Assembly: GCA_039801905.1 (NCBI GenBank)
Contig: JBDRVQ010000004.1
Location: 2,332-66,331 of the forward strand
Length of the DNA: 64,000 nucleotides
Source: a candidate division WOR-3 bacterium
GTDB taxonomy: Bacteria > Hydrothermota > Tepidihabitantia > Tepidihabitantales > JBDRVQ01
Direction of reading: 5' to 3'
Shown: piece by piece, positions 1-64,000 of the stretch
Numbering within the stretch: the stretch's first letter is position 1
Layout of the letters: each line of letters starts with the position of its first letter
Made by a program: the position numbers and the translations under genes
The notes under the pieces: model-generated
Database searches by the model: none
What the model was told of the DNA's origin: nothing
What the model saw: the letters and a program-made list of their open reading frames with translations, nothing else

Positions 1-1
1 G

Positions 2-607
2 GCATTTGGGCGGGGGGAGGATATCCACACCGCAACCGCCAAGGCGATTTTTAAGAGGGAGGAGATTGATGAGAATTTAAGGAGGATGGCGAAGGCGGTC
101 AATTACGGTATAATTTACGGGATGAGTGAGTTTGGTCTGGCGGAAGGGATGAAGATTAGTCGGGAGGAGGCGAAGAGATTTATGGAGGAATACTTTAACC
201 TCTATCCCAAGATAAAAGATTGGCGAGAGAAGATAATTAGGGAGACAAAAGAAAGGGGCTATACCAGAACCCTTTTCGGCCGGATGAGACCCATCTCGGA
301 GATTTTTTCTAATAATAAGACGGAACAAGAACTGGGACAGAGGTTGGCGATAAATTCTACGGTTCAGGGTTCGGCGGCGGATATTATTAAGAAGGCGATG
401 GTTGAGATTTACGAGGAATTGAAGGCAAGAAGATTTCGGGGCGGGATATTGGTTCAGGTGCACGACGAACTCCTTTTTGAGATTGAAGAGGAAAGGATTG
501 AGGAGGCGAAGGAAATAATTAAGGAGAAGATGGAAGGGGTGGTGAAACTAAATTGCCCCTTGGCGGTCAATATCGGTATTGGCAAAAATTGGGACTGCCA
601 CCCTTAA
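2..607 (+). CDS. polA: DNA polymerase I (family A), C-terminal fragment; the 5' end lies outside the window
   Basis: The frame is open from position 2. Family A polymerase motifs are present (DIHTATA, RRMAKAVNYGIIYGMSEFGLA, ILVQVHDELLFE). Stop TAA at 605-607. Confidence 0.9.
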   Translation, partial: AFGRGEDIHTATAKAIFKREEIDENLRRMAKAVNYGIIYGMSEFGLAEGMKISREEAKRFMEEYFNLYPKIKDWREKIIRETKERGYTRTLFGRMRPISEIFSNNKTEQELGQRLAINSTVQGSAADIIKKAMVEIYEELKARRFRGGILVQVHDELLFEIEEERIEEAKEIIKEKMEGVVKLNCPLAVNIGIGKNWDCHP

Positions 608-644
608 AATGGGCGGTTTGGGATTTTTGGAGAAGGGAGGATTT

Positions 645-1913
645 ATGTTAAAGATCTTATTTTGCTTACTATTTTTTACTTCCCTTTTTGGGGAATGGGT
701 GAAAACCACGGTCGGAAGCGGAATGGGTTGGGCATCCAGTTTGGTGATTACCCGGGGACGAAATGACGACACGAACCGGATTTATGCGGCAGGTTGGAAT
801 CGGCTTTATGAGTTCACCTGGCGGAATAATAGTTGGCAGGGTTTAGATATGGGAGTGACTTCGGGCTGGGGAGTGAGTGCGGGTATGGGAAGGAATGATG
901 GGCGGATAAGAATCTATGCCACATTTACCGTTGTCAATCCCCAATACGGTGGCGTTTACGAATATTCTTGGGAGAACGGAACCTGGCAGAGGAGTGTTGT
1001 CGCCACCTTCCCTTCCGGTCCCAGTTCTTCGGCTGGGCATGCGGTTGCCTTAGGTCCGGCAAGGAATGATGATACGATTCGGGTTTACAGTTGCGACGGC
1101 AATAACGGCCGGACCTTTGAATCAACCTGGAATGGGACAAGTTGGGTGACCAACCAGATTTTCAACTGGGCAGGAACCGATATGATTATCGCTCCGGGAC
1201 GAAATGATGGGATTTACCGAATTTATTTAACCAAGCAGGGAACGGCGATTCGGGAATATACCTGGAACGGTCAGAGTTGGGAGTATCAGGAGTTGGATAC
1301 ATTGAGGGCTTATTATGATGTTGCCGCGGGAGAAGGGAAAAACGATTCTGTTTTAAGGATCTATGCCGGTTTGGGTTCCAGTCCTTATGCGGTCTATGAA
1401 TTTACCTGGAACGGAGAGAGGTGGGAAAAGGAGCGGGTGAGAGGTTTTCCCCGGATTCCGAGGTGTGTGGTGGTGGGAGAGGCAAGGAATGACGGGAGAA
1501 AAAGGGTTTATGCCGGTGCCACGGGGATATTATCCGCTTTGGAATATACCTGGAACGGAACGGAATGGGATTCTTCTTGGGTTGATAGTTCACAAATTTC
1601 CGGTCGCACCTACGGCGATGCGATAATTGGGGACGGCCGAAATGACGGGACAAACCGGCTCTATTTTGGCTGCTCGGATGGTTATGTTTATGAGTTCACT
1701 TATTCTTCCCTGGGGATGGAAGGGGAGAAAATTAGCGGGAGAAAGGATTTTGTGAAAAGGAAAAGTCAATTCTCTTTTCCCGAAGGAGGCGGGAAGGTTT
1801 TCACAACCGCGGGACGGTTGGTGAAGGAGGTAAATGGTTTGGGGAAAGGGGTCTACTTTTTAGTAGGGGAGGAGAATGATGGGTTAAGGATAAAGAAGGT
1901 GATTTTAAGATAG
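645..1913 (+). CDS. Secreted repeat protein with seven ~50-aa repeats, probably a 7-bladed propeller, and a T9SS-type C-terminal sorting domain
   Basis: The ORF opens at 579, but the signal peptide (MLKILFCLLFFTSLFG) starts at the ATG at 645, which follows GGAGAAGGGAGG. Seven GRNDxxxRIY...TWNGxxW repeats. The C-terminus ends ...GKGVYFLVGEENDGLRIKKVILR, resembling a Por secretion tail. Confidence 0.6.
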   Translation: MLKILFCLLFFTSLFGEWVKTTVGSGMGWASSLVITRGRNDDTNRIYAAGWNRLYEFTWRNNSWQGLDMGVTSGWGVSAGMGRNDGRIRIYATFTVVNPQYGGVYEYSWENGTWQRSVVATFPSGPSSSAGHAVALGPARNDDTIRVYSCDGNNGRTFESTWNGTSWVTNQIFNWAGTDMIIAPGRNDGIYRIYLTKQGTAIREYTWNGQSWEYQELDTLRAYYDVAAGEGKNDSVLRIYAGLGSSPYAVYEFTWNGERWEKERVRGFPRIPRCVVVGEARNDGRKRVYAGATGILSALEYTWNGTEWDSSWVDSSQISGRTYGDAIIGDGRNDGTNRLYFGCSDGYVYEFTYSSLGMEGEKISGRKDFVKRKSQFSFPEGGGKVFTTAGRLVKEVNGLGKGVYFLVGEENDGLRIKKVILR

Positions 1914-1942
1914 TTGACAAAAAGAGAAAATTTTACTAAACT
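1914..1942 (+). promoter_or_regulatory. Sigma70-like promoter: TTGACA, 17-nt spacer, TAAACT, with the ATG 8 nt downstream (leaderless layout)
   Basis: ttgacaaaaagagaaaattttactaaact, then attaagtt, then the ATG at 1951. No Shine-Dalgarno sequence. Confidence 0.45.
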
Positions 1943-1950
1943 ATTAAGTT

Positions 1951-2325
1951 ATGGACAGTTTAATAAAACTTCTTCTCGCCGCACTCCTCTTCTTCAATTG
2001 TTTCTCCTATGCCCGAAAAGAAGAGAAAACTAATCCGGAAAATTTGCTCTCTCAGGAAACTGATGTCTCAGTCTTAGCAGAAAGATATTGCGAAAAGAAA
2101 AATATCTCTCAGGAACGGCTCGTCTCCTATATCCATTCTTTCATCCCGACGGTGAATACCTGGTCGGATATTAAAAAGATAAGCCCCGGAAGTTGGCCGG
2201 AGGTGGAAAAGAAGGTAGATGCTCTTTTAGCCAAAGAGGGGATGAGGCTTTTTACGGTCTTCAGCACTTGGTTTATTGGTTGGAATTTTGCCTATCTCCT
2301 CTGGCGTTTCGGGACAAAATGGTAA
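1951..2325 (+). CDS. Small secreted or membrane hypothetical protein
   Basis: 124-aa ORF with a hydrophobic N-terminal signal-like segment (LLLAALLFFNCFSYA) and a hydrophobic C-terminal tail. The start is leaderless relative to the promoter. Confidence 0.4.
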   Translation: MDSLIKLLLAALLFFNCFSYARKEEKTNPENLLSQETDVSVLAERYCEKKNISQERLVSYIHSFIPTVNTWSDIKKISPGSWPEVEKKVDALLAKEGMRLFTVFSTWFIGWNFAYLLWRFGTKW

Positions 2326-2368
2326 AAATTAACTTTTTTATTTGTCACCATAAACTTTAGGAGGCTTT

Positions 2369-3805
2369 ATGGAAAAGGAGTTAGTCACCTTAGCCTTAGA
2401 GGTGATGGATAAGGAAGGGGTCTCGTATGGTGATTGCCGGTTGGTGAGAATTGAAGAGGAGACAATTTATCAGGAGAACGGGCGGATTGCCACCTTAAAG
2501 AGAGACGAAGACCGGGGGATTGGCATTCGGGTGATTAAGAATGGTGCCTGGGGTTTTGCCGCTACTTCGCGTTTGACCAAAGGGGATGTGATAAGAACTG
2601 CCAAATTGGCAGTCCGGGTGGCGAAGGTCTCCGGTAAACTAAAGGAGAAAGATGTCATTTTGGCGCCCGCGGAGAAGGTTTCGGATACCTATACCACCCC
2701 CATCCAACGCGACCCATTTTCGTTCCCTCTGGAGGAGAAGATTAACCTTCTAATCAATTGCGATGAGATTATGAAAAAGGTGGAGGGGGTGAAGCGCCGA
2801 AGAGGGGAGTTATATTTTTATAAGAAGTTCCAAATTTTTGCCTCTACCGAAGGTTCTTTCATTGAGCAGACAATTTATCATTCCGGTGGCTACATTGAAG
2901 CCCTGGCGGTGAAAGGTAATGTCACCGGGGAGAGGTCTTATCCGGGAATGCGGGGACATTATAAAAGCGCCGGTTATGAGTTTATTGAGGGATTAAAATT
3001 TCCAGAACATGCCCTGAGGGTTGCCGAGGAGGCGGTCGCTTTAACGACCGCTCGGGATTGTCCGGAGATGGTGACCACGGTCATCCTTGATGGGTCAATG
3101 GTGGCAATTCAAGTCCATGAGACGGTTGGCCACCCAACGGAATTGGACCGGGTCTTAGGAACAGAGGTTTCCTTAGCGGGAACGAGCCATTTGACTCCGG
3201 ATAAAAAGGGGAGTTTTAAGTTTGGTAGTGAGATTGTGACAATCACCGCGGATGCGACCATCCCCGGTGGTTTGGGGACATTTGGCTATGATGACGAAGG
3301 GGTGAAGGCGAGTTCCACTTATCTGATTAAAGATGGAATTTTCACCGGTTATCTCACTTCCCGGGAAACGGCGGCGGTTTTTCAAGAGAGAAGCAACGGG
3401 ACAATGCGTGCCACTTCTTGGGCTTTTATCCCCTTAATCCGGATGACCAATATCAATCTCCTGCCCGGAAAGGGAAAATTAGAAGACCTAATTGCGGATA
3501 CGAAGGAAGGAATCTATTTTGAGTCGGCTGGCGCACCGAGTATTGACGATAAGCGATTAAATTATCATATCTCTTCGGAGGTTGGTTGGTTGATTAAAAA
3601 TGGAAAGAAGGTGGAGATGATAAGGCGGCCGGCCTATTCGGGGATTTCTTATGAGATCTGGCGGAATTGTGATGCGATATGCGGCGAAGAGGAATGGGAA
3701 GTTTGGGGTGTGCCGAACTGCGGTAAGGGTGACCCGATGCAGGTGGCTCATGTTGGTCACGGTGCCAGTCCGGCAAGATTCCGTAATATTAAAGTCGGAA
3801 AATGA
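2369..3805 (+). CDS. tldD: TldD-family metalloprotease
   Basis: 478 aa. HETVGHPTELDR HExxxH motif, the GxC...GG family architecture, and AGGAGG 8 nt upstream. Confidence 0.8.
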   Translation: MEKELVTLALEVMDKEGVSYGDCRLVRIEEETIYQENGRIATLKRDEDRGIGIRVIKNGAWGFAATSRLTKGDVIRTAKLAVRVAKVSGKLKEKDVILAPAEKVSDTYTTPIQRDPFSFPLEEKINLLINCDEIMKKVEGVKRRRGELYFYKKFQIFASTEGSFIEQTIYHSGGYIEALAVKGNVTGERSYPGMRGHYKSAGYEFIEGLKFPEHALRVAEEAVALTTARDCPEMVTTVILDGSMVAIQVHETVGHPTELDRVLGTEVSLAGTSHLTPDKKGSFKFGSEIVTITADATIPGGLGTFGYDDEGVKASSTYLIKDGIFTGYLTSRETAAVFQERSNGTMRATSWAFIPLIRMTNINLLPGKGKLEDLIADTKEGIYFESAGAPSIDDKRLNYHISSEVGWLIKNGKKVEMIRRPAYSGISYEIWRNCDAICGEEEWEVWGVPNCGKGDPMQVAHVGHGASPARFRNIKVGK

Positions 3806-3815
3806 GGGGGGAGAG

Positions 3816-5150
3816 ATGATTGACCGGATAAAAACGAAAGAATATTTAGATTTGATTATTAAGAGAAAGGATTTTGACGAGATTGAAGGGGGGCTTTATT
3901 ACTCGGAAAAAGGGACAACCCGTTTTGCCAATTCCATCATCCATCAGAATATGGTAGTGGAAGAACCTTATCTCTGGTTACGGGGAGTGGAGAAGAGAAA
4001 GGTGGCTGGAGTTTCCACCAAGGATTTCCAAAAGGAAGGGATTGAGAAGGCTCTGGTGAAATTAAAAGAGAATCTGAAAGGGATAAAACCGGATAAGGAA
4101 TTTAGGGGTTTACCAGAGCCCCCAAAAGGGATGCGGATAAAGATCACGAGAGAGCCGGAATTTATTTCCCCGGAGGAAAGGGGGAAGGCGGTAGAAAGGA
4201 TTGTTGGGGTTTGTAAAAAGTATAACCTCCAGGCATTCGGCGTGATTCACAATACCCGCATCTCTTTGGGGGTGGCGAATTCCAAAGGGATTTTTAACTA
4301 CGGAATGACGGGAATAAATTTTGTTTCGGTGACGGCAATGGGAGATTCCGCCGCTGGCTACGCGGTGGATATTAGGAAAAAGTTTTCCGAAATTGATTTT
4401 AAGGAATTGGCAGAAGTTGCCTGCGAAAAGGCTTTGCTCTCTAAGAATCCGAGAGAGATTGAGCCGGGAAGATATACTGTCCTTTTGGAAGAACCGGCGG
4501 TGGGGGAGATGCTCTCTTTCTTAGCCTGGCTGGAATTTGGTGCGAAACGTTTCCGAGAGAAGTCTTCTCTCCTTTCCAAAAAGATTGGTAAGGTAATAAC
4601 CGGCAGGAATATCACCATTTACGATGACTGGGCAGAAGAGGGAATGCCCGGTTTTGCCTTTGACTTTGAGGGTTATCCGAAAAAGCAAGTGGTCTTAATT
4701 AAAAATGGAATAGCCAAGGGAGTGGTCTTTGACTCTTTTTACGCCCAACTCCTCAAAAAGAAAAATACGGGACATTCCTTACCCCAACCTTCTCCTTGGG
4801 GACCTTTGCCGGGCAATTTAGTAATAGCAAAAGGTAAGGATAAGAAGGAGAATTTGATCAAGGAGATTGAGAAAGGGATTTTAGTGACGAGGTTTTGGTA
4901 TGTGCGGGTTGTGGATCCGGATAAGACCTTAATCACCGGCATGACCCGGGATGGGACATTTATGATTGAGAAGGGAAAGATTACCTACCCGGTTAAGAAT
5001 ATGCGGTTTGTCGTAAATATCTATGAGACCTTAAGCAAGGTGCGAAAGATTTCTTCTGAGCGGAAACTCTACGGTGAGGATATCTTCTTTGTTTTGGCAC
5101 CCGCGCTTCTGATTGACGAATTTAACTTCGCCTCCAAGACGGAATATTGA
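3816..5150 (+). CDS. pmbA: TldE/PmbA-family protein, partner of TldD
   Basis: The ORF opens at 3651 and overlaps tldD. The ATG at 3816 follows GAGGGGGGAGAG. Size and sequence are typical of the PmbA/TldE fold. Adjacent to TldD. Confidence 0.7.
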   Translation: MIDRIKTKEYLDLIIKRKDFDEIEGGLYYSEKGTTRFANSIIHQNMVVEEPYLWLRGVEKRKVAGVSTKDFQKEGIEKALVKLKENLKGIKPDKEFRGLPEPPKGMRIKITREPEFISPEERGKAVERIVGVCKKYNLQAFGVIHNTRISLGVANSKGIFNYGMTGINFVSVTAMGDSAAGYAVDIRKKFSEIDFKELAEVACEKALLSKNPREIEPGRYTVLLEEPAVGEMLSFLAWLEFGAKRFREKSSLLSKKIGKVITGRNITIYDDWAEEGMPGFAFDFEGYPKKQVVLIKNGIAKGVVFDSFYAQLLKKKNTGHSLPQPSPWGPLPGNLVIAKGKDKKENLIKEIEKGILVTRFWYVRVVDPDKTLITGMTRDGTFMIEKGKITYPVKNMRFVVNIYETLSKVRKISSERKLYGEDIFFVLAPALLIDEFNFASKTEY

Positions 5151-5166
5151 GAGAATGTTAAGACTA

Positions 5167-5194
5167 TTGACAAAAGAAAAAATTTTGCTAAAAT
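5167..5194 (+). promoter_or_regulatory. Sigma70-like promoter for the pseudopilin operon: TTGACA, 16-nt spacer, TAAAAT, with the ATG 7 nt downstream
   Basis: ttgacaaaagaaaaaattttgctaaaat, then ataagtt, then the ATG at 5202. No Shine-Dalgarno sequence. Confidence 0.5.
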
Positions 5195-5201
5195 ATAAGT
5201 T

Positions 5202-5735
5202 ATGAAAAAGAGGAAAGGGTTCACCATTTTGGAGTTAATGGTTGTCATTTTCATTCTGGGCATTCTCCTTTCTATGCAAGTCCCCAACTTCCGGCTGATA
5301 AGAGAAAGGGCAAGACAGACGGCGGTGAAGGCAAATATGCGCTATGTCCAGGTGGCGATTGAAACCTTTTTCTTAGAAAGGGGTCATTACGCGGATGATT
5401 TTTATGAGGATGGCTACGGTTATATCTTCCCGGGTGGGGTCTACGAACAAAAATTGGGAAAGTTTCCTACCAATCCTTACACCGGTCAAGAGATGACCCC
5501 AGAAGATTTTAACGAAGAGGACTACGATAGCAAAGAAGAATGTTCTGATACCCGAGAGGGTGGTCCCAACGATTTATTTGATTACGCCCCCGGTCAGATG
5601 CGCTATGGGGCATATTATCCCCCGGGGATGTCTGAGCCGTCAAATTGGGGATTAGTGGGTTTCAATGGTTTCGGCGCGAGTATTCGTTCCTACACCCCGG
5701 ATGGGGAAGTGGTGATTTTTGTCTTGCATAACTAA
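5202..5735 (+). CDS. Prepilin-type N-terminal cleavage/methylation domain protein (pseudopilin or minor pilin)
   Basis: N-terminus MKKRKGFTILELMVVIFILGIL is a class III signal with G/F cleavage and Glu at +5. Confidence 0.75.
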   Translation: MKKRKGFTILELMVVIFILGILLSMQVPNFRLIRERARQTAVKANMRYVQVAIETFFLERGHYADDFYEDGYGYIFPGGVYEQKLGKFPTNPYTGQEMTPEDFNEEDYDSKEECSDTREGGPNDLFDYAPGQMRYGAYYPPGMSEPSNWGLVGFNGFGASIRSYTPDGEVVIFVLHN

Positions 5736-5737
5736 CT

Positions 5738-6265
5738 ATGAAAAGGAAAGGGTTCACTTTGTTAGAAATTATGATCGTCATCTCCATAATTGGGACCCTC
5801 CTTGCTTTTTTCGTGCCCCCGCTCGTCTCCCGAATCCAGCAGAATGCCCGGATTACCGCGACAAAGCGGAATCTTATGGAACTGCGAAAGGCGATTGTCG
5901 GCAATCCGGAGATTATCGGCGGTGGTCAATATTTAGACTTAGGATTTAAGGGCGATGTGGGCCGTTTGCCTCGTCATTTAATTGAACTCCTTACTAACCG
6001 TCCGGATACAGTGAGAGGATTTGAATATCCAGGAAGGGAATCAATTCCGGCTTGGGACCCTTTCACTAAAAAGGGTTGGCATGGTCCTTATGTGCGGGAT
6101 GATGGCAAATTGGGTTTCTTAGAAGATGCCTGGGGTAATCCGATTCTTTATCACATCTCACCGAGTGGGGAAACGATAGGTTTAAAGAGTGCTGGTCCGG
6201 ATGGTGAGTGGTATCCACCACCAAGCGGCTCAGCCGAGAATGACGATATCATTGTCTTATTTTAA
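5738..6265 (+). CDS. Prepilin-type N-terminal cleavage/methylation domain protein (pseudopilin)
   Basis: N-terminus MKRKGFTLLEIMIVISIIGTL. Confidence 0.75.
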   Translation: MKRKGFTLLEIMIVISIIGTLLAFFVPPLVSRIQQNARITATKRNLMELRKAIVGNPEIIGGGQYLDLGFKGDVGRLPRHLIELLTNRPDTVRGFEYPGRESIPAWDPFTKKGWHGPYVRDDGKLGFLEDAWGNPILYHISPSGETIGLKSAGPDGEWYPPPSGSAENDDIIVLF

Positions 6266-6268
6266 ATA

Positions 6269-7036
6269 ATGAGGAGAGGTGTTACCCTTTTGGAACTTCT
6301 GGTGGTGATGGTGATCATTGGGATTTTGGCTACCGCTGCGGTCAGGACTTGGGATGTGACGATGGAAAAAGGTAGATATGAGGAGACCTTCCGGGAATTG
6401 GAAGAAATCTCTCGGGCGATTGTTGGTGATGAGCGGATTGTTGTTTCCGGAGAAAGGGTAGACTTCGGTTTTGTTGGTGATTGTGGGATGCTGCCGAGGA
6501 ATTTAATTGACTTAGCCCAAAGACCGGATTATGTGGATTCCGCCCTGTGGCGCGGACCCTATGTGAAACCGACCTTTGCCGAAAATCCAAGAAGTTTCCT
6601 CTTTGACGCCTGGGGCGACTCTTATATCTATATTCCGGAAAGTCTCTTCATTAGGAGTTTTGGTGGAGGAAGTGATATTGATTACCGGAGGTGGATAACC
6701 AAGAAATTCGCTACCAGAATTGGTGACCTCTTAAATAACCGAGTTGCTGGAGTTATTGAGGACGCCTTTGGTAATCGGCCCAAAAATAGTGATTTGACAC
6801 ATCTCTCCCTCTATCTCTTTTATCCCTGGCAGGGTCATACCTTAGTGGATTCTATGGAATTTGACCCTTTAAGACCGGGGGAATTTTCTTTTGAACCGGT
6901 GCCGCAGGGGAAGGTGAGATTGGTGGCGGTTTATCGGGGAAGTGTGCCATCCGATTCTATTGACCGCTACCTTACGGTCTATCCGAAGATTGGTAAGCAG
7001 GATTTGATTATTCGGTTTGGTAATGTCCTATTTTAA
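6269..7036 (+). CDS. Prepilin-type N-terminal cleavage/methylation domain protein (pseudopilin)
   Basis: N-terminus MRRGVTLLELLVVMVIIGIL. Paralog of the next gene (both share ...aatatgaggagaggYgttaccc at the start). Confidence 0.7.
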   Translation: MRRGVTLLELLVVMVIIGILATAAVRTWDVTMEKGRYEETFRELEEISRAIVGDERIVVSGERVDFGFVGDCGMLPRNLIDLAQRPDYVDSALWRGPYVKPTFAENPRSFLFDAWGDSYIYIPESLFIRSFGGGSDIDYRRWITKKFATRIGDLLNNRVAGVIEDAFGNRPKNSDLTHLSLYLFYPWQGHTLVDSMEFDPLRPGEFSFEPVPQGKVRLVAVYRGSVPSDSIDRYLTVYPKIGKQDLIIRFGNVLF

Positions 7037-7037
7037 T

Positions 7038-8138
7038 ATGAGGAGAGGCGTTACCCTTTTGGAATTAATCATTGTGATGCTCATCATTGGGGTCTTAGCG
7101 AGTGTTACCCTTTCGGCAATTGACCGGGTTCGGGAAAGAGGTCTTTTTGATGAGACGATGGCGGAGATGAAGGCGATTGTTAAGGCGATTACCGGAGATC
7201 CAGAACTATTGAGCGACGGCAAAAGGATTGATTTTGGTTATGTCGGTGACCTGGGGAAACTGCCGGATAGTTTAGGAGGTCTTATCCGTCCCGAAGGGGA
7301 ATTGTGGAAAGGTCCTTACTATAAGATTAGTTTTAGGGAAGATGAAGAGAGTTATAAGAAGGATGCCTGGGGTAGATATTACCAGTATTCCCCGGAGGAT
7401 TTAACGATAAGGAGTTTTGGTAACGGTCAAGTTACCCTCACCTACCGAATTGCCGATAGTTTATCCGACCTCTTTAATAATACCGTTTACGGTCAGGTCC
7501 TGGATCGGGAAAATACCCCACCTGGAGATTTAGCGGAAAGACTAATTTTGAAAATTACCTATCCCAGAAATGGGGAGATGAGAGAAGATTCAGTCCAGCC
7601 TAACCGGGATGGTTTTTATCAATTTAGCGGTGTACCAATTGGTAGACACTGGTTAAAACTTGTTACCCCTTATGAAACCTTGGGGAAATATGCAATAGTG
7701 ACGCCGAAGTCAAAAGTTCTCGTTGATTTTCGGGTGCCGAGATTATTTAGGGGGAACTTAATTTATCTCTCTTCGGATACCCTAACCTCCTCGGACACAG
7801 TTCTCTTTTGGGTTCATAACTGGACAAAGGATACAATTAAACTGTTTTATCTTAACGTTTTAGATGTGATGATACCCGAGACCGTAGTCTGTTATAATAA
7901 GGTCACGGCTCGGGATTCGGTTTGTTATTTGGGCGATAAGATAAAGGAGGGAGAAATTGCCCAATTTATGGGTGGTGATATTGATACCCTATTGGTCTTT
8001 CCCGAAGAGAGGTTAAAGTTTACGATCGGTAGTTTCACTGATACCTTGACGCCGCCTAATACTAAAAATATGGCAGAGAGGAGAATAAAGATTCGTTTTA
8101 GTGATGGTTCCTTAATTGATTTTAAGGTTGGGGATTAA
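7038..8138 (+). CDS. Large prepilin-type N-terminal domain protein (minor pilin-like, 366 aa)
   Basis: The ORF opens at 7017. The conserved MRRGVTLLELIIVMLIIGVL begins at the ATG at 7038. Confidence 0.65.
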   Translation: MRRGVTLLELIIVMLIIGVLASVTLSAIDRVRERGLFDETMAEMKAIVKAITGDPELLSDGKRIDFGYVGDLGKLPDSLGGLIRPEGELWKGPYYKISFREDEESYKKDAWGRYYQYSPEDLTIRSFGNGQVTLTYRIADSLSDLFNNTVYGQVLDRENTPPGDLAERLILKITYPRNGEMREDSVQPNRDGFYQFSGVPIGRHWLKLVTPYETLGKYAIVTPKSKVLVDFRVPRLFRGNLIYLSSDTLTSSDTVLFWVHNWTKDTIKLFYLNVLDVMIPETVVCYNKVTARDSVCYLGDKIKEGEIAQFMGGDIDTLLVFPEERLKFTIGSFTDTLTPPNTKNMAERRIKIRFSDGSLIDFKVGD

Positions 8139-8163
8139 TATGTTTTATTGTGGGGGAGGATAA

Positions 8164-9774
8164 ATGGCTGATTTTAATATTAAGAAGATTTTTAAACCAG
8201 AAGGTAGAGGCGAGTTAAGTATTGATATCGGAACCGGTTCGGTTAAATTCGTTTTGATGGATAAAGGAAGGGTTGTTGATTACGGTTTACGGGAGATTAC
8301 AGAGGTGACCGATGTGCCGGGAGTGATCCGGGATTTATTACGAGATATAAAACCTTCTCAGGTCTATACCTTCGTCTCGGGCCCGGCAGTGAGTATGCGG
8401 CAGGCGCCATTCCCCAGGATGTCAAGGAAAGAGTTGAGAGATTCCATCCTTTTGCGTCTTGACCGCTATTCACCATTTTCTTTAGATGAGGCGATTTTAG
8501 ATTTCCACCCCTTAGGTGTGGTGATGGAAGCAGGCGCTCCACGGGATAATGTGATGGTGATTGCCGCCCGAAAGGATGTGATCTCCGACCACATCTCAAC
8601 GGTGAGGAAGGTTGGTTTGGAGCCGACCGCGATCTCGGTTGTGCCTTTCGCCCTGGCGGGAGCGGTGAGGCAATTTGTGAAACCCCGACGGGAAGAGGTG
8701 ATTTGCGTTTTGGACATCGGCTCGGAATTCACCGATATCGTCTTTATGCGTGGGGAGAATATTGAACTCGCCCGGACGGTGACCGTGGCCGGCAAGAGTA
8801 TTACCGAGGCGATGACCATTTCTATTGCCACAGAGGAAGGGCAACTTTTCCTCACCGCCGAAGAGGCAGAAAGATATAAAAGAGAATACGGTATACCGCC
8901 GGAAGATTCCGAAGACCGCTTACCTTCAGGAATTAAGGTGAAGAGAATTTTCGCGGTGCAGAGGACCGCCTTGGAGCGATTGATCGCGGAATTGGACCGG
9001 AGTATTGATTTCTACAAACGGGAGTTTTCGGTTCCAACCATCTCCCGGATTCTTTTGTGCGGAGGCGGTGCGCTGATGCGGGGATTGCGAGAATATATGG
9101 AAGCTAACCTAAAAATTCCCACTGAGATTTTTGACCCGTTTAAAGCCTATAACCTTTATAAACCCGGGACGAAAGAAGAGATTGGTCCCCGTTTGGTCGC
9201 GGCCCTCGGTTTACACTTTGACCACCGGGCAATTAATCTCTTACCAACCGAACTGAAGGCAAAACGTTATCAGAAGCGGGATATCGCCTTAGTGGTAGGG
9301 ATGATGGTTATCGCCATTCCCATTTTTATCCTTATCTATCTCTTTTTAACAACCCAAGAGGTTGTGGATAAAGGGAAGTTGCGGAGGGTGGAAAAAGAAT
9401 TGAGGGAAGAGGAGAAAATTGCCCAGGAACACCTTGCCCTTTCCAAAAGAGTTTCAGACTTAGAGGCAGAAGGTAAACTTTTACGGAGCATCGTGGGTGA
9501 AGAGGAGATCACCGTTCCTTTCCTAAAATATATCAGTCGAGCTATTCCGAGTAATATCCAACTGACCAGCCTCACTTTTACCGGATTGAAAACAGTGAAG
9601 ATGAAGGGGATTGTGACCGGCTTACCAGAATTTCAGGAGATTGATTTAGCCTCCTTTATGGTTAACCTGGAATTGGGGAAGGAGATGAAAGGGGTAAAAC
9701 TGGTAAGTAAGACGAAGACGATTCTGGAAGGGGAAGAGGTATTGGAATTTGAATTGGAATGTGAAAAGGAGTAG
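8164..9774 (+). CDS. pilM: Type IV pilus assembly protein PilM fused to a PilN-like transmembrane/coiled-coil C-terminal region
   Basis: Actin-like N-terminus (SIDIGTGSVKFVLMD). The C-terminal ~170 aa has one transmembrane helix (ALVVGMMVIAIPIFILIYLF) and a coiled coil. AGGAGGA lies upstream. Confidence 0.7.
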   Translation: MADFNIKKIFKPEGRGELSIDIGTGSVKFVLMDKGRVVDYGLREITEVTDVPGVIRDLLRDIKPSQVYTFVSGPAVSMRQAPFPRMSRKELRDSILLRLDRYSPFSLDEAILDFHPLGVVMEAGAPRDNVMVIAARKDVISDHISTVRKVGLEPTAISVVPFALAGAVRQFVKPRREEVICVLDIGSEFTDIVFMRGENIELARTVTVAGKSITEAMTISIATEEGQLFLTAEEAERYKREYGIPPEDSEDRLPSGIKVKRIFAVQRTALERLIAELDRSIDFYKREFSVPTISRILLCGGGALMRGLREYMEANLKIPTEIFDPFKAYNLYKPGTKEEIGPRLVAALGLHFDHRAINLLPTELKAKRYQKRDIALVVGMMVIAIPIFILIYLFLTTQEVVDKGKLRRVEKELREEEKIAQEHLALSKRVSDLEAEGKLLRSIVGEEEITVPFLKYISRAIPSNIQLTSLTFTGLKTVKMKGIVTGLPEFQEIDLASFMVNLELGKEMKGVKLVSKTKTILEGEEVLEFELECEKE

Positions 9775-9777
9775 AAT

Positions 9778-10353
9778 ATGAATATTAAAGAGAGGGGTGT
9801 TTTGTTAATCGGCATAATCGTTATTATTCTGATCTTTCTTTTCTTTGTCTTTGTCCTCTACCGACCACGCATCAGTTCGCGGATGGCGGTGAATGCGAAA
9901 ATTAAGGAGATGCAGAAAAGGATAAGTGAAATTCGTGCCCTGGCTCGGGAGATTGAGAGATTAAGAATGAAGATTGAGGAGTTGGAGGAGGCAAATCGGA
10001 CCTTTATGGAAAAGGTGGCACCGCGGCGGGCAACCTTAGAATTGGGAAAGAGATTGGCGGAAGAGGCAAAGAGATATAATGTTCGTTTTATCGCGGTTCG
10101 GCCACCTGGACTTGATACCCTTTTAACCCAAGAAACCCCGGAAGTCCCGATCCGACCTCTTCCTTTAGAAGTTACCTGTCAAGGGAAGTATCTGGATATC
10201 GGACATTTTATTGAATCACTAAAAGACTTCCCGTTTTATGTGAAGGTTCACGAATTGGATATGACAAGTAAAGCGGAGTTACGGCCGGAGATTGAAGCGA
10301 AATTACTAATTAATATCTATACCTCCAGTCTCTTGGATAGGAGGGAGATGTGA
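9778..10353 (+). CDS. pilO: PilO-like pilus assembly protein
   Basis: N-terminal transmembrane helix, a coiled coil, and a C-terminal GxY..IG.FIESL...PFYV segment. Position between pilMN and the secretin. Confidence 0.5.
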   Translation: MNIKERGVLLIGIIVIILIFLFFVFVLYRPRISSRMAVNAKIKEMQKRISEIRALAREIERLRMKIEELEEANRTFMEKVAPRRATLELGKRLAEEAKRYNVRFIAVRPPGLDTLLTQETPEVPIRPLPLEVTCQGKYLDIGHFIESLKDFPFYVKVHELDMTSKAELRPEIEAKLLINIYTSSLLDRREM

Positions 10354-10874
10354 GACGCGGTATCGTTCTTTTAATCATCATTGGCCTCCTTATTTTCCTC
10401 GGCTACCGGGTTCTTTCCAAACCGTCAAGACGACCCGCAACCTCTCGCCGGACCACTACCGATACCGTAGCGACCCGAAGACGAACTGGTCGTCGGGCTG
10501 GAACTTTGGAAAGAAAGAGAACCTCTCGGGAAGAAAGACGGTTAGAGAGGCAAAAGAGGAAAGAGGAGAAGAAGAGATTAAGAGAGGAGAGGAGACGGAG
10601 AAGATTAGAAGAGAAGATGCGGAAGCGAGCAATGCGCCAGAGAAAGGGAAAGAGGGTCGGTTATAACTTGCTCCAGGCAATTTTTTATAGTGAAAGCGGC
10701 AGTTATGTGATTATTGATGGCAAAACCTATAAGGTTGGAGATGAGATTAGCGGTCGCCGGATTGTGAAGATTGAGAAAGATAAAATTATTGTTGAATACC
10801 ATGGGGCACAAAAGTCTGTGAAAGTGGGAGAAAGTATTACCCCACTTTCTCTAACTCCGACGAGAAGGAGGTGA
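10350..10874 (+). CDS. PilP/GspC-like protein with an extremely basic K/R/E-rich low-complexity linker
   Basis: One transmembrane helix, a ~90-aa RRRTGRR...REERRRRRLEEKMRKR region, and a C-terminal beta-domain (YVIIDGKTYKVGDEISGRRIVKIEKDKIIVEY) paralogous to the next gene. Confidence 0.35.
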   Translation: MRRGIVLLIIIGLLIFLGYRVLSKPSRRPATSRRTTTDTVATRRRTGRRAGTLERKRTSREERRLERQKRKEEKKRLREERRRRRLEEKMRKRAMRQRKGKRVGYNLLQAIFYSESGSYVIIDGKTYKVGDEISGRRIVKIEKDKIIVEYHGAQKSVKVGESITPLSLTPTRRR

Positions 10875-11341
10875 GGAAGATGAGGCAGAGAATAATTATC
10901 ATTTTAGTAATTATCATTGCGGTAGTTCTTATTTTAACCCTCACCCGGGGAAAACCCGAAAGGAAAAGGGTGGCGGAAAGAAAAACAACTTCTCTCACCG
11001 CCAAGCCGAAGGAAGAATTGGCAAAGCCGGTACCCGAGGTGAAGGAGGAAAAGAGAAAAGAAGAGAGGAAACCGGCTACCACCTTAATCCCGGCGGAGAA
11101 AGAGGTGAGTGAAGGATGGGGAGAGGATCCATTCGTGCGCGATTTCTCTTTTTTAACAGAGATTAAAGACCTCCGTTTAACGGCGATTACCATTTCCGAA
11201 AGTAAATCCTATGCTCTGATTAATAATATGATTGTGAGCGTGGGCGATGAGATTGCCGGGAAAAGGATTGTGGCAATTGATAAGGATAAGGTAGTGGTGG
11301 AAAAAGGTGGTAGAAAATTTGAAGTCTACTTAGGTCAGTAA
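10871..11341 (+). CDS. PilP/GspC-like protein, paralog of the preceding gene
   Basis: Transmembrane helix, a KE-rich linker, and a C-terminal YALINNMIVSVGDEIAGKRIVAIDKDKVVVEKGG domain. Confidence 0.35.
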   Translation: MRKMRQRIIIILVIIIAVVLILTLTRGKPERKRVAERKTTSLTAKPKEELAKPVPEVKEEKRKEERKPATTLIPAEKEVSEGWGEDPFVRDFSFLTEIKDLRLTAITISESKSYALINNMIVSVGDEIAGKRIVAIDKDKVVVEKGGRKFEVYLGQ

Positions 11342-11353
11342 AAGGAGAGGAAG

Positions 11354-12934
11354 ATGAAGAAATTAGGAAAAATACTTTTTATTTTCACACTTCTTTTTGC
11401 CGCCTCTTTTCTCTGGGCGATAGAGAAAGAGGTAAAGAGAATAAGTATTGACCGACTTTTAGAAGGCACACGCGTTACCGTGCAGACGATCGGTTCTCCC
11501 AACATCGGTACCTTCTATCAGGAGGAACCGCCTGCGGTGGTGATGGATATTTTTGATGCTGTGAATAAGATTGAGCCGGAGACGATGAAATCAGAGATTC
11601 CCCCTGTGAGGAAGGTAATTGTGAAGCAATGGAAGGAAGAGCCCAAAATTGTTCGGGTGACAGTTGAATTGGACCGTCTCTACCGTTATCGGGTAGGAAG
11701 GGAGAAGGATTTTATCTATTTGGAGATTACTGATGAACCTTTTGAGATGAGACCGGAGAAGAAGGAAGAGGAAAAGACAGTGAGTCTGGATGTGAAGAAT
11801 GCGGATATTATTGATGTCTTAAGAATGCTGGCGAGTCTCTTCCAGGTTAATTTTGTTTCCTCCCCAGAAGTGAAAGGAACAATTACTATGCGCTTAGAGA
11901 GAGTTCCCTTTCCCATCGCCCTTGATGCTATCTTAAAAGCGGTGGAATGTAATGCGGTTGATTTGGGGGGAGGGGTGATTATGGTGAAACCACGGAAGAG
12001 GGAGATGGAAGGAGAGTTGGCAACGCGGATTTACTTCTTAAACGATGTGGAAGCGGATGATGCCAAAAAAACTGCGGAAAGACTCCTTTCCGAAAAGGGT
12101 AAAGCGGAACTCTCTTACCGCCGAGTTGGAGAAGGTGGTGGTTCCAAGAGGGCGTCCATTTTAGTGGTTACTGATATTCCCGAAAGGTTGGCGAAAATTG
12201 ATGAGGTGATGCGGGAATTAGATAAGCCTTCTCCCCAGATTACGATTGAGGCAAAATTTATTGAAACAACTTTGAATGCCGATGATATCTATGGGGTTGA
12301 CTGGTCAATTCGCGCCGCGGCAACAACGGAACCACCGGAGATTGGTAAAGAAGCGGCATTGCCCATTATGATGAACGAGATGGTTTTGGGTAAAATCACA
12401 TTTGCCCAAATGTCGGCGGCTCTTGATTTAATCCGGAGCCGGGGGAAGGCAAAACTTTTGGCTAACCCGAAGACCTTGACCCTTGATAACCAGACATCAG
12501 AGATTACGATGGGGGTAGAAATTCCGATTCTGCAAGTAAAAGTTGACCCGGAGACCAGAGAGCGGACCTATACTTGGCAGGAGAGGTATATACCAATCGC
12601 CCTCTCGGTAACGCCTCATCTCACGGAGGACGGTCGGATTAACATGGAGATTAAGACGCGTATTGAAGCAATCACCGGTTGGAAGATTGCCCAGGAACAG
12701 GAACTACCGATCGTCGCCAAACGTGAGGCAAGAACTCAGATTAGTGTTCGGGATGGCGAGGTGATTGTGATTGGTGGCTTGGTTAAAGAGCAGGAGACCC
12801 AATCTGTAACCAAGGTGCCAATTTTGGGTGATATCCCACTTTTGGGTAATCTCTTTACCCACCGCAGTACCAAGAAAGAGAAGAATGAGTTGATAATCTT
12901 TATCATTCCAAGGGTTTTACCAGCAGAAGGATAA
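11354..12934 (+). CDS. pilQ: Secretin (PilQ/GspD family) with an N-terminal AMIN-like domain
   Basis: C-terminus ...ISVRDGEVIVIGGL...VPILGDIPLLGNLF...ELIIFIIPRVL is the secretin signature. Signal peptide present. AGGAGAGG lies upstream. Confidence 0.8.
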   Translation: MKKLGKILFIFTLLFAASFLWAIEKEVKRISIDRLLEGTRVTVQTIGSPNIGTFYQEEPPAVVMDIFDAVNKIEPETMKSEIPPVRKVIVKQWKEEPKIVRVTVELDRLYRYRVGREKDFIYLEITDEPFEMRPEKKEEEKTVSLDVKNADIIDVLRMLASLFQVNFVSSPEVKGTITMRLERVPFPIALDAILKAVECNAVDLGGGVIMVKPRKREMEGELATRIYFLNDVEADDAKKTAERLLSEKGKAELSYRRVGEGGGSKRASILVVTDIPERLAKIDEVMRELDKPSPQITIEAKFIETTLNADDIYGVDWSIRAAATTEPPEIGKEAALPIMMNEMVLGKITFAQMSAALDLIRSRGKAKLLANPKTLTLDNQTSEITMGVEIPILQVKVDPETRERTYTWQERYIPIALSVTPHLTEDGRINMEIKTRIEAITGWKIAQEQELPIVAKREARTQISVRDGEVIVIGGLVKEQETQSVTKVPILGDIPLLGNLFTHRSTKKEKNELIIFIIPRVLPAEG

Positions 12935-12949
12935 AGTTATAGGATAAAG

Positions 12950-13708
12950 ATTTCTTTTCTCTTCTTCCTCTTTGGTCTAATTATCGGTAGTTTCCTTAAT
13001 GTTTGTATTTATCGGATACCGAGGAAAATCTCAATAGCCTTTCCTCCTTCCTTCTGTCCGAATTGTAAAAAGAGGATAAGACCTTATGACAATATTCCGG
13101 TATTAAGTTATCTCTTATTGGGAGGTAGGTGTCGCTATTGTCGGAAGAGGATTTCTCCAATTTATCCAATCGTTGAATTCTTAACTGGAATTACTTTCTA
13201 TCTTTTATACTTAAAACTTTCCCTTTCCTTTTCCCTCTTTATCTCCTTGGTCTATTTTTCCCTATTACTGCTCACCGCCTTTTTGGATTGGCAGGAGAAA
13301 GCAACTTATGACCTAATCATCTACTTGGGCGTAATCTTCGGTTTTCTCTTTAACCTCAAAAACCCAATTTTTTCCCTTATTGGAATACTGGTGGGTGCTT
13401 TCACGATTTTTCTCTTTCGACTCTTGGGGTTTCTCTGGCGCAAAAAGGAGATGATGGGAACCGGTGATATATTTTTAGGGGGGATGATTGGTTCTTTATT
13501 GGGTTGGCAATTTACCTTACTGGTAATCTTCCTGGGTGCCTTTTTCGGGGTTTTAATCTCTTCAATCCTTATCGCCTTGAAGGTCTGGAAAAGGGATAGT
13601 TATATACCGTTTTGTAGTTTCTTATCTTTGGCTACTGGTTTGGTCTTTTTCTTTGGGGATAAGATATTAGATCTTTATCTCAATTTTTTTCGCTTCCGGG
13701 CTGGATGA
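12950..13708 (+). CDS. pilD: Prepilin peptidase (A24 family). The start is uncertain because no ATG/GTG/TTG lies in frame between the secretin stop and the conserved N-terminus
   Basis: The translation in the secretin frame continues ...ISFLFFLFGLIIGSFLNVCIYRIP...CPNCKKRIRPYDNIPVLSYLLLGGRCRYC, which is the canonical PilD N-terminus with its zinc-binding CxxC pairs. The ORF caller finds the first ATG only at 13118. Confidence 0.65.
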   Translation: MSFLFFLFGLIIGSFLNVCIYRIPRKISIAFPPSFCPNCKKRIRPYDNIPVLSYLLLGGRCRYCRKRISPIYPIVEFLTGITFYLLYLKLSLSFSLFISLVYFSLLLLTAFLDWQEKATYDLIIYLGVIFGFLFNLKNPIFSLIGILVGAFTIFLFRLLGFLWRKKEMMGTGDIFLGGMIGSLLGWQFTLLVIFLGAFFGVLISSILIALKVWKRDSYIPFCSFLSLATGLVFFFGDKILDLYLNFFRFRAG

Positions 13709-13718
13709 AGTTTCTCTT

Positions 13719-16478
13719 TTAGAATTTAATCACCTTCTGCCAAAGGCTACCTTCCTTGGTCTTAATCCGGACGAAGTAGACACCAGCGTTATTTGCCTGC
13801 CAGACGAAGTGGTAGTTTCCCGGATTAGAAATCCCTTCCTGCAATTGGGCAATCTGCCGACCCGTAGCATCATGGATGGAGAGAGAGACTTCGCTTCTCT
13901 TTTTCAATTCGTAGGCGATATTTAAGGATTGGTTAAAGGGATTAGGATAGCAGGAGATTTGGGTTAAATTCTTTAAGGGTGTCTTCTCTTCTTCCATCCC
14001 GACCATTTCGTGGAAGCCGGCATATTTGGCGATATAGTTATTAGGACCGCCTGCCGCCAGTTCCATTATCGTGACCCAGAGGGTAGCATTTCTTGGGTCG
14101 TATTCCACACCGCGGGCGTTATAGAGTTCGGGAATTAAGAAGCGTTGGAGGATGGTGAGATTATCTCGGTTCATCTCGTAGACACCAACACTGTCAAGGG
14201 CGGTGCCTTGGGAGTTGAAGGAGGTATAAACATGGATGAGGGTTGGGAGATTGGGGTTGGAAGGGGTTCTTTCTAAGGCGAGACAGCGGGGACCATAATT
14301 GGCACTTAAAGGAACATTCATTCTTCTTATCTGATTTCCTAAGGTGTCAGTAACATAGATATAACCGGGTAGGGCACCCAAAGCACTTCTGCGGTCTGCC
14401 AGATATAAGATGCGGTTATTCTCATCCCAGGCAAGTCCGGTTGGATAGTCATTAGCCGGGTTACTGAAATATCTGAGAACCGAACCAGTAGCGGATATTT
14501 TATAAACTCTTTTTGTCTGATTGGAAGCAACCCAGAAGGTATTGTCATAGGCACAGTATTTGATATCGGTGCAGGCACTTTCGTTATTTGGGGTTGGGAT
14601 GGTGCCTAAGGGGGTGAGGAGAGAATCGGAGGAGAACATATAGATATTTCTCGCTCGGAAATGGCAGACATAGATTCGGTTATTGGTCGGGTTGTAGGCG
14701 ATACCATAAAGACCAGCAGTGCTCGGCACACCAGATACCTGGGTTGGACCCCATAATCTGGTTCCTGGTTGCTGAACGGGTTGACCAATGGTTAAGGTGA
14801 AGGTTCTGGTCCAGGATGTTTCATTACAGACTAAATAGAGGGTTAAATTGGCGGTATAGCCTCGCGGTGTAGAAGAACTGGCACTTAAAACAAATGGGTC
14901 GGAAAGGTTATTGGTGCTATCATTACCCGGCACATTACCGAAATTGGCAAGAGAGTCAGAGATAGTAAGATATGGGTCATTTTCTCTTAGTGTTCCCCTC
15001 AGATTGGTTGCTTGGATCGCGGTGGTATTTTTTAAGTAGGTGATTAGATTGCCGGTTTCACCTGGGTCAAGCCGACCATTGCCATTTTCACCAGTAATCG
15101 CGGTGCGGGCGAGGATGATATTTGGTTTATTGGCGGGCACCATCGCATCTAAGATCTTCTTGCAATTTAACCTTCCCCAGCCGTAGTTATTATTAGGATA
15201 GGTGCCGCCTTGGGAAGGGCGGTCGGCATTATTGGTGATATAATTAAATGCCTGGTCTGGGGTTAAACTGGGCATCTTTTCCAGCATTAAGGCGACTGCG
15301 CCACCAACATGGGGAGAAGCCATTGAGGTTCCGGACATTGTACCATAACTACCACCAGGAAGAGCGGAACGGACTGTGCCCGGAGCGGAAATCGCGGGAT
15401 TGATTAAGTTCCAATCGCTTCTGGGCCAGTTGGCGGGATTGTTCCAGGGGTCTTGGTTTGGTGCCGGTCCACGGCTGGAATAACTTTCAATATCATCATT
15501 GGAGTTGGTGGCACCAACGCCAATCACGATGGGATAACTCCCTGGAGCATTAGAAGTTCCGGAGGAAGGACCGCTATTGCCAATGGAGGCAACAACAATA
15601 ATGCCAAGATTTCGCAAATTGACAATATAACTCCACCAGGTGGTTGTCGTTCGGCCACTTCCCCAAGAGTTGGAGATGACATTGGGACGACCGGTATTGG
15701 CAAACCAGTTAAAGCAAGCACTTATCCAGGATGCTTGACCAGAACCATTAGCATCAAATGCCTTGGCGCAGATGAAAGTAGCACCCGGGGCAACACCGAT
15801 GTCGTTGGCGAAAGGTCCTAAACCATCACCCCCGGTCATTGTGCCCATGGTGTGGGTGCCGTGACCATTGTCATCATAAGGGGAACTTTGACCATTGACC
15901 GCATCGTACCAGCCATTGGTGGAGCGCCAGCGACCACCAAATGCCGGATGGGTAACTTCAACTCCGGTATCCATATTGGCAACAACCACCCCTTGACCGG
16001 TATAGCCATCCATCCAGCAGGTATCCGCTCTCACTTTGGTGATGTTCCATTCCGGGGTTTCGGTGGCATCTTGCTCGGTTGTCTCCCCGAGCCAGACATC
16101 ATCAAGTTTGACAATGAAGTCATCCATCACAAAGTCAACATCTTCCCGATTGGCTAACTCTCTAATCACTTCTGGGGTTGTCTTTAAGGCGATATCAGAA
16201 ACCAAAGAAAAACATCTTATATCTTCGGCTTTTACAGTTTTGAGATATTCCAAGATGCCTTTCTGCGCTCTTTCGGCAACAAATTTTAAGTATTCAATCT
16301 TTTCGTCATAGGTGGCATCGGGAGGTAAGAGAGAAAGGTCGGCTTGTTCTTTGGTTCGCACGATGATGCCGATCATATCCGAAGGGGAAGCGTTTTTTAA
16401 GATTGCCTCAAGTTCTGGGACAATCCTCCCTGCCCAGAGGCAGGCGGCTAAGAAGAAAAGGATAAATAGCCTTTTCAT
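13719..16478 (-). CDS. S8 subtilisin-family serine peptidase with a T9SS C-terminal sorting domain
   Basis: Catalytic triad motifs DTGVEVTHPAF, HGTHTMGTMTG and GTSMASPHVGG. Signal peptide MKRLFILFFLAACLWAG. C-terminus ...GVYFVRIKTKEGSLWQKVIKF. GGAGG lies upstream. Confidence 0.85.
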   Translation of the reverse strand: MKRLFILFFLAACLWAGRIVPELEAILKNASPSDMIGIIVRTKEQADLSLLPPDATYDEKIEYLKFVAERAQKGILEYLKTVKAEDIRCFSLVSDIALKTTPEVIRELANREDVDFVMDDFIVKLDDVWLGETTEQDATETPEWNITKVRADTCWMDGYTGQGVVVANMDTGVEVTHPAFGGRWRSTNGWYDAVNGQSSPYDDNGHGTHTMGTMTGGDGLGPFANDIGVAPGATFICAKAFDANGSGQASWISACFNWFANTGRPNVISNSWGSGRTTTTWWSYIVNLRNLGIIVVASIGNSGPSSGTSNAPGSYPIVIGVGATNSNDDIESYSSRGPAPNQDPWNNPANWPRSDWNLINPAISAPGTVRSALPGGSYGTMSGTSMASPHVGGAVALMLEKMPSLTPDQAFNYITNNADRPSQGGTYPNNNYGWGRLNCKKILDAMVPANKPNIILARTAITGENGNGRLDPGETGNLITYLKNTTAIQATNLRGTLRENDPYLTISDSLANFGNVPGNDSTNNLSDPFVLSASSSTPRGYTANLTLYLVCNETSWTRTFTLTIGQPVQQPGTRLWGPTQVSGVPSTAGLYGIAYNPTNNRIYVCHFRARNIYMFSSDSLLTPLGTIPTPNNESACTDIKYCAYDNTFWVASNQTKRVYKISATGSVLRYFSNPANDYPTGLAWDENNRILYLADRRSALGALPGYIYVTDTLGNQIRRMNVPLSANYGPRCLALERTPSNPNLPTLIHVYTSFNSQGTALDSVGVYEMNRDNLTILQRFLIPELYNARGVEYDPRNATLWVTIMELAAGGPNNYIAKYAGFHEMVGMEEEKTPLKNLTQISCYPNPFNQSLNIAYELKKRSEVSLSIHDATGRQIAQLQEGISNPGNYHFVWQANNAGVYFVRIKTKEGSLWQKVIKF

Positions 16479-16899
16479 TTAAGACCTCCAAAAGGCTTTT
16501 TAATATAAAGCATTTTTTCCTCATCCAGCCCGGAAGCTGGATTGGTTAATTTTAATTGAGGAATGGAAAAAGTCAAGGATACACTTGGCTATAATGTTCC
16601 TAAATAGTCTATAGACCATTCAGGCTTAGATCGGAAGAAGATTGTGGCTAAAGCAAAGGTATTATGGAGACAGAATATAAAATTTATGTTAAAAAACTAT
16701 TCGCTCAAATTAAGAAGGTAAGTATTTATGGCAATCGTCCTCTCTCAATCTTATGCTCAAAAAACAGACTTCCCCAATACGCCCGACAAGTCCTTTTAGA
16801 AAACCTATTAAGAAGGGTGGTGTGATTAAATATAAAGTAAAAAAGGTTTTGCTTTTTTAGAGCCGCTTAAAACTATTCAGAATTATCTTGACCAGGACT

Positions 16900-17300
16900 A
16901 AATTTCGCAAGTTTTTCATAATTTTTATTATTCCATCCTAATTAAATTAGGCGACATAAAAGTCGCCTAACAAGAAAAGCCCTTTCTTTTTAAGTCTTTT
17001 ATTCTCAACAATTTATTGCTTTTGAGATAAATTTTAAGTGAGCCCTACCACCGCCTCCTTTATTACCTCCCCTCCCACCTTTTATCCACGCTTCGGACGA
17101 TGCTTTCGGGAGTAATTTTTCCGGGAGTTAGATCTCTAATTTTTCCCCTAATTTCTTTCGGAAAGAGATGCCTGGTTTTCTCACTGGTTTCTTCTTTCGG
17201 AAAAGGCATATGAAAATTTCTAATTTCTTACCTAATCCCCGGACTAATTTTGAAAGGGGAGGAATGGGTAGCGAGATATTCGGTTTTTTAAATCTCTTCT
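16900..17300 (+). repeat. Copy A of a ~400-bp repeated upstream element, containing a GGCGAC-ataaaa-GTCGCC hairpin, a second hairpin with a T-run, and about four TCTAATTT boxes
   Basis: Aligns over its whole length with 38545-38945. Shared blocks include ggcgacataaaagtcgcct, ctttcttttaagt, accaccgcctcc, ctaattt repeated several times, ccggactaattttg and gagatattcggtttttt. Confidence 0.7.
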
Positions 17301-17302
17301 GT

Positions 17303-17331
17303 TTGACAAAGCCTCAAATGTCAAGTAAAAT
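17303..17331 (+). promoter_or_regulatory. Sigma70-like promoter: TTGACA, 17-nt spacer, TAAAAT, with the ATG 6 nt downstream
   Basis: ttgacaaagcctcaaatgtcaagtaaaat, then agatt, then the ATG at 17337. Confidence 0.5.
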
Positions 17332-17336
17332 AGATT

Positions 17337-18686
17337 ATGAAATCATTTTTGGCCGAGATTTTTACCGGTTTAGATATTGACTATGGTGATATCCGAGTTG
17401 AGGAGAGCGCGGTCTCAAGTATTGTCTTTCGGGGCAAGGAGTTGGACGAATGCCGGCAGAATTTTGAAAAGGGTGGCATCTTACGGCTTTTTAAGAATGG
17501 GAATTGGGTCTCTGCCAGTTTCAATCGGATTGATGAGGGCTTAAAAGAATTGGCGAAGAAGAAGGCAAAGGAGTTAGAACTCTTGCCGCCAAAACGGCTT
17601 TCGCTTTCCCTTCTTCCCAGAATTGAAATTTATGCGGAAAAGCAAAGGGAAGATTCTCTCCCCTTAACGGCAAAGGTAGAATTATTAAGGGGTTATAATG
17701 AGATTCTCCTTCGCTTTCCGGGAATTGTCTCTACTCTTTCTGGTTATGGCGAGCGGGATAAGAAGATTTATTTCTATTCTACGGAGGATAGATACATTGA
17801 AGAGGTAAGTAGATACTTTCGGATTTTTTTACAGGCGATTGCCCGGGATGGCACAAATATCCAGGACTATGCCGAATCTTTTGCCTCCCGAAGAGGGATT
17901 GCGGATTTACAAGGGAAGGAAGAGGTGGTGGAGAAGATTGCCAAGATGGCATTGGATTTATTGAAGGCGGAAAAGGTTGATGCCGGAGTCTATACCTGTG
18001 TCATTGACCCACGCCTGGCTGGAGTTTTTGCCCATGAGGCGTTCGGTCACCTTTCGGAAGCGGACTTTCTCTACACAAACGAAAGGCTGAAGGAGTTATT
18101 GAAGATTGGCACGACCTATGGGGTTTCGGAACTGGCAATTGTTGATGACCCAACGATAAAAGATGAGTGGGGGAGTTATCAATTTGATGATGAAGGGGTA
18201 GAAAGTAGAAGAACTTCTCTCATTCGGGAAGGGAAGATCTCTTCCCATCTCCATTCCAAAGAGACCGCCTCCGCAATGGGTGAGGATTTAACCGGGAATG
18301 CGAGGGCAGTTAGTTATCGCTTCCCACCGATTGTCCGGATGTCTAATACCTTTATTGAACCCCGGGATAAGAAATTGGAGGAGATGATTGGGGAGATTGA
18401 CAATGGGCTCTATGTGGCCGGGACCAGAGGCGGAACGACCGAATTGGAGTTTTTCACCTTCTCTTCCCAATTTGCTTATAAGATTGAGAAGGGAAAGAAG
18501 ACAAAGTTGGTACGCGATGTGATAATTCAGGGGAATATCTTTGAGACTTTAAGGAATATTGATATGATTGGCAATGATTTGATTTTCTGGCCCGGGGGTT
18601 GTGGTAAGGGGGGACAATCGCCTCTGCCCGTCGCGACCGGTGGTCCTCACATCCGGATTAAAAATTGTCTGATTGGAGGAAAATGA
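17337..18686 (+). CDS. TldD-family metalloprotease (second copy)
   Basis: 449 aa. AHEAFGHLSEADFLY HExxxH motif. Same layout as the 2369 gene. Confidence 0.75.
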   Translation: MKSFLAEIFTGLDIDYGDIRVEESAVSSIVFRGKELDECRQNFEKGGILRLFKNGNWVSASFNRIDEGLKELAKKKAKELELLPPKRLSLSLLPRIEIYAEKQREDSLPLTAKVELLRGYNEILLRFPGIVSTLSGYGERDKKIYFYSTEDRYIEEVSRYFRIFLQAIARDGTNIQDYAESFASRRGIADLQGKEEVVEKIAKMALDLLKAEKVDAGVYTCVIDPRLAGVFAHEAFGHLSEADFLYTNERLKELLKIGTTYGVSELAIVDDPTIKDEWGSYQFDDEGVESRRTSLIREGKISSHLHSKETASAMGEDLTGNARAVSYRFPPIVRMSNTFIEPRDKKLEEMIGEIDNGLYVAGTRGGTTELEFFTFSSQFAYKIEKGKKTKLVRDVIIQGNIFETLRNIDMIGNDLIFWPGGCGKGGQSPLPVATGGPHIRIKNCLIGGK

Positions 18687-19987
18687 TGGAAGAGGTTATT
18701 GAGAAATTGAAAGGAAAGGTTGAAGGTTTTGAGATCTTAAAAGACGAAACCTTAACCACCCTCTGTGAATTTCGGGGAGATGAGCCCTATTCCTTGGCGA
18801 CAAAAGAGGAGGAAGGTTTGGGTTTGAGGGTGATCAAGGATGGAAAGTTGGGTTTTGCCAGCACTACGGATGGAAGCCGAATTTCGGAACTGGTGGCATC
18901 CGCGATCCAGACTGCCAATTACGGAGAGAAGGTGAATTTTACTTTTCCGAAGGAAGTTCCTCCGGGAAAGTGCCGACTGGTTAACGAGAAAGTTAAGAAG
19001 ATCTCTTCGGAACAAATCTTCTCTTTGGGAAGGGAGATTATCGCCGAGACGAAAACACGATTTCCCCAATTTAAGATTGACTTAAACTTACACCATACTA
19101 TCTTCCGGCGCCGACTTGTCAACTCCTCCGGATTTATTGGGGAATACGAAAGGGTCTTTTACTCCCTTTCTTTTAGCGGGTTGATTGTGGCAGACGATGG
19201 TTTGATTTGGATTTATGACTATAAGAATCTCTCTTCGGGCGAACCTTTCTCCCTTTCCGAGTTTGTTGATCAGCAGGTCTTTTTAGCCCAGAATTCTTTG
19301 AAGAAGGGGCGCTTAGCGACCAAGACCTATCCGGTAATCTTTGCCCCTTCTTATGGTCTGGTACAATTCTTTTTGCCACTTTTGGTGGGGGTGAACGGGA
19401 AGAATTTTCAGAAGAGGATCACACCCCTCTTGGGTCAGGAAGGGAAAGAGATCGCTTCCCCTTTGCTTTCGGTTTATGATGATGGTCTTTTGGATTACGC
19501 TTCTGGCTCTGCCCCTTTTGATGGGGAAGGGATAGCCAAAAGACAGACGCCTTTAATAGAAAAAGGGGTTTTTAAGAATTTCCTTTTTGACTTGAAGACC
19601 GCTCACCACTCGGGTCGGCAAAGCACCGGGAATGGGGAACGCCATTATAGTAGCGAACCCAACCCCGGTTTGAATAATCTCTTCGTGGCGCCGGGAAAAG
19701 ACGAACTTTCCGAGGCGTTGCGGGAAGTTCAGGAAGGGCTTCTCGTTTATGAGGTAGTAGGGGGAGGGCAGTCAAATCTCCGGGCGGGGGATTTCTCTTT
19801 TAGTGTCGGTTTGGGCTTTAAGATTGAAGATGGGGAGATTAAAGGACGGGTGAAGGATTGTATGCTCGCCGGTAATTTTTATGAGGCACTAAGGAGGATC
19901 TCCCGAGTCGGGAAGGATTTGAAGGATCTGGGCAATTTCTATCTTCCCTTTATCAAATTGGAAGATATGAAAGTGACTACCAAATAA
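18683..19987 (+). CDS. TldE/PmbA-family protein (second copy)
   Basis: The ATG at 18683 overlaps the upstream stop (ATGA), and GGAGGA lies upstream. The ORF opens at a TTG at 18665. Sequence is PmbA-like. Confidence 0.7.
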   Translation: MMEEVIEKLKGKVEGFEILKDETLTTLCEFRGDEPYSLATKEEEGLGLRVIKDGKLGFASTTDGSRISELVASAIQTANYGEKVNFTFPKEVPPGKCRLVNEKVKKISSEQIFSLGREIIAETKTRFPQFKIDLNLHHTIFRRRLVNSSGFIGEYERVFYSLSFSGLIVADDGLIWIYDYKNLSSGEPFSLSEFVDQQVFLAQNSLKKGRLATKTYPVIFAPSYGLVQFFLPLLVGVNGKNFQKRITPLLGQEGKEIASPLLSVYDDGLLDYASGSAPFDGEGIAKRQTPLIEKGVFKNFLFDLKTAHHSGRQSTGNGERHYSSEPNPGLNNLFVAPGKDELSEALREVQEGLLVYEVVGGGQSNLRAGDFSFSVGLGFKIEDGEIKGRVKDCMLAGNFYEALRRISRVGKDLKDLGNFYLPFIKLEDMKVTTK

Positions 19988-20000
19988 ATTTGGAGGATTT

Positions 20001-22403
20001 ATGGATTTAGACCGTTATCGGATAGCACCGGAAAGATTAAGAATTAATGTTGACCCAAAAATTTTAGGTTTTGGGACCACGGAAGAGATTCCTTTCTGTG
20101 AGGAGATTGTTGGTCAGGACCGGGCGGTGGCGGCATTGCGGATGGGATTAGAGATTGAGAGTATCGGTTATAATATCTACGTCACGGGACCGGTTGGTAC
20201 CGGAAGGACAACGACGGTGAAGTGTCTCTTAGCGGAGGCGGAAAAGGGGAAGAAGGTTCCGGATGATAAGTTGTATGTGAATAATTTCAAGGATCCGGAT
20301 TCCCCAAGATTGATTCGGTTGCCCGCGGGAAAGGGTAAGGAGTTTAAGAAGGATATGGAGGATTTTATTGAGCATCTGCAGAAGAACATCCCCTTGGTCT
20401 TTGAAGGCGAATCTTATCAGAAGAGGCGAAATCGGTTAGTTGAGAGTTTTAAGGAGTGGAGTTCTAAAAAGACGATGGATTTTGAAAAGAAATTGGAGAA
20501 GGAGGGTTTTGCAATTGTGCAGCCCACACCCTTTGTCCGGCCGGAGATTGTCTATAAGTTGGGCGAGAGTTTAGTGAAGATTACCGATCTGATTTATGCG
20601 GTGGAAGAAGGGAAAATAAGTCAAGAAGAATACGAAAGGATTAGAGGGCGGTATCAGGAATTGGTGGAGGAGTTGAACAATATCTTTAAGGAGTTGCGGG
20701 ATAAGGAGAAAGAGACGAGGGAGAAGTTAGCCAATATGGACCGGGAAGAGGTGAAACCTTTACTTTTAGACCACATCCAGGAAATGAAAGAGAAATACAA
20801 AAACGAAAAGATTTCTCTCTATTTAGATGAGGTTTACGAATCAATCCTTAATAATCTCTCCCTCTTTCGGGAGAAGAAGGAGGAGGTTCCTTCCGTTGAC
20901 CCATTTTTGGAATACCGGGTTAATTTATTGGTTGATAATTCCGAAGAGAAAAATGCCCCGGTCATTTTTGAGACTTCCCCTACTTACAAGAATCTCTTCG
21001 GGGTAATTGAAAGGGTTTGGGATGCCCGGGGGCAATGGCGTACCGATTTCACTAAGATTAAGGCGGGTTCTTTGGTTAAAGCCGATGGTGGATTTTTGGT
21101 CCTCAATGCCTTAGATACTTTAATTGAACCTGGGGTCTGGAATACCTTAAAACGGACTTTAAGAAACCGGAAGGTGGAGATTCAGAACTACGACTTGTAT
21201 TCTCTATTTTACTATTCCGCCCTGAAACCGGAGCCGATTGATATTGATGTGAAGGTGATTATGATTGGTGACCCAATATTATACTCCCTTTTAGCCACCT
21301 ACGATGAGGACTTCAAGAAGGTTTTTAAAATCCGGGCGGATTTTGATTGGCAGATGCCTTTTGACGAGAAGATGGCAAAGGAATACGCCAAGGTGATAAA
21401 GGCAATTATTGTCAAGGAAGGACTCTTACCTTTTGACAATACCGGGGTTAGCGAGATAATGAATTTCGGCATCCGTTTGGCCGGAAGGAAGAATAAAATT
21501 TCTGCCCGTTTTAATGTCATCGCTGATCTCTTAAAGGAGGCATCCTACTGGGCAAAGAAGGGGGGGAAGGATAAGGTTTCAGCCGAAGATGTGAAAAAGG
21601 CGATTGAACAACGACAATTCCGTTCCCGGTTGATTGAAGAGAAGATTCAAGAGATGATTGATGAGGGGACTTTACTGATTGATACCGAAGGGAAAGTTAT
21701 CGGTCAGGTTAATGGGCTTTCCATTTATGATACCGGGGAATATGCCTTCGGTCGGCCCACCCGCATCACCGCCCGCACCGCGGTGGGCAGTCAGGGGATA
21801 ATTGATATTGAGCGGGAGGCAGAACTATCAGGTAAGATTCATAGTAAAGGGGTTTTAATCCTTTCGGGCTATTTAAGATACAAATACGCTCAGGACCATC
21901 CCTTAATTATTAGTGCCAGTATCTGCTTTGAACAGTCCTATTCCGGGGTGGAAGGTGACTCGGCTTCTTCGGCGGAACTGTGTTGTCTCCTTTCTGCCTT
22001 GTCAGGACTTCCTCTCCGTCAGGACCTCGCCATTACCGGTTCGGTGAATCAGAAGGGTGAGATTCAACCAATCGGTGGGGTGAATGAGAAGATCGAAGGT
22101 TTCTTTGAGGTCTGCAAGAAGAGAGGATTGAAGGGGACGGAAGGGGTGATCATTCCGGAAAGGAATATTGAGGATCTGATGTTAAAGGATGAGGTGATTT
22201 CTGCCTGTCGGGAAGGGAAGTTTCATATTTATGCGGTAAAGACGATTGACGAGGCGATTGAGATCTTGACCGGAGTGCCGGCGGGAGAGAAGGACGAAAA
22301 GGGAAATTATCCCGAAGGGACGGTTAATTACTTAGTAGCAAAGAAGTTGAGGGAATACGCCTTAAAATATAAGGAATTTATCGGGGAAGAGAAGCCGGTC
22401 TAA
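20001..22403 (+). CDS. Lon-like ATP-dependent protease (LonB/COG1067 type): AAA+ domain followed by an S16 proteolytic domain
   Basis: Walker A GPVGTGRTT. C-terminal S16 domain (...EGDSASSAELCCLLSALSGLPLRQDLAITGSVNQKGEIQPIGGV...). GGAGGA lies upstream. Confidence 0.75.
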   Translation: MDLDRYRIAPERLRINVDPKILGFGTTEEIPFCEEIVGQDRAVAALRMGLEIESIGYNIYVTGPVGTGRTTTVKCLLAEAEKGKKVPDDKLYVNNFKDPDSPRLIRLPAGKGKEFKKDMEDFIEHLQKNIPLVFEGESYQKRRNRLVESFKEWSSKKTMDFEKKLEKEGFAIVQPTPFVRPEIVYKLGESLVKITDLIYAVEEGKISQEEYERIRGRYQELVEELNNIFKELRDKEKETREKLANMDREEVKPLLLDHIQEMKEKYKNEKISLYLDEVYESILNNLSLFREKKEEVPSVDPFLEYRVNLLVDNSEEKNAPVIFETSPTYKNLFGVIERVWDARGQWRTDFTKIKAGSLVKADGGFLVLNALDTLIEPGVWNTLKRTLRNRKVEIQNYDLYSLFYYSALKPEPIDIDVKVIMIGDPILYSLLATYDEDFKKVFKIRADFDWQMPFDEKMAKEYAKVIKAIIVKEGLLPFDNTGVSEIMNFGIRLAGRKNKISARFNVIADLLKEASYWAKKGGKDKVSAEDVKKAIEQRQFRSRLIEEKIQEMIDEGTLLIDTEGKVIGQVNGLSIYDTGEYAFGRPTRITARTAVGSQGIIDIEREAELSGKIHSKGVLILSGYLRYKYAQDHPLIISASICFEQSYSGVEGDSASSAELCCLLSALSGLPLRQDLAITGSVNQKGEIQPIGGVNEKIEGFFEVCKKRGLKGTEGVIIPERNIEDLMLKDEVISACREGKFHIYAVKTIDEAIEILTGVPAGEKDEKGNYPEGTVNYLVAKKLREYALKYKEFIGEEKPV

Positions 22404-22404
22404 T

Positions 22405-25400
22405 TTATCTTTTGAGGTAGAAGTTAAAAGGGATGGAAACCCAAACCCGAACGGGAATATCCTTTTGCCGGGCGGGACTAAATTTTGCCTGCCGAGCGGC
22501 AACTAATGCCGCCTCATCCAAGGCATCGTTACCCGAAGATTTTAAGATTTGGGCATCAATCACTGAGCCATCAACCTCAACTAATACCTTAACAATTGTC
22601 TGTCCTTCAATCCTTGCCCGGCGAGCCATCTCCGGATATTCGGGTTTGGGAATAGAAATGGGGTTCGGTTTTATCTCCACTTTGGCATAAGGGACAATCT
22701 GGGGTGTGGTCTCTTCTTTTGGGGGAGGGGTTGTCTCAACCGGTGGTTGGGAAACGACCGTTTCCGGTTTTGGTTTTACCGCTGGAATTGTCTCGGTTCT
22801 TCGGGCTAAGGTTTCCGCTCTTGGTCTTTGGGCAAGAGTTTCCGGTTTGATCCTCTCTTCTGGAGGAGTTAATGTCTCTTGGGGAACGAGAGTGGCTTGG
22901 GTTGTACTCTCTGGTTTAGTCGCCGCATAAGATATCTTCTTGGGTTTCGGTCGGGAGGAGAGAGCCAGAAAGAGGGATAATGCCAATACTAAAACTATCC
23001 CTACGCCAATTAAAGCGGTTTTCGGAATTTTTGGCAGTTTCTTTATCTTAGGATAAGCAACTTTTACCTTTTCTTCTTTCACCGGGATTAACTCTTTCCC
23101 TTTACTCAAGATGACTTTTACAACTTCGCCTTCTTTTAAGGTCTCACCAGGCAGGGGGGATTGTTGAATGATAGAATCTTTGGCATAAGTTTCAGAATAC
23201 TCTTCCCCTTCAATAAGCAGTTTAAGGTTCAGGTCCCAAATAATTTTTTCGGCTTCCTTTCTCTTTTTCCCCAATAATGACGGGACAACAATTATCTTTC
23301 TCTCAATCGGTTTTTTTCCTTTACTCAAAATTACCCGAATCGTGCTTCCCTCGGGTAATTCTTCACCCGGGTCTGGGGTTTGACTCAAAATGCAATCTTT
23401 GGGAATTTTCTCGGAGAAGTCCTCCCATTCTATAACCAACTTTAATCCGAGTTTACTTAGTTCTTTTTCCGCCTCGGAAATTGTCTTACCGATGAGGTTG
23501 GGAGATCGGACCGGCTCTTTGCCTTTACTTAATACCACCCGGATCAAGCCCTCAGTCACTACTGCTTCGGGTTCGGGTGACTGCTTGACGATTCTCCCTT
23601 TCGGAATAACGTTATGATATTCCCAAGATTCAGTAACTAACTTTAAGCCTAAATTAGAAACAATCTTTTCCGCCTCGGATAGGGTCTTGTCAATCAGGAC
23701 TGGGGCTTTAAGTGGTCTTTTCCCTTTGCTGATGACGACCTTTACTTCTTCTCCTAATTTCAATTTCGCTCCCGCGGCTGGAGTTTGGCTCATCACTACC
23801 CCGGGAGGCAATTCTGAGAATTCTTCCCCCTCTATTTTAATTTTTAGTCCCAAGGAGGATAGAATCTTTTCTGCCGATTTTTTCTCTTCGTTGATTAAAA
23901 GGGGAACTCTCACCAACTCCGGTCCTTTACTCTCAATGATTTTGAGAATATCACCTTCTTTCAATTCGGCACCGGCTTCGGGGATCTGCTTAAAGATTAT
24001 TCCGGCCGGAAATTCATTGGCGTACTCTTCTTCTATGATTAACCTTAAATTGAGGTCGGCGATAATTTTTTCTGCCTCTTCCTTCTTCTTTCCGATAAGG
24101 GGAGGGACTTTAATAATTTTCACCACCGCTGGTTTCTTGCCTTTACTGAGCACCACTTCCACCACCCCTCCCGCTTTTAAGTTTTTGCCGGACGGTGGAT
24201 TCTGGTCTACGACGGCATTAGCCGGGATATTTTCCGAGAAATCTTCCCTTTCAATTTTTATTTTAAGTCCGAGGCTATTAAGGGTTCTTTCTGCTTCTTT
24301 TAATTCCTTACCGATGAGGTTGGGGACGGCAATTAGTTTTTCCCCTTTACTTAAAATCACTTTTACTGTTTCTCCCTTTCTTAGAGATTCGTTTGGAGAT
24401 GGGGATTGGCGGAGGATTCTTCCCAGGGGGATATCTGGGGAATAATCTTCTCCGGCTACGACCAGTTTCAGTCCTAAGGGGTAGAGGATTTTTATCGCCT
24501 CGCCTTCGGTCTTTTCGGTCAGGTCGGGGACTTTAATGAGGGGGAGACCCTTGCTTAGGGTCACCTTTACACTTTCTCCCTCTTTCAATTGGGTTTCGGC
24601 AGGGGGCGATTGTTTTAGGACGCATCCCTCTTCAATGGTTTCGGAATAGTCTTGATTTTCAACCAGTAATTTTAAGCCCAAATTCTGAAGGAGGCTTTCC
24701 GCTTCCTCCTTTTTCCTGCGGACTAATGATGGGACCTTGACGACTTTCACGACAGGTGGTTTCTTCCCCTTACTCAAAATGACCTTCACCGCCTCCCCGG
24801 ATTTCACTTCCGTCCCCCCGGCTGGCTTCTGGTTAATGATACTATTGGCGGGAACTGTCTCCGAGAAATCTTCCCTTTCAATTTTTATTTTGAGTCCGAG
24901 GCTATTAAGGGTTCTTTCTGCTTCTTTTAATTCCTTACCGATGAGGTTGGGGACGGCAATTAGTTTTTCCCCTTTACTTAAAATCACTTTTACTGTTTCT
25001 CCCTTTCTTAGAGATTCGTTTGGAGATGGGGATTGGCGGAGGATTCTTCCCAGGGGGATATCTGGGGAATAATCTTCTCCGGCTACGACCAGTTTCAGTC
25101 CCAAGGGGTAGAGGATTTTTATCGCCTCGCCTTCGGTCTTTTCGGTCAGGTCGGGGACTTTAATGAGGGGGAGACCCTTGCTCAATATTATCTTTATCGT
25201 TTCCCCTTCTCTCAATTGGGTATTAGGCGCGGGAGTCTGTTTTAAGACCATACCCTCCGGTATCTCTTCGGAATATTCCTCACCTTCAAAGATGATTGTC
25301 AATTTATTTCTTTTTGCTTCCGCTTCCGCTTCCGCTTTTCTTTTGCCGACCAGATTGGGACAAAAGACTAATCTTTTTCCTTTACTTAAAATAACCTTTA

Positions 25401-26877
25401 CACTTTCTCCTTCTTTCAATTGGGTGTTAGGTTCGGGCGACTGTTTTATGATAGAGCCTTCGGGGATGGTTTCGGAATAATCTTCTTTTTCGATCATTAA
25501 TTTCAGGCCCAAGTTAGTTAAGGTCAATTCCGCTTCCTTTTTTGCTTTGCCCACCAGAGGAGGGACCTTAACGATTTTGACGAGCGGAGGTCTCTTTCCT
25601 TTGCTGAGAATAACTTTAATCACCTCCCCGAATTTCACTTCCGTACCCACGGCTGGCTTCTGACTGATGATACTATTGGCGGGAACTGTATCTGAGAAAT
25701 CTTCCCCTTCAATCTTCAGTTTTAAACCCAGAGGAGCAAGGAGTCTCTCCGCTTCCTCTTTCCCCTTACCGATAAGGAGGGGCACGGGGATTGGTTTTAA
25801 CGCCTTCCCTTTGCTGACGATTATCTTTACCGCTTCCCCTTCTCCCATCAATGTCCCGGGTTCCGGGGTTTGGTAGAGGATTAAACCTTCGGGGGTGATT
25901 TCTGAGGATTCCTCCCCTTCCAGAAGGATATTTAATTTCTGGGCATTGGCGATCGCTTCCGCTTCCTTTTTCGTTTTTCCAACCAAGGCTGGGCAGGGAA
26001 TGGTTTTTACCTTTTCCACGATCGGTATCTTTTCCTCGGGGGGTTGGGTTAAGGCGGCGAGAAATTCTTCGCAGGTCTGGAAGCGTTCGTTGGGCTTTTT
26101 GGCTAATGCCTTTTCCACTATCTTTTCCCAGGCGAGAGGGATTTTGGGATTTTTCTCCCTAATTTTCGGGGGTGGGGAGAAGAGGTGCTGCTCTTCTACC
26201 GAAGAGGTCTCGGTCCTCTTGAAAGGTACTTCCCCGGTAGCCATTTCGTAAAGGGTAATTCCCAAAGAATAGATGTCGGAGGATTTATTTAGCGGTTTAT
26301 TTAATATCTGCTCCGGGGACATATAAGGGGTAGTGCCCACCCGAATTTCTGAGGCGAGACCCACTCTTTCCCCACTAATAATCCGGGCGATGCCAAAATC
26401 GGTGACCTTAACCTCCCCCGTGGAGGTGAAGAGGATATTGGATGGTTTTAAGTCAAGATGGAGAACGCCCAGGTTGTGGGCATAACCAACCGCTTCTAAG
26501 ACTTGGCGAAAGATAGAAAGAATCTGCTCTTCGGGTAGCGGTCCTTTTTTAATCAAATCGCTTAGCGTTCTTATTCTTTGCCCATCGGGAAGCGTCATCC
26601 CTTCCAGGTATTCCATTACGATATAATAGACTCCTTCCTCCTGGAAGAAATTATGGATGAGGACGATATGGGGATGTTTTAATTTTGCTTGGGTTTCCGC
26701 TTCTTTGAAGAAACGTTCCTTAAATTTTGGTTCTTTGGTTAAGAAGGTGTGGAGGGTCTTTAAGGCAACCGGTTGTTCTAAGACGCGGTGGATCGCTTTG
26801 TAAACGGTGCCAAAACCACCCTCACCGATTTCTTCAACGATTTTATAATAACCAAAGCCCACAATCCTTTCCGCCAT
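22405..26877 (-). CDS. Ser/Thr protein kinase fused to 14 PASTA repeats, one transmembrane helix, a Pro/Thr-rich spacer and a TonB C-terminal domain
   Basis: Kinase subdomains (GEGGFGTVYKA, HLDLKPSNILF, DFGIA, TTPYMSPE). Fourteen ~70-aa units each ending VILSKG. TM TALIGVGIVLVLALSLFLALSS. P/T/E-rich linker. C-terminal PKPEYPEMARRARIEGQTIVKVLVEVDGSV...SSGNDALDEAALVAARQAKFSPA...PVRVWVSIPFNF matches the TonB_C consensus. Confidence 0.8.
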   Translation of the reverse strand: MAERIVGFGYYKIVEEIGEGGFGTVYKAIHRVLEQPVALKTLHTFLTKEPKFKERFFKEAETQAKLKHPHIVLIHNFFQEEGVYYIVMEYLEGMTLPDGQRIRTLSDLIKKGPLPEEQILSIFRQVLEAVGYAHNLGVLHLDLKPSNILFTSTGEVKVTDFGIARIISGERVGLASEIRVGTTPYMSPEQILNKPLNKSSDIYSLGITLYEMATGEVPFKRTETSSVEEQHLFSPPPKIREKNPKIPLAWEKIVEKALAKKPNERFQTCEEFLAALTQPPEEKIPIVEKVKTIPCPALVGKTKKEAEAIANAQKLNILLEGEESSEITPEGLILYQTPEPGTLMGEGEAVKIIVSKGKALKPIPVPLLIGKGKEEAERLLAPLGLKLKIEGEDFSDTVPANSIISQKPAVGTEVKFGEVIKVILSKGKRPPLVKIVKVPPLVGKAKKEAELTLTNLGLKLMIEKEDYSETIPEGSIIKQSPEPNTQLKEGESVKVILSKGKRLVFCPNLVGKRKAEAEAEAKRNKLTIIFEGEEYSEEIPEGMVLKQTPAPNTQLREGETIKIILSKGLPLIKVPDLTEKTEGEAIKILYPLGLKLVVAGEDYSPDIPLGRILRQSPSPNESLRKGETVKVILSKGEKLIAVPNLIGKELKEAERTLNSLGLKIKIEREDFSETVPANSIINQKPAGGTEVKSGEAVKVILSKGKKPPVVKVVKVPSLVRRKKEEAESLLQNLGLKLLVENQDYSETIEEGCVLKQSPPAETQLKEGESVKVTLSKGLPLIKVPDLTEKTEGEAIKILYPLGLKLVVAGEDYSPDIPLGRILRQSPSPNESLRKGETVKVILSKGEKLIAVPNLIGKELKEAERTLNSLGLKIKIEREDFSENIPANAVVDQNPPSGKNLKAGGVVEVVLSKGKKPAVVKIIKVPPLIGKKKEEAEKIIADLNLRLIIEEEYANEFPAGIIFKQIPEAGAELKEGDILKIIESKGPELVRVPLLINEEKKSAEKILSSLGLKIKIEGEEFSELPPGVVMSQTPAAGAKLKLGEEVKVVISKGKRPLKAPVLIDKTLSEAEKIVSNLGLKLVTESWEYHNVIPKGRIVKQSPEPEAVVTEGLIRVVLSKGKEPVRSPNLIGKTISEAEKELSKLGLKLVIEWEDFSEKIPKDCILSQTPDPGEELPEGSTIRVILSKGKKPIERKIIVVPSLLGKKRKEAEKIIWDLNLKLLIEGEEYSETYAKDSIIQQSPLPGETLKEGEVVKVILSKGKELIPVKEEKVKVAYPKIKKLPKIPKTALIGVGIVLVLALSLFLALSSRPKPKKISYAATKPESTTQATLVPQETLTPPEERIKPETLAQRPRAETLARRTETIPAVKPKPETVVSQPPVETTPPPKEETTPQIVPYAKVEIKPNPISIPKPEYPEMARRARIEGQTIVKVLVEVDGSVIDAQILKSSGNDALDEAALVAARQAKFSPARQKDIPVRVWVSIPFNFYLKR
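24232..25197. repeat. Near-identical tandem direct repeat (period 627 bp, ~335 bp nearly identical) inside the kinase gene, duplicating three PASTA units
   Basis: Sequence 24232-24570 matches 24859-25197 with only 2-3 mismatches. The antisense ORFs 23687-24445 and 24737-25072 end in an identical 70 aa. Confidence 0.8.
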
Positions 26878-26999
26878 AATCTTATCCTACGGAAAGAGTA
26901 GTGAAAAAATTAAAAATGTCAACTATAATTTTCTTTTAATATATTATAATATGAAAAGGGTAAAAATGAAAGTGAAAGAGAAAAAGAGCGGGATAGGGC

Positions 27000-28420
27000 A
27001 AGAGTTAAAAAGTCTACATAAAAGTTTCCACTTGATTCTCACCCTATCCCGGTTTCTTCCTCCCCCAAGGGTAATAGAGAAATCCCATTTAATGGGTATA
27101 GTTGACTCCCAGGAGAGGAAAATACCAAAGAGGAGGGATTTATGCTTAACTTAAATCCCAATAACATAATCCCCTTTGGCGTCGACCCTTCAAGGGCCGA
27201 GTTAGCCATAGTGAGTATAAACGAAAGACCCACCCTTTTCAAGATAAGAAATAACCAAGATGGCCATAGGGAATTCTTGAAGAGAGTGGTGAAGATGAAA
27301 GAAGAGACAGGAAAGACTCCGGTCTTTGCCATTGAAGGAAACTCCCCCTTTGTTCTTGGTTTTACATTCCAGGCTTATCGTCTTGAATTCCCTACTTATG
27401 AAATAACGCCTTATCATCTTCATGAAGTAAGAAACCTTCTCCTCGGAGAAGACCAAAACGATTATCGGGATGCCAAGGCCGCAGCAATGGCAATAACCCA
27501 ATTACCTCAATTGTTAAAACCGGTAAAAAATGATTTGCTCTGGTTCGCCTTGAAAGTTTTAGTTTCTACCCGCCTCCGCTTAGTAAGAGACCAAACAAGG
27601 GACATTAACCTCCTTCATAACCATTTGAGCCAAATCTGGGGACCAGTTTATAAAAAGTTCTTTCCCATCCTTAACTCACCCCAAGCCCTTACCTTTTTTT
27701 CCACCTTTCCCACCCCGGTTGGCGTTTACGGAGCAGAAGAAGAGGTCTTAAATCTACTACAGGCGCAAGGATTACTTTACTATCGGGTAAAATGGGGTAA
27801 AAAGAAGGTAAAAGAGATAAAGGCAGAAGTTAAAGAGATGGACTGGAAAAGAGATGAGTATTTAACCGAACTTGGTCTAATAGTTAAGTCCTTTGCCACT
27901 GATGCCTTAAAGAGACTTCGGAGGATTAAAGAGATTGAAGAGAGGTTAAAAGAAAAGGCGAAGGGATGGAAAGAGGGAGAGATTTCTTTACTGAGGACAA
28001 TTCCTGGTTTTGACTGGGTTTTAGCCTGTTCGGTGGTGGTATTGATTGGTGATTTATCTCGGTTTGAGAGGAAAGCGGATTTTATTGCTTATTGCGGATT
28101 AGTCCTTTGTAGTAAAGAGAGTGGGAAAAAGAAAGGGAAGAAGAAGAGGAAGCGAAGGAATAAATTACTCTCCCATCTTTTTTACCAGGCGGCATTGGCT
28201 TCTTTGCGGAGTAGCGAGTTATCAAGGAAGTATTACCAGAAGAAGTTACAGGAAGGAAAGAAAGGGAAGCAAGCGATTAGGGCATTAGCAAAAAAGTTAG
28301 CAGAGATTACTTATGCGGTTCTTAAAAATAAGGAGCCCTATGATGAAACAAGGCTCCTGAATTAACTATTGACTTTACATAGAGAATCAAGGAGAAGAAT
28401 CTATTAATCGGACAGAATGA
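27000..28420 (+). mobile_element. IS110-family insertion sequence; boundaries approximate
   Basis: Contains an IS110-type DEDD transposase. The family lacks terminal inverted repeats, so the ends cannot be set from this copy alone. Confidence 0.4.
27142..28365 (+). CDS. IS110-family transposase
   Basis: N-terminus FGVDPSRAELAIVSI resembles the DEDD_Tnp_IS110 GIDVSK motif. C-terminus TIPGFDWVLACSVVVLIGDLSRFERKADFIAYCGLVL is the IS116/IS110/IS902 domain. GAGGAGGG lies upstream. Confidence 0.75.
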   Translation: MLNLNPNNIIPFGVDPSRAELAIVSINERPTLFKIRNNQDGHREFLKRVVKMKEETGKTPVFAIEGNSPFVLGFTFQAYRLEFPTYEITPYHLHEVRNLLLGEDQNDYRDAKAAAMAITQLPQLLKPVKNDLLWFALKVLVSTRLRLVRDQTRDINLLHNHLSQIWGPVYKKFFPILNSPQALTFFSTFPTPVGVYGAEEEVLNLLQAQGLLYYRVKWGKKKVKEIKAEVKEMDWKRDEYLTELGLIVKSFATDALKRLRRIKEIEERLKEKAKGWKEGEISLLRTIPGFDWVLACSVVVLIGDLSRFERKADFIAYCGLVLCSKESGKKKGKKKRKRRNKLLSHLFYQAALASLRSSELSRKYYQKKLQEGKKGKQAIRALAKKLAEITYAVLKNKEPYDETRLLN

Positions 28421-28520
28421 TTAAAATCTATCCAACTTTTAGTAAAAAATCTCTTGCTATTTTCTTTTGTTTAATTAGAATAGTAAATAAACCTTTTGGT
28501 TAATTTTTTGTCTAAATATT

Positions 28521-29804
28521 ATGGATAAGGAAAAGAAAAGGTTTTTCTTATTAAAGAAGGCGCTATTCCTCTTCACTACTTTTTCTTTTATTTCTTTGGG
28601 GGCAGAAACTTTAACGCTTGATGAATGTATTGCTTGGGCAAAGGCAAATAACTTACAACTTTTGGTATCCCGGATGGCAGTGGAACGGGCAAGAAAGGAT
28701 TTGACTTTAGCCCGGGCGGATTATTACCCCACTCTTGGTCTATCCAGTAGTTATCGTTACAGTAGTAGTTCGGCTCCTGAGGAGAGAGATTGGTTATCTT
28801 CTGGGAGGGGAAGTTTTGCCACGGGATTGAGTCTCCAATATCCGCTCTATAAAGGGGGGGCGATTAGAACCGGAGAGAAGATTGCGGAGATTAAGTTAAA
28901 GATTGCCGAAGAGAATTACCGGCAGACAGAAAATGAAGTTATTTATTCCTTGAAGCAAGTTTTTTTTAAGATTCTCCAGATGGCAGAACAGATTTCTCTA
29001 ATGGAGGAGGTTCTCAAAAGGCGCCAGGAAAATTTAATTTTGATTCGGTTAAATTATAATGTTGGTAGAGAGAACGAACCGGATGTGAAGCAGGCGGCTG
29101 CCAATTTAGAAGAGACGGAATACGAATACTTAAAAGCCCAGAAGAATCTCTCTTTGGCGAAAAAGGAACTCGCTCAGATTCTCAATCGTCCCGGAGAGGA
29201 GATAGAGATTTTTTATGAAGATAGAGAAAAAAGTTTCCCTTCGCTTGATAGTTTATTAAAAGAAGCGGAGGCGAGAAGGCCGGAGATGATTGTTGCCCAA
29301 AAGAATCGGGAGATTGCTCAAAACCAGGTTAAATTAGCGAAGAGTGCTTATTTTCCGACTCTCTCTTTCTCTTCTTCTTATGGTTGGCAGGGAAGTAAAA
29401 TTACCGACCAAAAAGACAATTGGGGATTAGGGGTCAACCTTTCTTTACCCCTCTTCAATGGCTTTGCCACTAAGGCGAAGGTGGCGGAGGCAAAAATTTC
29501 CTTAAAGCAAGAGGATTGGCAAATGTCAAATTTGAGATTAAAAATCAGACAGGAGGTGGAGGAGGCATATACGAATTGGCAATTAAGCGAAAAGAACGTA
29601 GCGGTGAGGAAGAAGATGTTGGCGGTGGTGCGTTCTGCTTACCAACTAACAAAATTACAATACGAACAAGGCAGAACCACTTATTTCTTTTTACAACAAA
29701 AGGAAGGAGAATTGACCCAGGCGGAGAATAATTATCTTAATGCCCTTTATAATTTCCGCCTGGCGATTGCCACCTTAGAAAAGGTTTTGGGAAGGAGTGA
29801 TTGA
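28521..29804 (+). CDS. TolC-like outer membrane efflux protein
   Basis: Signal peptide. Two repeated halves carrying the YYPTLGLSSSY and YFPTLSFSSSYGWQG outer-membrane-factor motifs. Confidence 0.7.
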   Translation: MDKEKKRFFLLKKALFLFTTFSFISLGAETLTLDECIAWAKANNLQLLVSRMAVERARKDLTLARADYYPTLGLSSSYRYSSSSAPEERDWLSSGRGSFATGLSLQYPLYKGGAIRTGEKIAEIKLKIAEENYRQTENEVIYSLKQVFFKILQMAEQISLMEEVLKRRQENLILIRLNYNVGRENEPDVKQAAANLEETEYEYLKAQKNLSLAKKELAQILNRPGEEIEIFYEDREKSFPSLDSLLKEAEARRPEMIVAQKNREIAQNQVKLAKSAYFPTLSFSSSYGWQGSKITDQKDNWGLGVNLSLPLFNGFATKAKVAEAKISLKQEDWQMSNLRLKIRQEVEEAYTNWQLSEKNVAVRKKMLAVVRSAYQLTKLQYEQGRTTYFFLQQKEGELTQAENNYLNALYNFRLAIATLEKVLGRSD

Positions 29805-30814
29805 TGAAGAAGTTTTTTATCTTTATTTTAATTTTAATAGTGATAGTGGTGGGTTTTTTCTTTATCCGCAGACGCTCAGTAAAACCGAAGGAGGAGATAT
29901 CTTCCGTTTTGGAAGTGAAGAGAGGGGATATTGAGGTTAAGGTTTTGGCGACCGGAACCATTCAACCCTATACCCGAGTGGAGATTCGTTCCCCGGTGAG
30001 CGGTCGGGTGGAAAGGGTGGAAGTAGACGAAGGGGATTTGGTGAAGAGCGGTGACATTTTGGCTTGGATTTCCAGTGAGGACCGGATTGCTTTAATTGAT
30101 GCGGCCCGCTCCGCCTTAGAGACGGCACAGAAAAGTAAAAACGAGGAAGCGATAAAAGAGGCAAAAGTTGCTTACGAAATTGCCGAAAAGGCTTATAAAC
30201 CAGTTCCTTTGACTAATTCCCTAGCAGGAGAGGTGATTAGTCGTGCCTGTGAACCGGGTCAGAATGTGACACCCCAGACTGTGCTTTTTGTCATTTCCGA
30301 CCGACTGGTGGCGAAGGTTCGGGTTGATGAGGCAGATATTGGTAAGATCACCATAGGCCAATCGGCAATCATTACCCTTGATGCCTTCCCCAATGAGCCG
30401 GTTGCCGCCCGGGTAGCAAAAATCGCTCGGGAGGCACAGGTGGTCTCGGATGTGGTGGTCTATGATGTTCTGGTTGAGCCAATAAGTGTGCCGGCACGTT
30501 GGGCATCGGGTATGACCGCTAATGTCTCCTTTATGGTGATGAGTAAGAAAGGGGTTTTAACTTTACCGAATGCGGCAATAAGGGAAAGAGAAGGTGAAAA
30601 GTTTGTGATGGTGATGAGGGAAAATCGGCCGGAGCCAAGAAGGATTGAAACCGGCGCTACCGATGGGAAGTTGACCGAAATTTTAGCGGGATTGGAGGAA
30701 GGGGAGAAGGTTCTAATAGGTGGTAGTTTCCCTGGAAGGGGGGAGAGGAGAAGTGAGGCGGAGCGTCGTTTCCGGCAGATGATGAGGCAGATGCCGCCAG
30801 GAGGCTTCCGTTGA
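29801..30814 (+). CDS. macA: Efflux periplasmic adaptor (HlyD/MacA membrane fusion protein)
   Basis: N-terminal transmembrane helix, a coiled coil, and beta-barrel and lipoyl-like segments. Overlaps tolC by 4 bp and precedes macB. Confidence 0.7.
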   Translation: MMKKFFIFILILIVIVVGFFFIRRRSVKPKEEISSVLEVKRGDIEVKVLATGTIQPYTRVEIRSPVSGRVERVEVDEGDLVKSGDILAWISSEDRIALIDAARSALETAQKSKNEEAIKEAKVAYEIAEKAYKPVPLTNSLAGEVISRACEPGQNVTPQTVLFVISDRLVAKVRVDEADIGKITIGQSAIITLDAFPNEPVAARVAKIAREAQVVSDVVVYDVLVEPISVPARWASGMTANVSFMVMSKKGVLTLPNAAIREREGEKFVMVMRENRPEPRRIETGATDGKLTEILAGLEEGEKVLIGGSFPGRGERRSEAERRFRQMMRQMPPGGFR

Positions 30815-32751
30815 TTGAGTTAAGAAACATCACCAAGATTTACCGGTTGGGTAAGGTTGAGTTACGCGCCTTAAATAATATCTCTTTTTCTATTACCGAT
30901 GGTGAATTCATTGCCATTATGGGTCCTTCGGGTTCGGGAAAATCAACCCTCCTTAATATCCTCGGTTGTCTTGATGTGCCCACGGAAGGGGCATATTTAA
31001 TTGATGGGGTGGAGGTGAGCAAACTTTCGGATAGGCAATTGGCGCAGATTCGGAACGAGAAATTTGGTTTCGTCTTCCAAAATTATAACCTCCTTCCCCG
31101 CCTCAATGCCTGGGCTAATGTGGAATTGCCTCTCATCTATTCGGGGAATTATCATCGGCGGAAGGAGAAAGTTTTCCGCGCCTTAGAGGTGGTGAATCTG
31201 AGAGAACGGGCGTTTCACCGGCCGAGTGAACTATCCGGTGGGGAGCAGCAGAGGGTGGCAATCGCCCGGGCTTTGATTAATGAGCCGTCAATTATTCTGG
31301 CTGATGAGCCAACCGGCAACCTTGATTCCAAAACCGGGAAGGAGATAATGGAGATTTTGACCGGATTGAATGAGAAGGGGATTACGATTGTGATGGTCAC
31401 CCACGATAATAACATTGCCAATTATGCCCAAAGGATAATTCGTTTACGCGACGGCGAGATTATTGAGGACGAAAGAAGAAAAGAGATGGTTTCTCTTCCC
31501 AAAAAACCGAGCCCCACCTTTCAGCGTAAGAGAAAATTTTCTCTGGCGGAATTGAAAGAGAGTGTTAAGATGGCAATCTTTTCTATCTTAGCAAATAAAC
31601 TGCGTAGTTTCCTAACGATGCTCGGGATTATCGTTGGCGTTGCCGCGGTGATTACAATGATTGCTCTTGGGCAGGGTGCCAGCGCCCAAATCACCCAACG
31701 GATTAAACAGATGGGTTCAAATTTAGTGATGGTCAATCAGTTCCGGCGGATGGTCGGTGGGGGGAGTGTCACTCCCCTTTCTTATAGCGATGCCTTGGCA
31801 ATTAAGGAAAAGATTACTTCAGTTGCCCGGATTGATGCCTCCTTCCGGCAGCGGGCGCCGGTGGTTTATGGCAACTTAAATGTCAATACCGAAATAAATG
31901 GCGTGACGCCCAATTTCCCTATCGTCCGAAACTTTCCCGTAGAAAGGGGTTCTTTCTTTACGGAAGAGGATAATCAATTGATGCGCCGGGTGGCGGTTTT
32001 GGGCAAGACCGTGGTGAAGAAACTCTTCGGCGAGGAAGACCCGATTGGGCAGTACATAAAGATTAGGAGGGTGATCTTCCAGGTGATTGGGGTGATGAGT
32101 GAGAAAGGGAGTAGTGGATTTCGGGATGAGGATGATGTGGTCTTTATCCCTCTGCGCACCGCCCAGAAGAGGTTATTCGGTTTAGATCGGGACCGGGTGA
32201 TGGAGATAAATATTGAAGTGAAGAATGAGAAGATGATTGATACCACTATCAAAGAGGTTACTCAACTTCTAAGGGAGCGGCACCGGATCCGGGAAGGAGA
32301 AGAAGATGATTTTAATGTCCGCTCCCAGGCGGAGATTCTTTCTACGGTGCAGGAGACGAGTCGCACCTTTACCTTACTTCTGGCGGGAATTGCGATTGTC
32401 AGTCTCATCGTTGGGGGAATTGGGATTATGAACATTATGTTTGTTTCGGTTACCGAGAGAACCAGGGAGATTGGGATTCGCAAGGCGATCGGCGCCCAGC
32501 GGATTGATATCTTAGGGCAGTTTTTGATTGAGGCGGTGATTGTCTCTCTGTCCGGTGGGATAATCGGGATTCTCTTGGGTATTGGCGCGAGTAAATTGGT
32601 CAGCCGGTTTGCCGGTTGGACAACAATTATTACCCCGACTTCTATTTTATTATCCTTCTTCTTTGCCTTTCTCGTGGGATTTTTCTTTGGGGTCTATCCG
32701 GCACGGAAGGCTTCGCTTCTCAATCCGATTGAAGCCCTCCGCTACGAATAG
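30811..32751 (+). CDS. macB: MacB-type ABC transporter: ATPase fused to an FtsX-like permease
   Basis: Walker [13 protein letters not shown], signature [15 protein letters not shown], and a C-terminal four-helix FtsX/MacB permease. Confidence 0.85.
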
Positions 32752-32794
32752 AAATTTTTTTGGGAAGAGAAACGTCTCTTATTTTCCCTATGCT

Positions 32795-32995
32795 GATGAG
32801 TCTTAAAATTAGTCCGCCGATGAGAAATTTTATCATTTCCCTCCCTGGACCTTTTTCCCCCACCTTTCTTTTTCCCTTTCCCTTGCCATTGATTGGGCGT
32901 TTCATTCTTCCTTTTATTAAACTATAAATTAGGTCATTTAAAAGAGGAGAAAGGGCTGGGAGGTGGTGGTAGGGGGGATAACCTTTGAAAGGTGA
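32795..32995 (-). repeat. Diverged, truncated, inverted copy (C) of the repeated upstream element
   Basis: The reverse complement carries ccccctaccaccacctccc, gataaaatttctcat and cggactaatttt in the same order, and at similar spacing, as copies A and B. Confidence 0.4.
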
Positions 32996-33001
32996 TATCT
33001 C

Positions 33002-33646
33002 CTATGATACAACCCAACCAATCACTTTCTTAATCTCTTCTATCCCAATCGCCCCTTCCCGTAAGATGCGGGGTGGGGTTTGGGTGAGGTCAACAATAGT
33101 TGACTCTTTACCGATTTCGGTCTTTCCGCCATCAAGGATTAAATCAATCTCTTCCCCAATACTTTTTATCACATCCTCAGCGGTTAAGGGGCTTTTCTCA
33201 CCATGGCGGTTAGCGGAGGTGAGGGTGAGAAAGGTTTTACTTCTTTCTATTATCTTTAAGGCAACGGGCGAACGGGGAATTCTCACTGCGATATTATCTC
33301 GGTGACCGCTCAAAGTTAAAGAGAGGGAAGGTTTTTTCTTTAAGATACAGGTGATTGGACCCGGGGAGTATCTTTTGAATAGTTCTATTGCCAAAGCGGG
33401 TATCTCCTCACAGATTTGGTAAAGGTCACTAATATCTTTTATCCCAACTATTAAACCTTCGCTCAAAGGACGTCGTTTCACCAAAAAGACCTGGCGCACC
33501 GCGGATTCGTTTTTAATATCACAGGCAAGGCCATAAACGGTTTCCGTTGGTAAGGCGACTAGACCCCCTTCTTTAATAATTCTTACCGCCTCTTCTATTA
33601 CCGTCTCTTCGGGCTCTTTCGGATTTATTTTAATTATTTTCGCCAT
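33002..33646 (-). CDS. tsaC: L-threonylcarbamoyladenylate synthase (TsaC/YrdC family)
   Basis: YrdC fold motifs LPTETVYGLACD and VFLVKRRP. 214 aa. Confidence 0.75.
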   Translation of the reverse strand: MAKIIKINPKEPEETVIEEAVRIIKEGGLVALPTETVYGLACDIKNESAVRQVFLVKRRPLSEGLIVGIKDISDLYQICEEIPALAIELFKRYSPGPITCILKKKPSLSLTLSGHRDNIAVRIPRSPVALKIIERSKTFLTLTSANRHGEKSPLTAEDVIKSIGEEIDLILDGGKTEIGKESTIVDLTQTPPRILREGAIGIEEIKKVIGWVVS

Positions 33647-35486
33647 CCGTTTTCAGACCTTCCACGGCGATGATTTCGTAATCCTCCCCTTCCCAATTTA
33701 TTCTCTCGCCCGTGCGCTTTCCCAAAAGGGAGCGACCGAAGGGGGATTGGTAGGAGATGATATTCTTTTCTAAGTCAATATCCCAGGGACCGAGGATGGT
33801 CCATTCCTTAATCTCATTGGTCAATAAATTTCTTATCCTTACTCGGCTCCCGATTTCTACTTCGGTCAAATCTCCTTTGGGGAAGGTTATCGGCACCGCC
33901 TTGGCTAAATCTTCCTCCAATTTCTTTATCCGGTTCATTAACCGGTTCCTCTCTTCCTTGGCGATTTTGTATTCGTAATTCTCCGAAAGGTCGCCATAAC
34001 TGCGGGCTCGGGCTAAGGCTTCGGCATTCTTCTTCAACTCAACCTGCAAAAGGCGCTTTAACTCCTCCTCCATTCTCTTTATCCCTTCTTCGGTATTATA
34101 AATGACATCTTTCTCCTCTTTAAGACCACTCAACTCTTTGATCGTCCTCTCCATTTCCCCCTTTTCGTAATCAAGGAGGGAAGGGAGAAAAGGGAGGGAG
34201 GAGAGGATTCTTCTCCGCTCTTCCTCATTCATCTCCCGAATCGCCTCTTTAACAAATTCTTTATCCTTTAGGAGTCTTTTATGGTAGCGCCAGAACTCTT
34301 TATATTTTTTATTACCCAAAAGTTCGTAAAGCCGGAGGAAGAGCGCTTTAGTGATAAATCGCCCTTTGTAGTTTTTTACTAGCCAATAGAAGTGGAAGGG
34401 ATAAAAGTGATAAGAGGTGAAGACTTCATAAAGGATAGTTTCCAAGTCCGATTCTTCCATATTTTGGGCTAAAAGATTAAAGAGTTTCTCTTCCCTTGTG
34501 GCGAAGAATATCTTAAAGAAAATCTCCGACCAGTTTTCCCTCTCCTCTTTTATCTTTTGGAGAAATTCCTTCCGTAAGGGATGGGTTAAGTTCTCTATCA
34601 TTTTTATCATCTCCTCTTCCCTTTCCGGAATTTCCCCAAGAGAGAAAATTACCTTCTCTTCTTTCTTCTCCTCTTTGGCTTGGAGTTGGTCGGTCCATTC
34701 GTAAACCCTTTCTTTTTCCTGTTTGCTTTGGATTTGAGGATGGGCATTGATTTCCGTTTTCACCTTTTTCCAAAAGTTTTCCCAGTCGGTGACAATCCCT
34801 GAGAGGTGGGATTTGATTTCGGAAAGTCTTAACTTCTTAAAACTTTTCAGGAGGAGGAGGAATAAGGCGCCGGGGTCGGTTTCGGATAATCTTTTTAACT
34901 CTTCCGGGTTCGTTTCCTTTTGCACTAAATAATGCTCAAAAGGAAGGGGGGTAAAATTTTTGAAGAGGTAGGCGATGGGGATTTTCTTTTCTTCCTGGGC
35001 AAATTTCACTAAGACCTGCTCCAAAAGGAAATCGTATCCTTTTATCCTTCCCAACCCCTCTTTATTAGAAAAGATGAAATTCCCAACGGTAAAACGGGCA
35101 AAGTTCTCCACCGTCTCAATCCCTTCTTTAATATCCTCGTCACCATCAAGATGGCTCTGGGAGATGTAATCTTCAATCTCGGGAATTGGGTAGGCAACTT
35201 TTAATAGGTTAATTGCCTCCTTTCGCAGATTGAAGTCCTTTGGCAGATACTGGGATTGCATCTTTAAGATGGTTAAGGCAGAGGGGTAGTCTTTTTTCTC
35301 TTTTAAGTAGTCAAGGATTAAGGAGAAGAGAGAAGAAGGGAGGGGCAATTGATTTTCCTTTTGGAGAAAGGAGAAGATTTCTAAAATTAAATTGGCAGGC
35401 GGGTTTTTCTCTAAGACCGAGAGCAAGAAATCTTCTAAGTTTCCCCGTTTTATCTCTCTCCTTAATGGTTTTATTATCTCTTCCAT
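33630..35486 (-). CDS. GreA/GreB-family transcript cleavage factor with a ~450-aa N-terminal extension
   Basis: The C-terminal 160 aa carry the Gre coiled-coil tip (SYGDLSENYEYK) and an FKBP-like domain (SYQSPFGRSLLGKRTGERINWEGEDYEIIAVE). The N-terminal 450 aa are K/E-rich with no recognisable domain. Confidence 0.6.
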   Translation of the reverse strand: MEEIIKPLRREIKRGNLEDFLLSVLEKNPPANLILEIFSFLQKENQLPLPSSLFSLILDYLKEKKDYPSALTILKMQSQYLPKDFNLRKEAINLLKVAYPIPEIEDYISQSHLDGDEDIKEGIETVENFARFTVGNFIFSNKEGLGRIKGYDFLLEQVLVKFAQEEKKIPIAYLFKNFTPLPFEHYLVQKETNPEELKRLSETDPGALFLLLLKSFKKLRLSEIKSHLSGIVTDWENFWKKVKTEINAHPQIQSKQEKERVYEWTDQLQAKEEKKEEKVIFSLGEIPEREEEMIKMIENLTHPLRKEFLQKIKEERENWSEIFFKIFFATREEKLFNLLAQNMEESDLETILYEVFTSYHFYPFHFYWLVKNYKGRFITKALFLRLYELLGNKKYKEFWRYHKRLLKDKEFVKEAIREMNEEERRRILSSLPFLPSLLDYEKGEMERTIKELSGLKEEKDVIYNTEEGIKRMEEELKRLLQVELKKNAEALARARSYGDLSENYEYKIAKEERNRLMNRIKKLEEDLAKAVPITFPKGDLTEVEIGSRVRIRNLLTNEIKEWTILGPWDIDLEKNIISYQSPFGRSLLGKRTGERINWEGEDYEIIAVEGLKTDGENN

Positions 35487-35487
35487 A

Positions 35488-36534
35488 TTAAGGGAGGGAG
35501 GAGAAGGGAAATGGGGTGAAGGTTAAAATTAAGATGAGGAGGGCGATCAGGGCAAAGATCTTTTCTCTTCTCTCTAAGCCGGTTATCTCGTCTTGGACTG
35601 GTGGGTGACGGAGACCTAAGACAAAGACTAAGAAGATCCAGAAATACCATCCGGGCCAGCGGATACCCAAAAGCGCCATAAGACCAATGATAATAAGCAT
35701 CACGATTTTCATCTTCTTATAAAATACGGCGTAGGCGATATGACCACCATCCAACTGCCCTAAGGGCAAAAGGTTCATTGCGGTAACGAAAAATCCGAGC
35801 CAACCGGCAAATGCCATGGGATGGAGAAGGATATCGGTTTTTGGTGGGATCTGGGGGAAGAAGATCTTAGAAAGGAGGGTGAAGATCAGGGAAGAACCGA
35901 GTCCGATTCCTCCTTTTAATTCTTCAGAGGAGACAATTTTTGAATATTTAAGTCCGATGATGGTGATGGGGATGGCAATTAAGAAACCAGTCAAAGGACC
36001 AGCGAGCCCAACTTGGATTAAAGCCTTGCGGGAAGGGATTACCGATTTTATCCGGATGAAGGCACCCATCGTACCAATTAGGGGATGGGGGACAGGAAGG
36101 AAATGGGGTAAGGTAGCCGAAACCCCGTGCCGGCGGGCAGTTAAATAATGTCCCAATTCGTGACCACCGAGGATGGTTAAAAGGGAGAAGGAGAAGGGTA
36201 AGCCCAAAATTAAATCTTTTGGCGAGGCGAATGGATTGCCACCCCGATTGAGGGAGCCGATAAGAATGGTAGAAAAAATTGTTAAAAGGAGGAGGATGAG
36301 CGGTAAGAGGTATTCGGTCTTCTCTTCCTTGGGGACAAAACCGGAGACCAATCTAATTACTTCCTTCTCTCCTTCCTTCCGGAAGAAAGGGAAATAGCCT
36401 GCTCTTTGCAAAATCTCTTTTAAGGAACGGATACTCTCTTCTTTTGGTTCTAAGATCTTGCCCGAGATTTCATTCTCATCCCAGGTTTCAATTAAGAAAA
36501 ATCTTTCCAGTTCTTTAAGAAGTTTCTCTTCCAT
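35488..36534 (-). CDS. M50-family (site-2 protease-like) membrane metalloprotease
   Basis: HELGHYLTARRHG HExxH motif within a transmembrane helix, the second motif LLPLGQLDGGHI, and multiple transmembrane helices. Confidence 0.6.
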   Translation of the reverse strand: MEEKLLKELERFFLIETWDENEISGKILEPKEESIRSLKEILQRAGYFPFFRKEGEKEVIRLVSGFVPKEEKTEYLLPLILLLLTIFSTILIGSLNRGGNPFASPKDLILGLPFSFSLLTILGGHELGHYLTARRHGVSATLPHFLPVPHPLIGTMGAFIRIKSVIPSRKALIQVGLAGPLTGFLIAIPITIIGLKYSKIVSSEELKGGIGLGSSLIFTLLSKIFFPQIPPKTDILLHPMAFAGWLGFFVTAMNLLPLGQLDGGHIAYAVFYKKMKIVMLIIIGLMALLGIRWPGWYFWIFLVFVLGLRHPPVQDEITGLERREKIFALIALLILILTFTPFPFSSLP

Positions 36535-37156
36535 TTTCCCTCCGGCTCAATACCACCCTGGTGATTACTTCTTTCACTTCATTCATCTCCACTCTTTTCC
36601 CTAAGATATTTTCCATTGCGGTCATTGGCAAATTCTTTTTGCCGCAAGGATGAATGAAGGAGAAGGGTTTTAAGTCATTTAAGACATTGAGGGCAATCCC
36701 GTGATAGGTGACCTTATCTTTGAGGGCAAAGCCGAAGGAGGCAATCTTTTTCCCTTGGACATAAATTCCGATATTCCTTTCGTCCGCGGTCGCAGCAATG
36801 CCAAAGATTTTTAAGGTTTGGATTATCACCCCTTCCCAATAGTTAATAAATCTTCTAATCCCAGCCATCCCTTCCTTTAAGAAGAAGATGGGATAGATTA
36901 AGAGTTGACCGAACCCGTGGTAGGTGATATCACCACCCCTTTCGGTGCGGTAGAAAGAGATTCCCATCGCCTGCAACTTTTCTACTGAGACCAAAAGATT
37001 TTCCATCTTCCCATTCTTTCCTAAGGTAATTACCGGAGGATGGATGACAAAAATTAAGGTATCGGGAATCTCGTCCCTTACCCTTTGCTGATGAATCTCC
37101 TTTTGGAAATCTTCTGCCAGTTTATATTCACAAACTCCTAAGTCAATAATCTTCAT
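36515..37156 (-). CDS. lipB: Octanoyltransferase (lipoyl(octanoyl) transferase) LipB
   Basis: RGGDITYHGFGQLLIYPI and the catalytic-Cys region HPCGKK. 213 aa. Adjacent to lpd. Confidence 0.75.
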   Translation of the reverse strand: MKIIDLGVCEYKLAEDFQKEIHQQRVRDEIPDTLIFVIHPPVITLGKNGKMENLLVSVEKLQAMGISFYRTERGGDITYHGFGQLLIYPIFFLKEGMAGIRRFINYWEGVIIQTLKIFGIAATADERNIGIYVQGKKIASFGFALKDKVTYHGIALNVLNDLKPFSFIHPCGKKNLPMTAMENILGKRVEMNEVKEVITRVVLSRRENGRETS

Positions 37157-38559
37157 AAGGTATGGATACTCTTTCCTAAAATTTTTTCTAAGGTCTCGGA
37201 GATGATTTCGGAAAGGGTGGGATGGGGGTGAATTAAGTTCTCAGTCTCTTCTACCTTTATCTTATTCGATAAGAAAAGGGTAATCTCACTAATTAACTCC
37301 GAGGCAAGAGGGGAGAGGAGAGAGAAGCCTAAGATTTCCCCGGTTTCAGAGAGAACCACCTTGGCGAAACCTTCGGTCCGGCCCAAGGTATAGGCGCGAC
37401 CGATAGCACTTAAAGGAACTCGGTAGACTCTTGGGTTTAACCCTTTTTCTTTTGCCTCCCTTTCCGAAAGACCAACTACCGCCACTTCGGGGTCGGTATA
37501 GATGCAATTGGGAATGAATCGCTTATAATCTTTGGGAAAACTTCTCCTTCCCAAGGCGATAATCTCCGCTAATTTTTTTCCTTCAAACATCGCCTTATGG
37601 GCTAAAAGGGGTGGAGAAGAGCAATCACCAATCGCAAAGACATTCTTTAAGTTGGTCTGAAAATTCTCATCGGTGATGATAAATCCCCGGGCATCTTTTT
37701 CTATACCAACTTTTTCTAAGCCTTCGGTATTCGGCTTTCTGCCGATTGCGACCAGGACCTTTTCCGCCTCAAGGCGCAGTTTTTTCCCTTCCCTATCTTT
37801 TATTAAAAAAAGTTTCTCATCTTCTCTGCCCAAAATCTGAGAGGAGAGATAGAATTTTATCCCTTCTTGCTCTAAGATTTTTTGGAGGCGCTGGGCAATC
37901 TCCTCATCAATTCCGGGGAGGATTTGATTTGTAATCTCAATAACTATCACCTCACTTCCCAATCGGGAATAGATGGTTGCCATCTCCAAGCCAATTGCCC
38001 CGGCGCCAACCACCAAAAGGCTCTTAGGAATCTCTTCGGGCTGGAGAAGGAAGTCGGAATTGACTACGCTTTTGCCATCAAAGGGAATTTCTTTTAAGGC
38101 ACTTGGGAGAGAACCGAGGGCTAAGACGATATTTTGGGCGGAGATTACCTCTTTACTATTTTTTAATCTAACCTTCCCTTCACTAATAATCTCTCCCTCT
38201 TCCCGAATCACCTCACAATTTCTCTTTTTTAAGAGGTATTCAATGCCATTGGTGAGCCGATTCACATTTTTGAAGACCCAGCCTCTCATCATCGGGATAT
38301 CAATTGCCGGCGGGGAGAATTTAATACCCGCAGAATCTAACTCCGCACTCCGTCTTAAAATCTCAGTTAAGTGGAGATAGGCTTTGGTTGGGATACAGCC
38401 TAAATTGAGACAGACGCCACCAATCTTTTCCTTTTCAATCAGGGCGACCTTTTTCCCCAATTGACCGGCACGGAGGGCGCAGGTATAACCCGCTGGTCCA
38501 CTCCCGATAATGAGAATATCAAACATAATGAATATTAACGAGAAATTAAAAAGTTGCAA
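37153..38559 (-). CDS. lpdA: Dihydrolipoyl dehydrogenase
   Basis: FAD motif IIGSGPAGY, redox-active disulfide GGVCLNLGCIPTK, NAD motif VVGAGAIGLE, and the C-terminal HPHPTLSE interface. Confidence 0.85.
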   Translation of the reverse strand: MQLFNFSLIFIMFDILIIGSGPAGYTCALRAGQLGKKVALIEKEKIGGVCLNLGCIPTKAYLHLTEILRRSAELDSAGIKFSPPAIDIPMMRGWVFKNVNRLTNGIEYLLKKRNCEVIREEGEIISEGKVRLKNSKEVISAQNIVLALGSLPSALKEIPFDGKSVVNSDFLLQPEEIPKSLLVVGAGAIGLEMATIYSRLGSEVIVIEITNQILPGIDEEIAQRLQKILEQEGIKFYLSSQILGREDEKLFLIKDREGKKLRLEAEKVLVAIGRKPNTEGLEKVGIEKDARGFIITDENFQTNLKNVFAIGDCSSPPLLAHKAMFEGKKLAEIIALGRRSFPKDYKRFIPNCIYTDPEVAVVGLSEREAKEKGLNPRVYRVPLSAIGRAYTLGRTEGFAKVVLSETGEILGFSLLSPLASELISEITLFLSNKIKVEETENLIHPHPTLSEIISETLEKILGKSIHTL

Positions 38560-38945
38560 GATTATTTTTAAGGCGACATAAAAGTCGCCTATTAAAAGAA
38601 GGGTCTTTCTTTTAAGTTTCGCATTTCCAATAACTTAATTATTTTAGGTTAAATTGAAGTGCACCCCACCACCGCCTCCTTCACCACCCCCCTACCCACT
38701 TCTTATCCGGCATTTTATCCCTAATTTAAGGGGGGATTTTATCTCCAATTAAAGGTCCAATCTCTTCCCCAATTTCTTCCCGGAAAAAAGGGATGGTTTT
38801 ATCCCCAATCTCTTCTCCTGAAAAAGGGAGAAGAAAATCTCTAATTACCTTCCCAATTTCCGGTCTAATTTTGGGCGGGAAAGAATTGGGAGTGAAGTAT
38901 TGAGTTTTTTGGTTTTCCTGCCTCACGTCGAGCGCGTATTAGGTC
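38545..38945 (+). repeat. Copy B of the ~400-bp repeated upstream element
   Basis: GGCGAC-ataaaa-GTCGCC at 38572-38589. TCTCCAATT, CCCCAATTTC, TCTCTAATT and GGTCTAATTTTG boxes. TCTTCTCC-tgaaaaag-GGAGAAGA hairpin. Aligns with copy A. Confidence 0.7.
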
Positions 38946-38947
38946 TC

Positions 38948-38975
38948 TTGACAAAAGACTTTTCTTGGGTATAAT
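38948..38975 (+). promoter_or_regulatory. Sigma70-like promoter: TTGACA, 16-nt spacer, TATAAT, with the ATG 7 nt downstream
   Basis: ttgacaaaagacttttcttgggtataat, then agaagt, then the ATG at 38982. Confidence 0.5.
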
Positions 38976-38981
38976 AGAAGT

Positions 38982-39782
38982 ATGAAAGATAAAGAGATAA
39001 AAGGAGGGGAGATGCTTAAAAAACTATCTTCAATTTTTATATTGCTATTAGTAAATAGCCGATACCTCTTGGCAAATCCTCAACATCCGAGAACCCGGGA
39101 GCAGGTAAAAGTACCTTTTGATGTCAATGAAGTTATTGAGCGGGTTTCCCACAATAAGATGAGGGAAAGGGAGGCTCTGAACGGTGAATTTCTGATTGAT
39201 ACCACTATCGTTTATGGTTCAGCACCGTATGAGCAACGTTCTCCTTCAGTTGCCTTTGATGGCACAAACTATCTTGTGGTTTGGCAAGACACCCGGAGGG
39301 GTGAGTATGACATTTATGGTGCCAGAGTAAATCCGTCTGGAATTGTTATTGATTCGTTTGCGGTATCCGTGCAGACTGGAGACCAATATTCCCCAGCATT
39401 AGCCAGAGGCTTAGGAAATCAAGTTCTCATAACCTATTCCGGTTGGACTGGTGAATATCAAGGTAGAACTTATAACACCTATCGCATCTGGGGCAAGTTC
39501 TATCCATTTATTGGAATTGAACAGGACCGCTATCCGCCTTTATCTGGCCGCTCACCACTAAAAATCTATCCCAATCCGGCAAGTTCCGTTCTCTGTGTCC
39601 ATTGCCCGTTTTCCGTGAAAGGGATAGAAATCTATGATGTTTCCGGAAAGTTAATATCTGTTTACCGCTCTCCGTTCTCCCTTAAAGAAAAAGAGGTCAA
39701 AATCTCACTTAAAGGAATTAAGGACGGGGTCTATTTTATAAAAATTGGTAAAGAGGCTAAAAAGTTAATAGTGAAGAGGTAA
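38982..39782 (+). CDS. Secreted hypothetical protein with a T9SS C-terminal sorting domain
   Basis: Signal peptide LKKLSSIFILLLVNS. C-terminus LKIYPNPASSVLCV...IEIYDVSGKLI...DGVYFIKIGKEAKKLIVKR. Confidence 0.5.
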   Translation: MKDKEIKGGEMLKKLSSIFILLLVNSRYLLANPQHPRTREQVKVPFDVNEVIERVSHNKMREREALNGEFLIDTTIVYGSAPYEQRSPSVAFDGTNYLVVWQDTRRGEYDIYGARVNPSGIVIDSFAVSVQTGDQYSPALARGLGNQVLITYSGWTGEYQGRTYNTYRIWGKFYPFIGIEQDRYPPLSGRSPLKIYPNPASSVLCVHCPFSVKGIEIYDVSGKLISVYRSPFSLKEKEVKISLKGIKDGVYFIKIGKEAKKLIVKR

Positions 39783-39972
39783 TAGAGGCAGCTAATCTCT
39801 CTTTTTTCTGCTTTCCTTATTAAAGACTCAAAGGTGAGGTTACTCTTTCTTGACTATTTCTCCATTCGGAACCGACCCATCCTGGTGAGCGGCGTAAGCA
39901 CTTCCGATGTTTATTTTGTCGCTGTGGGAGAGGGATAAAGAGAAAATAAGGATTTGCTTTTTGATGTTCTCT

Positions 39973-39999
39973 TGACAAGAAGAAAAAAAGGTTTAAGAT
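39973..39999 (+). promoter_or_regulatory. Sigma70-like promoter: TTGACA, 15-nt spacer, TAAGAT, with the ATG 6 nt downstream
   Basis: ttgacaagaagaaaaaaaggtttaagat, then aagtt, then the ATG at 40005. Confidence 0.35.
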
Positions 40000-40004
40000 A
40001 AGTT

Positions 40005-41699
40005 ATGGAGGTGTGTATGCGGCGGCATTTCATTTCATTTCTTTTTTTCTCTCTGCTCTTTGCTTACCGCTACGCGGTGGTGGTAAGTGAGGCAACTTAT
40101 AATCTGCCGGAATGGCGAATGGTGGTTGATTCTCTCGCAAATAAACATTCCGCAGCGGTATTCCGTTGGACTTCCAGTCCCCGGGATCTCTTACCCCAAC
40201 TTGTTTCTTATTTTCCCGATTATGTTGCCTTTGTCGCCCGCCCAGTAAGTGAGGTGAATGCCAATTTCGTCCGGACTTGTCATCAGATGACCAGGGAGTT
40301 TGATTCCGACCCTTATGGGGATGCGGTTTGGGGGATAATCACTGGTTATACTGCGGATGATGCCTTAAGGGTCATCCGGTTTGACAGTCTCCTGATAAGA
40401 ACCTTTCTCGGAGGGACAAATTGCACCTGGGGTGACTGGCTTGAGAAGGGAATCGCTACTTATGAGGCGGAATATAACCGAATTCGGTTCCATTTTCCGG
40501 ACCGGAGAATTCTTGACACCATCTGGCCGGAGAGATGTCCTACTGATAGATGTACCCTTTTGGTCAATTATTTGAATTCCGGATTTAACGACTCGGTTCC
40601 GGGTAGGCCCAGGATTTCCGGACCGGTTGATATATTCGTCACCAGTGGCCATGCCGACCAACATACCTGGCAACTCCATTATCCATCTTCTGGTTCGGAG
40701 GGTTTTTTCCGTTCTTCTCTTGGTCAATTGCGCGGTGACCCTTACAGTGGCAGTTCCCGCAATGTCAATTCTTCTAATCCGAAAATTTACTTTCCGGTGG
40801 GAAATTGTCTGATGGGCGATGTCTCGGATATGGACTGTATGGTCTTAGCCTGGTTCCATTCCGCCGGGGCGATTCAGATGACCGGTTATATTGTGACGAC
40901 CTGGTATGGTTATATGCTCTGGGGACTCCCGGCTTATTTCCATTTGCTCCAAAATCGCCATAATTATGCTCAGGCTTTCTATCTCAATAATCAGGCGTTA
41001 ATCTTTGACCGGATTAATAATACTCCCGGAACCAATCCCTCTGGTCTAGACTATGATAAGGATAATGTGGCTTTTTATGGGGACCCAGCCTGTCAGGTAA
41101 AAATCTATCCGGTGCGTGAACCTTGGTATTCGGAATCAATTGCGGTGCGACCCGGAGAAAGGGTGGATACCTTTTTGGTTAAAATCCGAGCCAACTACGA
41201 CTCTTCTGCCTTGGGTTTCAGTGGAGTATCGGGAAATCGCCATCCGATTGTCTTCTTACCGGTGAGGGTGGAAAGTGTTTATGTGGAAACGACCGATGCC
41301 CACCAGGTAGTGATTACGGATAATTTTGTCCTTCTTTATGTCTGGTATCAGGGGCAGAGGAGATTTTTGCGGGGCGAAGAGAGGTTTGTCCGATTCACCG
41401 CTAAGCCGATTCCTGTTGCCTTAGCCGAGAGAAGGGATGAGGGGAAGGTTTTCTGGATCACCTCAGGAAAATTCCTTTTTGGTGAAGAGCCGAAACTCTC
41501 TTTTCTTTTAGCCAAAGATGGGGTTTACCATCTGGCGGTTTATAACCAAGAGGGGAGACTCCTTTGGCAGAAAAGGGAAAAGAAGAGAAGGGGTCTTTAT
41601 TCCCTTTCCCTGCCTGAGGGATTAAAATCCGGTGTCTACTTCTTAATCGGGAGGTTTGGTAAGGAAGTGATAAGAGAGAAGTTTCTCCGGCTGCGATGA
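40005..41699 (+). CDS. Secreted protein with a T9SS CTD; possible clan CD-like cysteine peptidase
   Basis: Signal peptide. Possible His and Cys motifs (DIFVTSGHADQH and PVGNCLMGD). C-terminus LKSGVYFLIGRFGKEVIREKFLRLR. The peptidase assignment is weak. Confidence 0.45.
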   Translation: MEVCMRRHFISFLFFSLLFAYRYAVVVSEATYNLPEWRMVVDSLANKHSAAVFRWTSSPRDLLPQLVSYFPDYVAFVARPVSEVNANFVRTCHQMTREFDSDPYGDAVWGIITGYTADDALRVIRFDSLLIRTFLGGTNCTWGDWLEKGIATYEAEYNRIRFHFPDRRILDTIWPERCPTDRCTLLVNYLNSGFNDSVPGRPRISGPVDIFVTSGHADQHTWQLHYPSSGSEGFFRSSLGQLRGDPYSGSSRNVNSSNPKIYFPVGNCLMGDVSDMDCMVLAWFHSAGAIQMTGYIVTTWYGYMLWGLPAYFHLLQNRHNYAQAFYLNNQALIFDRINNTPGTNPSGLDYDKDNVAFYGDPACQVKIYPVREPWYSESIAVRPGERVDTFLVKIRANYDSSALGFSGVSGNRHPIVFLPVRVESVYVETTDAHQVVITDNFVLLYVWYQGQRRFLRGEERFVRFTAKPIPVALAERRDEGKVFWITSGKFLFGEEPKLSFLLAKDGVYHLAVYNQEGRLLWQKREKKRRGLYSLSLPEGLKSGVYFLIGRFGKEVIREKFLRLR

Positions 41700-43633
41700 A
41701 AGAGAAATCTTTTCTTTTAGGGAGTTTCATTTTTATCTCTCTTCTTTTTGCCGCGGATTGGGAACTGATTGATTCGGTTAAGTTGCGGACAATCATTCCC
41801 CCAAAGAAAGGCTTTTATATCGTTTTTGACGACCCGATTGAGAGCCTTCTTGTCTATCTTCCTTATGATTCCTTAACCCCTCGGGCAAAGGAGGCGGTGG
41901 CAAGGTCTCCTTCCTGGTTGAAAAGTGATTTGGCGGATAACCTCCGGCGTCTCAGCCCGGAGCGGCAGGATCTTTATGCCAATCTCATTCTTTCGGCTTC
42001 CTCTCCCTTTGTTGACGAGATTTCCTTTCAGGTTGCCCATATCCCTTTTTCTATCTTAGGTTCTGACAATTTCTATCCCCAACTTTTAATTGAGAATGTA
42101 ACCGACCTTTATAAGATTGATTCCCTCTTAGATTACGCCGAGATTTTAGACTATGGGGTTCCGGGTCTGGATACCGATTACTATTCCACAATTCGTTATC
42201 GGATAAGAAACGAATCCGGTGATACGATAGAAGTTATTCAACCAAAGGAGATTTACTATTGGTATATTTTACACCCCAAAATTTCCCGCGAGTTTTCAAC
42301 ATATGTTGATTCTCTAACCGGTGAACCATTACCCCCTCCCCGGGGTAAATTCTGGCGGAACTATCTTTTTTATCATAGTGATCCGGGTTATCCAATCTTA
42401 AAGGACTATCTCTTAGGAATTAGAACCCTTTGGAATTCTTTGAGGAATGATACCGCCAATAACGGGGCGATTGGGGCGATAAATAATTGGCTGAGGCGGG
42501 TGATGGAGTTCCGGAGTCCCCAGCGCCGAACTTATCAGCCGGTGCAAATCTATACCCAACACCACGGGACTTGCACCGAATGGGGAATCTTGACCCCAGC
42601 CGTTGCCCGCGCCGGTTTAATCCCTTGTGTTCAGACCCGAGCCTACGGCAATAATCACTGCTGGAATGAGTTCTACGAAAGGCGCTGGGTGCAGTGGGAA
42701 CCGGTGAATAAGATGATCAATGATACAACGAGATACGATCCGGCGTGGTGGAATTTGGCAGTCGCTAATAACTGGCGGGGTGATGGTTTTTGGTGGACGG
42801 TGAGTGAAAGATATACCCCTCATTGCACATTGACGGTAAAGGTTTTGGACCGGGATAGTTCTCCGGTTGACGGCGCCCGGGTTCTGATTGCTGGTGGTCC
42901 CCAGCCGGTGAATTGGTTCTGTGCCTTTGCTTATACCAACCAAAATGGGGAAGTGAGATTCACCCTTGGTGACACCAATAGTTATGATTGTGCGATTGAG
43001 AGTGAATTGGGTAATATCTCCTTTACCCGGGTGATTAATCAGGCAAGAGCGAATACCCATTACCAAATAGTTTTTAACCTTTCTGGTTCAATGCCCCACT
43101 TAAACCTCACTTCCGATACCTTGCCCCAGAATCCACTCAACCGCTACCGGGTGGAGATTTCTCTTCGGGTGGAGAACGAGATAATTTTTGGTTTTCATCC
43201 GGATGATAATTCTTTCTTTGCCCAGAGAGGCGAATTGGGTAATGTTCACTTTTTTATCGCTGATTCTTCAAACTTCTTTCGCTATTTAAGGGGTGAAAAT
43301 TTCCGAGCATTTCTCATTTCCGAGGGCATCAGGCAACTTGATACCTCTTTTATCTTTCCTACTGACCAACCTTATTATTTAATCTTCGCTAATGACGAGC
43401 GGATTGGCAATGGTGTTGCCTTAACGCTCACGGTGCGATTATACCGAGTAGTAAGCGGCGCGGAAGAGAGAAAGGAGAGTTCTATTCCTCCTCACTTCCC
43501 ATTTTCCTTAAGGAAAGGTTTAAAGGTTTTTAATATTTTGGGGAAGCGGGTCAAGAATCCCGAAGAAATCCGGACCGGGATTTATTTTATATTAGAGAAA
43601 GGGGGAAGGTGGAAAAAGATAATTTTGCGCTGA
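41696..43633 (+). CDS. Secreted transglutaminase-like domain protein with a T9SS CTD
   Basis: The Cys-His core GTCTEWGILTPAVARAGLIPCVQTRAYGNNHCWNEFY fits the transglutaminase-like superfamily. C-terminus ...TGIYFILEKGGRWKKIILR. The start overlaps the upstream stop (ATGA). Confidence 0.55.
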   Translation: MKEKSFLLGSFIFISLLFAADWELIDSVKLRTIIPPKKGFYIVFDDPIESLLVYLPYDSLTPRAKEAVARSPSWLKSDLADNLRRLSPERQDLYANLILSASSPFVDEISFQVAHIPFSILGSDNFYPQLLIENVTDLYKIDSLLDYAEILDYGVPGLDTDYYSTIRYRIRNESGDTIEVIQPKEIYYWYILHPKISREFSTYVDSLTGEPLPPPRGKFWRNYLFYHSDPGYPILKDYLLGIRTLWNSLRNDTANNGAIGAINNWLRRVMEFRSPQRRTYQPVQIYTQHHGTCTEWGILTPAVARAGLIPCVQTRAYGNNHCWNEFYERRWVQWEPVNKMINDTTRYDPAWWNLAVANNWRGDGFWWTVSERYTPHCTLTVKVLDRDSSPVDGARVLIAGGPQPVNWFCAFAYTNQNGEVRFTLGDTNSYDCAIESELGNISFTRVINQARANTHYQIVFNLSGSMPHLNLTSDTLPQNPLNRYRVEISLRVENEIIFGFHPDDNSFFAQRGELGNVHFFIADSSNFFRYLRGENFRAFLISEGIRQLDTSFIFPTDQPYYLIFANDERIGNGVALTLTVRLYRVVSGAEERKESSIPPHFPFSLRKGLKVFNILGKRVKNPEEIRTGIYFILEKGGRWKKIILR

Positions 43634-43641
43634 ATAAAGAA

Positions 43642-45153
43642 CTATTTCCCTTCCAAAATGGCTAAGGGTAAGAGCATCTCTTCTAAGGAGATGCCGCCGT
43701 GCTGGTAGGTTGCCTTATAGGTCTTTTCGTATTCGGTCGGTTTGGTGGGGTAGATGAAGTAAAAGTCGGATTTGGCAATGGCAATTTTCACATCCGGTGC
43801 CTCCTTGGGTAGTTTTAATTTCTCCGGGGGAAAGAGGAAGGCATTCCGACTCTCAATTCTCAATGCCGAACCGTATTTGTAGCGGAGGTTAGGAGAGATT
43901 TCCATCCCGCCGTAAATGACCGTTGGCCTTTTCACTTTGATGAAGCCGTGGTCCGAGGTGATGACCACTCGGCAGTCGCGCCTTGAGAGTTCTTTTAGGA
44001 ATTGATAAAATGGGGAGGATAAAAACCAGGTCCTTGTTAATTGGAGGAGGCTAAATTCGTTCTCTAAGATTTCATCCAAGATTTTACCGGAATGGGCGGA
44101 GTGGATGAGAAAGTCAAGGAAGTTGATAATGATACAAGCAAACCTTAAATCCTTCCGCAGAAGCATCCCCCGGTTTTCTTCCAAATCACTACTCTTTAAG
44201 GCTTTGAGGTAACACCAATTGCCCCCAACCCTTTCCCTTTCTAATAGTTTTTGGAGGAGTTCCTTTTCGTAGCGGTTCTGACCGGTATCATCAAATACCC
44301 AATAGTGAGGATACTTCTCGTAGATGGTTAAGGGTAAAAGGCCCGAGAGTAAGGCGTTACGGGAATAGGGGGTAGCGGAGGGTAAAAGGGAGAGGTAGTA
44401 AAACTGGCGGAGGTTAAAGTCTTCCCGCAAGAGAGGAACTAAGAGTTGCCATTGGTCAAGGCGCATAGAATCAAAGATGAAGAAATAAAGGGGTTTATCT
44501 TTTAAGTTGGGTAAGAGGAAATGGTGGAAGACCTGATGGGAGATAACCGGTGGGTCTTCCTTTCCTTCCAGCCAGAGGGGATAGGTTTCTGAGATGAATT
44601 CACCAAAACTTTCATCCGCTTTCCGGATGAGGTCATTTATGGTCTCCTTCAAGCCTTCTTCCCCAAATCTTTCCAAGAGGAATCGCCACTGGATGAGATT
44701 GAGATAATAGTCAAGCCATCCGGTAAAATCTTTTGGTTCCCTCTCTTCTCTCAGGAATTGGAGATAATCCCTTTGCAGCCTTTCGCTAAAAATCTCTTTC
44801 TTCTCCAAGAGCCTTTTCAGTAAGGAAACAATTTGGGTCGGGGAGAAGGGCTTGACAATAAAATCGTCAACCAGTTTGGCATAAGCCTCTTCCATCAGTT
44901 CCTCTTCGCTCCGCTTTGTCACCATCACGACGAAGATGGAAGGGTCAAAGTTTTTAATCTCAGAAACAACTCTTATCCCATCCATCCCCGGCATCATCTG
45001 GTCAACTAAAATTAGGTCGTAACTATTCTCTTTTGCTAACCTTAACCCATCCGGACCATTGGCGGCGGTATCAACCGCATAACCCTTTTCTCTTAAAAGA
45101 TAGATATAGGGTCTTAAGGTTTCAATCTCGTCATCAATCCAAAGAATTCTCAT
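43642..45153 (-). CDS. porX: PorX-like response regulator: CheY-like receiver plus PglZ (alkaline-phosphatase-like) domain
   Basis: Receiver MRILWIDDEIETLRPYIYLL...LILVDQMMPGMDG...VVMVTKRSEEELMEEA...VKPFSPTQI. C-terminal PglZ motifs (ITSDHGF, TYQHGGISLEE). Confidence 0.75.
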   Translation of the reverse strand: MRILWIDDEIETLRPYIYLLREKGYAVDTAANGPDGLRLAKENSYDLILVDQMMPGMDGIRVVSEIKNFDPSIFVVMVTKRSEEELMEEAYAKLVDDFIVKPFSPTQIVSLLKRLLEKKEIFSERLQRDYLQFLREEREPKDFTGWLDYYLNLIQWRFLLERFGEEGLKETINDLIRKADESFGEFISETYPLWLEGKEDPPVISHQVFHHFLLPNLKDKPLYFFIFDSMRLDQWQLLVPLLREDFNLRQFYYLSLLPSATPYSRNALLSGLLPLTIYEKYPHYWVFDDTGQNRYEKELLQKLLERERVGGNWCYLKALKSSDLEENRGMLLRKDLRFACIIINFLDFLIHSAHSGKILDEILENEFSLLQLTRTWFLSSPFYQFLKELSRRDCRVVITSDHGFIKVKRPTVIYGGMEISPNLRYKYGSALRIESRNAFLFPPEKLKLPKEAPDVKIAIAKSDFYFIYPTKPTEYEKTYKATYQHGGISLEEMLLPLAILEGK

Positions 45154-46340
45154 TTCGGAAGGGGCAAAAGGATTGAGAAGGTTGTTTTCCCTTTTTTGCT
45201 TTCTATCAGTGATAATTTCCCTTTGTGATACTCTTCAATAATTCTCTTTGCTAAGGCGAGCCCAATCCCCCAGCCGTGTCTTTTTGTGGTCACACCCGGC
45301 TTAAAGATATCTTTTATCTTCTCCCTCGGGATGCCTTCCCCGGTATCCGTGACCAGAATTTGATAATAGGAGAGGTTATCTGCCTTTTGGCCCGTAAGGA
45401 TGATTGTGCCCACTTCCTGACCGATGGCATCAATACTATTCTTTAAGATATTTTCTAAACTCCAGGAGAGGAGGATTTCGTCTAAGGGAAGGGTGGCGTC
45501 TTCTTTTATTTCAAGGGTCATTTTGATATTCTGGGGGGCGCGTTTCTGTAAGAAAAAGAAGGCGGATTCAATCACTCCCTTGATGGAAGTGGGAGATAAC
45601 TTTGGTGGTTGACCAATCCGGGAGAAGCGCTCTAAGACCTTTTCCATCTTTAAGACATCTTCCGCCATCTCTCTTAAGATTTTCTCTTTGGCGGGTGGGT
45701 TCAATTCTTGAATGGAGCGAAGCGTTTCCAACCAGCCGGCAAAGGAAGAGATGGGGGTCGCTAATTGATGGGCGGACTCTTTAGCCAGAAATGCCCAGAC
45801 CTTTTCCTCTTCCCCCCTTTTGTAAACCAGAATTGACCAGGCACCAATTAAAAGGAAAAAGATGAGGAAACCAATTTGGAGGTAGGGGAAGACGGAGACG
45901 AAACGGGCGGTTTGGGAGACACCGTAATAGATTTCCCCCAATACCTGTTGGTTACCATTCTCATCGGTAAAGGTGAGGAGGATGGGTTTCTTCTCCCGCC
46001 GCAACCTTTCTTTTATCTTTTTTAATTTCTCCGGGTTTAAGTTCTTCCCTAAATTCCGATAGCCAACAATCTCCCCTTTCTCATCGGTGATGATGATGGG
46101 GAAGTCAATCTTTTTAATCACCTCTTCAAAGATAATGTCTAAGGCTGGGGAACTGGTCTCTTCGGTTTCGGTGACCCGGGACATATATTCCGCATAGATG
46201 CGGGAACGCACCTCAGTTTCCTCAGCCAGTTTGCGCAAGAGGAAGGAGGAGAAGAGAAACCAGAAGATGGCTAAAAGGAAGGAACCAAAGATGAAGTAAA
46301 CGATGATAAACTTCTTCCCGAAACGGATTTGATTTTTCAT
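45150..46340 (-). CDS. porY: Sensor histidine kinase (PorY-like), translationally coupled to the RR-PglZ gene
   Basis: Two N-terminal transmembrane helices, H-box HQLATPISSFAGWLETL, and HATPase N and G boxes (ILKNSIDAI, DTGEGIP, GWGIGLALAKRII). The stop overlaps the porX start. Confidence 0.75.
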   Translation of the reverse strand: MKNQIRFGKKFIIVYFIFGSFLLAIFWFLFSSFLLRKLAEETEVRSRIYAEYMSRVTETEETSSPALDIIFEEVIKKIDFPIIITDEKGEIVGYRNLGKNLNPEKLKKIKERLRREKKPILLTFTDENGNQQVLGEIYYGVSQTARFVSVFPYLQIGFLIFFLLIGAWSILVYKRGEEEKVWAFLAKESAHQLATPISSFAGWLETLRSIQELNPPAKEKILREMAEDVLKMEKVLERFSRIGQPPKLSPTSIKGVIESAFFFLQKRAPQNIKMTLEIKEDATLPLDEILLSWSLENILKNSIDAIGQEVGTIILTGQKADNLSYYQILVTDTGEGIPREKIKDIFKPGVTTKRHGWGIGLALAKRIIEEYHKGKLSLIESKKGKTTFSILLPLPK

Positions 46341-46343
46341 ACC

Positions 46344-47615
46344 TCAATAAGCCCCCCGCTGGGAAAGCACGGCGGGGATCGTTTTCAGGATGATTTTGAT
46401 ATCCATAAGGAGGTGCCAGTTGTGGCAGTACTTTTCGTCTAAGGCGACCCTCTGGGCATAAGAGGTATCGGTGCGACCTGAGACCTGCCAAAGACCAGTC
46501 ACCCCGGGGAAAAACTTAAAAGGCAGGCGGGAGGCATTCTCGTAATATTTAATTTCATCTTCCACAATCGGCCTCGGTCCGACGAGACTCATCTCTCCCT
46601 TTAAGACATTAAAGAGTTGGGGAAGTTCATCAATACTTAAAGAGCGGAGAAATTTACCCAAGGTTGTGACCCGAGGGTCATTTTTTAATTTATAGGTCCG
46701 GGCGAATTCTTCCCGCAGTTTTGGGTTAGACGCTAAGATGGCGGCTAATCTCTTATCCGCATCCTTCACCATCGTCCGGAATTTAAGGAGATAAAAACTC
46801 CTCCCTTTCCGACCAATCCTTTTATGGCGATAGAAAATCGGTCCCGGGGAATCAAGTTTGATGCAAAGGATAATGAAGAGAAGAAAGGGGGCAAGGAGGG
46901 TGATGATGCAGAGGCTCAAAAGAAAATCAATCACCCTTTTGAGGCGCATCGTCAGAGTGAAAAAGGGGAAGTCCTCTACCCTTTTTAAGGGACAGCCGGC
47001 AAAATAAGAGAAGAGACGACAGGATTTTAAGAGGAAAAAATCGGCTAAATAATTTTTCATCAGGTTCTTAATTTCCGTATCCACCTCCTCCAGGATTAAG
47101 GCACGGAACTCTTTAATCCGGCCTAATCGGTCAGCAATGGTCGGTAGATAATTCTTCATCTCTTCTTTTGTGATTACTTTTACTGGTTCTAACCGACACC
47201 AATCCAGAATTTTGGGGTAGGGATTACTTTGGTGATTTGTTACTAAAAGAATGGGAATTTTTCTTTGCGGCCGAAGGATTAAATTTAAGACCGGTTCCAA
47301 AATATTTAGCGAAAGCCATAAGATAAGCCAGGAGAGAAATGGGACACTCCCTAAATTTAACCCTTTGCCTAAAAAGAAAGAAAGGAAGATTAGCAGAAGG
47401 AAGATAATTTGGGTCTTAGGGTTTGTCCCATAGAAGGGGGGTAGCACTGATTCAAAGATCCCAAAAAGATAACTGAAGAAGAGAAAGGAGAAATAGAGGA
47501 TGATTAGTAGAATAAAGGGAATCCGGAAGATTATCCCGGGTAGAAAAAAGAAAAGGAAAGAAAGAATAAATATAAAAGACAAGGAACTTTTTAAACTCTC
47601 TTCCTTCTCTGCCAT
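46344..47615 (-). CDS. Polyprenyl-phosphate sugar phosphotransferase (WbaP/WcaJ bacterial sugar transferase family)
   Basis: The C-terminal domain LLKFRTM...[10 protein letters not shown]...[12 protein letters not shown] is the PF02397 signature. N-terminal transmembrane helices. Start chosen at MAEKEE; the upstream part of the ORF overlaps a divergent gene and is not hydrophobic. Confidence 0.65.
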
Positions 47616-47706
47616 TTTCTTTTTAAGGATACCCGAAAAATCGTTTTTGTCAATTCCGATTGACTTTTCCCTTTTTCCCTTTATAATTAAAAAGACAGGA
47701 GGGAAT

Positions 47707-48108
47707 ATGTATTGCCGATCTTGTGGTAAGGAAGTAGCAGAAACCGCGGAGATCTGTGTCCAATGCGGGAGTAAACCCTTAGCCGGTAATAGATACTGCC
47801 AGAACTGCGGCGCGGAAGTTGATCCGAAAGCCGAAGTCTGTATTAAATGCGGGGTGCGATTGACAAAGGCAAAGGCAATCCCTGAGGGACAGAAGGATTG
47901 GCTCACCGCCTTACTCCTATCCATCTTTTTGGGCTATTTGGGTGTTGACCGCTTCTATTTGGGTTATATCGGACTCGGTATCCTAAAACTCTTCATCTCC
48001 CTTGTCACCTTAGGTTTTGCCGCTTGGATTTGGTGGATTATTGATATCATCTTAATCGCTACCGGTCGGTTAAAGGACGCGGAAGGCAGGGAACTTTATA
48101 GGAAATAA
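47707..48108 (+). CDS. Zinc-ribbon plus TM2-domain membrane protein
   Basis: Two CxxC...CxxC ribbons (CRSCGK...CVQCG; CQNCGA...CIKCG) and the TM2 motif LLSIFLGYLGVDRFYLG. The ORF opens earlier at 47500; the Met at 47707 precedes the ribbon. Confidence 0.5.
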   Translation: MYCRSCGKEVAETAEICVQCGSKPLAGNRYCQNCGAEVDPKAEVCIKCGVRLTKAKAIPEGQKDWLTALLLSIFLGYLGVDRFYLGYIGLGILKLFISLVTLGFAAWIWWIIDIILIATGRLKDAEGRELYRK

Positions 48109-48138
48109 GCACCATACCCCTTTTTGATAAAGGTCGCT

Positions 48139-48639
48139 TCACCTCTCGGTGAAAATCCAAAAGATTTTTTGGCAATTCTGGCAGAGGAGAAACTCTCTCT
48201 TCCCATTTCGGGAATGGGCAACATAGGTGAAGTTGATAATGGGTGCCGAGAACTGGCAATAGGGGCAGAGGGCAAAATCTCTTACCGCTTCCCCTCTTTT
48301 ATAAGAATAGGGATTTTTTTCTCTTACCGCCAGGGCTTCCGGGACAGTGATGGGCATCTTATCCTTTTCCGGAGAAGGGGTAGGGGTTATTCGGTATAAA
48401 GAGATTCTTCCTGGATAATGTTCGTCTTGGATAATCCCTTTCTTTTTTAGCGATTGAATTGCCCGATTGACGGCAATCCTCCCTTTTTTAATCACGGCAC
48501 TGATTCTCCTCTGGGGGAGATAACACCGATTCTGGTTTAGAGACCGGAGGAGAAAGATTAGGACCTTAAGTTCCGTCTCCTTAAAATCTGCTAATTGGTC
48601 AATGAGATGGTTGGGAAACTTGGTCCAACCCTTAGACAT
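48139..48639 (-). CDS. Winged-helix DNA-binding protein with a C-terminal Cys4 zinc finger
   Basis: The LKVLIFLLRS...ISAVIKKGRIAVNRAIQSLKKKGII pattern suggests a wHTH. CPYC...CQNC lies at the C-terminus. Confidence 0.35.
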   Translation of the reverse strand: MSKGWTKFPNHLIDQLADFKETELKVLIFLLRSLNQNRCYLPQRRISAVIKKGRIAVNRAIQSLKKKGIIQDEHYPGRISLYRITPTPSPEKDKMPITVPEALAVREKNPYSYKRGEAVRDFALCPYCQFSAPIINFTYVAHSRNGKREFLLCQNCQKIFWIFTER

Positions 48640-49126
48640 CTTTTCCCCCTTTTAGGCGAAGGGCAAAGAATGGTTTTAGTGAATGCTGGGGAAGTTCAAA
48701 ATGGAGAACTGGGGGCAAGTCGGGATATAAGACGATGCGAGAGATCCCGATGAGGAGAAGTTGTTTAATTAAGAAGAATCTTTCTTCGGGACTTTTGACC
48801 AGTAAATCAACCGCTAACCCTTTGAGATGGGGGGAATTTTTTTCGCCCCCAACCTTTTTGTTATAATTCTCACAGCGATAACCGGAGAGGATGATTAAAG
48901 GAAAAGGTGAGGAGCGGGCTAAACGGAGCAAAATCCTTTTCAAGGCAATAAGGTTTTTTAAGTATGCCGCCGGAATCTCCTGGCAGCACCGGCAAAATAA
49001 AGAGTCAATTTTAGTGAAGGAGATTTCTAACTCCTTCCCTTCTTTTAAGATCGTTTCTTTCATAAATTCCTCCATTTTAATAAACTTGTGGAAGGGGGAA
49101 CTTCTTCCCCCTTCCATTCCCCTCAT
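48632..49126 (-). CDS. Peptidase M15A-like (YcbK/DUF882) zinc hydrolase
   Basis: SGYRCENYNKKVGGEKNSPHLKGLAVD matches the M15 zinc-binding region (SxxR...H...D). Confidence 0.5.
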   Translation of the reverse strand: MRGMEGGRSSPFHKFIKMEEFMKETILKEGKELEISFTKIDSLFCRCCQEIPAAYLKNLIALKRILLRLARSSPFPLIILSGYRCENYNKKVGGEKNSPHLKGLAVDLLVKSPEERFFLIKQLLLIGISRIVLYPDLPPVLHFELPQHSLKPFFALRLKGGKDV

Positions 49127-49572
49127 TACGGCACCGGTGGGAGAGTGAGGCCGAAGATGTCAACCCGGATTCTTTCTAAGACCGCAGCAGAGAGGGCACG
49201 GGCAATCCACTTATTTTCCGCAATCCGGACCTCGTTATAGAGGACATCGCCACCAAAGTTATTGACCAATCGCCAGATTTCCCGGGCATAAGAGAGATAC
49301 ATCGGATAGAGGGTAATCGGTACCCCTTCGGCGTCTAAGACCGTCTTCGCCGCTTCTTCTAAGGCAACAAGATTCGGGAAGATATCCGCCACTTGCTCCA
49401 CCATCTTCTCCTTCTGGCCGCTGAAGCGCTGTCTTACGACATCCGGGTCTACTTTCACCTCGTATTTCTCCTTTCGCCTTAAAGCATTTCTAACTGCCAT
49501 ACCTTTCACCCCCTTTCCCACCCAGGATTTGTCCTTTTCCGGACCGAGTGGGAAACACTTACCAATTTTCAA
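49126..49572 (-). CDS. Hypothetical protein
   Basis: 148-aa ORF with no recognisable motifs, packed between neighbours (start and stop overlaps). Confidence 0.3.
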   Translation of the reverse strand: MKIGKCFPLGPEKDKSWVGKGVKGMAVRNALRRKEKYEVKVDPDVVRQRFSGQKEKMVEQVADIFPNLVALEEAAKTVLDAEGVPITLYPMYLSYAREIWRLVNNFGGDVLYNEVRIAENKWIARALSAAVLERIRVDIFGLTLPPVP

Positions 49573-49674
49573 AGAGCCTTGAGGTTTTTACCCCTCTATA
49601 ATAAATACGGAAATGACCCTAAAAAAAGGACACTAAATTTTTCCTTATTTTATAAGTTTTTGAAAATGAAGGAC

Positions 49675-50499
49675 CTAAAAATTAGGGGTTTCTTTAAGCT
49701 TTTTAATTTTCTGCCAGACCTTTGACTTATTTTGATATTCCGGGTAATTATGGTAGATATATTCTAATAGAGTTAAGAGGGGATATTTACCATATTTTAA
49801 TTTAATTTCTTCAATCCCCTTAATAATCTCTTTATCCACACCTTTTATTAACCCCTTAGCAAATTTTATCCCTTTTTCGGTTAATCGGTATTCAGTGAGG
49901 GTTTTATCCGGTTCAAAGAAGTCGGTAATCTCTTTTTCCATTAGAGAGAGGCGGGTCTTTTTCGCCACCTTTTCTATGAAACCCTCTTCCTGGAGGAGGT
50001 TTAGGTCTTCGTATAACCTTTTATCAAAAGGACCGAGCCGGTGGGGGGTAAAGGAATAGAATTCCTTGAAATAATGGGAGAGTTGTTTCTCCTTTGCCAA
50101 TAAGAAGAGGTATTTCATCAATCGGGTAATACCCATTATCTTCTTTCCCAGGGCAAAGAGGAGGAGGATTAAGAAATCTGCTCTGCGGGTTAGAGGGAGG
50201 ACGACTTTCTCCTCCACCTTCTTTTGCTTTAACTCCGCCAATTTCTTTTCTATCCTCTGCCAGACCCTCTTTTTAGTATCTTCGGGCATTGGGGGCGAGG
50301 AAAAAGTTTGCCATAAGAAGAGAGAGAATTTAATCTCTTCTTTCAATCTTTCCTTTTCCTTTTTGGTCAATTTTGGATATCGGGCAAGGAACTTTTCTAC
50401 CAAAACCTGGTCCGTTAATCTCTTTTTCTCTTTCTTATAAAACCTATCAAACTCCCCAACCAGTGAAGATAGCCAATCACTTTTCATCTTTCCCTCCAA
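49675..50499 (-). CDS. Hypothetical protein with a DUF4065/Panacea-like (SocA-type antitoxin) C-terminal region
   Basis: GITRLMKYLFLLAKE...FTPHRLGPFDKRLYEDL resembles the LQKLLYFA...GP..VY pattern. Weak. Confidence 0.3.
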   Translation of the reverse strand: MEGKMKSDWLSSLVGEFDRFYKKEKKRLTDQVLVEKFLARYPKLTKKEKERLKEEIKFSLFLWQTFSSPPMPEDTKKRVWQRIEKKLAELKQKKVEEKVVLPLTRRADFLILLLFALGKKIMGITRLMKYLFLLAKEKQLSHYFKEFYSFTPHRLGPFDKRLYEDLNLLQEEGFIEKVAKKTRLSLMEKEITDFFEPDKTLTEYRLTEKGIKFAKGLIKGVDKEIIKGIEEIKLKYGKYPLLTLLEYIYHNYPEYQNKSKVWQKIKKLKETPNF

Positions 50500-51067
50500 T
50501 AAAGTTATACCTCTTTCTTAACCAGGGGGAATTTTTTAAGGCATTTCGGAATTCCTTTTTTGCTCGGAATAAAATCTTTTTCACATTCTCTTCTCTTTTC
50601 CCTAACTTCTGGGCAATCTCTTTTATCTCGTAACCTTCTAAATAATATAAAATTAAGACGGTCCCGTAATTCTTGGGTAATTTTGAGAGTGCCTTAATCA
50701 ATTCTTCCCAATCCCTTTTCTGCCCGAGTGAATCTTCGGGGTTGGGATTATCCCTGGCTAAGGAGAATGCTTCTTTGGGAGATTTTTCTATTGCCTCTAA
50801 ACTTTCTCCCTTTGTCCTTTCCCGGTGGATTTCCGTGATTTCATTCCTGGCGACAATAAAGAGCCAACCGGCCAGAGTGCCACTTCTTAGTGTGGGGAGG
50901 AGGGAGAGGAACTTTTCAAAGGTGCGGGCGACAACCTCTTCGGCATCGTCTTGATTTTTGAAGACCTTGAAGGCATAGGCATAGATTAGCGAGCGGTAGT
51001 GCTCATAGATTTTAGCGATAGCGGATTCGTCCCCTTCTTTCGCCCTTTCTAATAAATCATCCGGCAT
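50477..51067 (-). CDS. ECF-type sigma-70 family RNA polymerase sigma factor
   Basis: Region 2 (IYEHYRSLIYAYAFKVFKNQDDAEEVVARTFEKF) and region 4 (LPKNYGTVLILYYLEGYEIKEIAQKLGKREENVKKILFRAKKEF). Confidence 0.7.
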   Translation of the reverse strand: MPDDLLERAKEGDESAIAKIYEHYRSLIYAYAFKVFKNQDDAEEVVARTFEKFLSLLPTLRSGTLAGWLFIVARNEITEIHRERTKGESLEAIEKSPKEAFSLARDNPNPEDSLGQKRDWEELIKALSKLPKNYGTVLILYYLEGYEIKEIAQKLGKREENVKKILFRAKKEFRNALKNSPWLRKRYNFIGGKDEK

Positions 51068-51069
51068 CT

Positions 51070-51372
51070 TTAAGTGAAATCAATTCTTTGGTAGTCTTCT
51101 TCGGTTAAGCCGTAGCGTTTTAATATCTCAAAATTCTTCAAGAGGGTTGCCCTTTCCTGGTGATGGTCTTCGGGGTGATAGATAATAAGAGAATCCGCAT
51201 AGGTATTTAATAGAGTTAAGAGTTCTTCTTTTTTCATCTTCTCAATTTTGAGATTAAGGGCGTATTCTTCAATTAACTCTAAGAGATTATTAAGTGCCTC
51301 GGCGGCAGTGATTAAAAGGATTGGCTTGTCGGGGTTAATCCCTAAATTTTTCAAAAAATTTTTGGTATCCAT
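51070..51372 (-). CDS. Hypothetical small protein
   Basis: 100-aa ORF between the REase and the sigma factor. No motifs. Confidence 0.3.
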   Translation of the reverse strand: MDTKNFLKNLGINPDKPILLITAAEALNNLLELIEEYALNLKIEKMKKEELLTLLNTYADSLIIYHPEDHHQERATLLKNFEILKRYGLTEEDYQRIDFT

Positions 51373-51393
51373 CTAAATTGCCCCCTAATTCCT

Positions 51394-51996
51394 TTAAGTT
51401 AGAAAATACCTCTTAGACCTGGTCTTTAATAATCCTTTTTTCCAGTAGAGGATATCCTTAGGTAAATCGGTGATAAATTTTACTATTCCCCCTAATTTCG
51501 TCTTCTCATTTGTGGTATAAAGGGAATCCAAGAAGGTGGAAGATAGTTCTCTCTCCTTTGTTGGTTTCTCTTCACTACCCAATTCTGATTGCCACTTTTC
51601 CTTCTGTCCCCGACCCGCATCCGAAGTGACAAGAACAAATTTTATTCGGGTGAGAATCCGGAAGAGCAAACTATGGAAAAGTGTTTCGGTAAGTCTTCCG
51701 TGAAAACTTGTCTTACAACTTATCACTACTATCGGATAATTATCACTAGCGTCAACGGCGACTAAATCAATATCTCCCCATATCCTCTCCTCCTTTGATT
51801 CCTTGGTAGGGATTGAGAGATATTTATAGAGTTCTGGATATCTTTGGGGGTTATTTTCAATCTCTTTCCCCCATAAGACCTTTACGCCATCTTTTTCTAA
51901 TTCTCTATTAAGATAGTTAGCCACCCAATTCTCCAACTCCTTGCCACTTTTTGTGACAAAACTTTGCCTCTCTTCTACGGTTTTATAAGGTTTCAT
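51394..51996 (-). CDS. Putative type II restriction endonuclease (PD-(D/E)xK-like)
   Basis: Immediately downstream of the MTase with a 4-bp overlap. GDIDLVAVDASDNYPIVVISCK resembles a PD...D/ExK core. Confidence 0.4.
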   Translation of the reverse strand: MKPYKTVEERQSFVTKSGKELENWVANYLNRELEKDGVKVLWGKEIENNPQRYPELYKYLSIPTKESKEERIWGDIDLVAVDASDNYPIVVISCKTSFHGRLTETLFHSLLFRILTRIKFVLVTSDAGRGQKEKWQSELGSEEKPTKERELSSTFLDSLYTTNEKTKLGGIVKFITDLPKDILYWKKGLLKTRSKRYFLT

Positions 51997-52847
51997 AAAA
52001 CTTTGACCGTTTCTAATATCAGTTGATTTATTTTCGCTTCCTTGATCAGTCTCTGTTTGGCAATTTTACAATAATTTTCGTCAATCTCTACCCCAATTCC
52101 TTTTCTCTTCGTTAAGACACAGGCGATGAGGGTTGTGCCACTGCCTAAAAATGGGTCAAGGACGGTGTCACCAATAAAACTGAATAGTTTGATACACCTT
52201 TTTGGCAATTCCAAAGGGAAAGGGGCGGGATGGCCAACTCGTTTTTTGCTCTCACCGGAAAAATTCCAGACGCCATTGGTCCAAGATAAAAACTCCTCTT
52301 TCGTGATATCGGTCTTACCGTGATTTTTCTTCTTCCATTTCTCTTTATAAAGAATGACAATCACCTCTACGGGGGCGATGACATAGGGGGCACTTGGTGA
52401 AAGCCAAGAACCCCAAGCGGTACGGCGGGAAATATTCCCTTCGTTCCAGATGATGGTGGAATGATACTTAAAACCAATTCTTTTTGCCAAGGTGGTAATA
52501 TCGGCATAGACCGATTGCTGTCCCCCCTTATTTTTATCTAAGGGGATATTTAAACAAAATCGCCCATCATCCTTTAACACCTCGTAGCATCTTTTGAGCC
52601 ATTTCTCGGTCCATTGGAGATAGTCCTCATAAGAGATTTTGTCGTCATAGAAGTTATAACTGATGTCAACATTATAGGGGGGAGAGGTGATAATCAAGTC
52701 AATCGTTTCTTCTTTCAGGTAAGTAGTTTTCAGAAAATCATCGTGGTAAATGGTCACTTCTGGGGTTTGGAAATAAATGGGAGAACTGAGATCTCGGATT
52801 AGAGATTTTTTTCTCTTTCCAGAAGAAGAATAATTTTTCTTTTTCAT
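51993..52847 (-). CDS. DNA methyltransferase of the amino-methyltransferase beta class (N4-cytosine or N6-adenine)
   Basis: Motif IV TSPPYN is near the N-terminus and motif I LDPFLGSGTT is near the C-terminus, the circular-permuted beta order. Confidence 0.8.
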   Translation of the reverse strand: MKKKNYSSSGKRKKSLIRDLSSPIYFQTPEVTIYHDDFLKTTYLKEETIDLIITSPPYNVDISYNFYDDKISYEDYLQWTEKWLKRCYEVLKDDGRFCLNIPLDKNKGGQQSVYADITTLAKRIGFKYHSTIIWNEGNISRRTAWGSWLSPSAPYVIAPVEVIVILYKEKWKKKNHGKTDITKEEFLSWTNGVWNFSGESKKRVGHPAPFPLELPKRCIKLFSFIGDTVLDPFLGSGTTLIACVLTKRKGIGVEIDENYCKIAKQRLIKEAKINQLILETVKVL

Positions 52848-52910
52848 TATTTTACTTAATTATAATCCCTAACTGGGCTCTGTCAAGATAAATAGAAGAT
52901 TTTTGGGTGG

Positions 52911-54419
52911 TTATGGTTTCTTAATTATCTTTTTGCTGTTAGGATAAGAGATGGGAAAACTATTCAGCGAATTGCCACTGGCATCGGTTTTGATTAGATA
53001 GACATCCGCTTCCCCGGCGCCGAAGGAGTAAGTTATGCCGGTGATGATGTATCCACCATCTGCGGTCTGTTGCAGTGAAAAACCGTAGTCGTAGAGTGAG
53101 CCCCCAAATGTCTTTTCCCACTGGGGATTACCAGTAGCATCGGTCTTGATTAAATAGACATCACTTCCCCCGGCACCCAAGGAATAGGTTGCGCCCGCAA
53201 TGATGTATCCACCGTCTGAGGTCTTTTCTACCGAATAGCCATAATCCTCATCCGAGCCACCAAAGGTCTTTTGCCATTGGAGAATGCCTTGGGCATCGGT
53301 TTTGATTAAATAGATATCATTTCTCCCCGCACCATAGGAACGGGTATAGCCAGCGATGATATATCCACTGTCTGAGGTTTGCTGGATGGAATAGCCAATA
53401 TCATTAAATAATGAGTCACCAAAGATTCCAATCCATTGCTCATTACCCAAGGCATCGGTTTTTATTAGATAGACATCCCTTTCCTCAGGACCGAAGAGTT
53501 CAGTATAGCCCGCGATGATATAGCCACCATCCGAAGTTTGCTGAACCGAATGACCACCATCTTCAAAGAAACTGCCGAAGGTCTTTTGCCATTGGAGATT
53601 GCCTTGGGCATCGGTTTTGATTAGATAGACGTCACTCTCCCCGATACCAAAGGAATAGGTTAAGCCGGTGATGATATATCCACCATCTGCGGTCTTTTGT
53701 ACCGAATAGCCGTAATCATCATCCGAGCCACCGAAGGTCTTTTGCCATTGGAGATTGCCTTGGGCGTCGGTCTTGATTAGATAGACATCACTTCCTCCGG
53801 CACCAAGGGAATAGGTTAACCCGGTGATGATGTATCCCCCATCTGATGTCTGTTGGACCGAATAACCTTCATCTCCTTGTTGACCACCAAAGGTCTTTTG
53901 CCATTGGAGATTACCTCGGGCATCGGTTTTGATTAGATAGACATCATACCAACCAGCGCCAAAGGAATAGGTTGAGCCGGTGATGATATATCCACCATCC
54001 GCGGTCTTTTGGATTGAATAACTTCCATCCCATTCCGGACCACCAAAGGTCTTAGTCCAGCCACCCCAAATCGTGATTCGCCGACCATCCGACCAATCTG
54101 AGGTGAGCCCGTTTATATCTTTCGCTTGTGCTTTCACATAATAAGTGCCGATCTGTGTCCAAGAGTGGCTCATTGAAACCGAATCGCCACTTGCGACCCA
54201 GGGACTCCAATCTGAGGTATCGCCATCACCCCAATCAAACCGATAAGAGAGGCTATCATTATTAGGGTCGGTAGTCATTGTCTTGAAAATATATAAACTG
54301 TCTATCCGGCCGGTTAGAGGTCCGGCTGGGACTCTTGGGGTATGGGGTGGGTTGTTTCTCTTTTTACAATTAGCCCCCAGGATTAGGAGAATAGATATTA
54401 TGGTTAAGGTTCGCCTCAT
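52911..54419 (-). CDS. Lipoprotein with a PKD-like domain and about seven SBBP beta-propeller repeats
   Basis: Lipobox ILLILGANC. PKD-like segment YRFDWGDGDTS. Repeated WQKTFGGSxxDYGYSVQKTADGGYIITGxTYSFGAGxSDVYLIKTDAxGNLQ units. The ATG at 54419 follows AGGAGG. No CTD. Confidence 0.6.
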   Translation of the reverse strand: MRRTLTIISILLILGANCKKRNNPPHTPRVPAGPLTGRIDSLYIFKTMTTDPNNDSLSYRFDWGDGDTSDWSPWVASGDSVSMSHSWTQIGTYYVKAQAKDINGLTSDWSDGRRITIWGGWTKTFGGPEWDGSYSIQKTADGGYIITGSTYSFGAGWYDVYLIKTDARGNLQWQKTFGGQQGDEGYSVQQTSDGGYIITGLTYSLGAGGSDVYLIKTDAQGNLQWQKTFGGSDDDYGYSVQKTADGGYIITGLTYSFGIGESDVYLIKTDAQGNLQWQKTFGSFFEDGGHSVQQTSDGGYIIAGYTELFGPEERDVYLIKTDALGNEQWIGIFGDSLFNDIGYSIQQTSDSGYIIAGYTRSYGAGRNDIYLIKTDAQGILQWQKTFGGSDEDYGYSVEKTSDGGYIIAGATYSLGAGGSDVYLIKTDATGNPQWEKTFGGSLYDYGFSLQQTADGGYIITGITYSFGAGEADVYLIKTDASGNSLNSFPISYPNSKKIIKKP

Positions 54420-54625
54420 ATTACCTCCTGTCATTTAGTATAATGAGAAAGTTAAACTTGTCAACCATCGCTTTTTATTTATAAAACTCAGTCCTTCTCT
54501 TTGGCGATAGATTTTCCGCAGGGGAAATAAGAATTGATACCTTCTTTTTAAGAAAGGATTTTTCGGAAAATTAAAAATAATTAAAGTATTTAATTAGGAA
54601 ATTTTTATCTTTTTATCTCTCTAAC

Positions 54626-54973
54626 TTAATCCTCCTCATACTCCTCAATTTTGGGTGATTTCTGCCGAGATTCAAAAAGGGTATAGACTCCGCTGTATAG
54701 CATTCGTCGGCTTCGCTCCCTTGCCGCTTTCCTTCTTTCCAGCAAATCTTCAGTTAAACCGTAGGTTAAGAGTTCCCCTTCCACTGTCTCCCTCACCTCT
54801 TTGACGAAGGATTTTATATCTTCTTTTGCAATCCCATTTTCACGCGCCCATTTTTCCACCAGTTCGCTGGGACGGAAGGAAGAGAGAGATTTATCATCTT
54901 TCCAGGCTTTTACTAATTCCTCTAAGCAATAATCAGCACACTCTACTACTTTTGCGTAATCATAATTAGCCAT
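54626..54973 (-). CDS. Hypothetical protein
   Basis: 115-aa acidic ORF. AGGAGGA lies upstream. Confidence 0.3.
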   Translation of the reverse strand: MANYDYAKVVECADYCLEELVKAWKDDKSLSSFRPSELVEKWARENGIAKEDIKSFVKEVRETVEGELLTYGLTEDLLERRKAARERSRRMLYSGVYTLFESRQKSPKIEEYEED

Positions 54974-55073
54974 ATATCCTCCTTAACACATTAAGCATAT
55001 CTTTTCTCTGTCTATAAAGATACGAAAAAACAGGGAAAAAGTAACTTTACTTTCTCTTCTTAGCGGCTGCTCT

Positions 55074-56144
55074 TTAATCGGGTCTAAAAACTTCACCGAA
55101 CATTTCCCATCCATAACCCATTTCTGCCAGTATTTCCCGCATCTTCTTCGCCATCCGATACTTACATTCTTTTGCTGCTGCTTCAGTAGGATGGCCGGTG
55201 ATTTTAATTATCTCTTTGTAAGATAGGTCAGGAAATAGGGTGATGAGTAAAAGCATCTCCCTCTCTTTAATGCTCATCCGAGACATCGCTTCAATTAGGA
55301 TTTCGTGAGCCCGTTTCTGGCGATAGGCCTCAATCGGTGTCGGTGAATTAAAATCAGGAGGTTCATAGGGCTCTTTTACCCCCTCTTCAGTCCATACAAG
55401 TTTAGAGAGGGATTCTATTTTGATTTTATGGGTTCGGCAATAGTCTATTATGGCGTGGTCAACGATGGTCATAAGCCAAGAAAATGGGTTTTTTGCCTTT
55501 TCGGGCTCATAAGAAGGGAGGGCCTTTCCTATTTTCTGGAATACCTTTTCCATAATTTCCTCTACCTCTGTTTCGCTCCAATTGTGGAAGCGATTAATTC
55601 GTTCGCGGATTAAATTTTCCGTAAGAGCTCTTAAATTTTCAAAATTTTGGATTAATTCACTTTCTTCCCTCACCCTCCGCAGAGCGATTTCTGCATTTTC
55701 TCTTCTTCTCTTCTCCTCTTCGCAATAGATAAACTTTGCCTTTTCTGAGATATCAAAGAGAGACATTGTGAGAGCAGAACGGAGCATAAAAGATTCTCGC
55801 CGGTACTGCGGATTGATGGTAAAGACACCACCCCGAGGGTGAAAATAGGAGAATGGCTTTTTGGAAATTTTGGATTTATCTGGATTCCCATCCCTGTCAA
55901 TAGGAAGAATATTTTTATTTTCCTTTACTTCTGCTTTCTTCATAAGGAGGGAAAGGTATGCTCGTAAAAGACCGACTACATCACAGAAGTCAAACCAACG
56001 GTCAAGGTCATAAGGATAGTCTATATTTCTTTCCTTGGCGAAATTCCTAATGTTTTGCCTCATCCATCCAGCAGGATAAGTTTCTCCCATTTCTAAACAT
56101 TCCAAGGCCTTTTTATAAGCCCGGTTCAAATCACCGCAAACCAA
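55074..56144 (-). CDS. Sigma-70-family-like protein with a ~190-aa N-terminal extension
   Basis: Region-2-like PFSWLMTIVDHAIIDYCR and region-4-like MSIKEREMLLLITLFPDLSYKEIIKITGHPTEAAAKECKYRMAKKMR. Confidence 0.45.
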   Translation of the reverse strand: MVCGDLNRAYKKALECLEMGETYPAGWMRQNIRNFAKERNIDYPYDLDRWFDFCDVVGLLRAYLSLLMKKAEVKENKNILPIDRDGNPDKSKISKKPFSYFHPRGGVFTINPQYRRESFMLRSALTMSLFDISEKAKFIYCEEEKRRRENAEIALRRVREESELIQNFENLRALTENLIRERINRFHNWSETEVEEIMEKVFQKIGKALPSYEPEKAKNPFSWLMTIVDHAIIDYCRTHKIKIESLSKLVWTEEGVKEPYEPPDFNSPTPIEAYRQKRAHEILIEAMSRMSIKEREMLLLITLFPDLSYKEIIKITGHPTEAAAKECKYRMAKKMREILAEMGYGWEMFGEVFRPD

Positions 56145-56306
56145 AAAGGCGTATCTGTCATATTCCTCGGGAGGTGAGAGGGACTAAAAGAGCCTTTTCC
56201 TATTTATAAGTTTTTCCAGTTTCCTCCAAATAAAAAATTAAGCGAGAGATTAGGGTTTGTCAAGGAATCTCTTCTCCCAATAGGAAACTCGGCAGATAAA
56301 ATCTGC

Positions 56307-57471
56307 CTACGGAATGATAGCCTTTTCTCCTTGTAAGTAATAAATCCCGCTGGGTAATTCTTTTACCGGAATAGAGTTATCACCTTCCTTTAATCTCAAA
56401 TCCTTCACCTTCTTGCCCAATGAGTTATAGAGGGAAATCTTCTTTGCCTTTTGTGGATTCTTTATAAGAAGTGTTTTATCCTTTATCGGGTTTGCGACGA
56501 TTCTTAAATCAACCTTTCCGGTTTCTCTCTTCTGATTATCTTCTATACCCGGGCCATAAAACTGGTAGATTCCTAAACCACTCCCACTCTCAGCAACATA
56601 GGCATAAGAAGAAACATAAACGCCGCAAGCATAGCCTGGTGTCTCATAATAACCAACCTCATGGAGATTTCGGGGGTTTGAAACATCAATCACCCTTAAA
56701 CCAGCACTATAATCGGCAACATAGGCAGAGGGAGAAGAAACATAAACCTCATGAGCCTCGCCTGGTGTATCATAAGAGTCCACCTCGCGGGGATTAGTGG
56801 GGTCGGAAATGTCTATCACCCTTAAACCAGACCTTCCAGCAGCAACATAGGCATGAGGAAAAGAAATGTAAACATCCCAAGCATAGTCCGGTGTATTATG
56901 AGAGCCCACCTCCCGGGGATTAGTTGGATTGGAAATGTCTATCACCCTCAAACCACCCCCAAAGTCGGCAACATAGGCATGAGAAGAACAAACATAAACA
57001 CCACAAGCCCCGCCTGGTGTATCATAATAACCGACTTCCTGCGGATTAGTAGGATTTGAAATATCAATCACCCTTAGACCAGCATAACCATCAGCAACAT
57101 AGGCATAGGAAGAGGAAACATAAACATCAGAAGCCTCACCTGGTGTATCATAGTAGCCGACCTCCTGCGGATTAGTTGGGTTTGAAACATCTATCACCCT
57201 TAAACCAGAATCTCTATCAGCTACATAGGCATAAGGGAAAGAAACATAAACCTTATAAGCCTCGCCTGGTGTTTCATAAGAGCCGACTTCATGGGGATTT
57301 CTTGGGTCGGAGACATCTATCACCCTTAACGCTCCATCGGCAACATAGGCATAGGAAGAAAAAAGATAAACACCATAAGCCAAGCCTGGTGTATCATAAG
57401 AGCCAATTGAACGAACGTTCAATGAGCCACCAAAAGAGAGGGTGAAAATGAATAAAAGGATATTTCTCATA
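56307..57471 (-). CDS. LVIVD-repeat protein with a T9SS CTD
   Basis: About eight repeats of ...YAYVADGYAGLRVIDISNPTNPQEVGYYDTPG.... Signal peptide MRNILLFIFTLSFG after AAGGAGGT. C-terminus ...SGIYYLQGEKAIIP. Confidence 0.6.
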
Positions 57472-57589
57472 ATGACCTCCTTCATTCCATTTATTTTGTA
57501 TAAACAACAAAATCTCAAAAAGCCTGCCTATAATTACTAAATATAATGATAAATTTTATCTTGTCAATAGTGCTTATATTCAATATTTA

Positions 57590-57900
57590 AACCTAAAAAT
57601 TTTTAAGTATTTTTATTAGGAGAGAAATTGGTAGGTGAAGGCGAAAGGGGTGGGGAAGGAATTTCTGAGATGTTTCCCCTCGCTTTTTCCCGCCTTTCTC
57701 TTTTCGTTTCTCTATTCCCTTTTTTCGGGCTTAGTGGCGACCTTTCTTTGGGGATATTTTCTATCCGGAATTTTCCCTTTTTAACCCTTCCTCAAGGTCA
57801 TCGGGAGGGTGGTCGGGGGGATAACCAAAGAAAACCAGTATCTTTCCTGATACAACCTTGTATCGGAGAAGAGACAGGTATGTATCTTGGGCGATACATC
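57590..57900 (-). repeat. Inverted diverged copy (D) of the repeated upstream element, lying 5' of the LVIVD gene
   Basis: The reverse complement carries ccccccgaccaccctccc, cccgaaaaaagggaat and ggaaaaagcgaggggaaacatctcagaaatt, collinear with copy B. A TTGACA-16-TATATT promoter sits between it and the gene. Confidence 0.45.
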
Positions 57901-58103
57901 CGAAAAATTAATCTCCGTCTTGATAGTCAAGGGCAGGAATAACTTTTGGCCGCTTCTTAAGACTTATTAATATAAGACTTATTAAAAAAGAAGAAGATTT
58001 CTCTATTATTTTCTTCACCCACTTAGAAAAGCAAACTTGGCGACCGCGGCATGGGATCCGGAATAAGAACTGGGAGCGGCTCGGGGTAATCGCGATAAAG
58101 AAG

Positions 58104-58759
58104 GTGATAAATACTAAAAAGAAAAACGGACCCTTTTATAAATTTTCCCAACTTTCCTACTCTATATTCTATTTCAAAATTACTAATTTTTTTTACTCCT
58201 TTTTCGGTCTCTATAAAGTAGATACCTTTTTTCAGTTCGTTTTCTTTTATGAGTCTGCCGGTTGCGTCATAGACTTTTGCCTTCTCCAGGGATATTTCTT
58301 ATCCCTTTTGTTATCTCCTTCTCTTCATTTATACCTGTGCCATAAAATTGATAAATTCCTAAACCAAAATCTTCATCAGCAACATAGGTATGAGAACTTG
58401 AAACATAAACACCATGAGCCCAGCCCGGTGTATCATAATAGCCGACCTCTTGTGGATTTTTTGGCTCGGAAACGTCTATCACCCTTAAACCAGCATCTCT
58501 ATCAGCAACATAGGTATAAGGACTTAAAATATAAACACCAGAAGCATAGTCCGGTGTATCATAAGAACCGACTTCCTGCGGATTGGTAGGATTTGAAATA
58601 TCAATCACCCTTAGACCAGCATAACCATCAGCAACATAGGCATAGGGAGAGGAAACATAAACACCATAAGCCAAGCCCGGTGTATTATAAGAGCCAATTA
58701 AACGAACGTTCAATGAGTCACCCAGAGAGAGTGAAAATGAGTAAAAAGATATTTCTCAT
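58104..58759 (-). pseudogene. Frameshifted, shortened paralog of the LVIVD-repeat CTD protein
   Basis: The ATG at 58759 (after GGAGGAGGT) gives MRNIFLLIFTLSG then a stop. A 1-bp difference from the intact paralog (ctctctctgggtga versus ctctcttttggtggc) shifts the frame. The LVIVD repeats resume in another frame (58267-58713). The CTD (KVYDATGRLIKENELKKGIYFIETEKG) lies in a third frame near 58110-58260. Confidence 0.55.
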
Positions 58760-58901
58760 AATGACCTCCTCCTTAAATTTATGTCAATATCTTATCCAAT
58801 TAGGAAACTCTGGGAATAATTACTTGACTTTTTTTTAATTCTTATTATAATATTATAGTCGCCCCCAGAAATAGATTAAGGGGCGAAAAGGAGAAGAGGT
58901 T

Positions 58902-60572
58902 ATGGTTAAATACTTTATTCTATTTTTAAGCCTGAGTGGGCTTATTTTTGCCCAAAATTTAGTCCTCCCCCCATACCGAGAACCAGGAAGGGGGATAACC
59001 TCCGAGAATAAAGAGGTTTCCGAAATCGTCATTCCGGAGATTAAAGAACCGGTCGGCTTCTCCAATTCTCTGGAAGGCTATATCCCAGCACGAGAGGTCC
59101 CTTGTGAAATTGAACCGCAGGTGGAATTTGTTAATCAAGAAGTCCCCTCCATTTTGGATTGGGGAACCGATGTGGCGATTGATACTTCTTATATCGCCAG
59201 TTATGATGTTGACTACGATATGACAACTGGTTATCTCTATGCCGCGGTTGCGCCGATGTTAGACTCTGTGGTTCGGATCTATCGCTCAACGGATAATGGA
59301 AGGCATTGGACTTATATAGGCTGGATGGGACACACCCCAAGAAGTATCTATTGGAATGTGGGTTTGATTGTTGCCCGGGGCGATTCCAATTTCATCTATG
59401 TCTTTATGAAGCATAGTAGAAATAATGGTGAGATCTATCTCTACCGCTGGACATTTGATTTTTCCCAATGGACTCATTATGCGGTTGCTACTGGTGCTGA
59501 TACGATTGATGAGTTTTCTGTTTGTCGGGATTACCGGTCCAACTATGGGTTATATTGTGAATGGCAAAACGAAAACCGCGGTGGCATTAACGCAAGACTC
59601 CATCGCTCCTTTACCTACGGTAGAACCTGGGATTCACAATTGGGTGGGAATGTAATTGATGCTCATATTTCCTTTGGTGCTACTTCCTATTTACTTTTAA
59701 CCTGGACCACCCCCGACCGAAATGGGGTTTACTTTCAAGACAATCGGTCCTACGGAGACCCCCTCTCTTGGCGTAATTTCTATAATGTCTCTTTTGATAC
59801 CTTTAACCATTATCGGCCAAGGGTTGCTTCGGTCCTAACTACTCCGGATAGTCAAGCCACAACCTGGGTTTTGTATGAGTATAACTGGCGCAATACCGGG
59901 GATTACGATGTTTGGTATGCGGTTCGGAGTCATGCTTGGGCGGATACCTGGCGCAGACGATATGGACTTAGTGTACGGTCCACACATGACGAATTCGCTC
60001 CGGATATAAAACACTATAAGTCTCTTAATTATCGTTGGGTCTGTGCTACCTATATGGCAGCGGATTCTGGTTGGGATGATTCGGTAAATGTCTACTGGAC
60101 CTATACCAATAAAGATACCCCTTATGTCTGGACAAGTCACCTTCGGGTCAATGATAGTTTATGGAATGAAGCCGGTTACCTGGGTCCAAAGATTATCTGG
60201 AATCCAACGGCAGCAGGTATTGGTGCGGTTGTCTTCTGCCGTGGTGGCTTCTTCCTATTCCCGCATGGTCTTTATATGGATGCGGTAATCTTCTCTGACA
60301 TCGCGGATAAGAATCTCAATAAGGCAACCGGTCTAAGAATCTCTTCTAATCCGGCAATCGGTCAGGTGAGATTCTATCCCACTTCAGGGACGAAATCGTT
60401 AGAAATCTATGATGCTACGGGCAAAATGATAAAATCCTTTACTAACCCTAAGAGTTCTATCTTGTGGAATGGTAGAGACGAAAGAGGGAAGATGGTCAAT
60501 TCCGGAATCTATATTATCAAGGCGAAGACGGAGCAAGGGGAAAGGAGCGAGAAACTTCTCTTCTTGCGCTAA
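58902..60572 (+). CDS. Secreted hypothetical protein with a T9SS CTD
   Basis: Signal peptide MVKYFILFLSLSGLIFA. C-terminus LRISSNPAIGQVRFYP...LEIYDATGKMI...NSGIYIIKAKTEQGERSEKLLFLR. AAAGGAG lies upstream. Confidence 0.5.
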   Translation: MVKYFILFLSLSGLIFAQNLVLPPYREPGRGITSENKEVSEIVIPEIKEPVGFSNSLEGYIPAREVPCEIEPQVEFVNQEVPSILDWGTDVAIDTSYIASYDVDYDMTTGYLYAAVAPMLDSVVRIYRSTDNGRHWTYIGWMGHTPRSIYWNVGLIVARGDSNFIYVFMKHSRNNGEIYLYRWTFDFSQWTHYAVATGADTIDEFSVCRDYRSNYGLYCEWQNENRGGINARLHRSFTYGRTWDSQLGGNVIDAHISFGATSYLLLTWTTPDRNGVYFQDNRSYGDPLSWRNFYNVSFDTFNHYRPRVASVLTTPDSQATTWVLYEYNWRNTGDYDVWYAVRSHAWADTWRRRYGLSVRSTHDEFAPDIKHYKSLNYRWVCATYMAADSGWDDSVNVYWTYTNKDTPYVWTSHLRVNDSLWNEAGYLGPKIIWNPTAAGIGAVVFCRGGFFLFPHGLYMDAVIFSDIADKNLNKATGLRISSNPAIGQVRFYPTSGTKSLEIYDATGKMIKSFTNPKSSILWNGRDERGKMVNSGIYIIKAKTEQGERSEKLLFLR

Positions 60573-60588
60573 AAGGGAAAATAGGAGA

Positions 60589-60618
60589 GGGGCGGAGTTT
60601 TCTCCGCCCCTTTTTATT
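60589..60618 (+). terminator. Rho-independent terminator
   Basis: GGGGCGGAG-tttt-CTCCGCCCC followed by TTTTTATT. Confidence 0.7.
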
Positions 60619-60626
60619 ATTTGCCT

Positions 60627-61154
60627 ATGGAGAAAAGAATAATAACTGATTTGAAAGAGATAACAAGAATCTTTGTTGCCTTTCCCGCGGTTTTGGTCTC
60701 ATCTTCTTATGAAGGCAAGGATAATATCATCAGTATCGGGATGGTTCACATCTTCTCTTTTAATCCCCCTCTGATTGGCATTGGTGTGGCACCCAGCCGC
60801 TATTCTTATTCTTTAATCAAGAATTCAAAAGAGTTTGTGGTCAATATCCCGAATAGAGATATGGTGGAAGTGGTCAATTTCTGTGGCGAAAAGAGCGGTC
60901 GGGAGATTGATAAGTTCCAGGAGGCGAAACTGACCAAGGAGAAAGGGGAAAAGGTAAATTGTCCATTGATTAAGGAATGTCCGGTCAATTTGGAGTGTCG
61001 GGTGAAGTTTGAGTTGGCAACTGGTGACCATACCTGGTTTATTGGTGAGGTCTTGGCTTGCCATCGGCATCAAGATTACAATAAAGAAGAAAATCTTTTG
61101 TATTGGGGCGGGAGGTATTATTCAATTGGGAAGGTCTTAAAGGAGCGTTATTAA
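60627..61154 (+). CDS. Flavin reductase-like domain protein
   Basis: PF01613-like pattern (VLVSSSYEGKDNIISIGMV...IGIGVAPSRYSYSLIKNSKEFVVNIP...GDHTWFIGEV). Confidence 0.6.
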   Translation: MEKRIITDLKEITRIFVAFPAVLVSSSYEGKDNIISIGMVHIFSFNPPLIGIGVAPSRYSYSLIKNSKEFVVNIPNRDMVEVVNFCGEKSGREIDKFQEAKLTKEKGEKVNCPLIKECPVNLECRVKFELATGDHTWFIGEVLACHRHQDYNKEENLLYWGGRYYSIGKVLKERY

Positions 61155-61203
61155 AAACCCTTGAAAAAAATTCTGTTTTTCTTATATTAACTTTGGAGGA
61201 GAT

Positions 61204-61599
61204 ATGAAAAACTTTGCCGAACTATTCCAGTCCGCGGACTGGAAGAAAGAAAAGCATACGCCGGTGATTGAGATACCGGAGAAGATAAGAAAGGGTGAAG
61301 AGATAAAGGTGACAGTGAGCGTCGGTAAGGAGATTCCCCATCCCAATACGACCGAGCACCATATCAGTTGGCTTGATATCTATTTTCTTCCCGAAGGCGA
61401 GAAGTTTCCTTATCATCTGGGTCGGTTTGAATTCTTGTCTCACGGGGCATCAGTGCAGGGACCGAATACCAGTTCGGTCTATACGAGTCCGGTCGTCAAC
61501 TTCTCCTTTAAGACCGAAAAACCAGGAATCCTTTATGCCCACTCCTACTGCAATATCCACGGTTTATGGGTGAACTCCTTGGAAATTAAGTTAGAGTAA
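61204..61599 (+). CDS. sor: Superoxide reductase (neelaredoxin-type desulfoferrodoxin family)
   Basis: EKHTPVIEI, HPNTTEHHISWLDIY and CNIHGLW are the iron-ligand motifs. GGAGGAG lies upstream. Confidence 0.8.
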   Translation: MKNFAELFQSADWKKEKHTPVIEIPEKIRKGEEIKVTVSVGKEIPHPNTTEHHISWLDIYFLPEGEKFPYHLGRFEFLSHGASVQGPNTSSVYTSPVVNFSFKTEKPGILYAHSYCNIHGLWVNSLEIKLE

Positions 61600-61610
61600 T
61601 GGGAGGGAAT

Positions 61611-62114
61611 ATGAAAAAGATGACCGAAAAGGCATTGCAAGAAGCCTTTGCTGGGGAGTCAATGGCTCATATGAAATATCTCATCTTTGGGGAGGTTGCG
61701 GAAAAAGAAGGATTTCCGAATATCGCGCGCCTCTTTCGGGCGATTGCCTATGCGGAATTGGTTCATGCCCAAAATCATGGCAAAAACTTAGGTTTGATTG
61801 GCAAAACGGTTGAGAACATTGAGAGTGGAATTAGGGGTGAGACTTATGAGATTGAGGAGATGTATCCGGCATTCCAGGCGGTCGCCATTTTGCAAGGAGA
61901 GAAAGAGGCGAATTTAGGAATTCAATATGCCTTAGCCGCCGAAAAGATTCACGCCCAACTCTATAAGGAAGCGAAAGAGAAAGTGGAGAAAGGTCAAGAT
62001 CTCAGTATTGATGAGATTTATATCTGTCCGGTCTGCGGTTATACCCATATCGGTCCGCCACCCGAGAGGTGTCCGGTCTGTAATGTGCCGAAGGAGAAGT
62101 TTAAGAAGTTTTAG
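61611..62114 (+). CDS. rbr: Rubrerythrin
   Basis: The di-iron four-helix ExxH motifs (EAFAGESMAHMKY, YAELVHAQNH, two copies) and a C-terminal rubredoxin-like CPVCGY...CPVCN. Confidence 0.85.
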   Translation: MKKMTEKALQEAFAGESMAHMKYLIFGEVAEKEGFPNIARLFRAIAYAELVHAQNHGKNLGLIGKTVENIESGIRGETYEIEEMYPAFQAVAILQGEKEANLGIQYALAAEKIHAQLYKEAKEKVEKGQDLSIDEIYICPVCGYTHIGPPPERCPVCNVPKEKFKKF

Positions 62115-62126
62115 GAGATAAAAGAG

Positions 62127-62588
62127 ATGAGCACCCTTCTTGGCCGAAAGGCACCGATTTTTACCCTTAAAGACCATAAGGGAGATGATTTCTCTTTGAA
62201 AGACCTTAAAGGGAAAAAAATTCTTCTTTCTTTCCATCCTCTGGCTTGGACGAAGGTCTGTGCGGACCAGATGAAGTCCTTGGAAAAAAATTATGATAAA
62301 TTCTTATCGCTCAATATCGTGCCGGTGGGGATAAATGTTGACCCGCTCCCTTCCAAAAAGGCTTGGGCGAAGGTTTTGGGGATAAAGAAACTCCGGCTCC
62401 TTTCTGACTTTTGGCCCCACGGGGCGGTTGCCAAACGTTACCGAATTTTTCGCCAGGCAGATGGTTTTTCTGAGAGAGCGAATATCCTTATTGACGAAAA
62501 GGGTAAGGTAATCTTCTTTAAGGTTTATCCCATTCCCGAAGTACCGTCGGTAGCGGAGATATTAGATTTTGTCAAAAAAGGGGGATAA
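62127..62588 (+). CDS. Peroxiredoxin (AhpC/TSA-Bcp family)
   Basis: FHPLAWTKVC peroxidatic-Cys motif. 153 aa. Confidence 0.7.
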   Translation: MSTLLGRKAPIFTLKDHKGDDFSLKDLKGKKILLSFHPLAWTKVCADQMKSLEKNYDKFLSLNIVPVGINVDPLPSKKAWAKVLGIKKLRLLSDFWPHGAVAKRYRIFRQADGFSERANILIDEKGKVIFFKVYPIPEVPSVAEILDFVKKGG

Positions 62589-62589
62589 G

Positions 62590-63144
62590 ATGGAAGTGAG
62601 GGAGGCAATAAAAACCCGGCGGGCTTATCGGTCTCTGGACCCAGTAGTGATTAGGGAAGAAATGATTGAGGAACTCATTGAGGCTGTCCGGTTAGCCCCT
62701 TCCTGTTTCAATAATCAGCCCTGGCGATTTGTCTTTGTCACCGAAAAGGCGGTTTTGCAAGAAATTTTTAAGACCCTTTCTAAGGGCAACGAGTGGGCGA
62801 CAAAGGCTTCTTTGGTCATTGCGGTTTTCAGTGAGAAGCAATTGGATTGTGAGATAAAGGGTCGGGAGTATTACCTTTTTGATACCGGAATGGCAACCGC
62901 TTTTTTAATTTTGCAAGCGACGGAATCGGGACTTGTTGCCCACCCCATCGCCGGCTATGACGAGGAGAAGGTGAAGGAAGTGTTAAATATACCCAAAGAG
63001 ATGAAGGTTATCACATTGGTGATTGTGGGTAAGCACTCCGATGAAATTGGGGAACTTCTAACCGATAAGCAGAAGGAGATAGAGAAAGAGAGACCGGAAA
63101 GGCTGCCGAAAGATAAGTTTATTTATTTCAATCGCCTTCCCTAA
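62590..63144 (+). CDS. Nitroreductase-family protein
   Basis: RRAYRSL...APSCFNNQPWRFVFV is the nitroreductase family signature. The ATG at 62590 follows GGGGGATAAG. Confidence 0.65.
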   Translation: MEVREAIKTRRAYRSLDPVVIREEMIEELIEAVRLAPSCFNNQPWRFVFVTEKAVLQEIFKTLSKGNEWATKASLVIAVFSEKQLDCEIKGREYYLFDTGMATAFLILQATESGLVAHPIAGYDEEKVKEVLNIPKEMKVITLVIVGKHSDEIGELLTDKQKEIEKERPERLPKDKFIYFNRLP

Positions 63145-64000
63145 GCGGTTTGCCAACTAAACGCTCATAGGCGGTAAGATATTTCTCCTTGGTCTTTTCT
63201 ACAATCTCTGCGGGCAATTCCGGGGCCGGTGGTTTTTTATCCCAACCGATTTTAATTAGATAGTCCCGAACGAATTGCTTATCAAAACTCGGCGGAGAAG
63301 AACCAATTTGGTAGGTCTCTTTATCCCAGAAACGGGAAGAATCCGGGGTGAAGACTTCGTCAATAAGAATAATCTTTCCGTTATCTTCGCCGAATTCAAA
63401 TTTGGTATCGGCAATGATAATCCCTTTCTCTTCGGCGTAACGTGTCGCCTTTTTGTAAAGACGGAGACTTGTCTCTTTAAGATAGGCGGCATTTCCTTCG
63501 CCAACAATCTTTGCCATTTCCGAGAAGGTGATATTAATATCGTGCCCTTCTTCTGCTTTGGTGGCTGGGGTGAAGATGGGTTCGGGTAGTTTCTCGGCTT
63601 CCTTTAACCCTTTTGGTAATTTTATTCCGGAGATTTCACCTTTCTCTTGATACTCCTGCCAGGCAGAACCGGCAAGATAACCCCGGACCACACATTCCAC
63701 TGGTAATGGCTTTGCCTTCTTCGCCAGGATGCTTCTTCCTCTTAAGATTTCGTAATAGGGCTTTAAGGAAGGGGGGAAGAGTTCAATATCTCCGGTTAGG
63801 AAATGGGAAGGGATAATATCTTTTAAGAAATTGAACCAGAAGATAGAAAGTCCGGTTAAGACTTTGCCCTTTAATGGGATGGGGGTTGGTAGGACATAGT
63901 CAAAGGCGGAGATGCGGTCGGTGGCGATGATCAAGAGTTTATCTTCAAGGTCATAGATATCCCGCACCTTTCCCCTTTTGAAGAGTTTAACTTCGCCTAA
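63128..64000 (-). CDS. purC: Phosphoribosylaminoimidazole-succinocarboxamide synthase (SAICAR synthetase); the N-terminus lies outside the window
   Basis: ...GKVRDIYDLEDKLLIIATDRISAFDYVLPT... is the PurC signature. The frame stays open to position 64000. Confidence 0.85.
   Translation of the reverse strand, partial: LGEVKLFKRGKVRDIYDLEDKLLIIATDRISAFDYVLPTPIPLKGKVLTGLSIFWFNFLKDIIPSHFLTGDIELFPPSLKPYYEILRGRSILAKKAKPLPVECVVRGYLAGSAWQEYQEKGEISGIKLPKGLKEAEKLPEPIFTPATKAEEGHDINITFSEMAKIVGEGNAAYLKETSLRLYKKATRYAEEKGIIIADTKFEFGEDNGKIILIDEVFTPDSSRFWDKETYQIGSSPPSFDKQFVRDYLIKIGWDKKPPAPELPAEIVEKTKEKYLTAYERLVGKPLREGD

Follow-up and report, generated by a model that had tools for sequence, protein, structure and literature searches.

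The window analysed here, a 64,000-nt stretch of one contig of a WOR-3 bacterium (host phylum Caldifarciminota in the NCBI taxonomy), has a GC content of ~45% and carries several operons whose first ATG lies only a few nucleotides past a strong promoter sequence. At 1914–1953 (+), TTGACA (1914–1919), a 17-nt spacer and TAAACT (1937–1942) are followed after 8 nt by the ATG at 1951, which opens the gene for a small lipoprotein-like protein with a TldD/PmbA pair next in the operon (TldD2/PmbA2); the −35 element at 1914 lies directly against the upstream gene's stop codon. The pilus/pseudopilin operon head at 5167–5204 (+) consists of TTGACA (5167–5172), a 16-nt spacer and a TG-extended −10 element (TGCTAAAAT; hexamer at 5189–5194), with the ATG 7 nt further on at 5202. 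This gene is the first of four prepilin-type genes, which are followed by PilM/N-like genes, a secretin and a prepilin peptidase. A third head, at 17303–17339 (+), combines TTGACA (17303–17308), a 17-nt spacer and TAAAAT (17326–17331) with an ATG after 5 nt at 17337, and serves an operon that encodes TldD, then PmbA, then a LonC-type protease. As a separate observation on the pilus operon, the prepilin peptidase ORF (12935–13708, +) contains no ATG, GTG or TTG before its conserved N-terminal domain; A24_N_bact begins at residue 12 and is followed by Peptidase_A24 (both Pfam). An AGGA directly precedes ~12944–12950, where ATA or ATT offer the only plausible starts, and the gene would either use a non-canonical start codon or owe this to an error in sequencing or assembly.

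We searched both strands of the window for TTGACA-N15–18-TAnnnT-N4–9-ATG and took the expectation from dinucleotide shuffles. There are five exact matches, all on the forward strand, against 0.08 expected, and 0 of 100 shuffles reached five. These are the five strings that an earlier note on this DNA had picked out from the sequence alone (1914–1953, 5167–5204, 17303–17339, 38948–38984 and 39972–40007, the last beginning at 39972 and not at 39973), and together they span TTGACA-N16/17-TAnnnT-N5–8-ATG. Between the −10 hexamer and the ATG lie, in order, 8, 7, 5, 6 and 5 nt, so that the 6–8 nt given in the earlier note fits 1951, 5202 and 38982 whereas 17337 and 40005 fall just below it. Each of the five ATGs is the first possible start codon past an in-frame stop; the competing upstream in-frame start that the earlier note had considered is therefore absent at all of them. 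A longer string had also been described as common to several sites. The sites at 1914 and 5167 do have one, being ~85% identical over ~50 nt that include bases upstream of the −35 element (TTAAGA..TTGACAAAAG..AAAATTTT.C), whereas those at 39972 and 38948 match it only in part. A relaxed consensus promoter scan of the window showed no enrichment (37 matches against 28.4 expected), and for this reason only near-perfect matches are relied on below. Scans of the whole window with Rfam (gathering thresholds) and for tRNAs found nothing, and the sites therefore cannot be put down to an RNA gene or a riboswitch.

At 1951, 5202 and 17337 there is no Shine-Dalgarno (SD) sequence and no other usable in-frame start, and the spacing to the ATG is kept in relatives. 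Several lines of evidence indicate that these are the true N-termini. The 5202 product carries the prepilin motif MKKRKG|FTILE and a Pfam N_methyl domain at residues 1–25, and the cleavage motif fixes the start codon; the public annotation (PGAP) calls the same ATG. At 1951 PGAP likewise agrees, and the orthologue in two close relatives (L083 and L084, 81–82% protein identity) begins at the same place. The N-terminus of the TldD that starts at 17337, MK[SPA]FL[ARK]E, is kept in relatives down to 55% identity. The promoters are conserved along with the starts: L083/L084 have TTGACA-17-TAAGAT-8-ATG at the lipoprotein head and TTGACA-16-TGGTAAAAT-7-ATG at the pilin head, so that relative to the window the geometry is unchanged and the spacers have diverged. 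More distant tldD heads read TTGACA-16-TAAAAT-6-ATG (L006, 72% identity), TTGACA-16-TATGCT-9-ATG (L010, 57%) and TTGACA-17-TATCGT-10-ATG (L007, 58%). On this sequence and comparative evidence, the reading of 1951, 5202 and 17337 as leaderless starts is well supported. Two separate TldD/PmbA pairs lie within 15 kb of each other on the forward strand (2369–5150 and 17337–19987), both in operons headed by promoters of the leaderless type; in L083/L084 the first pair has an SD-led promoter of its own (TTGACA-16-TATGAT-17-ATG), which is not evident in the window.

The remaining two forward-strand sites are of a different kind. The earlier note had described all five heads as lacking an SD, which is true of the three just discussed and not of 38982 and 40005, where a strong SD and an in-frame ATG, both unmentioned, lie downstream. 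The head of a T9SS-sorted protein at 38948–39014 (+) has TTGACA-16-TATAAT (38948–38975) before the ATG at 38982, and a perfect SD (AAGGAGG, 39001–39007) precedes an in-frame ATG 10 codons on, at 39012 (AAGGAGGGGAG-ATG). The latter opens a canonical signal peptide (MLKKLSSIFILLLV...), and PGAP picks 38982 instead. A homologue search with this protein returned only multidomain paralogues that do not cover the N-terminus, and so did not separate 38982 from 39012. Given the position of the signal peptide, leaderless initiation at 38982 is doubtful despite the PGAP call, and the locus is best described as having an ambiguous or dual start. At 39972–40019 (+), TTGACA-16-TAAGAT (39972–39999) precedes an ATG at 40005 that overlaps an SD (GGAGGTG, 40007–40013; overlap ATGGAGGTGTGTATG), with an in-frame ATG 4 codons downstream at 40017 (ATGGAGGTGTGT-ATG). 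The product is a secreted protein annotated as 'zinc protease'-like, with a transglutaminase-domain protein next. Its homologues start, with M[RK]R, where the second ATG lies, and PGAP also picks 40017. In L096 and L104 the arrangement is ATG-GAGGT-N-ATG in frame, in L098 the first ATG is directly followed by TAG, and in L100 a 6-codon mini-ORF (ATG AAA AAT AAA AGG AGG TAA) precedes the SD-led start. The homologue starts and the ATG-TAG of L098 argue against leaderless initiation as the main route for 40005; we favour 40017, on a predicted leader of ~12 nt that would begin with AUG, as the conserved N-terminus. Both 38982 and 40005 are best read as short SD-led leaders with a predicted 5′-terminal AUG.

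In the predicted transcript from 40005 (40005–40049), the SD GGAGGUG and the second AUG are held in a predicted hairpin (−9.1 kcal/mol, z = −2.3; matched by 5 of 200 shuffles). Such a hairpin could shift initiation between the two in-frame AUGs and would favour the 5′-AUG. The ATG-GAGGT-N4–6-ATG arrangement occurs in three lineages, and one may speculate, though we think it improbable, that it represents a conserved dual-entry design for secreted proteins with a 5′-AUG in frame 4–10 codons upstream of the SD-led AUG. If so, 70S initiation without a leader and 30S initiation guided by the SD could both yield one and the same signal-peptide protein, with the route set by the state of the ribosomes or initiation factors.

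Three further heads with the same architecture lie on the reverse strand, which indicates that it is general and untied to secretion. The lpdA-lipB operon head (38524–38559, −) has TTGCAA (38559–38554), a 16-nt spacer, TAATAT (38537–38532) and, 5 nt on, the ATG at 38526 (MFDILIIGSGPAGY); the GxGxxG motif of LpdA (dihydrolipoyl dehydrogenase) falls at residues 8–13 counted from this ATG, and the 457-aa PGAP product begins there too. The head of a sugar transferase/histidine kinase/response regulator operon (47613–47653, −) has TTGACA (47653–47648), a 16-nt spacer, TATCCT (47631–47626) and an ATG after 10 nt at 47615, with no SD and a predicted leader of 0–4 nt; PGAP calls the corresponding 423-aa product and not the 526-aa ORF. 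This promoter stands back to back with a forward-strand TTGACT-16-TATAAT (47660–47687) that serves an SD-led gene at 47707. The head of a DNA methyltransferase gene (52845–52886, −) has TTGACA (52886–52881), a 16-nt spacer, TATAAT (52864–52859) and an ATG after 11 nt at 52847, again without an SD and with a predicted leader of ~4 nt; PGAP agrees with the start. The gene is the first of an island at ~48.1–52.8 kb. This block of small genes (48139–52886, −) also contains an ECF-type sigma factor (50477–51067) and an HTH protein (48139–48639), and is possibly a mobile island or one concerned with defence. Sigma-70 region 2 also occurs in a second protein, encoded at 55074–56144.

Taking these heads together, the −10 box lies ~5–9 nt before the start, as expected of leaderless genes, at 1951, 5202, 17337 and 38526 (8, 7, 5 and 5 nt). 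The 10–11 nt at 47615 and 52847 would imply a leader of 3–4 nt rather than none. Neither an SD nor an alternative start is present at these six, and both are present at 38982 and 40005. The prepilin motif, the TldD N-terminus, the LpdA GxGxxG motif and the PGAP calls, which agree at 6 of 7 sites, place the N-terminus at the promoter-proximal ATG; for 40005 the homologues favour the second ATG. The earlier note had linked the architecture to secreted and pilus proteins. That link is rejected because cytoplasmic enzymes use the same design: TldD (17337) is not predicted to be secreted, and the lpdA, sugar transferase and DNA methyltransferase heads are alike. The architecture is general and independent of secretion.

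Nor is it as systematic as had been proposed, since at no fewer than eight other heads in the window a promoter of this kind is followed by an SD. Their leaders vary: at 54419, 61204 and 47707 they are so short that the transcript would open with the SD, and at 58902, 16478 and ~57470 they measure 45–65 nt. Two further heads, 28521 (TolC) and 60627, show no SD and no full promoter close by. By our estimate, leaderless-type promoters would serve roughly 6–8 of the ~18 assessable operon heads in the window, about a third to a half. The stretch 57600–58900 contains no clean long ORF; a 148-aa reverse-strand fragment (58267–58713) matches LVIVD repeats, adjoins an intact T9SS-sorted LVIVD protein (56307–57518) and is probably a decayed paralogue.

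Most internal genes have SDs of the GGAGG type. The strong AGGAGG sites that the earlier note attributed to genes within the operons are indeed found at eight (3816, 8164, 9778, 10350, 10871, 11354, 18683 and 20001), whereas 5738, 6269, 7040, 35486, 41696 and 45153 lack an SD. Three of these exceptions are pilin genes 2–4 (5738, 6269, 7040), which start 2–4 nt from the previous stop codon or overlap it (5735–5740, 6265–6271 and 7036–7042; TAActATG, TAAataATG); further downstream, PilM, PilN and the secretin are each preceded by a strong SD. This suggests termination–reinitiation coupling within the pilin block. Because several internal genes lack an SD, SD-independent initiation or re-initiation probably occurs in this organism in any case.

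As a control, we counted TTGACA-16..18-TAnnnT sites followed at 4–11 nt by an ATG whose ORF reaches at least 80 aa. The fractions are 7 of 12 in the window and 7 of 14 in WOR-3 relatives, together 14 of 26, against 1 of 29 in DNA from other phyla (629 kb; Fisher p = 2.4e-5). Among the relatives the same architecture also precedes DUF6588 and ArsR genes (L096), an HD-domain gene (L104) and several genes in L102 and L103. In L098 (4523–4641, +) a tRNA-Leu(CAG) gene has its mature 5′ end 7 nt past a TTGACA-16-TATATT promoter, a placement that supports both the promoter function of the motif and the distance to the start of transcription; RNase P would find almost no 5′ leader to cut from the primary transcript.

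The most reasonable explanation, to which we assign a probability of about 0.7, is that ordinary sigma-70-type promoters are placed so that the transcript would begin at or near the AUG, giving leaderless mRNAs. The sequences show the motif positions, their enrichment, the lack of other start codons and the conservation of N-termini and spacing; where transcription starts and how ribosomes are recruited we infer. The promoters would be of the housekeeping (sigma-70) type, with a near-invariant TTGACA, a 16–17-nt spacer and a TAnnnT −10 element, and RNA polymerase would start ~7 nt past the −10, at a purine after a pyrimidine, which would fall at the A of the ATG or within a few nucleotides of it. 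Transcripts from 1951, 5202, 17337, 38526 (−), 47615 (−) and 52847 (−) would then have no 5′ UTR or one of 0–4 nt, and no SD, and a ribosome carrying fMet-tRNA would bind the 5′-terminal AUG; downstream cistrons would be served by SDs or by stop–start coupling. At 38982 and 40005 the transcript would likewise start with AUG, the SD-led start being probably the main one and the 5′-AUG secondary or regulatory.

The base context around these starts is consistent with this proposal. Selection of a transcription start follows a pyrimidine (−1)/purine (+1) rule, and the T that precedes the ATG in 10 of 13 independent sites (p = 3e-4) fits that context. Promoter-proximal starts are all ATG although GTG and TTG were allowed in the scan, which fits the preference for AUG in leaderless translation (PMC9031893); SD-led genes in the window at 10350, 10871 and 30811 use GTG or TTG. 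Among the predicted mRNA 5′ ends the AUG is unpaired in 5 of 6, with no excess structure, and paired in the 47615 fold; apart from 40005 and 47615, folding of the predicted ends gave no signal either way.

The main rival explanation is SD-independent initiation or re-initiation. Here the mRNAs would be leadered, arising from upstream promoters or read-through, and the A/T-rich stretch before the ATG would be an unstructured landing site (of the S1 type or a standby site), or initiation would be coupled to the upstream gene. The promoters at 1914 and 5167 begin 0–17 nt from the upstream stop codon with no terminator between, which speaks against a purely leaderless view; read-through transcripts that carry the 1951 and 5202 cistrons internally, without an SD, are likely to coexist with the shorter ones. 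Pilin genes 2–4 and other internal genes start without an SD, TolC (28521) and 60627 do so without a nearby full promoter, and the tldD orthologues of L008 and L009 lie 42 and 20 nt past their −10 boxes (leaders of ~35 and ~13 nt) with an SD that is weak or absent. As a general account we nevertheless consider this unlikely, as it leaves unexplained the perfect TTGACA at the right spacing from TAnnnT, the narrow 5–8-nt gap that is kept in diverged relatives, the T at −1 and the 14/26 against 1/29 contrast with other phyla.

It could also be that unlike things have been lumped together, some sites being leaderless and others SD-led with an incidental or regulatory 5′-uAUG, so that the recurrence is partly a coincidence of strong promoters. 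Pointing this way are the sites 38982 and 40005, each with a strong SD and an in-frame ATG further on, the homologues that begin at the second ATG, the ATG-TAG of L098 and the mini-ORF of L100; yet this much is already contained in our preferred reading of those two sites, and the idea cannot account for 1951, 5202, 17337 and 38526, which have no SD-led alternative, so as a separate explanation its chances seem to us slim. The slightest chance attaches to the proposal that duplication or mobility of a promoter cassette, or of a regulator site, placed copies of the shared 40–50-nt string before several operons. The ~85% identity of 1914 and 5167 would be expected of such copies, and a repeated promoter-bearing element does exist in L103 (4 copies). 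An alignment of eight sites with their flanks, however, finds similarity confined to the promoter (46% mean column identity) and no homology beyond it, which makes a mobile cassette unlikely; the orthologous promoters of L083/L084 are much less alike and both keep the geometry, and the remaining sites have only the hexamers in common. The L103 element itself, from a more distant relative, lies before different genes (ATCATAGATTTGnnCAAAATT...; 8669–8726, 9341–9397, 9966–10000 and 15191–15223, all +). Two copies carry an identical TTGACA-16-GATAAT promoter 3–7 nt from the start codon and the other two are followed by an SD, a pattern suggestive of a promoter or regulatory cassette present in dispersed copies.

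Leaderless transcripts placed just past a promoter, the reading that we prefer, have close parallels in well-described systems. Bacteroidota-type expression signals comprise −33 TTTG/−7 TAnnTTTG promoters and weak or absent SDs. The WOR-3 organism resembles Bacteroidota in having T9SS C-terminal sorting domains and some genes without an SD, but its promoters are of the E. coli-like TTGACA-16/17-TAnnnT kind and most of its internal genes have GGAGG SDs; Bacteroidota-type non-SD expression was rejected on these grounds. The FCB-group genomes surveyed by GeneMarkS-2 fall mostly in group B, with non-SD ribosome-binding sites (10.1101/193490), and the WOR-3 organism, unlike that majority, does not. 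It is closer to group C of the same survey, in which the −10 box lies 6–8 nt from first-in-operon starts, SD-led internal genes are mixed in and 25–50% of operons are leaderless, mainly in Actinobacteria and Deinococcus-Thermus (10.1101/193490). The 'TA-led' genes of Zheng et al. 2011 have the same signature (PMC3160421). As in these classes, TAnnnT lies ~5–9 nt before the ATG of a first gene that has no SD, internal genes are SD-led, and the estimated fraction of leaderless-type heads, about a third to a half, is comparable with the 25–50% of group C. In Deinococcus, where the signature has been validated experimentally (PMC12340547), the −10 box alone is conserved, whereas the window has a near-invariant TTGACA −35 and often a TG-extended −10. 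On leaderless mRNAs in general, ribosomes with initiator tRNA bind the 5′-terminal AUG directly (review PMC9031893).

The two sites with a second start have another counterpart in the 5′-uAUG mRNAs of E. coli (Beck, Fleming & Janssen 2016; ptrB), in which 70S ribosomes bind the 5′-AUG and which act both leaderless and leadered (PMC4965119). As in that class, the predicted transcripts of 38982/39012 and 40005/40017 would begin with AUG, followed by an SD and a second AUG, and the same holds for the relatives L096 and L104, which have the same design, and L100 with its mini-ORF. They differ from it in that the 5′-AUG in the window shares the frame of the main ORF and lies just 4–10 codons upstream, so that its use would give a short extension of the signal peptide rather than a separate peptide.

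We found no paper on WOR-3/Caldifarciminota that mentions leaderless genes. What the window contains would be a known leaderless mode in a phylum for which we found no report, and it reveals no new mechanism. Its promoter-plus-ATG cassettes could be tried as they are in a heterologous host. For this uncultivated, mostly hot-spring phylum, the consequences concern the annotation of starts and promoters in metagenome-assembled genomes: gene finders that rely only on SDs will shift or extend first-in-operon starts, as at 47615, where the ORF has 526 aa and the product 423 aa; publicly recorded pilin variants of 195 and 200 aa are another example. More broadly, a lineage that combines strong SD usage with frequent leaderless operon heads would be added to a distribution so far dominated by Actinobacteria and Deinococcus-Thermus.

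Follow-up and report, generated by a model that had tools for sequence, protein, structure and literature searches.

A 12-nt phased box array in a multicopy non-coding element family of hot-spring WOR-3 bacteria

A non-coding element of about 345 nt, present twice in the 64,000-nt stretch of DNA analysed here (the window), is a member of a multicopy family in a narrow clade of hot-spring WOR-3 bacteria. Copy A lies at 16947-17291 and copy B at 38571-38913, both on the plus strand. An earlier note on this DNA had staked its proposed module on the similarity of the two regions staying above background in a formal alignment, and it did: copy A alone as an nhmmer query retrieved copy B with E=3.3e-39. 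The two copies were 68.7% identical over 342 nt with 3 gaps (blastn, E=1e-30), and their MAFFT alignment contained an ungapped block of 288 nt. The runner-up blastn match to copy A in the 64-kb window had E=0.26. The nhmmer/cmsearch match to copy A ran from 16946 to 17298, and comparison with 7 other copies gave the whole conserved module sharp ends, with a hairpin at the left and a T-run at the right. The cmsearch match to copy B ran from 38568 to 38919.

The same note had aligned 16900-17336 with 38545-38981. The module there is real, recurrent and non-coding, but its conserved part is confined to 16947-17291 and 38571-38913, and 16900-16946 showed no alignment to copy B. Both copies have the same orientation and lie between divergent genes, as had been described: copy A is between an S8 peptidase gene (minus strand) and a TldD gene (plus strand), and copy B between lpd (minus strand) and a secreted-protein gene (plus strand). 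The full copies in the 64 kb number 2 only.

The left edge of copy A is formed by H1, a hairpin or palindrome AGGCGAC-ATAAAA-GTCGCCT (16949-16968, plus strand) for which 0.03 sites were expected by chance in an exact pattern search. Its inner hairpin GGCGAC-ATAAAA-GTCGCC, reported earlier as perfect, was present in both copies (16950-16967 in A and 38572-38589 in B, where the whole of H1 spans 38571-38590). The H1 stem was invariant in 8/8 aligned copies (A, B and six of JBDRVU), and the loop was flipped in L010. In L134, the orthologue of copy A, H1 carried one substitution that is G-U-compatible on the plus strand and makes an A-C mismatch on the minus strand. No U-tract followed H1 on either strand. 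A weak A/U hairpin with a T-run, AAGAAAAG-CCC-TTTCTTTTT, was confirmed at 16972-16991 (plus strand) by reading the sequence and was loosely conserved in the family alignment.

The alignment columns next delimited an A/T-rich stretch (16992-17039, plus strand) ending in a conserved hexamer, TA[AG]A[TC]T (TAAATT in A), which is -10-like and lies 7 nt ahead of the invariant core. In the two copies scored for a -35 to this hexamer (B and L010), none was above 3/6. The C-rich tract that had been pointed out before (17040-17089, plus strand) was found again by pattern search in A and B, with its near-invariant core GAGCCCTACCACCGCCTCC at 17040-17058 in A and 38661-38679 in B; this core is the block of highest conservation in the family. 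The tract is pairable with the G-rich 3' segment on either strand. A small hairpin between boxes, hp_a (17151-17169, plus strand), folded in A, L013 and L007. Folding energies and G-U pairs marked out H7 (17223-17277, plus strand), a long imperfect hairpin whose pairing joins the box CCTAAT to AATGGG in the G-rich segment GGAATGGGTAGCGAG. The right edge is a T-run (GGTTTTTT; 17284-17289 in A, plus strand, and 38904-38909 in B), kept in 6/8 full copies (A, B, L134, L013, L008 and L010), with an A-run instead in L007 and a GC hairpin in L046.

Copy A carries an array of CTAAT boxes in strict 12-nt register (17136-17255, plus strand), with boxes at 17136, 17148, 17220, 17232 and 17244 that share one phase (P ~5e-5). 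Copy B has 9 C[TC]AAT boxes, of which 8/9 (38721-38865) fall in one 12-nt phase and the ninth (38627) is out of phase. The gaps between boxes were occupied by degenerate 12-nt units in both copies, and the array of copy A showed a 36-nt super-period, in which two boxes plus a hairpin unit occur three times and are followed by a hairpin and a U-run. All or nearly all boxes were in one 12-nt phase in 11/11 copies (corrected P 6e-4 to 1e-12), and box spacings were multiples of 12 in all copies and species. The count of about four boxes, 35-45 bp apart, given in the earlier note is thus replaced by 4-12 C[TC]AAT boxes per copy on a 12-nt register, and the iterated boxes do resemble, as it had suggested, an array of putative binding sites. 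Nearly every 12-nt unit begins with C; the units of L136 read GGTCTAAT. The array was nearly free of indels among paralogues, and the two deletions in L046 measured 24 and 12 nt.

Outside the window, the MAG JBDRVU01 held six further copies, the sister species L134 held one orthologue of copy A upstream of TldD, and diverged relatives were present in three further lineages (L135, L136-139 and L142). In L135, the element upstream of TldD was inverted, with its array at least 300 nt from the TldD promoter, and the TldD-upstream position had no element in L141, L142 and L136. L140 began inside an ATTAG-oriented box, while all six contigs of the window's species showed the same element orientation. 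Contigs of several assemblies broke beside the element, which accounts for long ORF-free gaps and recurrent contig breaks in the MAGs of this clade.

Paralogues were 62-76% identical, yet full-length. Copy A and its L134 orthologue were identical at 331/346 positions (95.7%), compared with 74% at the four-fold sites and 79.6% at the third codon positions of the adjacent TldD gene. Because the orthologue is so much more similar than the four-fold sites, the element is probably under purifying selection. Third-position identity varied from 0.66 to 0.94 per 150 nt along TldD, so that a local recombination patch could inflate the identity of the orthologues. Copy B differed at 4 positions in 343 nt from a retrieved contig of the same species (Lpd 99%), a comparison that is uninformative on selection.

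The element was strictly intergenic, with its right end usually 37-70 nt from a gene start, and it always lay outside mRNA units, with terminators before it and promoters after it. In L142 it was found at the 3' end of a gene, in L010 it faced a convergent gene, and in L008 and L046 a co-directional gene ended 40-55 nt before H1. The earlier proposal of a protease and secreted-protein (T9SS cargo) regulon is unsupported because the neighbours across copies are functionally diverse and include gyrB, a pyrB-like gene (aspartate carbamoyltransferase), rimP, a DNA methylase gene, tRNA-Ile and lpd, together with TldD, S8 peptidase and hypotheticals. The inverted element of L135 and the convergent gene of L010 also speak against it. 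The apparent protease regulon in the window came from a sample of two copies only.

The promoter scan located a plus-strand promoter for TldD, TTGACA-17-TAAAAT, at 17303-17331 (11/12), with a leaderless ATG at 17337, and one for the secreted-protein gene, TTGACA-16-TATAAT, at 38948-38975 (12/12), with its ATG at 38982. The module had been said to end at a leaderless TTGACA/TAAAAT promoter; the promoters are real, but they lie outside the conserved columns and at a variable distance, the -35 beginning 12 nt past the end of A and 35 nt past the end of B. Across copies, the -35 of a strong promoter lay 3-35 nt beyond the right end in 6/8 and was missing in L010 and L046. A special tie to strong promoters was rejected, as near-consensus leaderless promoters are common ahead of genes in the window, including many without the element. 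The same scan found no near-consensus promoter preceding the element on either strand. Upstream of H1, weak 9/12 matches occurred in only 3/8 full copies scanned, and no minus-strand -35/-10 pair lay upstream of the element in A or B.

In structure tests on 7-9 sequences, with the tested structure derived from the same alignment, the plus-strand alifold structure had 13 pairs changed on both sides against 6.9 ± 2.0 in column shuffles (reached in 2/500 shuffles) and 42 pair types against 36.4 (3/500). The minus-strand structure was not better than its shuffles (109/500 and 279/500). The RNAalifold covariation term was slightly unfavourable on both strands, and fold z-scores were similar on both (-2.2 to -2.5). 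Folding energies of H7 were -12 to -20 kcal/mol in 6/7 copies and -9.6 in L046, and H7 was more stable on the plus strand than as its reverse complement in 7/7 copies, by 1-8 kcal/mol overall and by 4-8 in six. It contained G-U pairs and 4 pairs changed on both sides. Many G-U pairs, which are A-C on the other strand, were seen in H2, H4 and H7. For hp_a, 4/6 pairs were changed on both sides, and L007 retained this hairpin with a different sequence, CCGCC/GGCGG.

The U-run after H7 was present in 6/8 copies at a gap of about 7 nt from this long, imperfect hairpin. The canonical terminators of these genomes, which are ordinary short intrinsic ones, look different from H1 and H7, and the terminator scan of the A and B regions reported no intrinsic terminator at the element ends; H7 with its U-run resembles a terminator only loosely. 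Taken together, the compensatory changes in hairpins and the G-U helices specific to one strand favour the other option of the earlier note, a small RNA, terminator or insulator, over a classical operator array.

We tentatively favour, at rather less than an even chance, the reading that the element is a self-contained RNA read on the plus (CUAAU) strand, which offers its phased box array to an oligomeric protein. From the features above we infer that the element is transcribed, that this is the strand read, that a protein binds the boxes and that the binding has an effect. Such an RNA would run, 5' to 3', through the GC hairpin H1, the A/U-rich stretch, the near-invariant C-rich segment, the boxes, and H7 with its U-run. 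Its 7-10 (G)GUCUAAU boxes in strict 12-nt register, up to 16 in relatives, would let an oligomeric RNA-binding protein dock at many points at once, one subunit to every 12 nt, and the G-U-containing H7 and the U-run would close the unit just ahead of the neighbouring gene's promoter. The RNA might then titrate or scaffold its protein much like CsrB/RsmZ, through boxes unlike theirs. The stand-alone placement and the diverse neighbours fit a stand-alone gene better than the operator of a regulon.

From the unusually rigid architecture, in which sequence-specific boxes keep to a 12-nt register for 100-200 nt, one would expect a partner protein whose footprint is 12 nt. Possible, though we hold it doubtful, is a new class of scaffold or titrating RNA in thermophilic WOR-3 bacteria whose 8-16 (G)GUCUAAU boxes at 12-nt spacing would template a regular protein filament or ring stack, and whose several paralogues would give graded or condition-specific titration, or else a duplex-DNA filament at 12 bp per subunit. 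If the element is a functional RNA or nucleoprotein site, it would add a new non-coding family to WOR-3, a phylum without cultured members in which, to our knowledge, hardly any regulatory RNA has been described.

Several observations point away from a plus-strand RNA. No promoter was found for it and its terminator signals are weak. Helices rich in A/U and G-U would be marginal at hot-spring temperatures (the habitat being assumed from sample names). The invariant, non-covarying H1 stem suits sequence-specific recognition, for example as a DNA palindrome. The right end is consistently near a promoter, a position more readily accounted for by an upstream element acting as DNA.

Among known RNAs, CsrB and RsmX/Y/Z resemble the element in being non-coding, of about 100-350 nt and often present as several diverged paralogues per genome, each a separate intergenic gene with many short motifs for an oligomeric protein. 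Their motif, however, is GGA in hairpin loops; the boxes of the element read (G)GUCUAAU, or AUUAGACC on the opposite strand, and keep rigidly to a 12-nt register. The Rfam Csr/Rsm models gave no match to it, and a clear promoter or canonical terminator was not found for it. A CsrB/Rsm sponge acting through GGA (ANGGA) loop motifs was rejected, the conserved box being CTAAT/ATTAG and GGA occurring in some units only.

The (G/U)AG repeats bound by TRAP and the UAG repeats bound by HutP recur every 5-7 nt and form part of the 5' leader of the operon under their control. They share with the element fixed-period boxes, some of which overlap a hairpin arm before a U-run, as the last boxes of the element form the 5' arm of H7. 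The element differs in its period of 12 nt, in the downstream gene's own promoter, which intervenes, and in having unrelated genes downstream. Antitoxin RNAs of type III toxin-antitoxin systems (ToxI-like) consist of tandem repeats of about 36 nt, and in this they recall the 36-nt super-period, repeated three times and then followed by a hairpin and a U-run. Unlike them, the element has no conserved toxin gene downstream and its neighbours change at every locus. A type III toxin-antitoxin system was rejected, since no toxin domain occurs among the downstream genes, which vary from locus to locus.

Searches with models of known RNA families were negative. Rfam 15 gave no match at gathering threshold in the window, and a relaxed scan over A and B gave chance-level matches only (best E=0.08, well below gathering scores). 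In the six JBDRVU loci, an Rfam scan found a tRNA and a cobalamin riboswitch, and nothing at the elements. A T-box was dropped, the passing likeness of AAUUAGGG...GGUGGUA having no model support.

The alternative that survives best, although we think it unlikely, is that the element acts as DNA, its 12-bp-phased repeats and 7-6-7 palindrome AGGCGAC-N6-GTCGCCT being bound by a polymerising protein that serves upstream of the promoter as activator, repressor, architectural factor or insulator. The strong -35 within 3-35 nt of the right end in 6/8 copies and the outward-facing promoters that flank most loci would suit such a role, as would the absence of a detected promoter for the element itself. 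The palindrome, with a stem invariant in 8/8 copies and an A/T loop that can be flipped (L010), looks like a dimer operator, and a strict direct-repeat register is typical of iteron or centromere-like arrays. In tubC, blocks of direct repeats are bound by a spreading protein (PMC6009700). The parC/tubC sites also resemble the element as phased direct repeats over a few hundred bp next to a promoter, tubC of prophage c-st being 352 bp long (PMC6009700). However, they precede the partition operon to which they belong, on plasmids or prophages, while the element is chromosomal, lies beside unrelated genes with no partition genes nearby, and shows signs of single-strand structure.

Several findings fit poorly with action as DNA. 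The downstream genes have no common function, and the element is inverted in L135, sits at a gene's 3' end in L142 and is aimed at a convergent gene in L010. Near-consensus promoters also precede many genes that lack the element, so its nearness to promoters may come simply from intergenic regions being compact. Neither the compensatory changes in hairpins nor the G-U helices specific to one strand would matter in duplex DNA, the 12-bp period is off the helical repeat, and conservation covers the entire 345 nt, beyond the boxes. An iteron or centromere array of parC/tubC type has phased repeats as the element does, but it adjoins the partition or replication genes that it serves; no such genes flank the element, whose copies are scattered along the chromosome. 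An oriV-like layout (AT-rich region, TTATCC and iterons) and a G-quadruplex were dropped with their defining parts missing.

A one-way transcription insulator appears decidedly unlikely. Here the C-rich tract and the boxes would serve as a rut site on the plus-strand RNA, with H1, the A/U hairpin and H7 plus U-run as pause or termination points, and the element would halt stray or read-through transcripts before the next promoter, or antisense entry into the next gene. Rho requires YC dimers only, and would account neither for the UAAU kept in the boxes nor for the invariant core or the 345-nt conservation. The upstream gene is divergent at most loci, so there would be little to terminate. Ordinary short intrinsic terminators exist in these genomes, and the array is not G-poor, C/G being 1.16 in L136 (units GGTCTAAT). 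In favour of an insulator, no promoter of its own would be needed, a co-directional gene ends shortly before H1 in L008 and L046, and the plus strand leads, in every context, either to a promoter or to a convergent gene's 3' end. The C/G ratio of the whole module was 1.1-2.2, its best 78-nt window reached 2.8-7.8, and C starts nearly every 12-nt unit. The element accordingly agrees with the formal rut description, which asks for C>G over 78 nt and a cytosine every 11-13 nt (RhoTermPredict, PMC6407284). The likeness to rut sites lies in this excess of C over G and in a cytosine about every 12 nt over at least 78 nt (PMC6407284). Rut sites differ in not being conserved sequence families, while the element keeps a 5-8-nt box, an invariant 19-nt core and hairpins over 345 nt.

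We give little probability to a stand-alone RNA read on the minus (AUUAG) strand, in which pairing of a pyrimidine-rich 5' segment to the G-rich tract would close a large loop displaying AUUAG(A/G) boxes and H1 would be the 3' stem-loop. The minus-strand consensus fold did contain a 20-pair long-range helix with many U-G pairs, which are A-C mismatches on the plus strand, and the duplex of the C-tract and G-tract segments had -32 to -38 kcal/mol on the minus strand against -21 to -36 on the plus. This long-range helix pairs well on both strands because of base composition. A layout of an array closed by a helix and followed by a terminal hairpin can be drawn for L135 and L136, and base counts show an excess of purines on the minus strand. 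In the right-hand promoters, the -10 regions, as read from their sequences, are A/T-symmetric and therefore could fire divergently. Against a minus-strand RNA, its structure did not rise above shuffles, no -35/-10 pair was found upstream in A or B, and H1 has no U-tract. The L134 substitution in H1 gives an A-C mismatch on this strand, and H7 is worse on it in 7/7 copies, by 4-8 kcal/mol in six.

More improbable still is a selfish dispersed repeat, MITE-like or derived from a hairpin-ended transposon, with no host function. A plain MITE had been named in the earlier note as the outcome that would overturn its module; the element is indeed multicopy and dispersed, but it has neither terminal inverted repeats nor target duplications. 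Its two ends are unrelated (the AGGCGAC hairpin against GGTAGTGAGGTATTTGGTTTTT), and the flanks show no terminal inverted repeats, duplication or common target sequence. No transposase gene was found nearby, and plasmid and phage collections gave no match to the element by BLAST. The paralogues are old, at 62-76% identity, but all keep their full length and their register, and identity to the orthologue is 95.7% against 74% at four-fold sites. The points that fit a selfish repeat are the strictly intergenic copies, the sharp ends with a terminal hairpin, the contig breaks beside the element in several assemblies, and a presence that varies at the same loci among related species, as does orientation (L135, and the ATTAG-oriented box of L140). 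BOX, ERIC, REP/BIME and Correia repeats are likewise multicopy, intergenic, modular and hairpin-bearing, with variable presence at orthologous loci. They differ in having many fairly similar copies, often with terminal inverted repeats or a known transposase, while the element has few, deeply diverged copies, no terminal repeats, and is apparently under selection. An inverton was rejected, there being no flanking inverted repeats, a promoter outside the element and one orientation in six contigs of the window's species.

A protein-coding origin, as a small gene or repeat peptide on either strand, perhaps a TldD/TldE-linked peptide precursor, is effectively refuted: the 12-nt period equals four codons and two array frames have long open stretches, but all six frames are stopped in every copy, in some copies inside the longest frame, mismatches between A and B are not 3-periodic (34/39/32 by codon phase), and most copies do not adjoin TldD/TldE. 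A frameshifted repeat protein, a Gly-rich C-terminus and a TldD-processed peptide precursor were rejected with it. Five copies share, across the C-rich core, a short ORF with a GTG start (V-S-P-T-T-A-S...), but the start is CTG in two copies and its third positions are invariant; conservation is therefore at the nucleotide level.

A search of public metagenomes for the hairpin plus core pattern returned 85 stretches, none of which fits the family profile by nhmmer. A viral scan for four ATTAG boxes at 12 nt gave more than 120 matches, many of them in giant-virus contigs, which we assume to be generic 12-nt tandem repeats.

No long ORF lies in the gap separating the S8 peptidase gene (minus strand, 13719-16478) from the TldD-like gene (plus strand, 17337-18686), and a second gap runs from an lpd-like gene (ATG at 38526, minus strand) to a secreted-protein gene at 38982. 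Each holds one plus-strand copy of a non-coding element of about 345 nt, copy A at 16947-17291 and copy B at 38571-38913. The A-B similarity reported in the earlier note survived formal alignment. With 16947-17292 as the sole query, nhmmer matched 38571-38910 (E=3.3e-39), and blastn aligned 342 nt at 68.7% identity, opening 3 gaps; the next-best match in the window had E=0.26. The full alignment of A with B includes a 288-nt gap-free stretch. All the sub-features listed in that note were found, namely the perfect GGCGAC-ATAAAA-GTCGCC hairpin (H1), an A/U hairpin with a T-run, a C-rich core and CTAAT-type boxes, as was a near-consensus promoter a few bases 5' of each downstream ATG. The promoter had been counted as part of the module, from which an eight-way alignment removed it: the edges were sharp, with the AGGCGAC hairpin on the left and GGTAGTGAGGTATTTGGTTTTT on the right, and the flanks, promoters included, did not align. 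Copy A is genuine: it belongs to a new non-coding family, its boundaries have been corrected, and its anatomy is more striking than the first description suggested.

No full copy beyond A and B turned up in the window, whether with a profile HMM, with a covariance model or with a phase-aware box scan. On its minus strand, a 250-nt gap between convergent genes (32752-33001) has CCCCCCTACCACCACCTCCCAGCCC, a near match to the module core CCCTACCACCGCCTCC; two AAATTAG(G/T)(T/C)C boxes are also present, as are a C-rich and a G-rich segment that face each other. This may be a relative of the element, short and degenerate, and its folds did no better than shuffles.

The boxes, first described as about four and 35-45 bp apart, proved to be 4-12 C[TC]AAT boxes per copy, spaced by 12, 24, 36, 48 or 60 nt. 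Six lineages supplied 11 copies, and in every one a single 12-nt phase was common to all or nearly all boxes (P between 6e-4 and 1e-12 after Bonferroni correction). The extended box reads (A)AAGGTCTAAT, or ATTAGACC on the other strand. When the alignment was laid out in 12-column units, the register began at the C-rich core and continued for about 21 units, as far as the right edge, and degenerate units kept their length. Two boxes and one hairpin-forming unit made up a 36-nt super-period, present three times, and the two deletions in the L046 copy were of 24 and 12 nt. Because the phase is so strictly kept at such divergence, the pattern implies a partner whose footprint in reading the array would be 12 nt (or 12 bp).

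The module was identical at 331 of 346 positions (95.7%) to an orthologous copy upstream of TldD in a related genome (L134, TldD 92% identical), compared with 74% (four-fold degenerate sites) and 79.6% (third codon positions) for the adjacent TldD gene, and so the element appears to be under selection. This is a single orthologous pair, and a recombination patch may lie behind its high identity, since third-position identity along TldD varied from 0.66 to 0.94 per 150 nt. The sole retrievable B orthologue was from the same species and uninformative for selection. Independent support comes from the paralogues, which at 62-76% identity, in a star-like pattern, had kept their full length and acquired almost no indels in the array. 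Left of A, a 125-nt stretch (16822-16946) was 88% identical to L134 despite a different upstream gene (S8 peptidase beside A, phosphoribosyltransferase in L134). This homology stops near 16815, and contigs from three other assemblies (L004-L006) end at about 16785-16790, which looks like a rearrangement breakpoint beside copy A. A 20-aa ORF at 16857-16919 was not conserved. Three copies share the short motif GAGCCG(C/T) in left flanks that are unrelated in other respects (window 16862-16868, and about 17 nt left of the hairpin in L013 and L010); the sharing could be fortuitous, or the motif could extend the element optionally.

We compared structure on the two strands by the two measures that rarely give false positives. 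On the plus strand the consensus structure had 13 pairs changed on both sides, against 6.9±2.0 in column shuffles (2/500), and 42 pair types against 36.4 (3/500). A long imperfect hairpin near the right edge (H7, 17223-17277 in A), in which the box CCTAAT pairs with AATGGG, folded at -12 to -20 kcal/mol in six of seven copies and at -9.6 in L046. Owing to G-U pairs, its reverse complement was less stable in every one of the seven, with a margin of 4-8 kcal/mol in six, and a U-run follows H7 in 6/8 copies. A small hairpin between boxes was kept in L007 with unrelated GC sequence, and the sole H1 substitution (in L134) was G-U-compatible on the plus strand only. Our preferred reading, held tentatively and at less than even confidence, is that the element would be a self-contained plus-strand RNA whose phased boxes would bind an oligomeric protein, so that it might serve as a titrating or scaffolding RNA; we infer the transcription, the strand and the partner alike.

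Other observations were neutral or spoke against an RNA role on the plus strand. The RNAalifold covariation term was slightly unfavourable on both strands, whole-element fold z-scores were about -2.5 (plus) and -2.2 (minus), and the H1 stem never covaried. Neither strand has a promoter of the genome's usual quality before the element, only scattered 9-of-12 matches; a conserved TA[AG]A[TC]T hexamer lies 7 nt before the invariant core, and the two copies scored for a matching -35 lacked one. A binding array or insulator that would act at the DNA level, adjoining the promoter, is possible, if doubtful. The -35 of a near-consensus promoter begins 3-35 nt past the right edge in 6 of 8 full copies, and left-side distances vary from 45 to about 470 nt, often with outward-facing promoters there too (lpd, as read from the sequence, TTGCAA-16-TAATAT-ATG). 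The promoters beside A and B are those of TldD and the secreted-protein gene. About a dozen promoter matches with at least 10/12 positions precede gene starts in the window. Leaderless mRNAs seem common in the organism, because near-consensus TTGACA-16/17-TAnAAT promoters sit 5-8 nt 5' of start codons at many window genes (for example 1914-1942, 5167-5194 and 39972-39999 on the plus strand, 52886-52859 and 54464-54437 on the minus strand); the S8 peptidase, with a GGAGG leader, is an exception.

A one-way Rho-type transcription insulator is unlikely. Formally, the plus strand fits rut sites as described in PMC6407284 (78 nt in which C exceeds G and a C recurs every 11-13 nt), a description that leaves the sequence-specific boxes and the full-length conservation unexplained. 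The element lay outside mRNA units at every locus examined: in L010 it faces a convergent gene with its own canonical terminator, in L008 and L046 the hairpin lies 40-55 nt past the end of a co-directional gene, and in L142 a relative downstream of the S8 gene is placed beyond that gene's terminator. The latter (L142 283-305, A8-CGGCGGG-AAAA-CCCGCCG-T-rich, canonical, bidirectional and intrinsic) shows the ordinary terminator form in the clade, which H1 and H7 do not resemble. A minus-strand RNA is distinctly improbable, as its consensus structure did not exceed shuffles; the C-rich tract and the G-rich 3' segment pair over a long range somewhat better on that strand, but this pairing is driven by base composition.

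The protease and secretion regulon first proposed was unsupported, as the neighbours include gyrB, a pyrB-like gene, rimP, a DNA methylase, tRNA-Ile and lpd besides TldD/TldE-Lon, S8 peptidase and hypothetical genes. The tRNA-Ile(GAT) (L013 5299-5371) is the next gene after the L013 copy and has its own TTGACA-16-TATATT promoter; a 280-aa ORF downstream (5384-6226), a putative gene, does not overlap it.

The window matched contigs from several WOR-3 MAGs. Species-representative genomes scanned for the exact hairpin yielded 42 stretches. Six came from a single further WOR-3 MAG (JBDRVU01); all six had the whole module, one degraded and interrupted by an assembly gap. Relatives were also sought by tracing TldD and Lpd homologues into related genomes. 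In L135 (TldD 73%) a diverged relative lies upstream of TldD in opposite orientation (9428-9755), with the terminal hairpin GGACA-CATA-TGTCC in place of GGCGAC...GTCGCC; two hypothetical ORFs had been annotated there by gene callers. In L136-L139 (TldD 69%), a more distant WOR-3 lineage, a relative elsewhere on the contig (L136 7140-7340) consists of ATTAGA-containing 12-nt units in a very clean tandem series (12 of them exact, about 16 readable in all), within a 1.2-kb gene-free gap downstream of Lon and MFS genes and flanked by segments able to pair, CTCCTGGGT with ACCCAGAGG. The covariance model found the L136 and L142 relatives in the same strand sense. The element was absent upstream of TldD in L141, L142 and L136 and upstream of lpd in L265 and L266. 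In another species (run SRR8371833; identity 84% for TldD and 74% for Lpd), one contig breaks 120 nt upstream of TldD (L140 1-120, starting TTAGACC...) and one 69 nt upstream of lpd (L264 1-69), just where copies A and B are located, which suggests that repeats interrupted the assembly there. In L010 (1926-1948) the H1 loop is flipped (TTTTAT, not ATAAAA) between unchanged stem arms, as if a small inversion had occurred about the palindrome. Scanning metagenomes for a hairpin-plus-core pattern gave chance matches only and plasmid and phage collections nothing similar, so the family looks restricted to a narrow, probably thermophilic WOR-3 clade (habitat inferred from sample names only). We consider a selfish repeat very improbable.

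A coding sequence was rejected as having next to no likelihood, with stop codons in all six frames of every copy and A/B mismatches of 34/39/32 by codon phase. Several copies have a short ORF that begins with GTG and covers the C-rich core. Conservation of this core is at the nucleotide level, because third codon positions are invariant and the GTG is lost in two copies. Rfam 15 gave no match to the element at gathering thresholds and chance-level matches at relaxed ones; the same scan picked up tRNA and cobalamin riboswitch in related loci. One such riboswitch (L008 2834-3089, RF00174, 82 bits) shares a locus with one copy and is unrelated to it. Among other repeats in the window, two 47-nt segments across gene starts (57435-57481 and 58724-58770) are 94% identical, and the genes behind them carry 126-nt tandem coding repeats (56575-57409 and 58269-58694). 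Further coding tandem repeats are of 156 nt (52971-54053) and about 204-219 nt (23100-26000, inside a long kinase/PASTA gene).

Follow-up and report, generated by a model that had tools for sequence, protein, structure and literature searches.

The question raised by this locus is what kind of element occupies the spacer between lpd (37153-38526, minus strand), which together with lipB diverges to the left, and a gene for a Por_Secre_tail protein (39012-39782) to the right. These flanks had been described correctly in a sequence-only reading of the window, that is, of the whole 64-kb stretch of DNA analysed here, in which the spacer was taken to hold the second copy (copy B) of a repeated module acting as an operator. 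The repetition was borne out by alignment with copy A (16949-17292, plus strand, upstream of tldD-pmbA-lonC): the two copies are about 75-79% identical and indel-free over approximately 290 columns. Copy B had been placed at 38545-38981; the module is indeed present there, but its conserved extent is smaller and covers 38571-38912 of the plus strand. The 64-kb window contains no module copies beyond A and B. Nine further members were found in related WOR-3 assemblies, and the census counts two copies in the window and six in one other WOR-3 MAG. L050 carries an orthologue of copy A, L049 and L060 (from the window's own species) represent copy B again, and L051, L052-55, and L058 are diverged members. 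The paralogues are 62-79% identical to each other, measure 343-345 nt in five of seven cases, and share a sharp left edge of conservation at a hairpin, H1, and a right edge at a T-run.

A search of the whole window against Rfam 15 gave zero matches at the gathering threshold, and the best sub-threshold scores for copies A and B were at most 21 bits, compared with thresholds of 39-97 bits, and fell in unrelated families. A metagenome scan with the hairpin plus CCACCGC returned chance matches only, plasmid and phage collections showed no similarity to the module, and viral contigs scanned for three phased CTAAT boxes yielded only unrelated AT-rich tandem repeats. Copy B is a member of a lineage-restricted, selectively maintained family of non-coding modules of approximately 345 nt in a small WOR-3 group, and this hairpin-plus-12-nt-lattice module is previously undescribed.

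The left boundary of the module is formed by H1 (38571-38590, plus strand), a hairpin or palindrome with a 7-bp stem and a 6-nt loop (AGGCGAC-ATAAAA-GTCGCCT). H1 was identical in seven of the eight copies found first, and conservation begins exactly there; the bases preceding it vary between copies (TTAG, TAAG, GAAG, TCAG, GTAG, and others). The loop is inverted in L004 (TTTTAT), a C-to-T change in L050 results in G.U on the plus strand and A.C on the minus strand, and a different hairpin, GGACA-TATG-TGTCC, takes the place of H1 in L051. No T-run follows H1 on either strand, and a terminator scan did not flag it as an intrinsic terminator. H2 (38592-38615, plus strand) is an A/U-rich hairpin that pairs a purine arm with a pyrimidine one (UUAAAAGAAG-GGUC-UUUCUUUUAA); it forms in eight of nine copies, and its single G-C pair shifts register from copy to copy. 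The AT-rich linker that follows (38616-38660, plus strand) contains a conserved block, TTCCAATAACTTA, at 38625-38637 and, a few bases before the lattice, TAAATT at 38650-38655, which we take to be similar to a −10 hexamer. Two linker motifs, T(T/C)CAATAACTTA and TA[AG]A[ATC]T, were kept in all main-family copies; the former presumably resembles the IHF consensus WATCAANNNNTTR. A simple sigma-70 scan of the linker detected no promoter-like site.

The lattice proper consists of 20 units of 12 nt (38661-38900, plus strand). The first four units (38661-38708) make up a C-rich tract that includes CCGCCTCC, and in later units CTAAT or CCAAT boxes make up the first five positions. The boxes of copy B lie where they had been reported, with TCTCCAATT at 38742-38750, CCCCAATTTC at 38767-38776, TCTCTAATT at 38838-38846, and GGTCTAATTTTG at 38862-38873. 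Exactly 20 units were counted in six of seven paralogues and 17 in L040, which is 36 nt shorter, and all box-to-box distances were multiples of 12 (12-108). All members, even the distant ones, keep the 12-bp register exactly, and indel lengths were always multiples of 12. The repeats themselves are degenerate, with 5 of 12 positions conserved and position weights within the box of C.66, T.55, A.54, A.50, and T.68. Autocorrelation of the lattice peaked at lags 12, 24, and 36 (z = 7.9, 6.1, and 7.4, respectively). CYAAT-N7-CYAAT occurred 10 times in the window against an expectation of 1.04 ± 0.97; seven of these occurrences fell within the two modules, all on the plus strand. Throughout 500 kb of mixed loci, in-phase CTAAT clusters were confined to modules.

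Within the lattice of copy B, a perfect 8-bp hairpin, TCTTCTCC-TGAAAAAG-GGAGAAGA, was located at 38811-38834 of the plus strand, as noted earlier, and is 9 bp long in strain L060. It belongs to copy B and not to the family, being absent from the other paralogues without conservation in other members. The conserved 3′ hairpin, P3, has its arms at 38849-38861 and 38879-38892 (plus strand). The module ends with TGAG-TTTTTT-GG (38901-38912, plus strand), in which the T-run (38905-38910) lies approximately 12 nt past P3 and thus makes no canonical terminator; the run is missing in L001 and L040, the two exceptions among the aligned copies to the presence of GGTTTTT. Outside the module, a sigma-70 promoter of the CTD-protein gene (TTGACA-16-TATAAT; 38948-38975, plus strand) matches the consensus at 12 of 12 positions, and this stretch is not conserved between paralogues.

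The test for selection rests on copy A, because the relatives recovered for copy B were either 99% identical strains (L049, L060, and L062) or contigs ending at the module (L061). The identity between copy A and its orthologue in L050 is 95.9% overall and rises to 97.5% in the lattice, where 6 of 239 sites differ, compared with 92 of 450 third codon positions (20%) in the adjacent tldD (Fisher p = 2e-12). The pair evolves at approximately one-eighth of the rate of neighbouring synonymous-type sites. No identity gradient hinting at recent recombination was seen, and the non-coding flanks were 92-93% identical. Since the lattice differs less than the third positions of tldD, the module sequence is under purifying selection. 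In addition, lattice positions that vary between paralogues stay conserved between orthologues, rather than the box cores alone, as expected for sequence-specific RNAs.

The reading that we tentatively prefer, with a probability of roughly 35%, is that the module is a plus-strand gene whose product is a small RNA, pyrimidine-rich and largely unstructured. The putative RNA would begin at or just upstream of H1 or, alternatively, at the −10-like TA[AG]A[TC]T that precedes the C-tract; it would carry two hairpins in its 5′ part and be closed by the P3 hairpin and a U-run. Its C-rich tract with CCUCC could pair with GGAGG ribosome-binding sites; CCTCC is present in the C-tract of five of seven copies, and GGAGG-type ribosome-binding sites are used by the same genomes. 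The approximately 10 CUAAU/CCAAU boxes on their strict 12-nt register would provide a multivalent platform to which an RNA-binding protein could bind as an oligomer or filament. Such an RNA might work like protein-titrating or anti-SD sRNAs, with the paralogue-specific sequence giving each copy its own target set. The orientation of the modules to neighbouring genes is free, with divergent and tandem spacers and both orientations represented, and this fits an autonomous gene rather than a leader or an operator. A scan and inspection revealed no convincing conserved promoter, with no −35 sequence ahead of either candidate start. A sigma-54 promoter was considered and rejected, as no GG was seen by eye at the right distance from TTGC.

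The strand asymmetry of the local hairpins favours the plus strand, and the single H1 substitution in L050, with G.U on that strand against A.C on the other, points the same way. H2 has seven G.U pairs on the plus strand and none on the minus strand, and its summed MFE was −24.4 and −15.3 kcal/mol, respectively; the corresponding summed MFE values for P3 were −95.7 and −64.9. On the plus strand, 86.9% of P3 cells were paired, compared with 40-61% with slid partners, and 7 of 500 shuffles reached 86.9%, a control weakened by its being drawn from seven related sequences; the mirror structure on the minus strand was 70.2% paired. P3 could not be recognised in L051 and L058, both of them diverged members. 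Folding of the whole module was barely above that of shuffles (z of about −0.1 to −2.2), copy B excepted (about −4.0 to −4.7), where the strong value is due to the copy-B-specific 8-bp hairpin. The RNAalifold covariation terms were slightly unfavourable on both strands. A long-range helix joining the C-tract to the G-rich 3′ end scored 84.5% on the minus strand (slid controls, up to 70%) and 68% on the plus strand (slid controls, up to 47%), and was set aside because support was modest on either strand. A G-quadruplex on the minus strand was rejected on inspection, since the aligned copies do not share four G3 runs.

An array that binds protein at the DNA level comes close in probability to an sRNA family, and the 12-nt register and the L004 loop inversion, which keeps the DNA palindrome, fit such an array at least as well. 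The module would then be a nucleoprotein element, composed of the H1 site, an IHF-like bend, and an iteron- or centromere-like 12-bp array, that organises or insulates promoter spacers. A dimeric regulator or a recombinase-like protein would bind H1 as a 7-6-7 palindromic site, and either a protein would polymerise on the lattice or the C-tract would act as a DnaA-box-like repeat cluster. Besides the exactness of the register, the presumed similarity of T(T/C)CAATAACTTA to WATCAANNNNTTR is consistent with this, as is the setting: about half of the module sites are divergent spacers, and in seven of the nine main-family copies a strong sigma-70 promoter follows 10-60 nt past the end of the module. 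The invariant CCCTACCAC, which is followed by 2-3 degenerate repeats, agrees at 8 of 9 positions with the Thermotoga maritima DnaA box, ACCTACCAC (PMC10316083), although the WOR-3 box may differ. On the other hand, the orientation of the box relative to the AT-rich region mirrors T. maritima oriC and there are many copies per genome, and CYTACCAC, with 7 occurrences in the window against 1.6 expected, lies mostly inside genes. G.U pairs found only on the plus strand in H2 and P3 have no obvious use in duplex DNA, and the orthologues keep the variable lattice positions in addition to the box cores. As in iterons and centromere-like arrays, the direct repeats have a constant period, but no gene for a candidate binding protein accompanies the modules, and no Rep/ParR/TubR-like gene was found among their neighbours.

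An unlikely further reading is that the modules are sRNAs or RNA/DNA scaffolds in which a lattice of 20 units of 12 nt would seat one protein subunit per 12 nt. The seven variable bases of each unit would specify distinct partners, hence the conservation of each paralogue, and the IS110 element resident at 26943-28433 may have the invariant H1 as the natural target of its bridge RNA, the loop of which matches H1 at 16 of 20 positions. A 1490-aa neighbour was considered as an RNA binder whose multiple S1 domains might correspond to the 20 units; it is a PASTA kinase, and the idea was discarded.

It is improbable that the module is a selfish or decaying interspersed repeat of the MITE/REP type, without host function and derived from a tandem 12-mer. 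The module is multi-copy, contigs of other assemblies end at modules, and the IS110 element of the window carries an H1-like loop sequence. Its presence is also polymorphic between related genomes: upstream of tldD it was found in the window, L050, and L051 (inverted) and was absent in L058, L059, and L052. However, terminal inverted repeats and target duplications were not seen by eye, the ends (AGGCGAC... and ...GGTATTTGGTTTTT) being unrelated and the flanks lacking duplication. When the window was compared with the module-less spacer of L058, no homology was found in between, and insertion boundaries were not visible. Moreover, the paralogues are old, judging from their divergence, yet fixed in length in five of seven cases, and the slow evolution of the orthologous pair also speaks against decay.

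The probability is lower still for a rut site or insulator, in which a C-rich, G-poor plus-strand transcript with YC every 12 nt would be met by Rho, and H1, H2, and the T-run would assist pausing. Rut sites have C in excess of G, little structure over at least 78 nt, and a C every 11-13 nt, and 12-13 nt is the spacing required to bridge neighbouring Rho subunits (PMC6407284, PMC6144790). The module shares these properties: the lattice contains 29% C and 16% G, C occupies position 1 in 66% of units, and folding z is low. Nevertheless, the excess of C over G is unexceptional, as antisense strands of ordinary window genes score higher, and in copy A the lattice has 59 C against 46 G. Only 2 of 11 sites (L002 and L040) directly follow a co-directional gene, as a rut site downstream of a same-strand transcription unit would, and at the other nine no transcription enters the module from the H1 side. 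Furthermore, the conserved motif is CTAAT, which goes beyond YC, and conservation of every position between orthologues would be unneeded.

The sequence-only reading had proposed that an ECF or sigma-like factor binds the boxes and that these act as the operator of co-regulated T9SS-cargo operons, a model that we now consider very improbable. In its favour, copy B precedes the Por_Secre_tail gene, a divergent gene for an S8 peptidase with a Por_Secre_tail lies 470 nt away from copy A, and the window contains genes for an ECF sigma factor (50477-51067) and a sigma region 2 protein (55074-56144). A Transglut_core protein is encoded at 41696-43633. However, other members (L004, L051, L052, and L058) precede a tRNA gene or genes opposite gyrB or rimP-nusA, or face convergent genes; the gene after the module opposite gyrB encodes a small membrane protein, and the L051 module ahead of tldD lies in inverted orientation. 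No neighbour gene is common to the modules, whose neighbours include lpd, the CTD-protein gene, tldD, the S8 peptidase gene, the tRNA gene, gyrB, and rimP. In a 77% relative (L184-187), the orthologue of the transglutaminase-like operon contains no module. Because members flank unrelated genes and this operon lacks the module, the module is not a T9SS-cargo operator. The promoters just downstream are of the consensus sigma-70 type and not of the ECF type, which speaks against the proposed recognition by ECF sigma, and enrichment of the boxes upstream of other genes, set beforehand as a test, was not found in the 64-kb window.

An antisense ORF of 66 aa (38726-38926, minus strand) had been dismissed as a by-product of the DNA repeats, and we agree that it is not a gene: it contains stops in three of seven paralogues, its start is unconserved, it was negative against Pfam, and codon-position bias is absent, with mean pairwise differences of 0.27, 0.28, and 0.30 at codon positions 1, 2, and 3. 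Two frames per strand are nearly stop-free because all CTAAT boxes share one phase modulo 3. Protein coding, either as a tetrapeptide-repeat protein (xSNF/xPNF on the plus strand and xxIR/EEIG on the minus strand) or as a short P/T-rich leader peptide from a GTG ahead of the C-tract, is hardly credible in spite of these unusually open frames and of the annotation of the 66-aa ORF as a CDS in the public assembly L049 (and not in L060), since every frame is interrupted by stops, conserved or scattered, in addition to the points above. The leader peptide was rejected on a premature stop in L050, deduced from the alignment, and on the same lack of codon-position bias. A similar 12-nt GGTCTAAT array in a viral contig (L107) is genuinely coding and specifies the xSNL repeats of a DUF6745 protein, whereas the array of the module has no conserved start and no codon bias.

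We know of no cultured, genetically tractable members of WOR-3, and to our knowledge regulatory RNAs and chromosome-organising sites are almost unstudied in this group. The module provides a handle on WOR-3 regulation, as it is compact, recognisable from sequence, present in several copies per genome, and slower-evolving than the adjacent proteins. Its strict 12-nt register is unusual and predicts one binding unit per 12 nt. The module also breaks short-read assemblies and spawns spurious ORFs (the 66-aa ORF and a 105-aa 'gene' in public records), so that its recognition improves annotation. If the lattice-scaffold reading were true, the module would represent a new class of bacterial non-coding element.

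Among known systems, sRNAs of the Csr/Rsm/Crc type share with the module, read as an sRNA gene, a length of approximately 100-400 nt, several paralogues per genome, autonomous intergenic genes, and many short single-stranded motifs. CsrB and RsmZ carry GGA motifs, and CrcZ carries A-rich motifs. Rsm/Csr genes have an upstream palindromic activator site, sometimes with IHF, and the module has the palindrome H1 at its 5′ edge. In contrast to these sRNAs, the motifs of the module are CUAAU/CCAAU instead of GGA/ARN and are set in a rigid 12-nt register instead of hairpin loops, and Rfam gave no match. Plasmid iterons, ParR-parC, and TubR-tubC are direct-repeat arrays bound by polymerising DNA-binding proteins, and they resemble the module in their exact-period direct repeats and an adjacent AT-rich segment with a palindrome. 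The module differs from them in having at least 6-8 chromosomal copies without linked rep or par genes, degenerate repeats with 5 of 12 positions conserved, no match in plasmid and phage collections, and strand-asymmetric structure signals. REP/BIME, ERIC, BOX, and Correia/NEMIS elements are likewise dispersed, intergenic, lineage-specific, and hairpin-containing, and BOX elements are modular with an internal unit of variable number. The module is much longer than REP, lacks terminal inverted repeats, and has a low copy number, and it is distinguished by high paralogue divergence, a fixed length, and purifying selection between orthologues. ToxI-like type III toxin-antitoxin arrays consist of tandem repeats of approximately 36 nt that immediately precede a ToxN/AbiQ-type toxin gene; the module has a 36-nt super-period (lag 36, z = 7.4), but its downstream genes are unrelated and variable. 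Finally, rut sites also have a strand with C in excess of G, poor structure, and C or YC approximately every 12 nt (PMC6407284, PMC6144790), whereas at the module incoming transcription is mostly absent, composition is ordinary for the genome, and a specific pentamer is conserved.

The spacer at 38545-38981 separates lpd (37153-38526, minus strand, ATG start at 38526) from a three-gene operon and holds one copy (copy B, 38571-38912, plus strand) of a non-coding module of about 345 nt. The first operon gene, which codes for a Por_Secre_tail protein, starts at 38982, or at 39012 behind a GGAGG site (39012-39782, 256 aa). Each string quoted for this spacer in the sequence-only reading was present at its position. 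A whole-window repeat search with pairwise alignment confirmed that the module is repeated, the second copy (copy A) lying at 16949-17292 on the plus strand. The mean column identity of copies A and B was 79%, with no indels across about 290 columns, and a profile search detected only these two modules in the 64-kb window. The window has 10 CYAAT box pairs at 12-nt spacing, where chance predicts 1.0, and seven of these pairs were inside the two modules, all on the plus strand. The lpd promoter (38558-38524, minus strand; TTGCAA-17-AATATT, ATG 4 nt on) looks leaderless, an arrangement also kept in a 74% relative (L061), and so does the tldD promoter (17303-17339; TTGACA-17-TAAAAT, ATG 5 nt on). 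The window was 99.5% identical to a contig of the WOR-3 MAG GCA_039801945.1. The Por_Secre_tail protein 3' of copy B, 256 aa in the window, has 630 aa in this MAG (L049, 316-2208) and 880 aa in GCA_965649285.1 (L060, 6873-9515). Additional internal segments of about 95 nt in L049, 84-86% identical to window 39228-39322, were absent from the window; the length differences are due either to repeat copy-number variation or to assembly collapse.

A search for exact matches to the 18-nt hairpin core, with one genome per species, gave 42 matches. Six were in one WOR-3 MAG (JBDRVU01), all with the whole module, and the remaining 36 were unrelated. Among the aligned copies, conservation begins exactly at the hairpin H1 (38571-38590, AGGCGAC-ATAAAA-GTCGCCT) and ends at a T-run. 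H1 is followed by an A/U-rich hairpin, H2 (38592-38615), an AT-rich linker that contains two conserved blocks, T(T/C)CAATAACTTA and TA[AG]A[ATC]T, and a 240-nt lattice, which consists of exactly 20 units of 12 nt in six of seven paralogues. The lattice of locus L040 has 17 units, with 36 nt missing. Units 1-4 form a C-rich tract (GAGCCCTACCAC CGCCTCC...), and CTAAT or CCAAT opens the later units. Box-to-box spacing was a multiple of 12 throughout all copies, and self-similarity of the lattice was maximal at lags of 12, 24, and 36 (z = 7.9, 6.1, and 7.4, respectively). Across roughly 500 kb of sequence from mixed loci, CTAAT clusters in phase with one another were seen exclusively within modules. 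The final lattice units form the hairpin P3 (38849-38892), which is followed by GAGTTTTTTGG. In the related locus L004 (1900-1950), an inverted H1 loop (TTTTAT) and a GTCATAAAAGT segment just upstream jointly give an alternative 10-11-bp hairpin, which resembles the outcome of template switching or an inversion at the hairpin.

Since all boxes lie in one phase modulo 3, each strand has two near stop-free frames, and the 66-aa antisense ORF at 38726-38926 is one consequence. The view that this ORF merely reflects the DNA repeats was borne out: start codons were unconserved, Pfam gave zero matches for the module reading frames, and every frame was interrupted in some copy by stops at conserved or scattered sites, so that none was open across all copies. 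Pairwise differences were equal by codon position (0.27, 0.28, and 0.30). A viral contig (L107, IMGVR_UViG_3300009702_000023) carries at 994-1370 a coding look-alike of the lattice, with 31 units of GGTCTAATCTnG. This superficially similar 12-nt GGTCTAAT array is truly coding, specifying xSNL tetrapeptide repeats in a 424-aa DUF6745 protein. The motif alone therefore proves nothing, and the non-coding verdict for the module is based on its broken frames.

Selection was evaluated on copy A, as the copy B relatives available were truncated contigs or strains at 99% identity. Compared with L050, a related locus whose TldD is 92% identical and which has the copy A orthologue upstream of tldD, the module in the window was 95.9% identical and the lattice 97.5% (6 differences at 239 sites). 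In the adjacent tldD, identity was 79.6% at third codon positions as against about 95.5% at first and second positions; third positions of pmbA were 61% identical, and the non-coding flanks were 92-93% identical with indels. Third-position identity was 80% in the 150 nt of tldD closest to the module, so the conservation of the module cannot be put down to a tract of recent recombination. The lattice was more conserved than tldD third positions (Fisher's test, p = 2e-12), and the module is therefore functional at the level of its sequence. Constraint extends to positions that vary among paralogues, indicating that each copy is individually constrained.

Relatives were collected through homologues of TldD, Lpd, and a 564-aa protein in related assemblies. 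A diverged member lies in reversed orientation upstream of tldD in L051 (TldD 73% identical), and a different hairpin, GGACA-TATG-TGTCC, occupies its H1 position. In L052-55 the array is cleaner, with 17 GGTCTAATTCTC-like units, and in L058 another member is located downstream of a convergent gene. No module was found upstream of tldD in L058, L059, or L052, and L184-187 had none ahead of the transglutaminase-like operon. The short-read contigs L057, L061, and L062 end within or next to the module, as expected of a dispersed repeat. When 11 sites were counted in module-centred coordinates, the H1-side gene was directed away in nine and co-directional in two; the opposite-side gene was co-directional in seven and convergent in four. 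Members occupy divergent spacers and tandem spacers in either orientation, and their neighbours include lpd, tldD, gyrB, rimP-nusA, an S8 peptidase gene, and a tRNA gene. In seven of nine main-family copies, a strong σ70 promoter of the next gene starts 10-60 nt past the T-run, outside the conserved unit. These orientations, neighbours, and promoters point to an autonomous unit. The same facts rule out a leader or 5' UTR, and the proposal that the module is a dedicated operator of T9SS-cargo operons was wrong.

The modules form a new lineage-restricted family, selectively maintained and non-coding, with an unusual phased architecture of 20 x 12 nt. No match was obtained in Rfam at gathering or permissive thresholds, and no similarity was found in plasmid and phage collections. 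Whole-module folding was weak on both strands (z of -0.1 to -2.2) except in copy B, whose strong z-score is due to the TCTTCTCC/GGAGAAGA hairpin; this hairpin, stressed in the sequence-only reading, does exist in copy B but is specific to it. RNAalifold covariation terms were slightly unfavourable on both strands. The module is not a compact structured RNA. For H2, the plus strand had seven G.U pairs and a summed energy of -24.4 kcal/mol, and the minus strand none and -15.3 kcal/mol; for P3, the plus strand was 86.9% paired (-95.7 kcal/mol) and the minus strand 70.2% (-64.9 kcal/mol). The sole H1 substitution seen, in L050, gives a G.U pair on the plus strand. The asymmetry favours the plus strand even though that strand is poor in G. 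A plus-strand RNA is favoured by this asymmetry in combination with the pyrimidine bias, the CCUCC-bearing C-tract, and the 3' U-run, and the module is predicted to be a plus-strand RNA gene with a probability of roughly 0.35. However, a convincing conserved promoter or canonical terminator was not found. The rigid 12-nt register and the L004 loop inversion, which keeps the H1 palindrome, suit a DNA-binding array, a reading rated only slightly less probable than the RNA gene. The family most likely represents sRNA genes.

DnaA binding was also considered. The invariant CCCTACCAC agrees with the Thermotoga maritima DnaA box, which may not be the host's box, at eight of nine positions. However, the module has the mirrored arrangement. 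CYTACCAC is enriched in the window (7 against 1.6 expected; 7 reached in 0 of 100 shuffles) but is mostly within genes, with one site in a module (17044), one in a convergent spacer (32966), and the others intragenic. In L184, a 77% relative, TTTTCAATAATTTA and TTTTCAATAACTTACCACC are present at 7590-7660 (minus strand), the module linker block being fused to a CCACC motif. AACTTACCACC is also found in a T. maritima DnaA-box oligonucleotide. A Rho-loading (rut) site would match the published description (C>G, with a C every 11-13 nt); however, it does not fit the module contexts, and such a C-G excess is ordinary among antisense strands of this genome. A type III antitoxin array was excluded by the neighbouring genes, and the selection test, like the lack of TIRs and TSDs, contradicts an inert MITE.

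Other repeats and genes were observed in the window. The 201-219-nt repeat families D3-D10 are explained by the gene at 22405-26877 (minus strand), encoding a PknB-like Ser/Thr kinase of 1490 aa, which has 14 or more PASTA domains and carries a TonB_C domain at its C terminus; the kinase of the L051 relative has 1080 aa. Further long tandem repeats, of 156- and 126-nt period (52980-54022, 56572-57406, and 58360-58695) lie largely within or beside the minus-strand ORFs 52911-54434 and 56307-57518 and probably encode repeat proteins; Pfam gave zero matches for ORF 52911-54434. The regions 2369-5150, 5202-13708, 50477-52847, and 55074-56144 jointly contain a second TldD/PmbA pair, a type IV pilus cluster (pseudopilins, PilM, secretin, and prepilin peptidase) and, further along, an ECF sigma factor, a BsaWI-like restriction enzyme with an N4/N6 methylase, and a 356-aa protein with sigma region 2 only.

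An IS110-family element is located at 26943-28433, with its transposase (DEDD_Tnp_IS110 and Transposase_20) at 27142-28365 on the plus strand and AACTTTTAGT as its right flank. Strain L060 of the same species lacks this element, which was assembled separately as contig L183. At its 5' non-coding end the element folds as a long stem, and the apical loop (27012-27036, AAAAAGUCUACAUAAAAGUUUCCAC) matches H1 at 16/20 positions, 10 of them in an unbroken run, ACATAAAAGT. This stem-loop may be a bridge-RNA guide toward H1-like sequences (PMC11208160).
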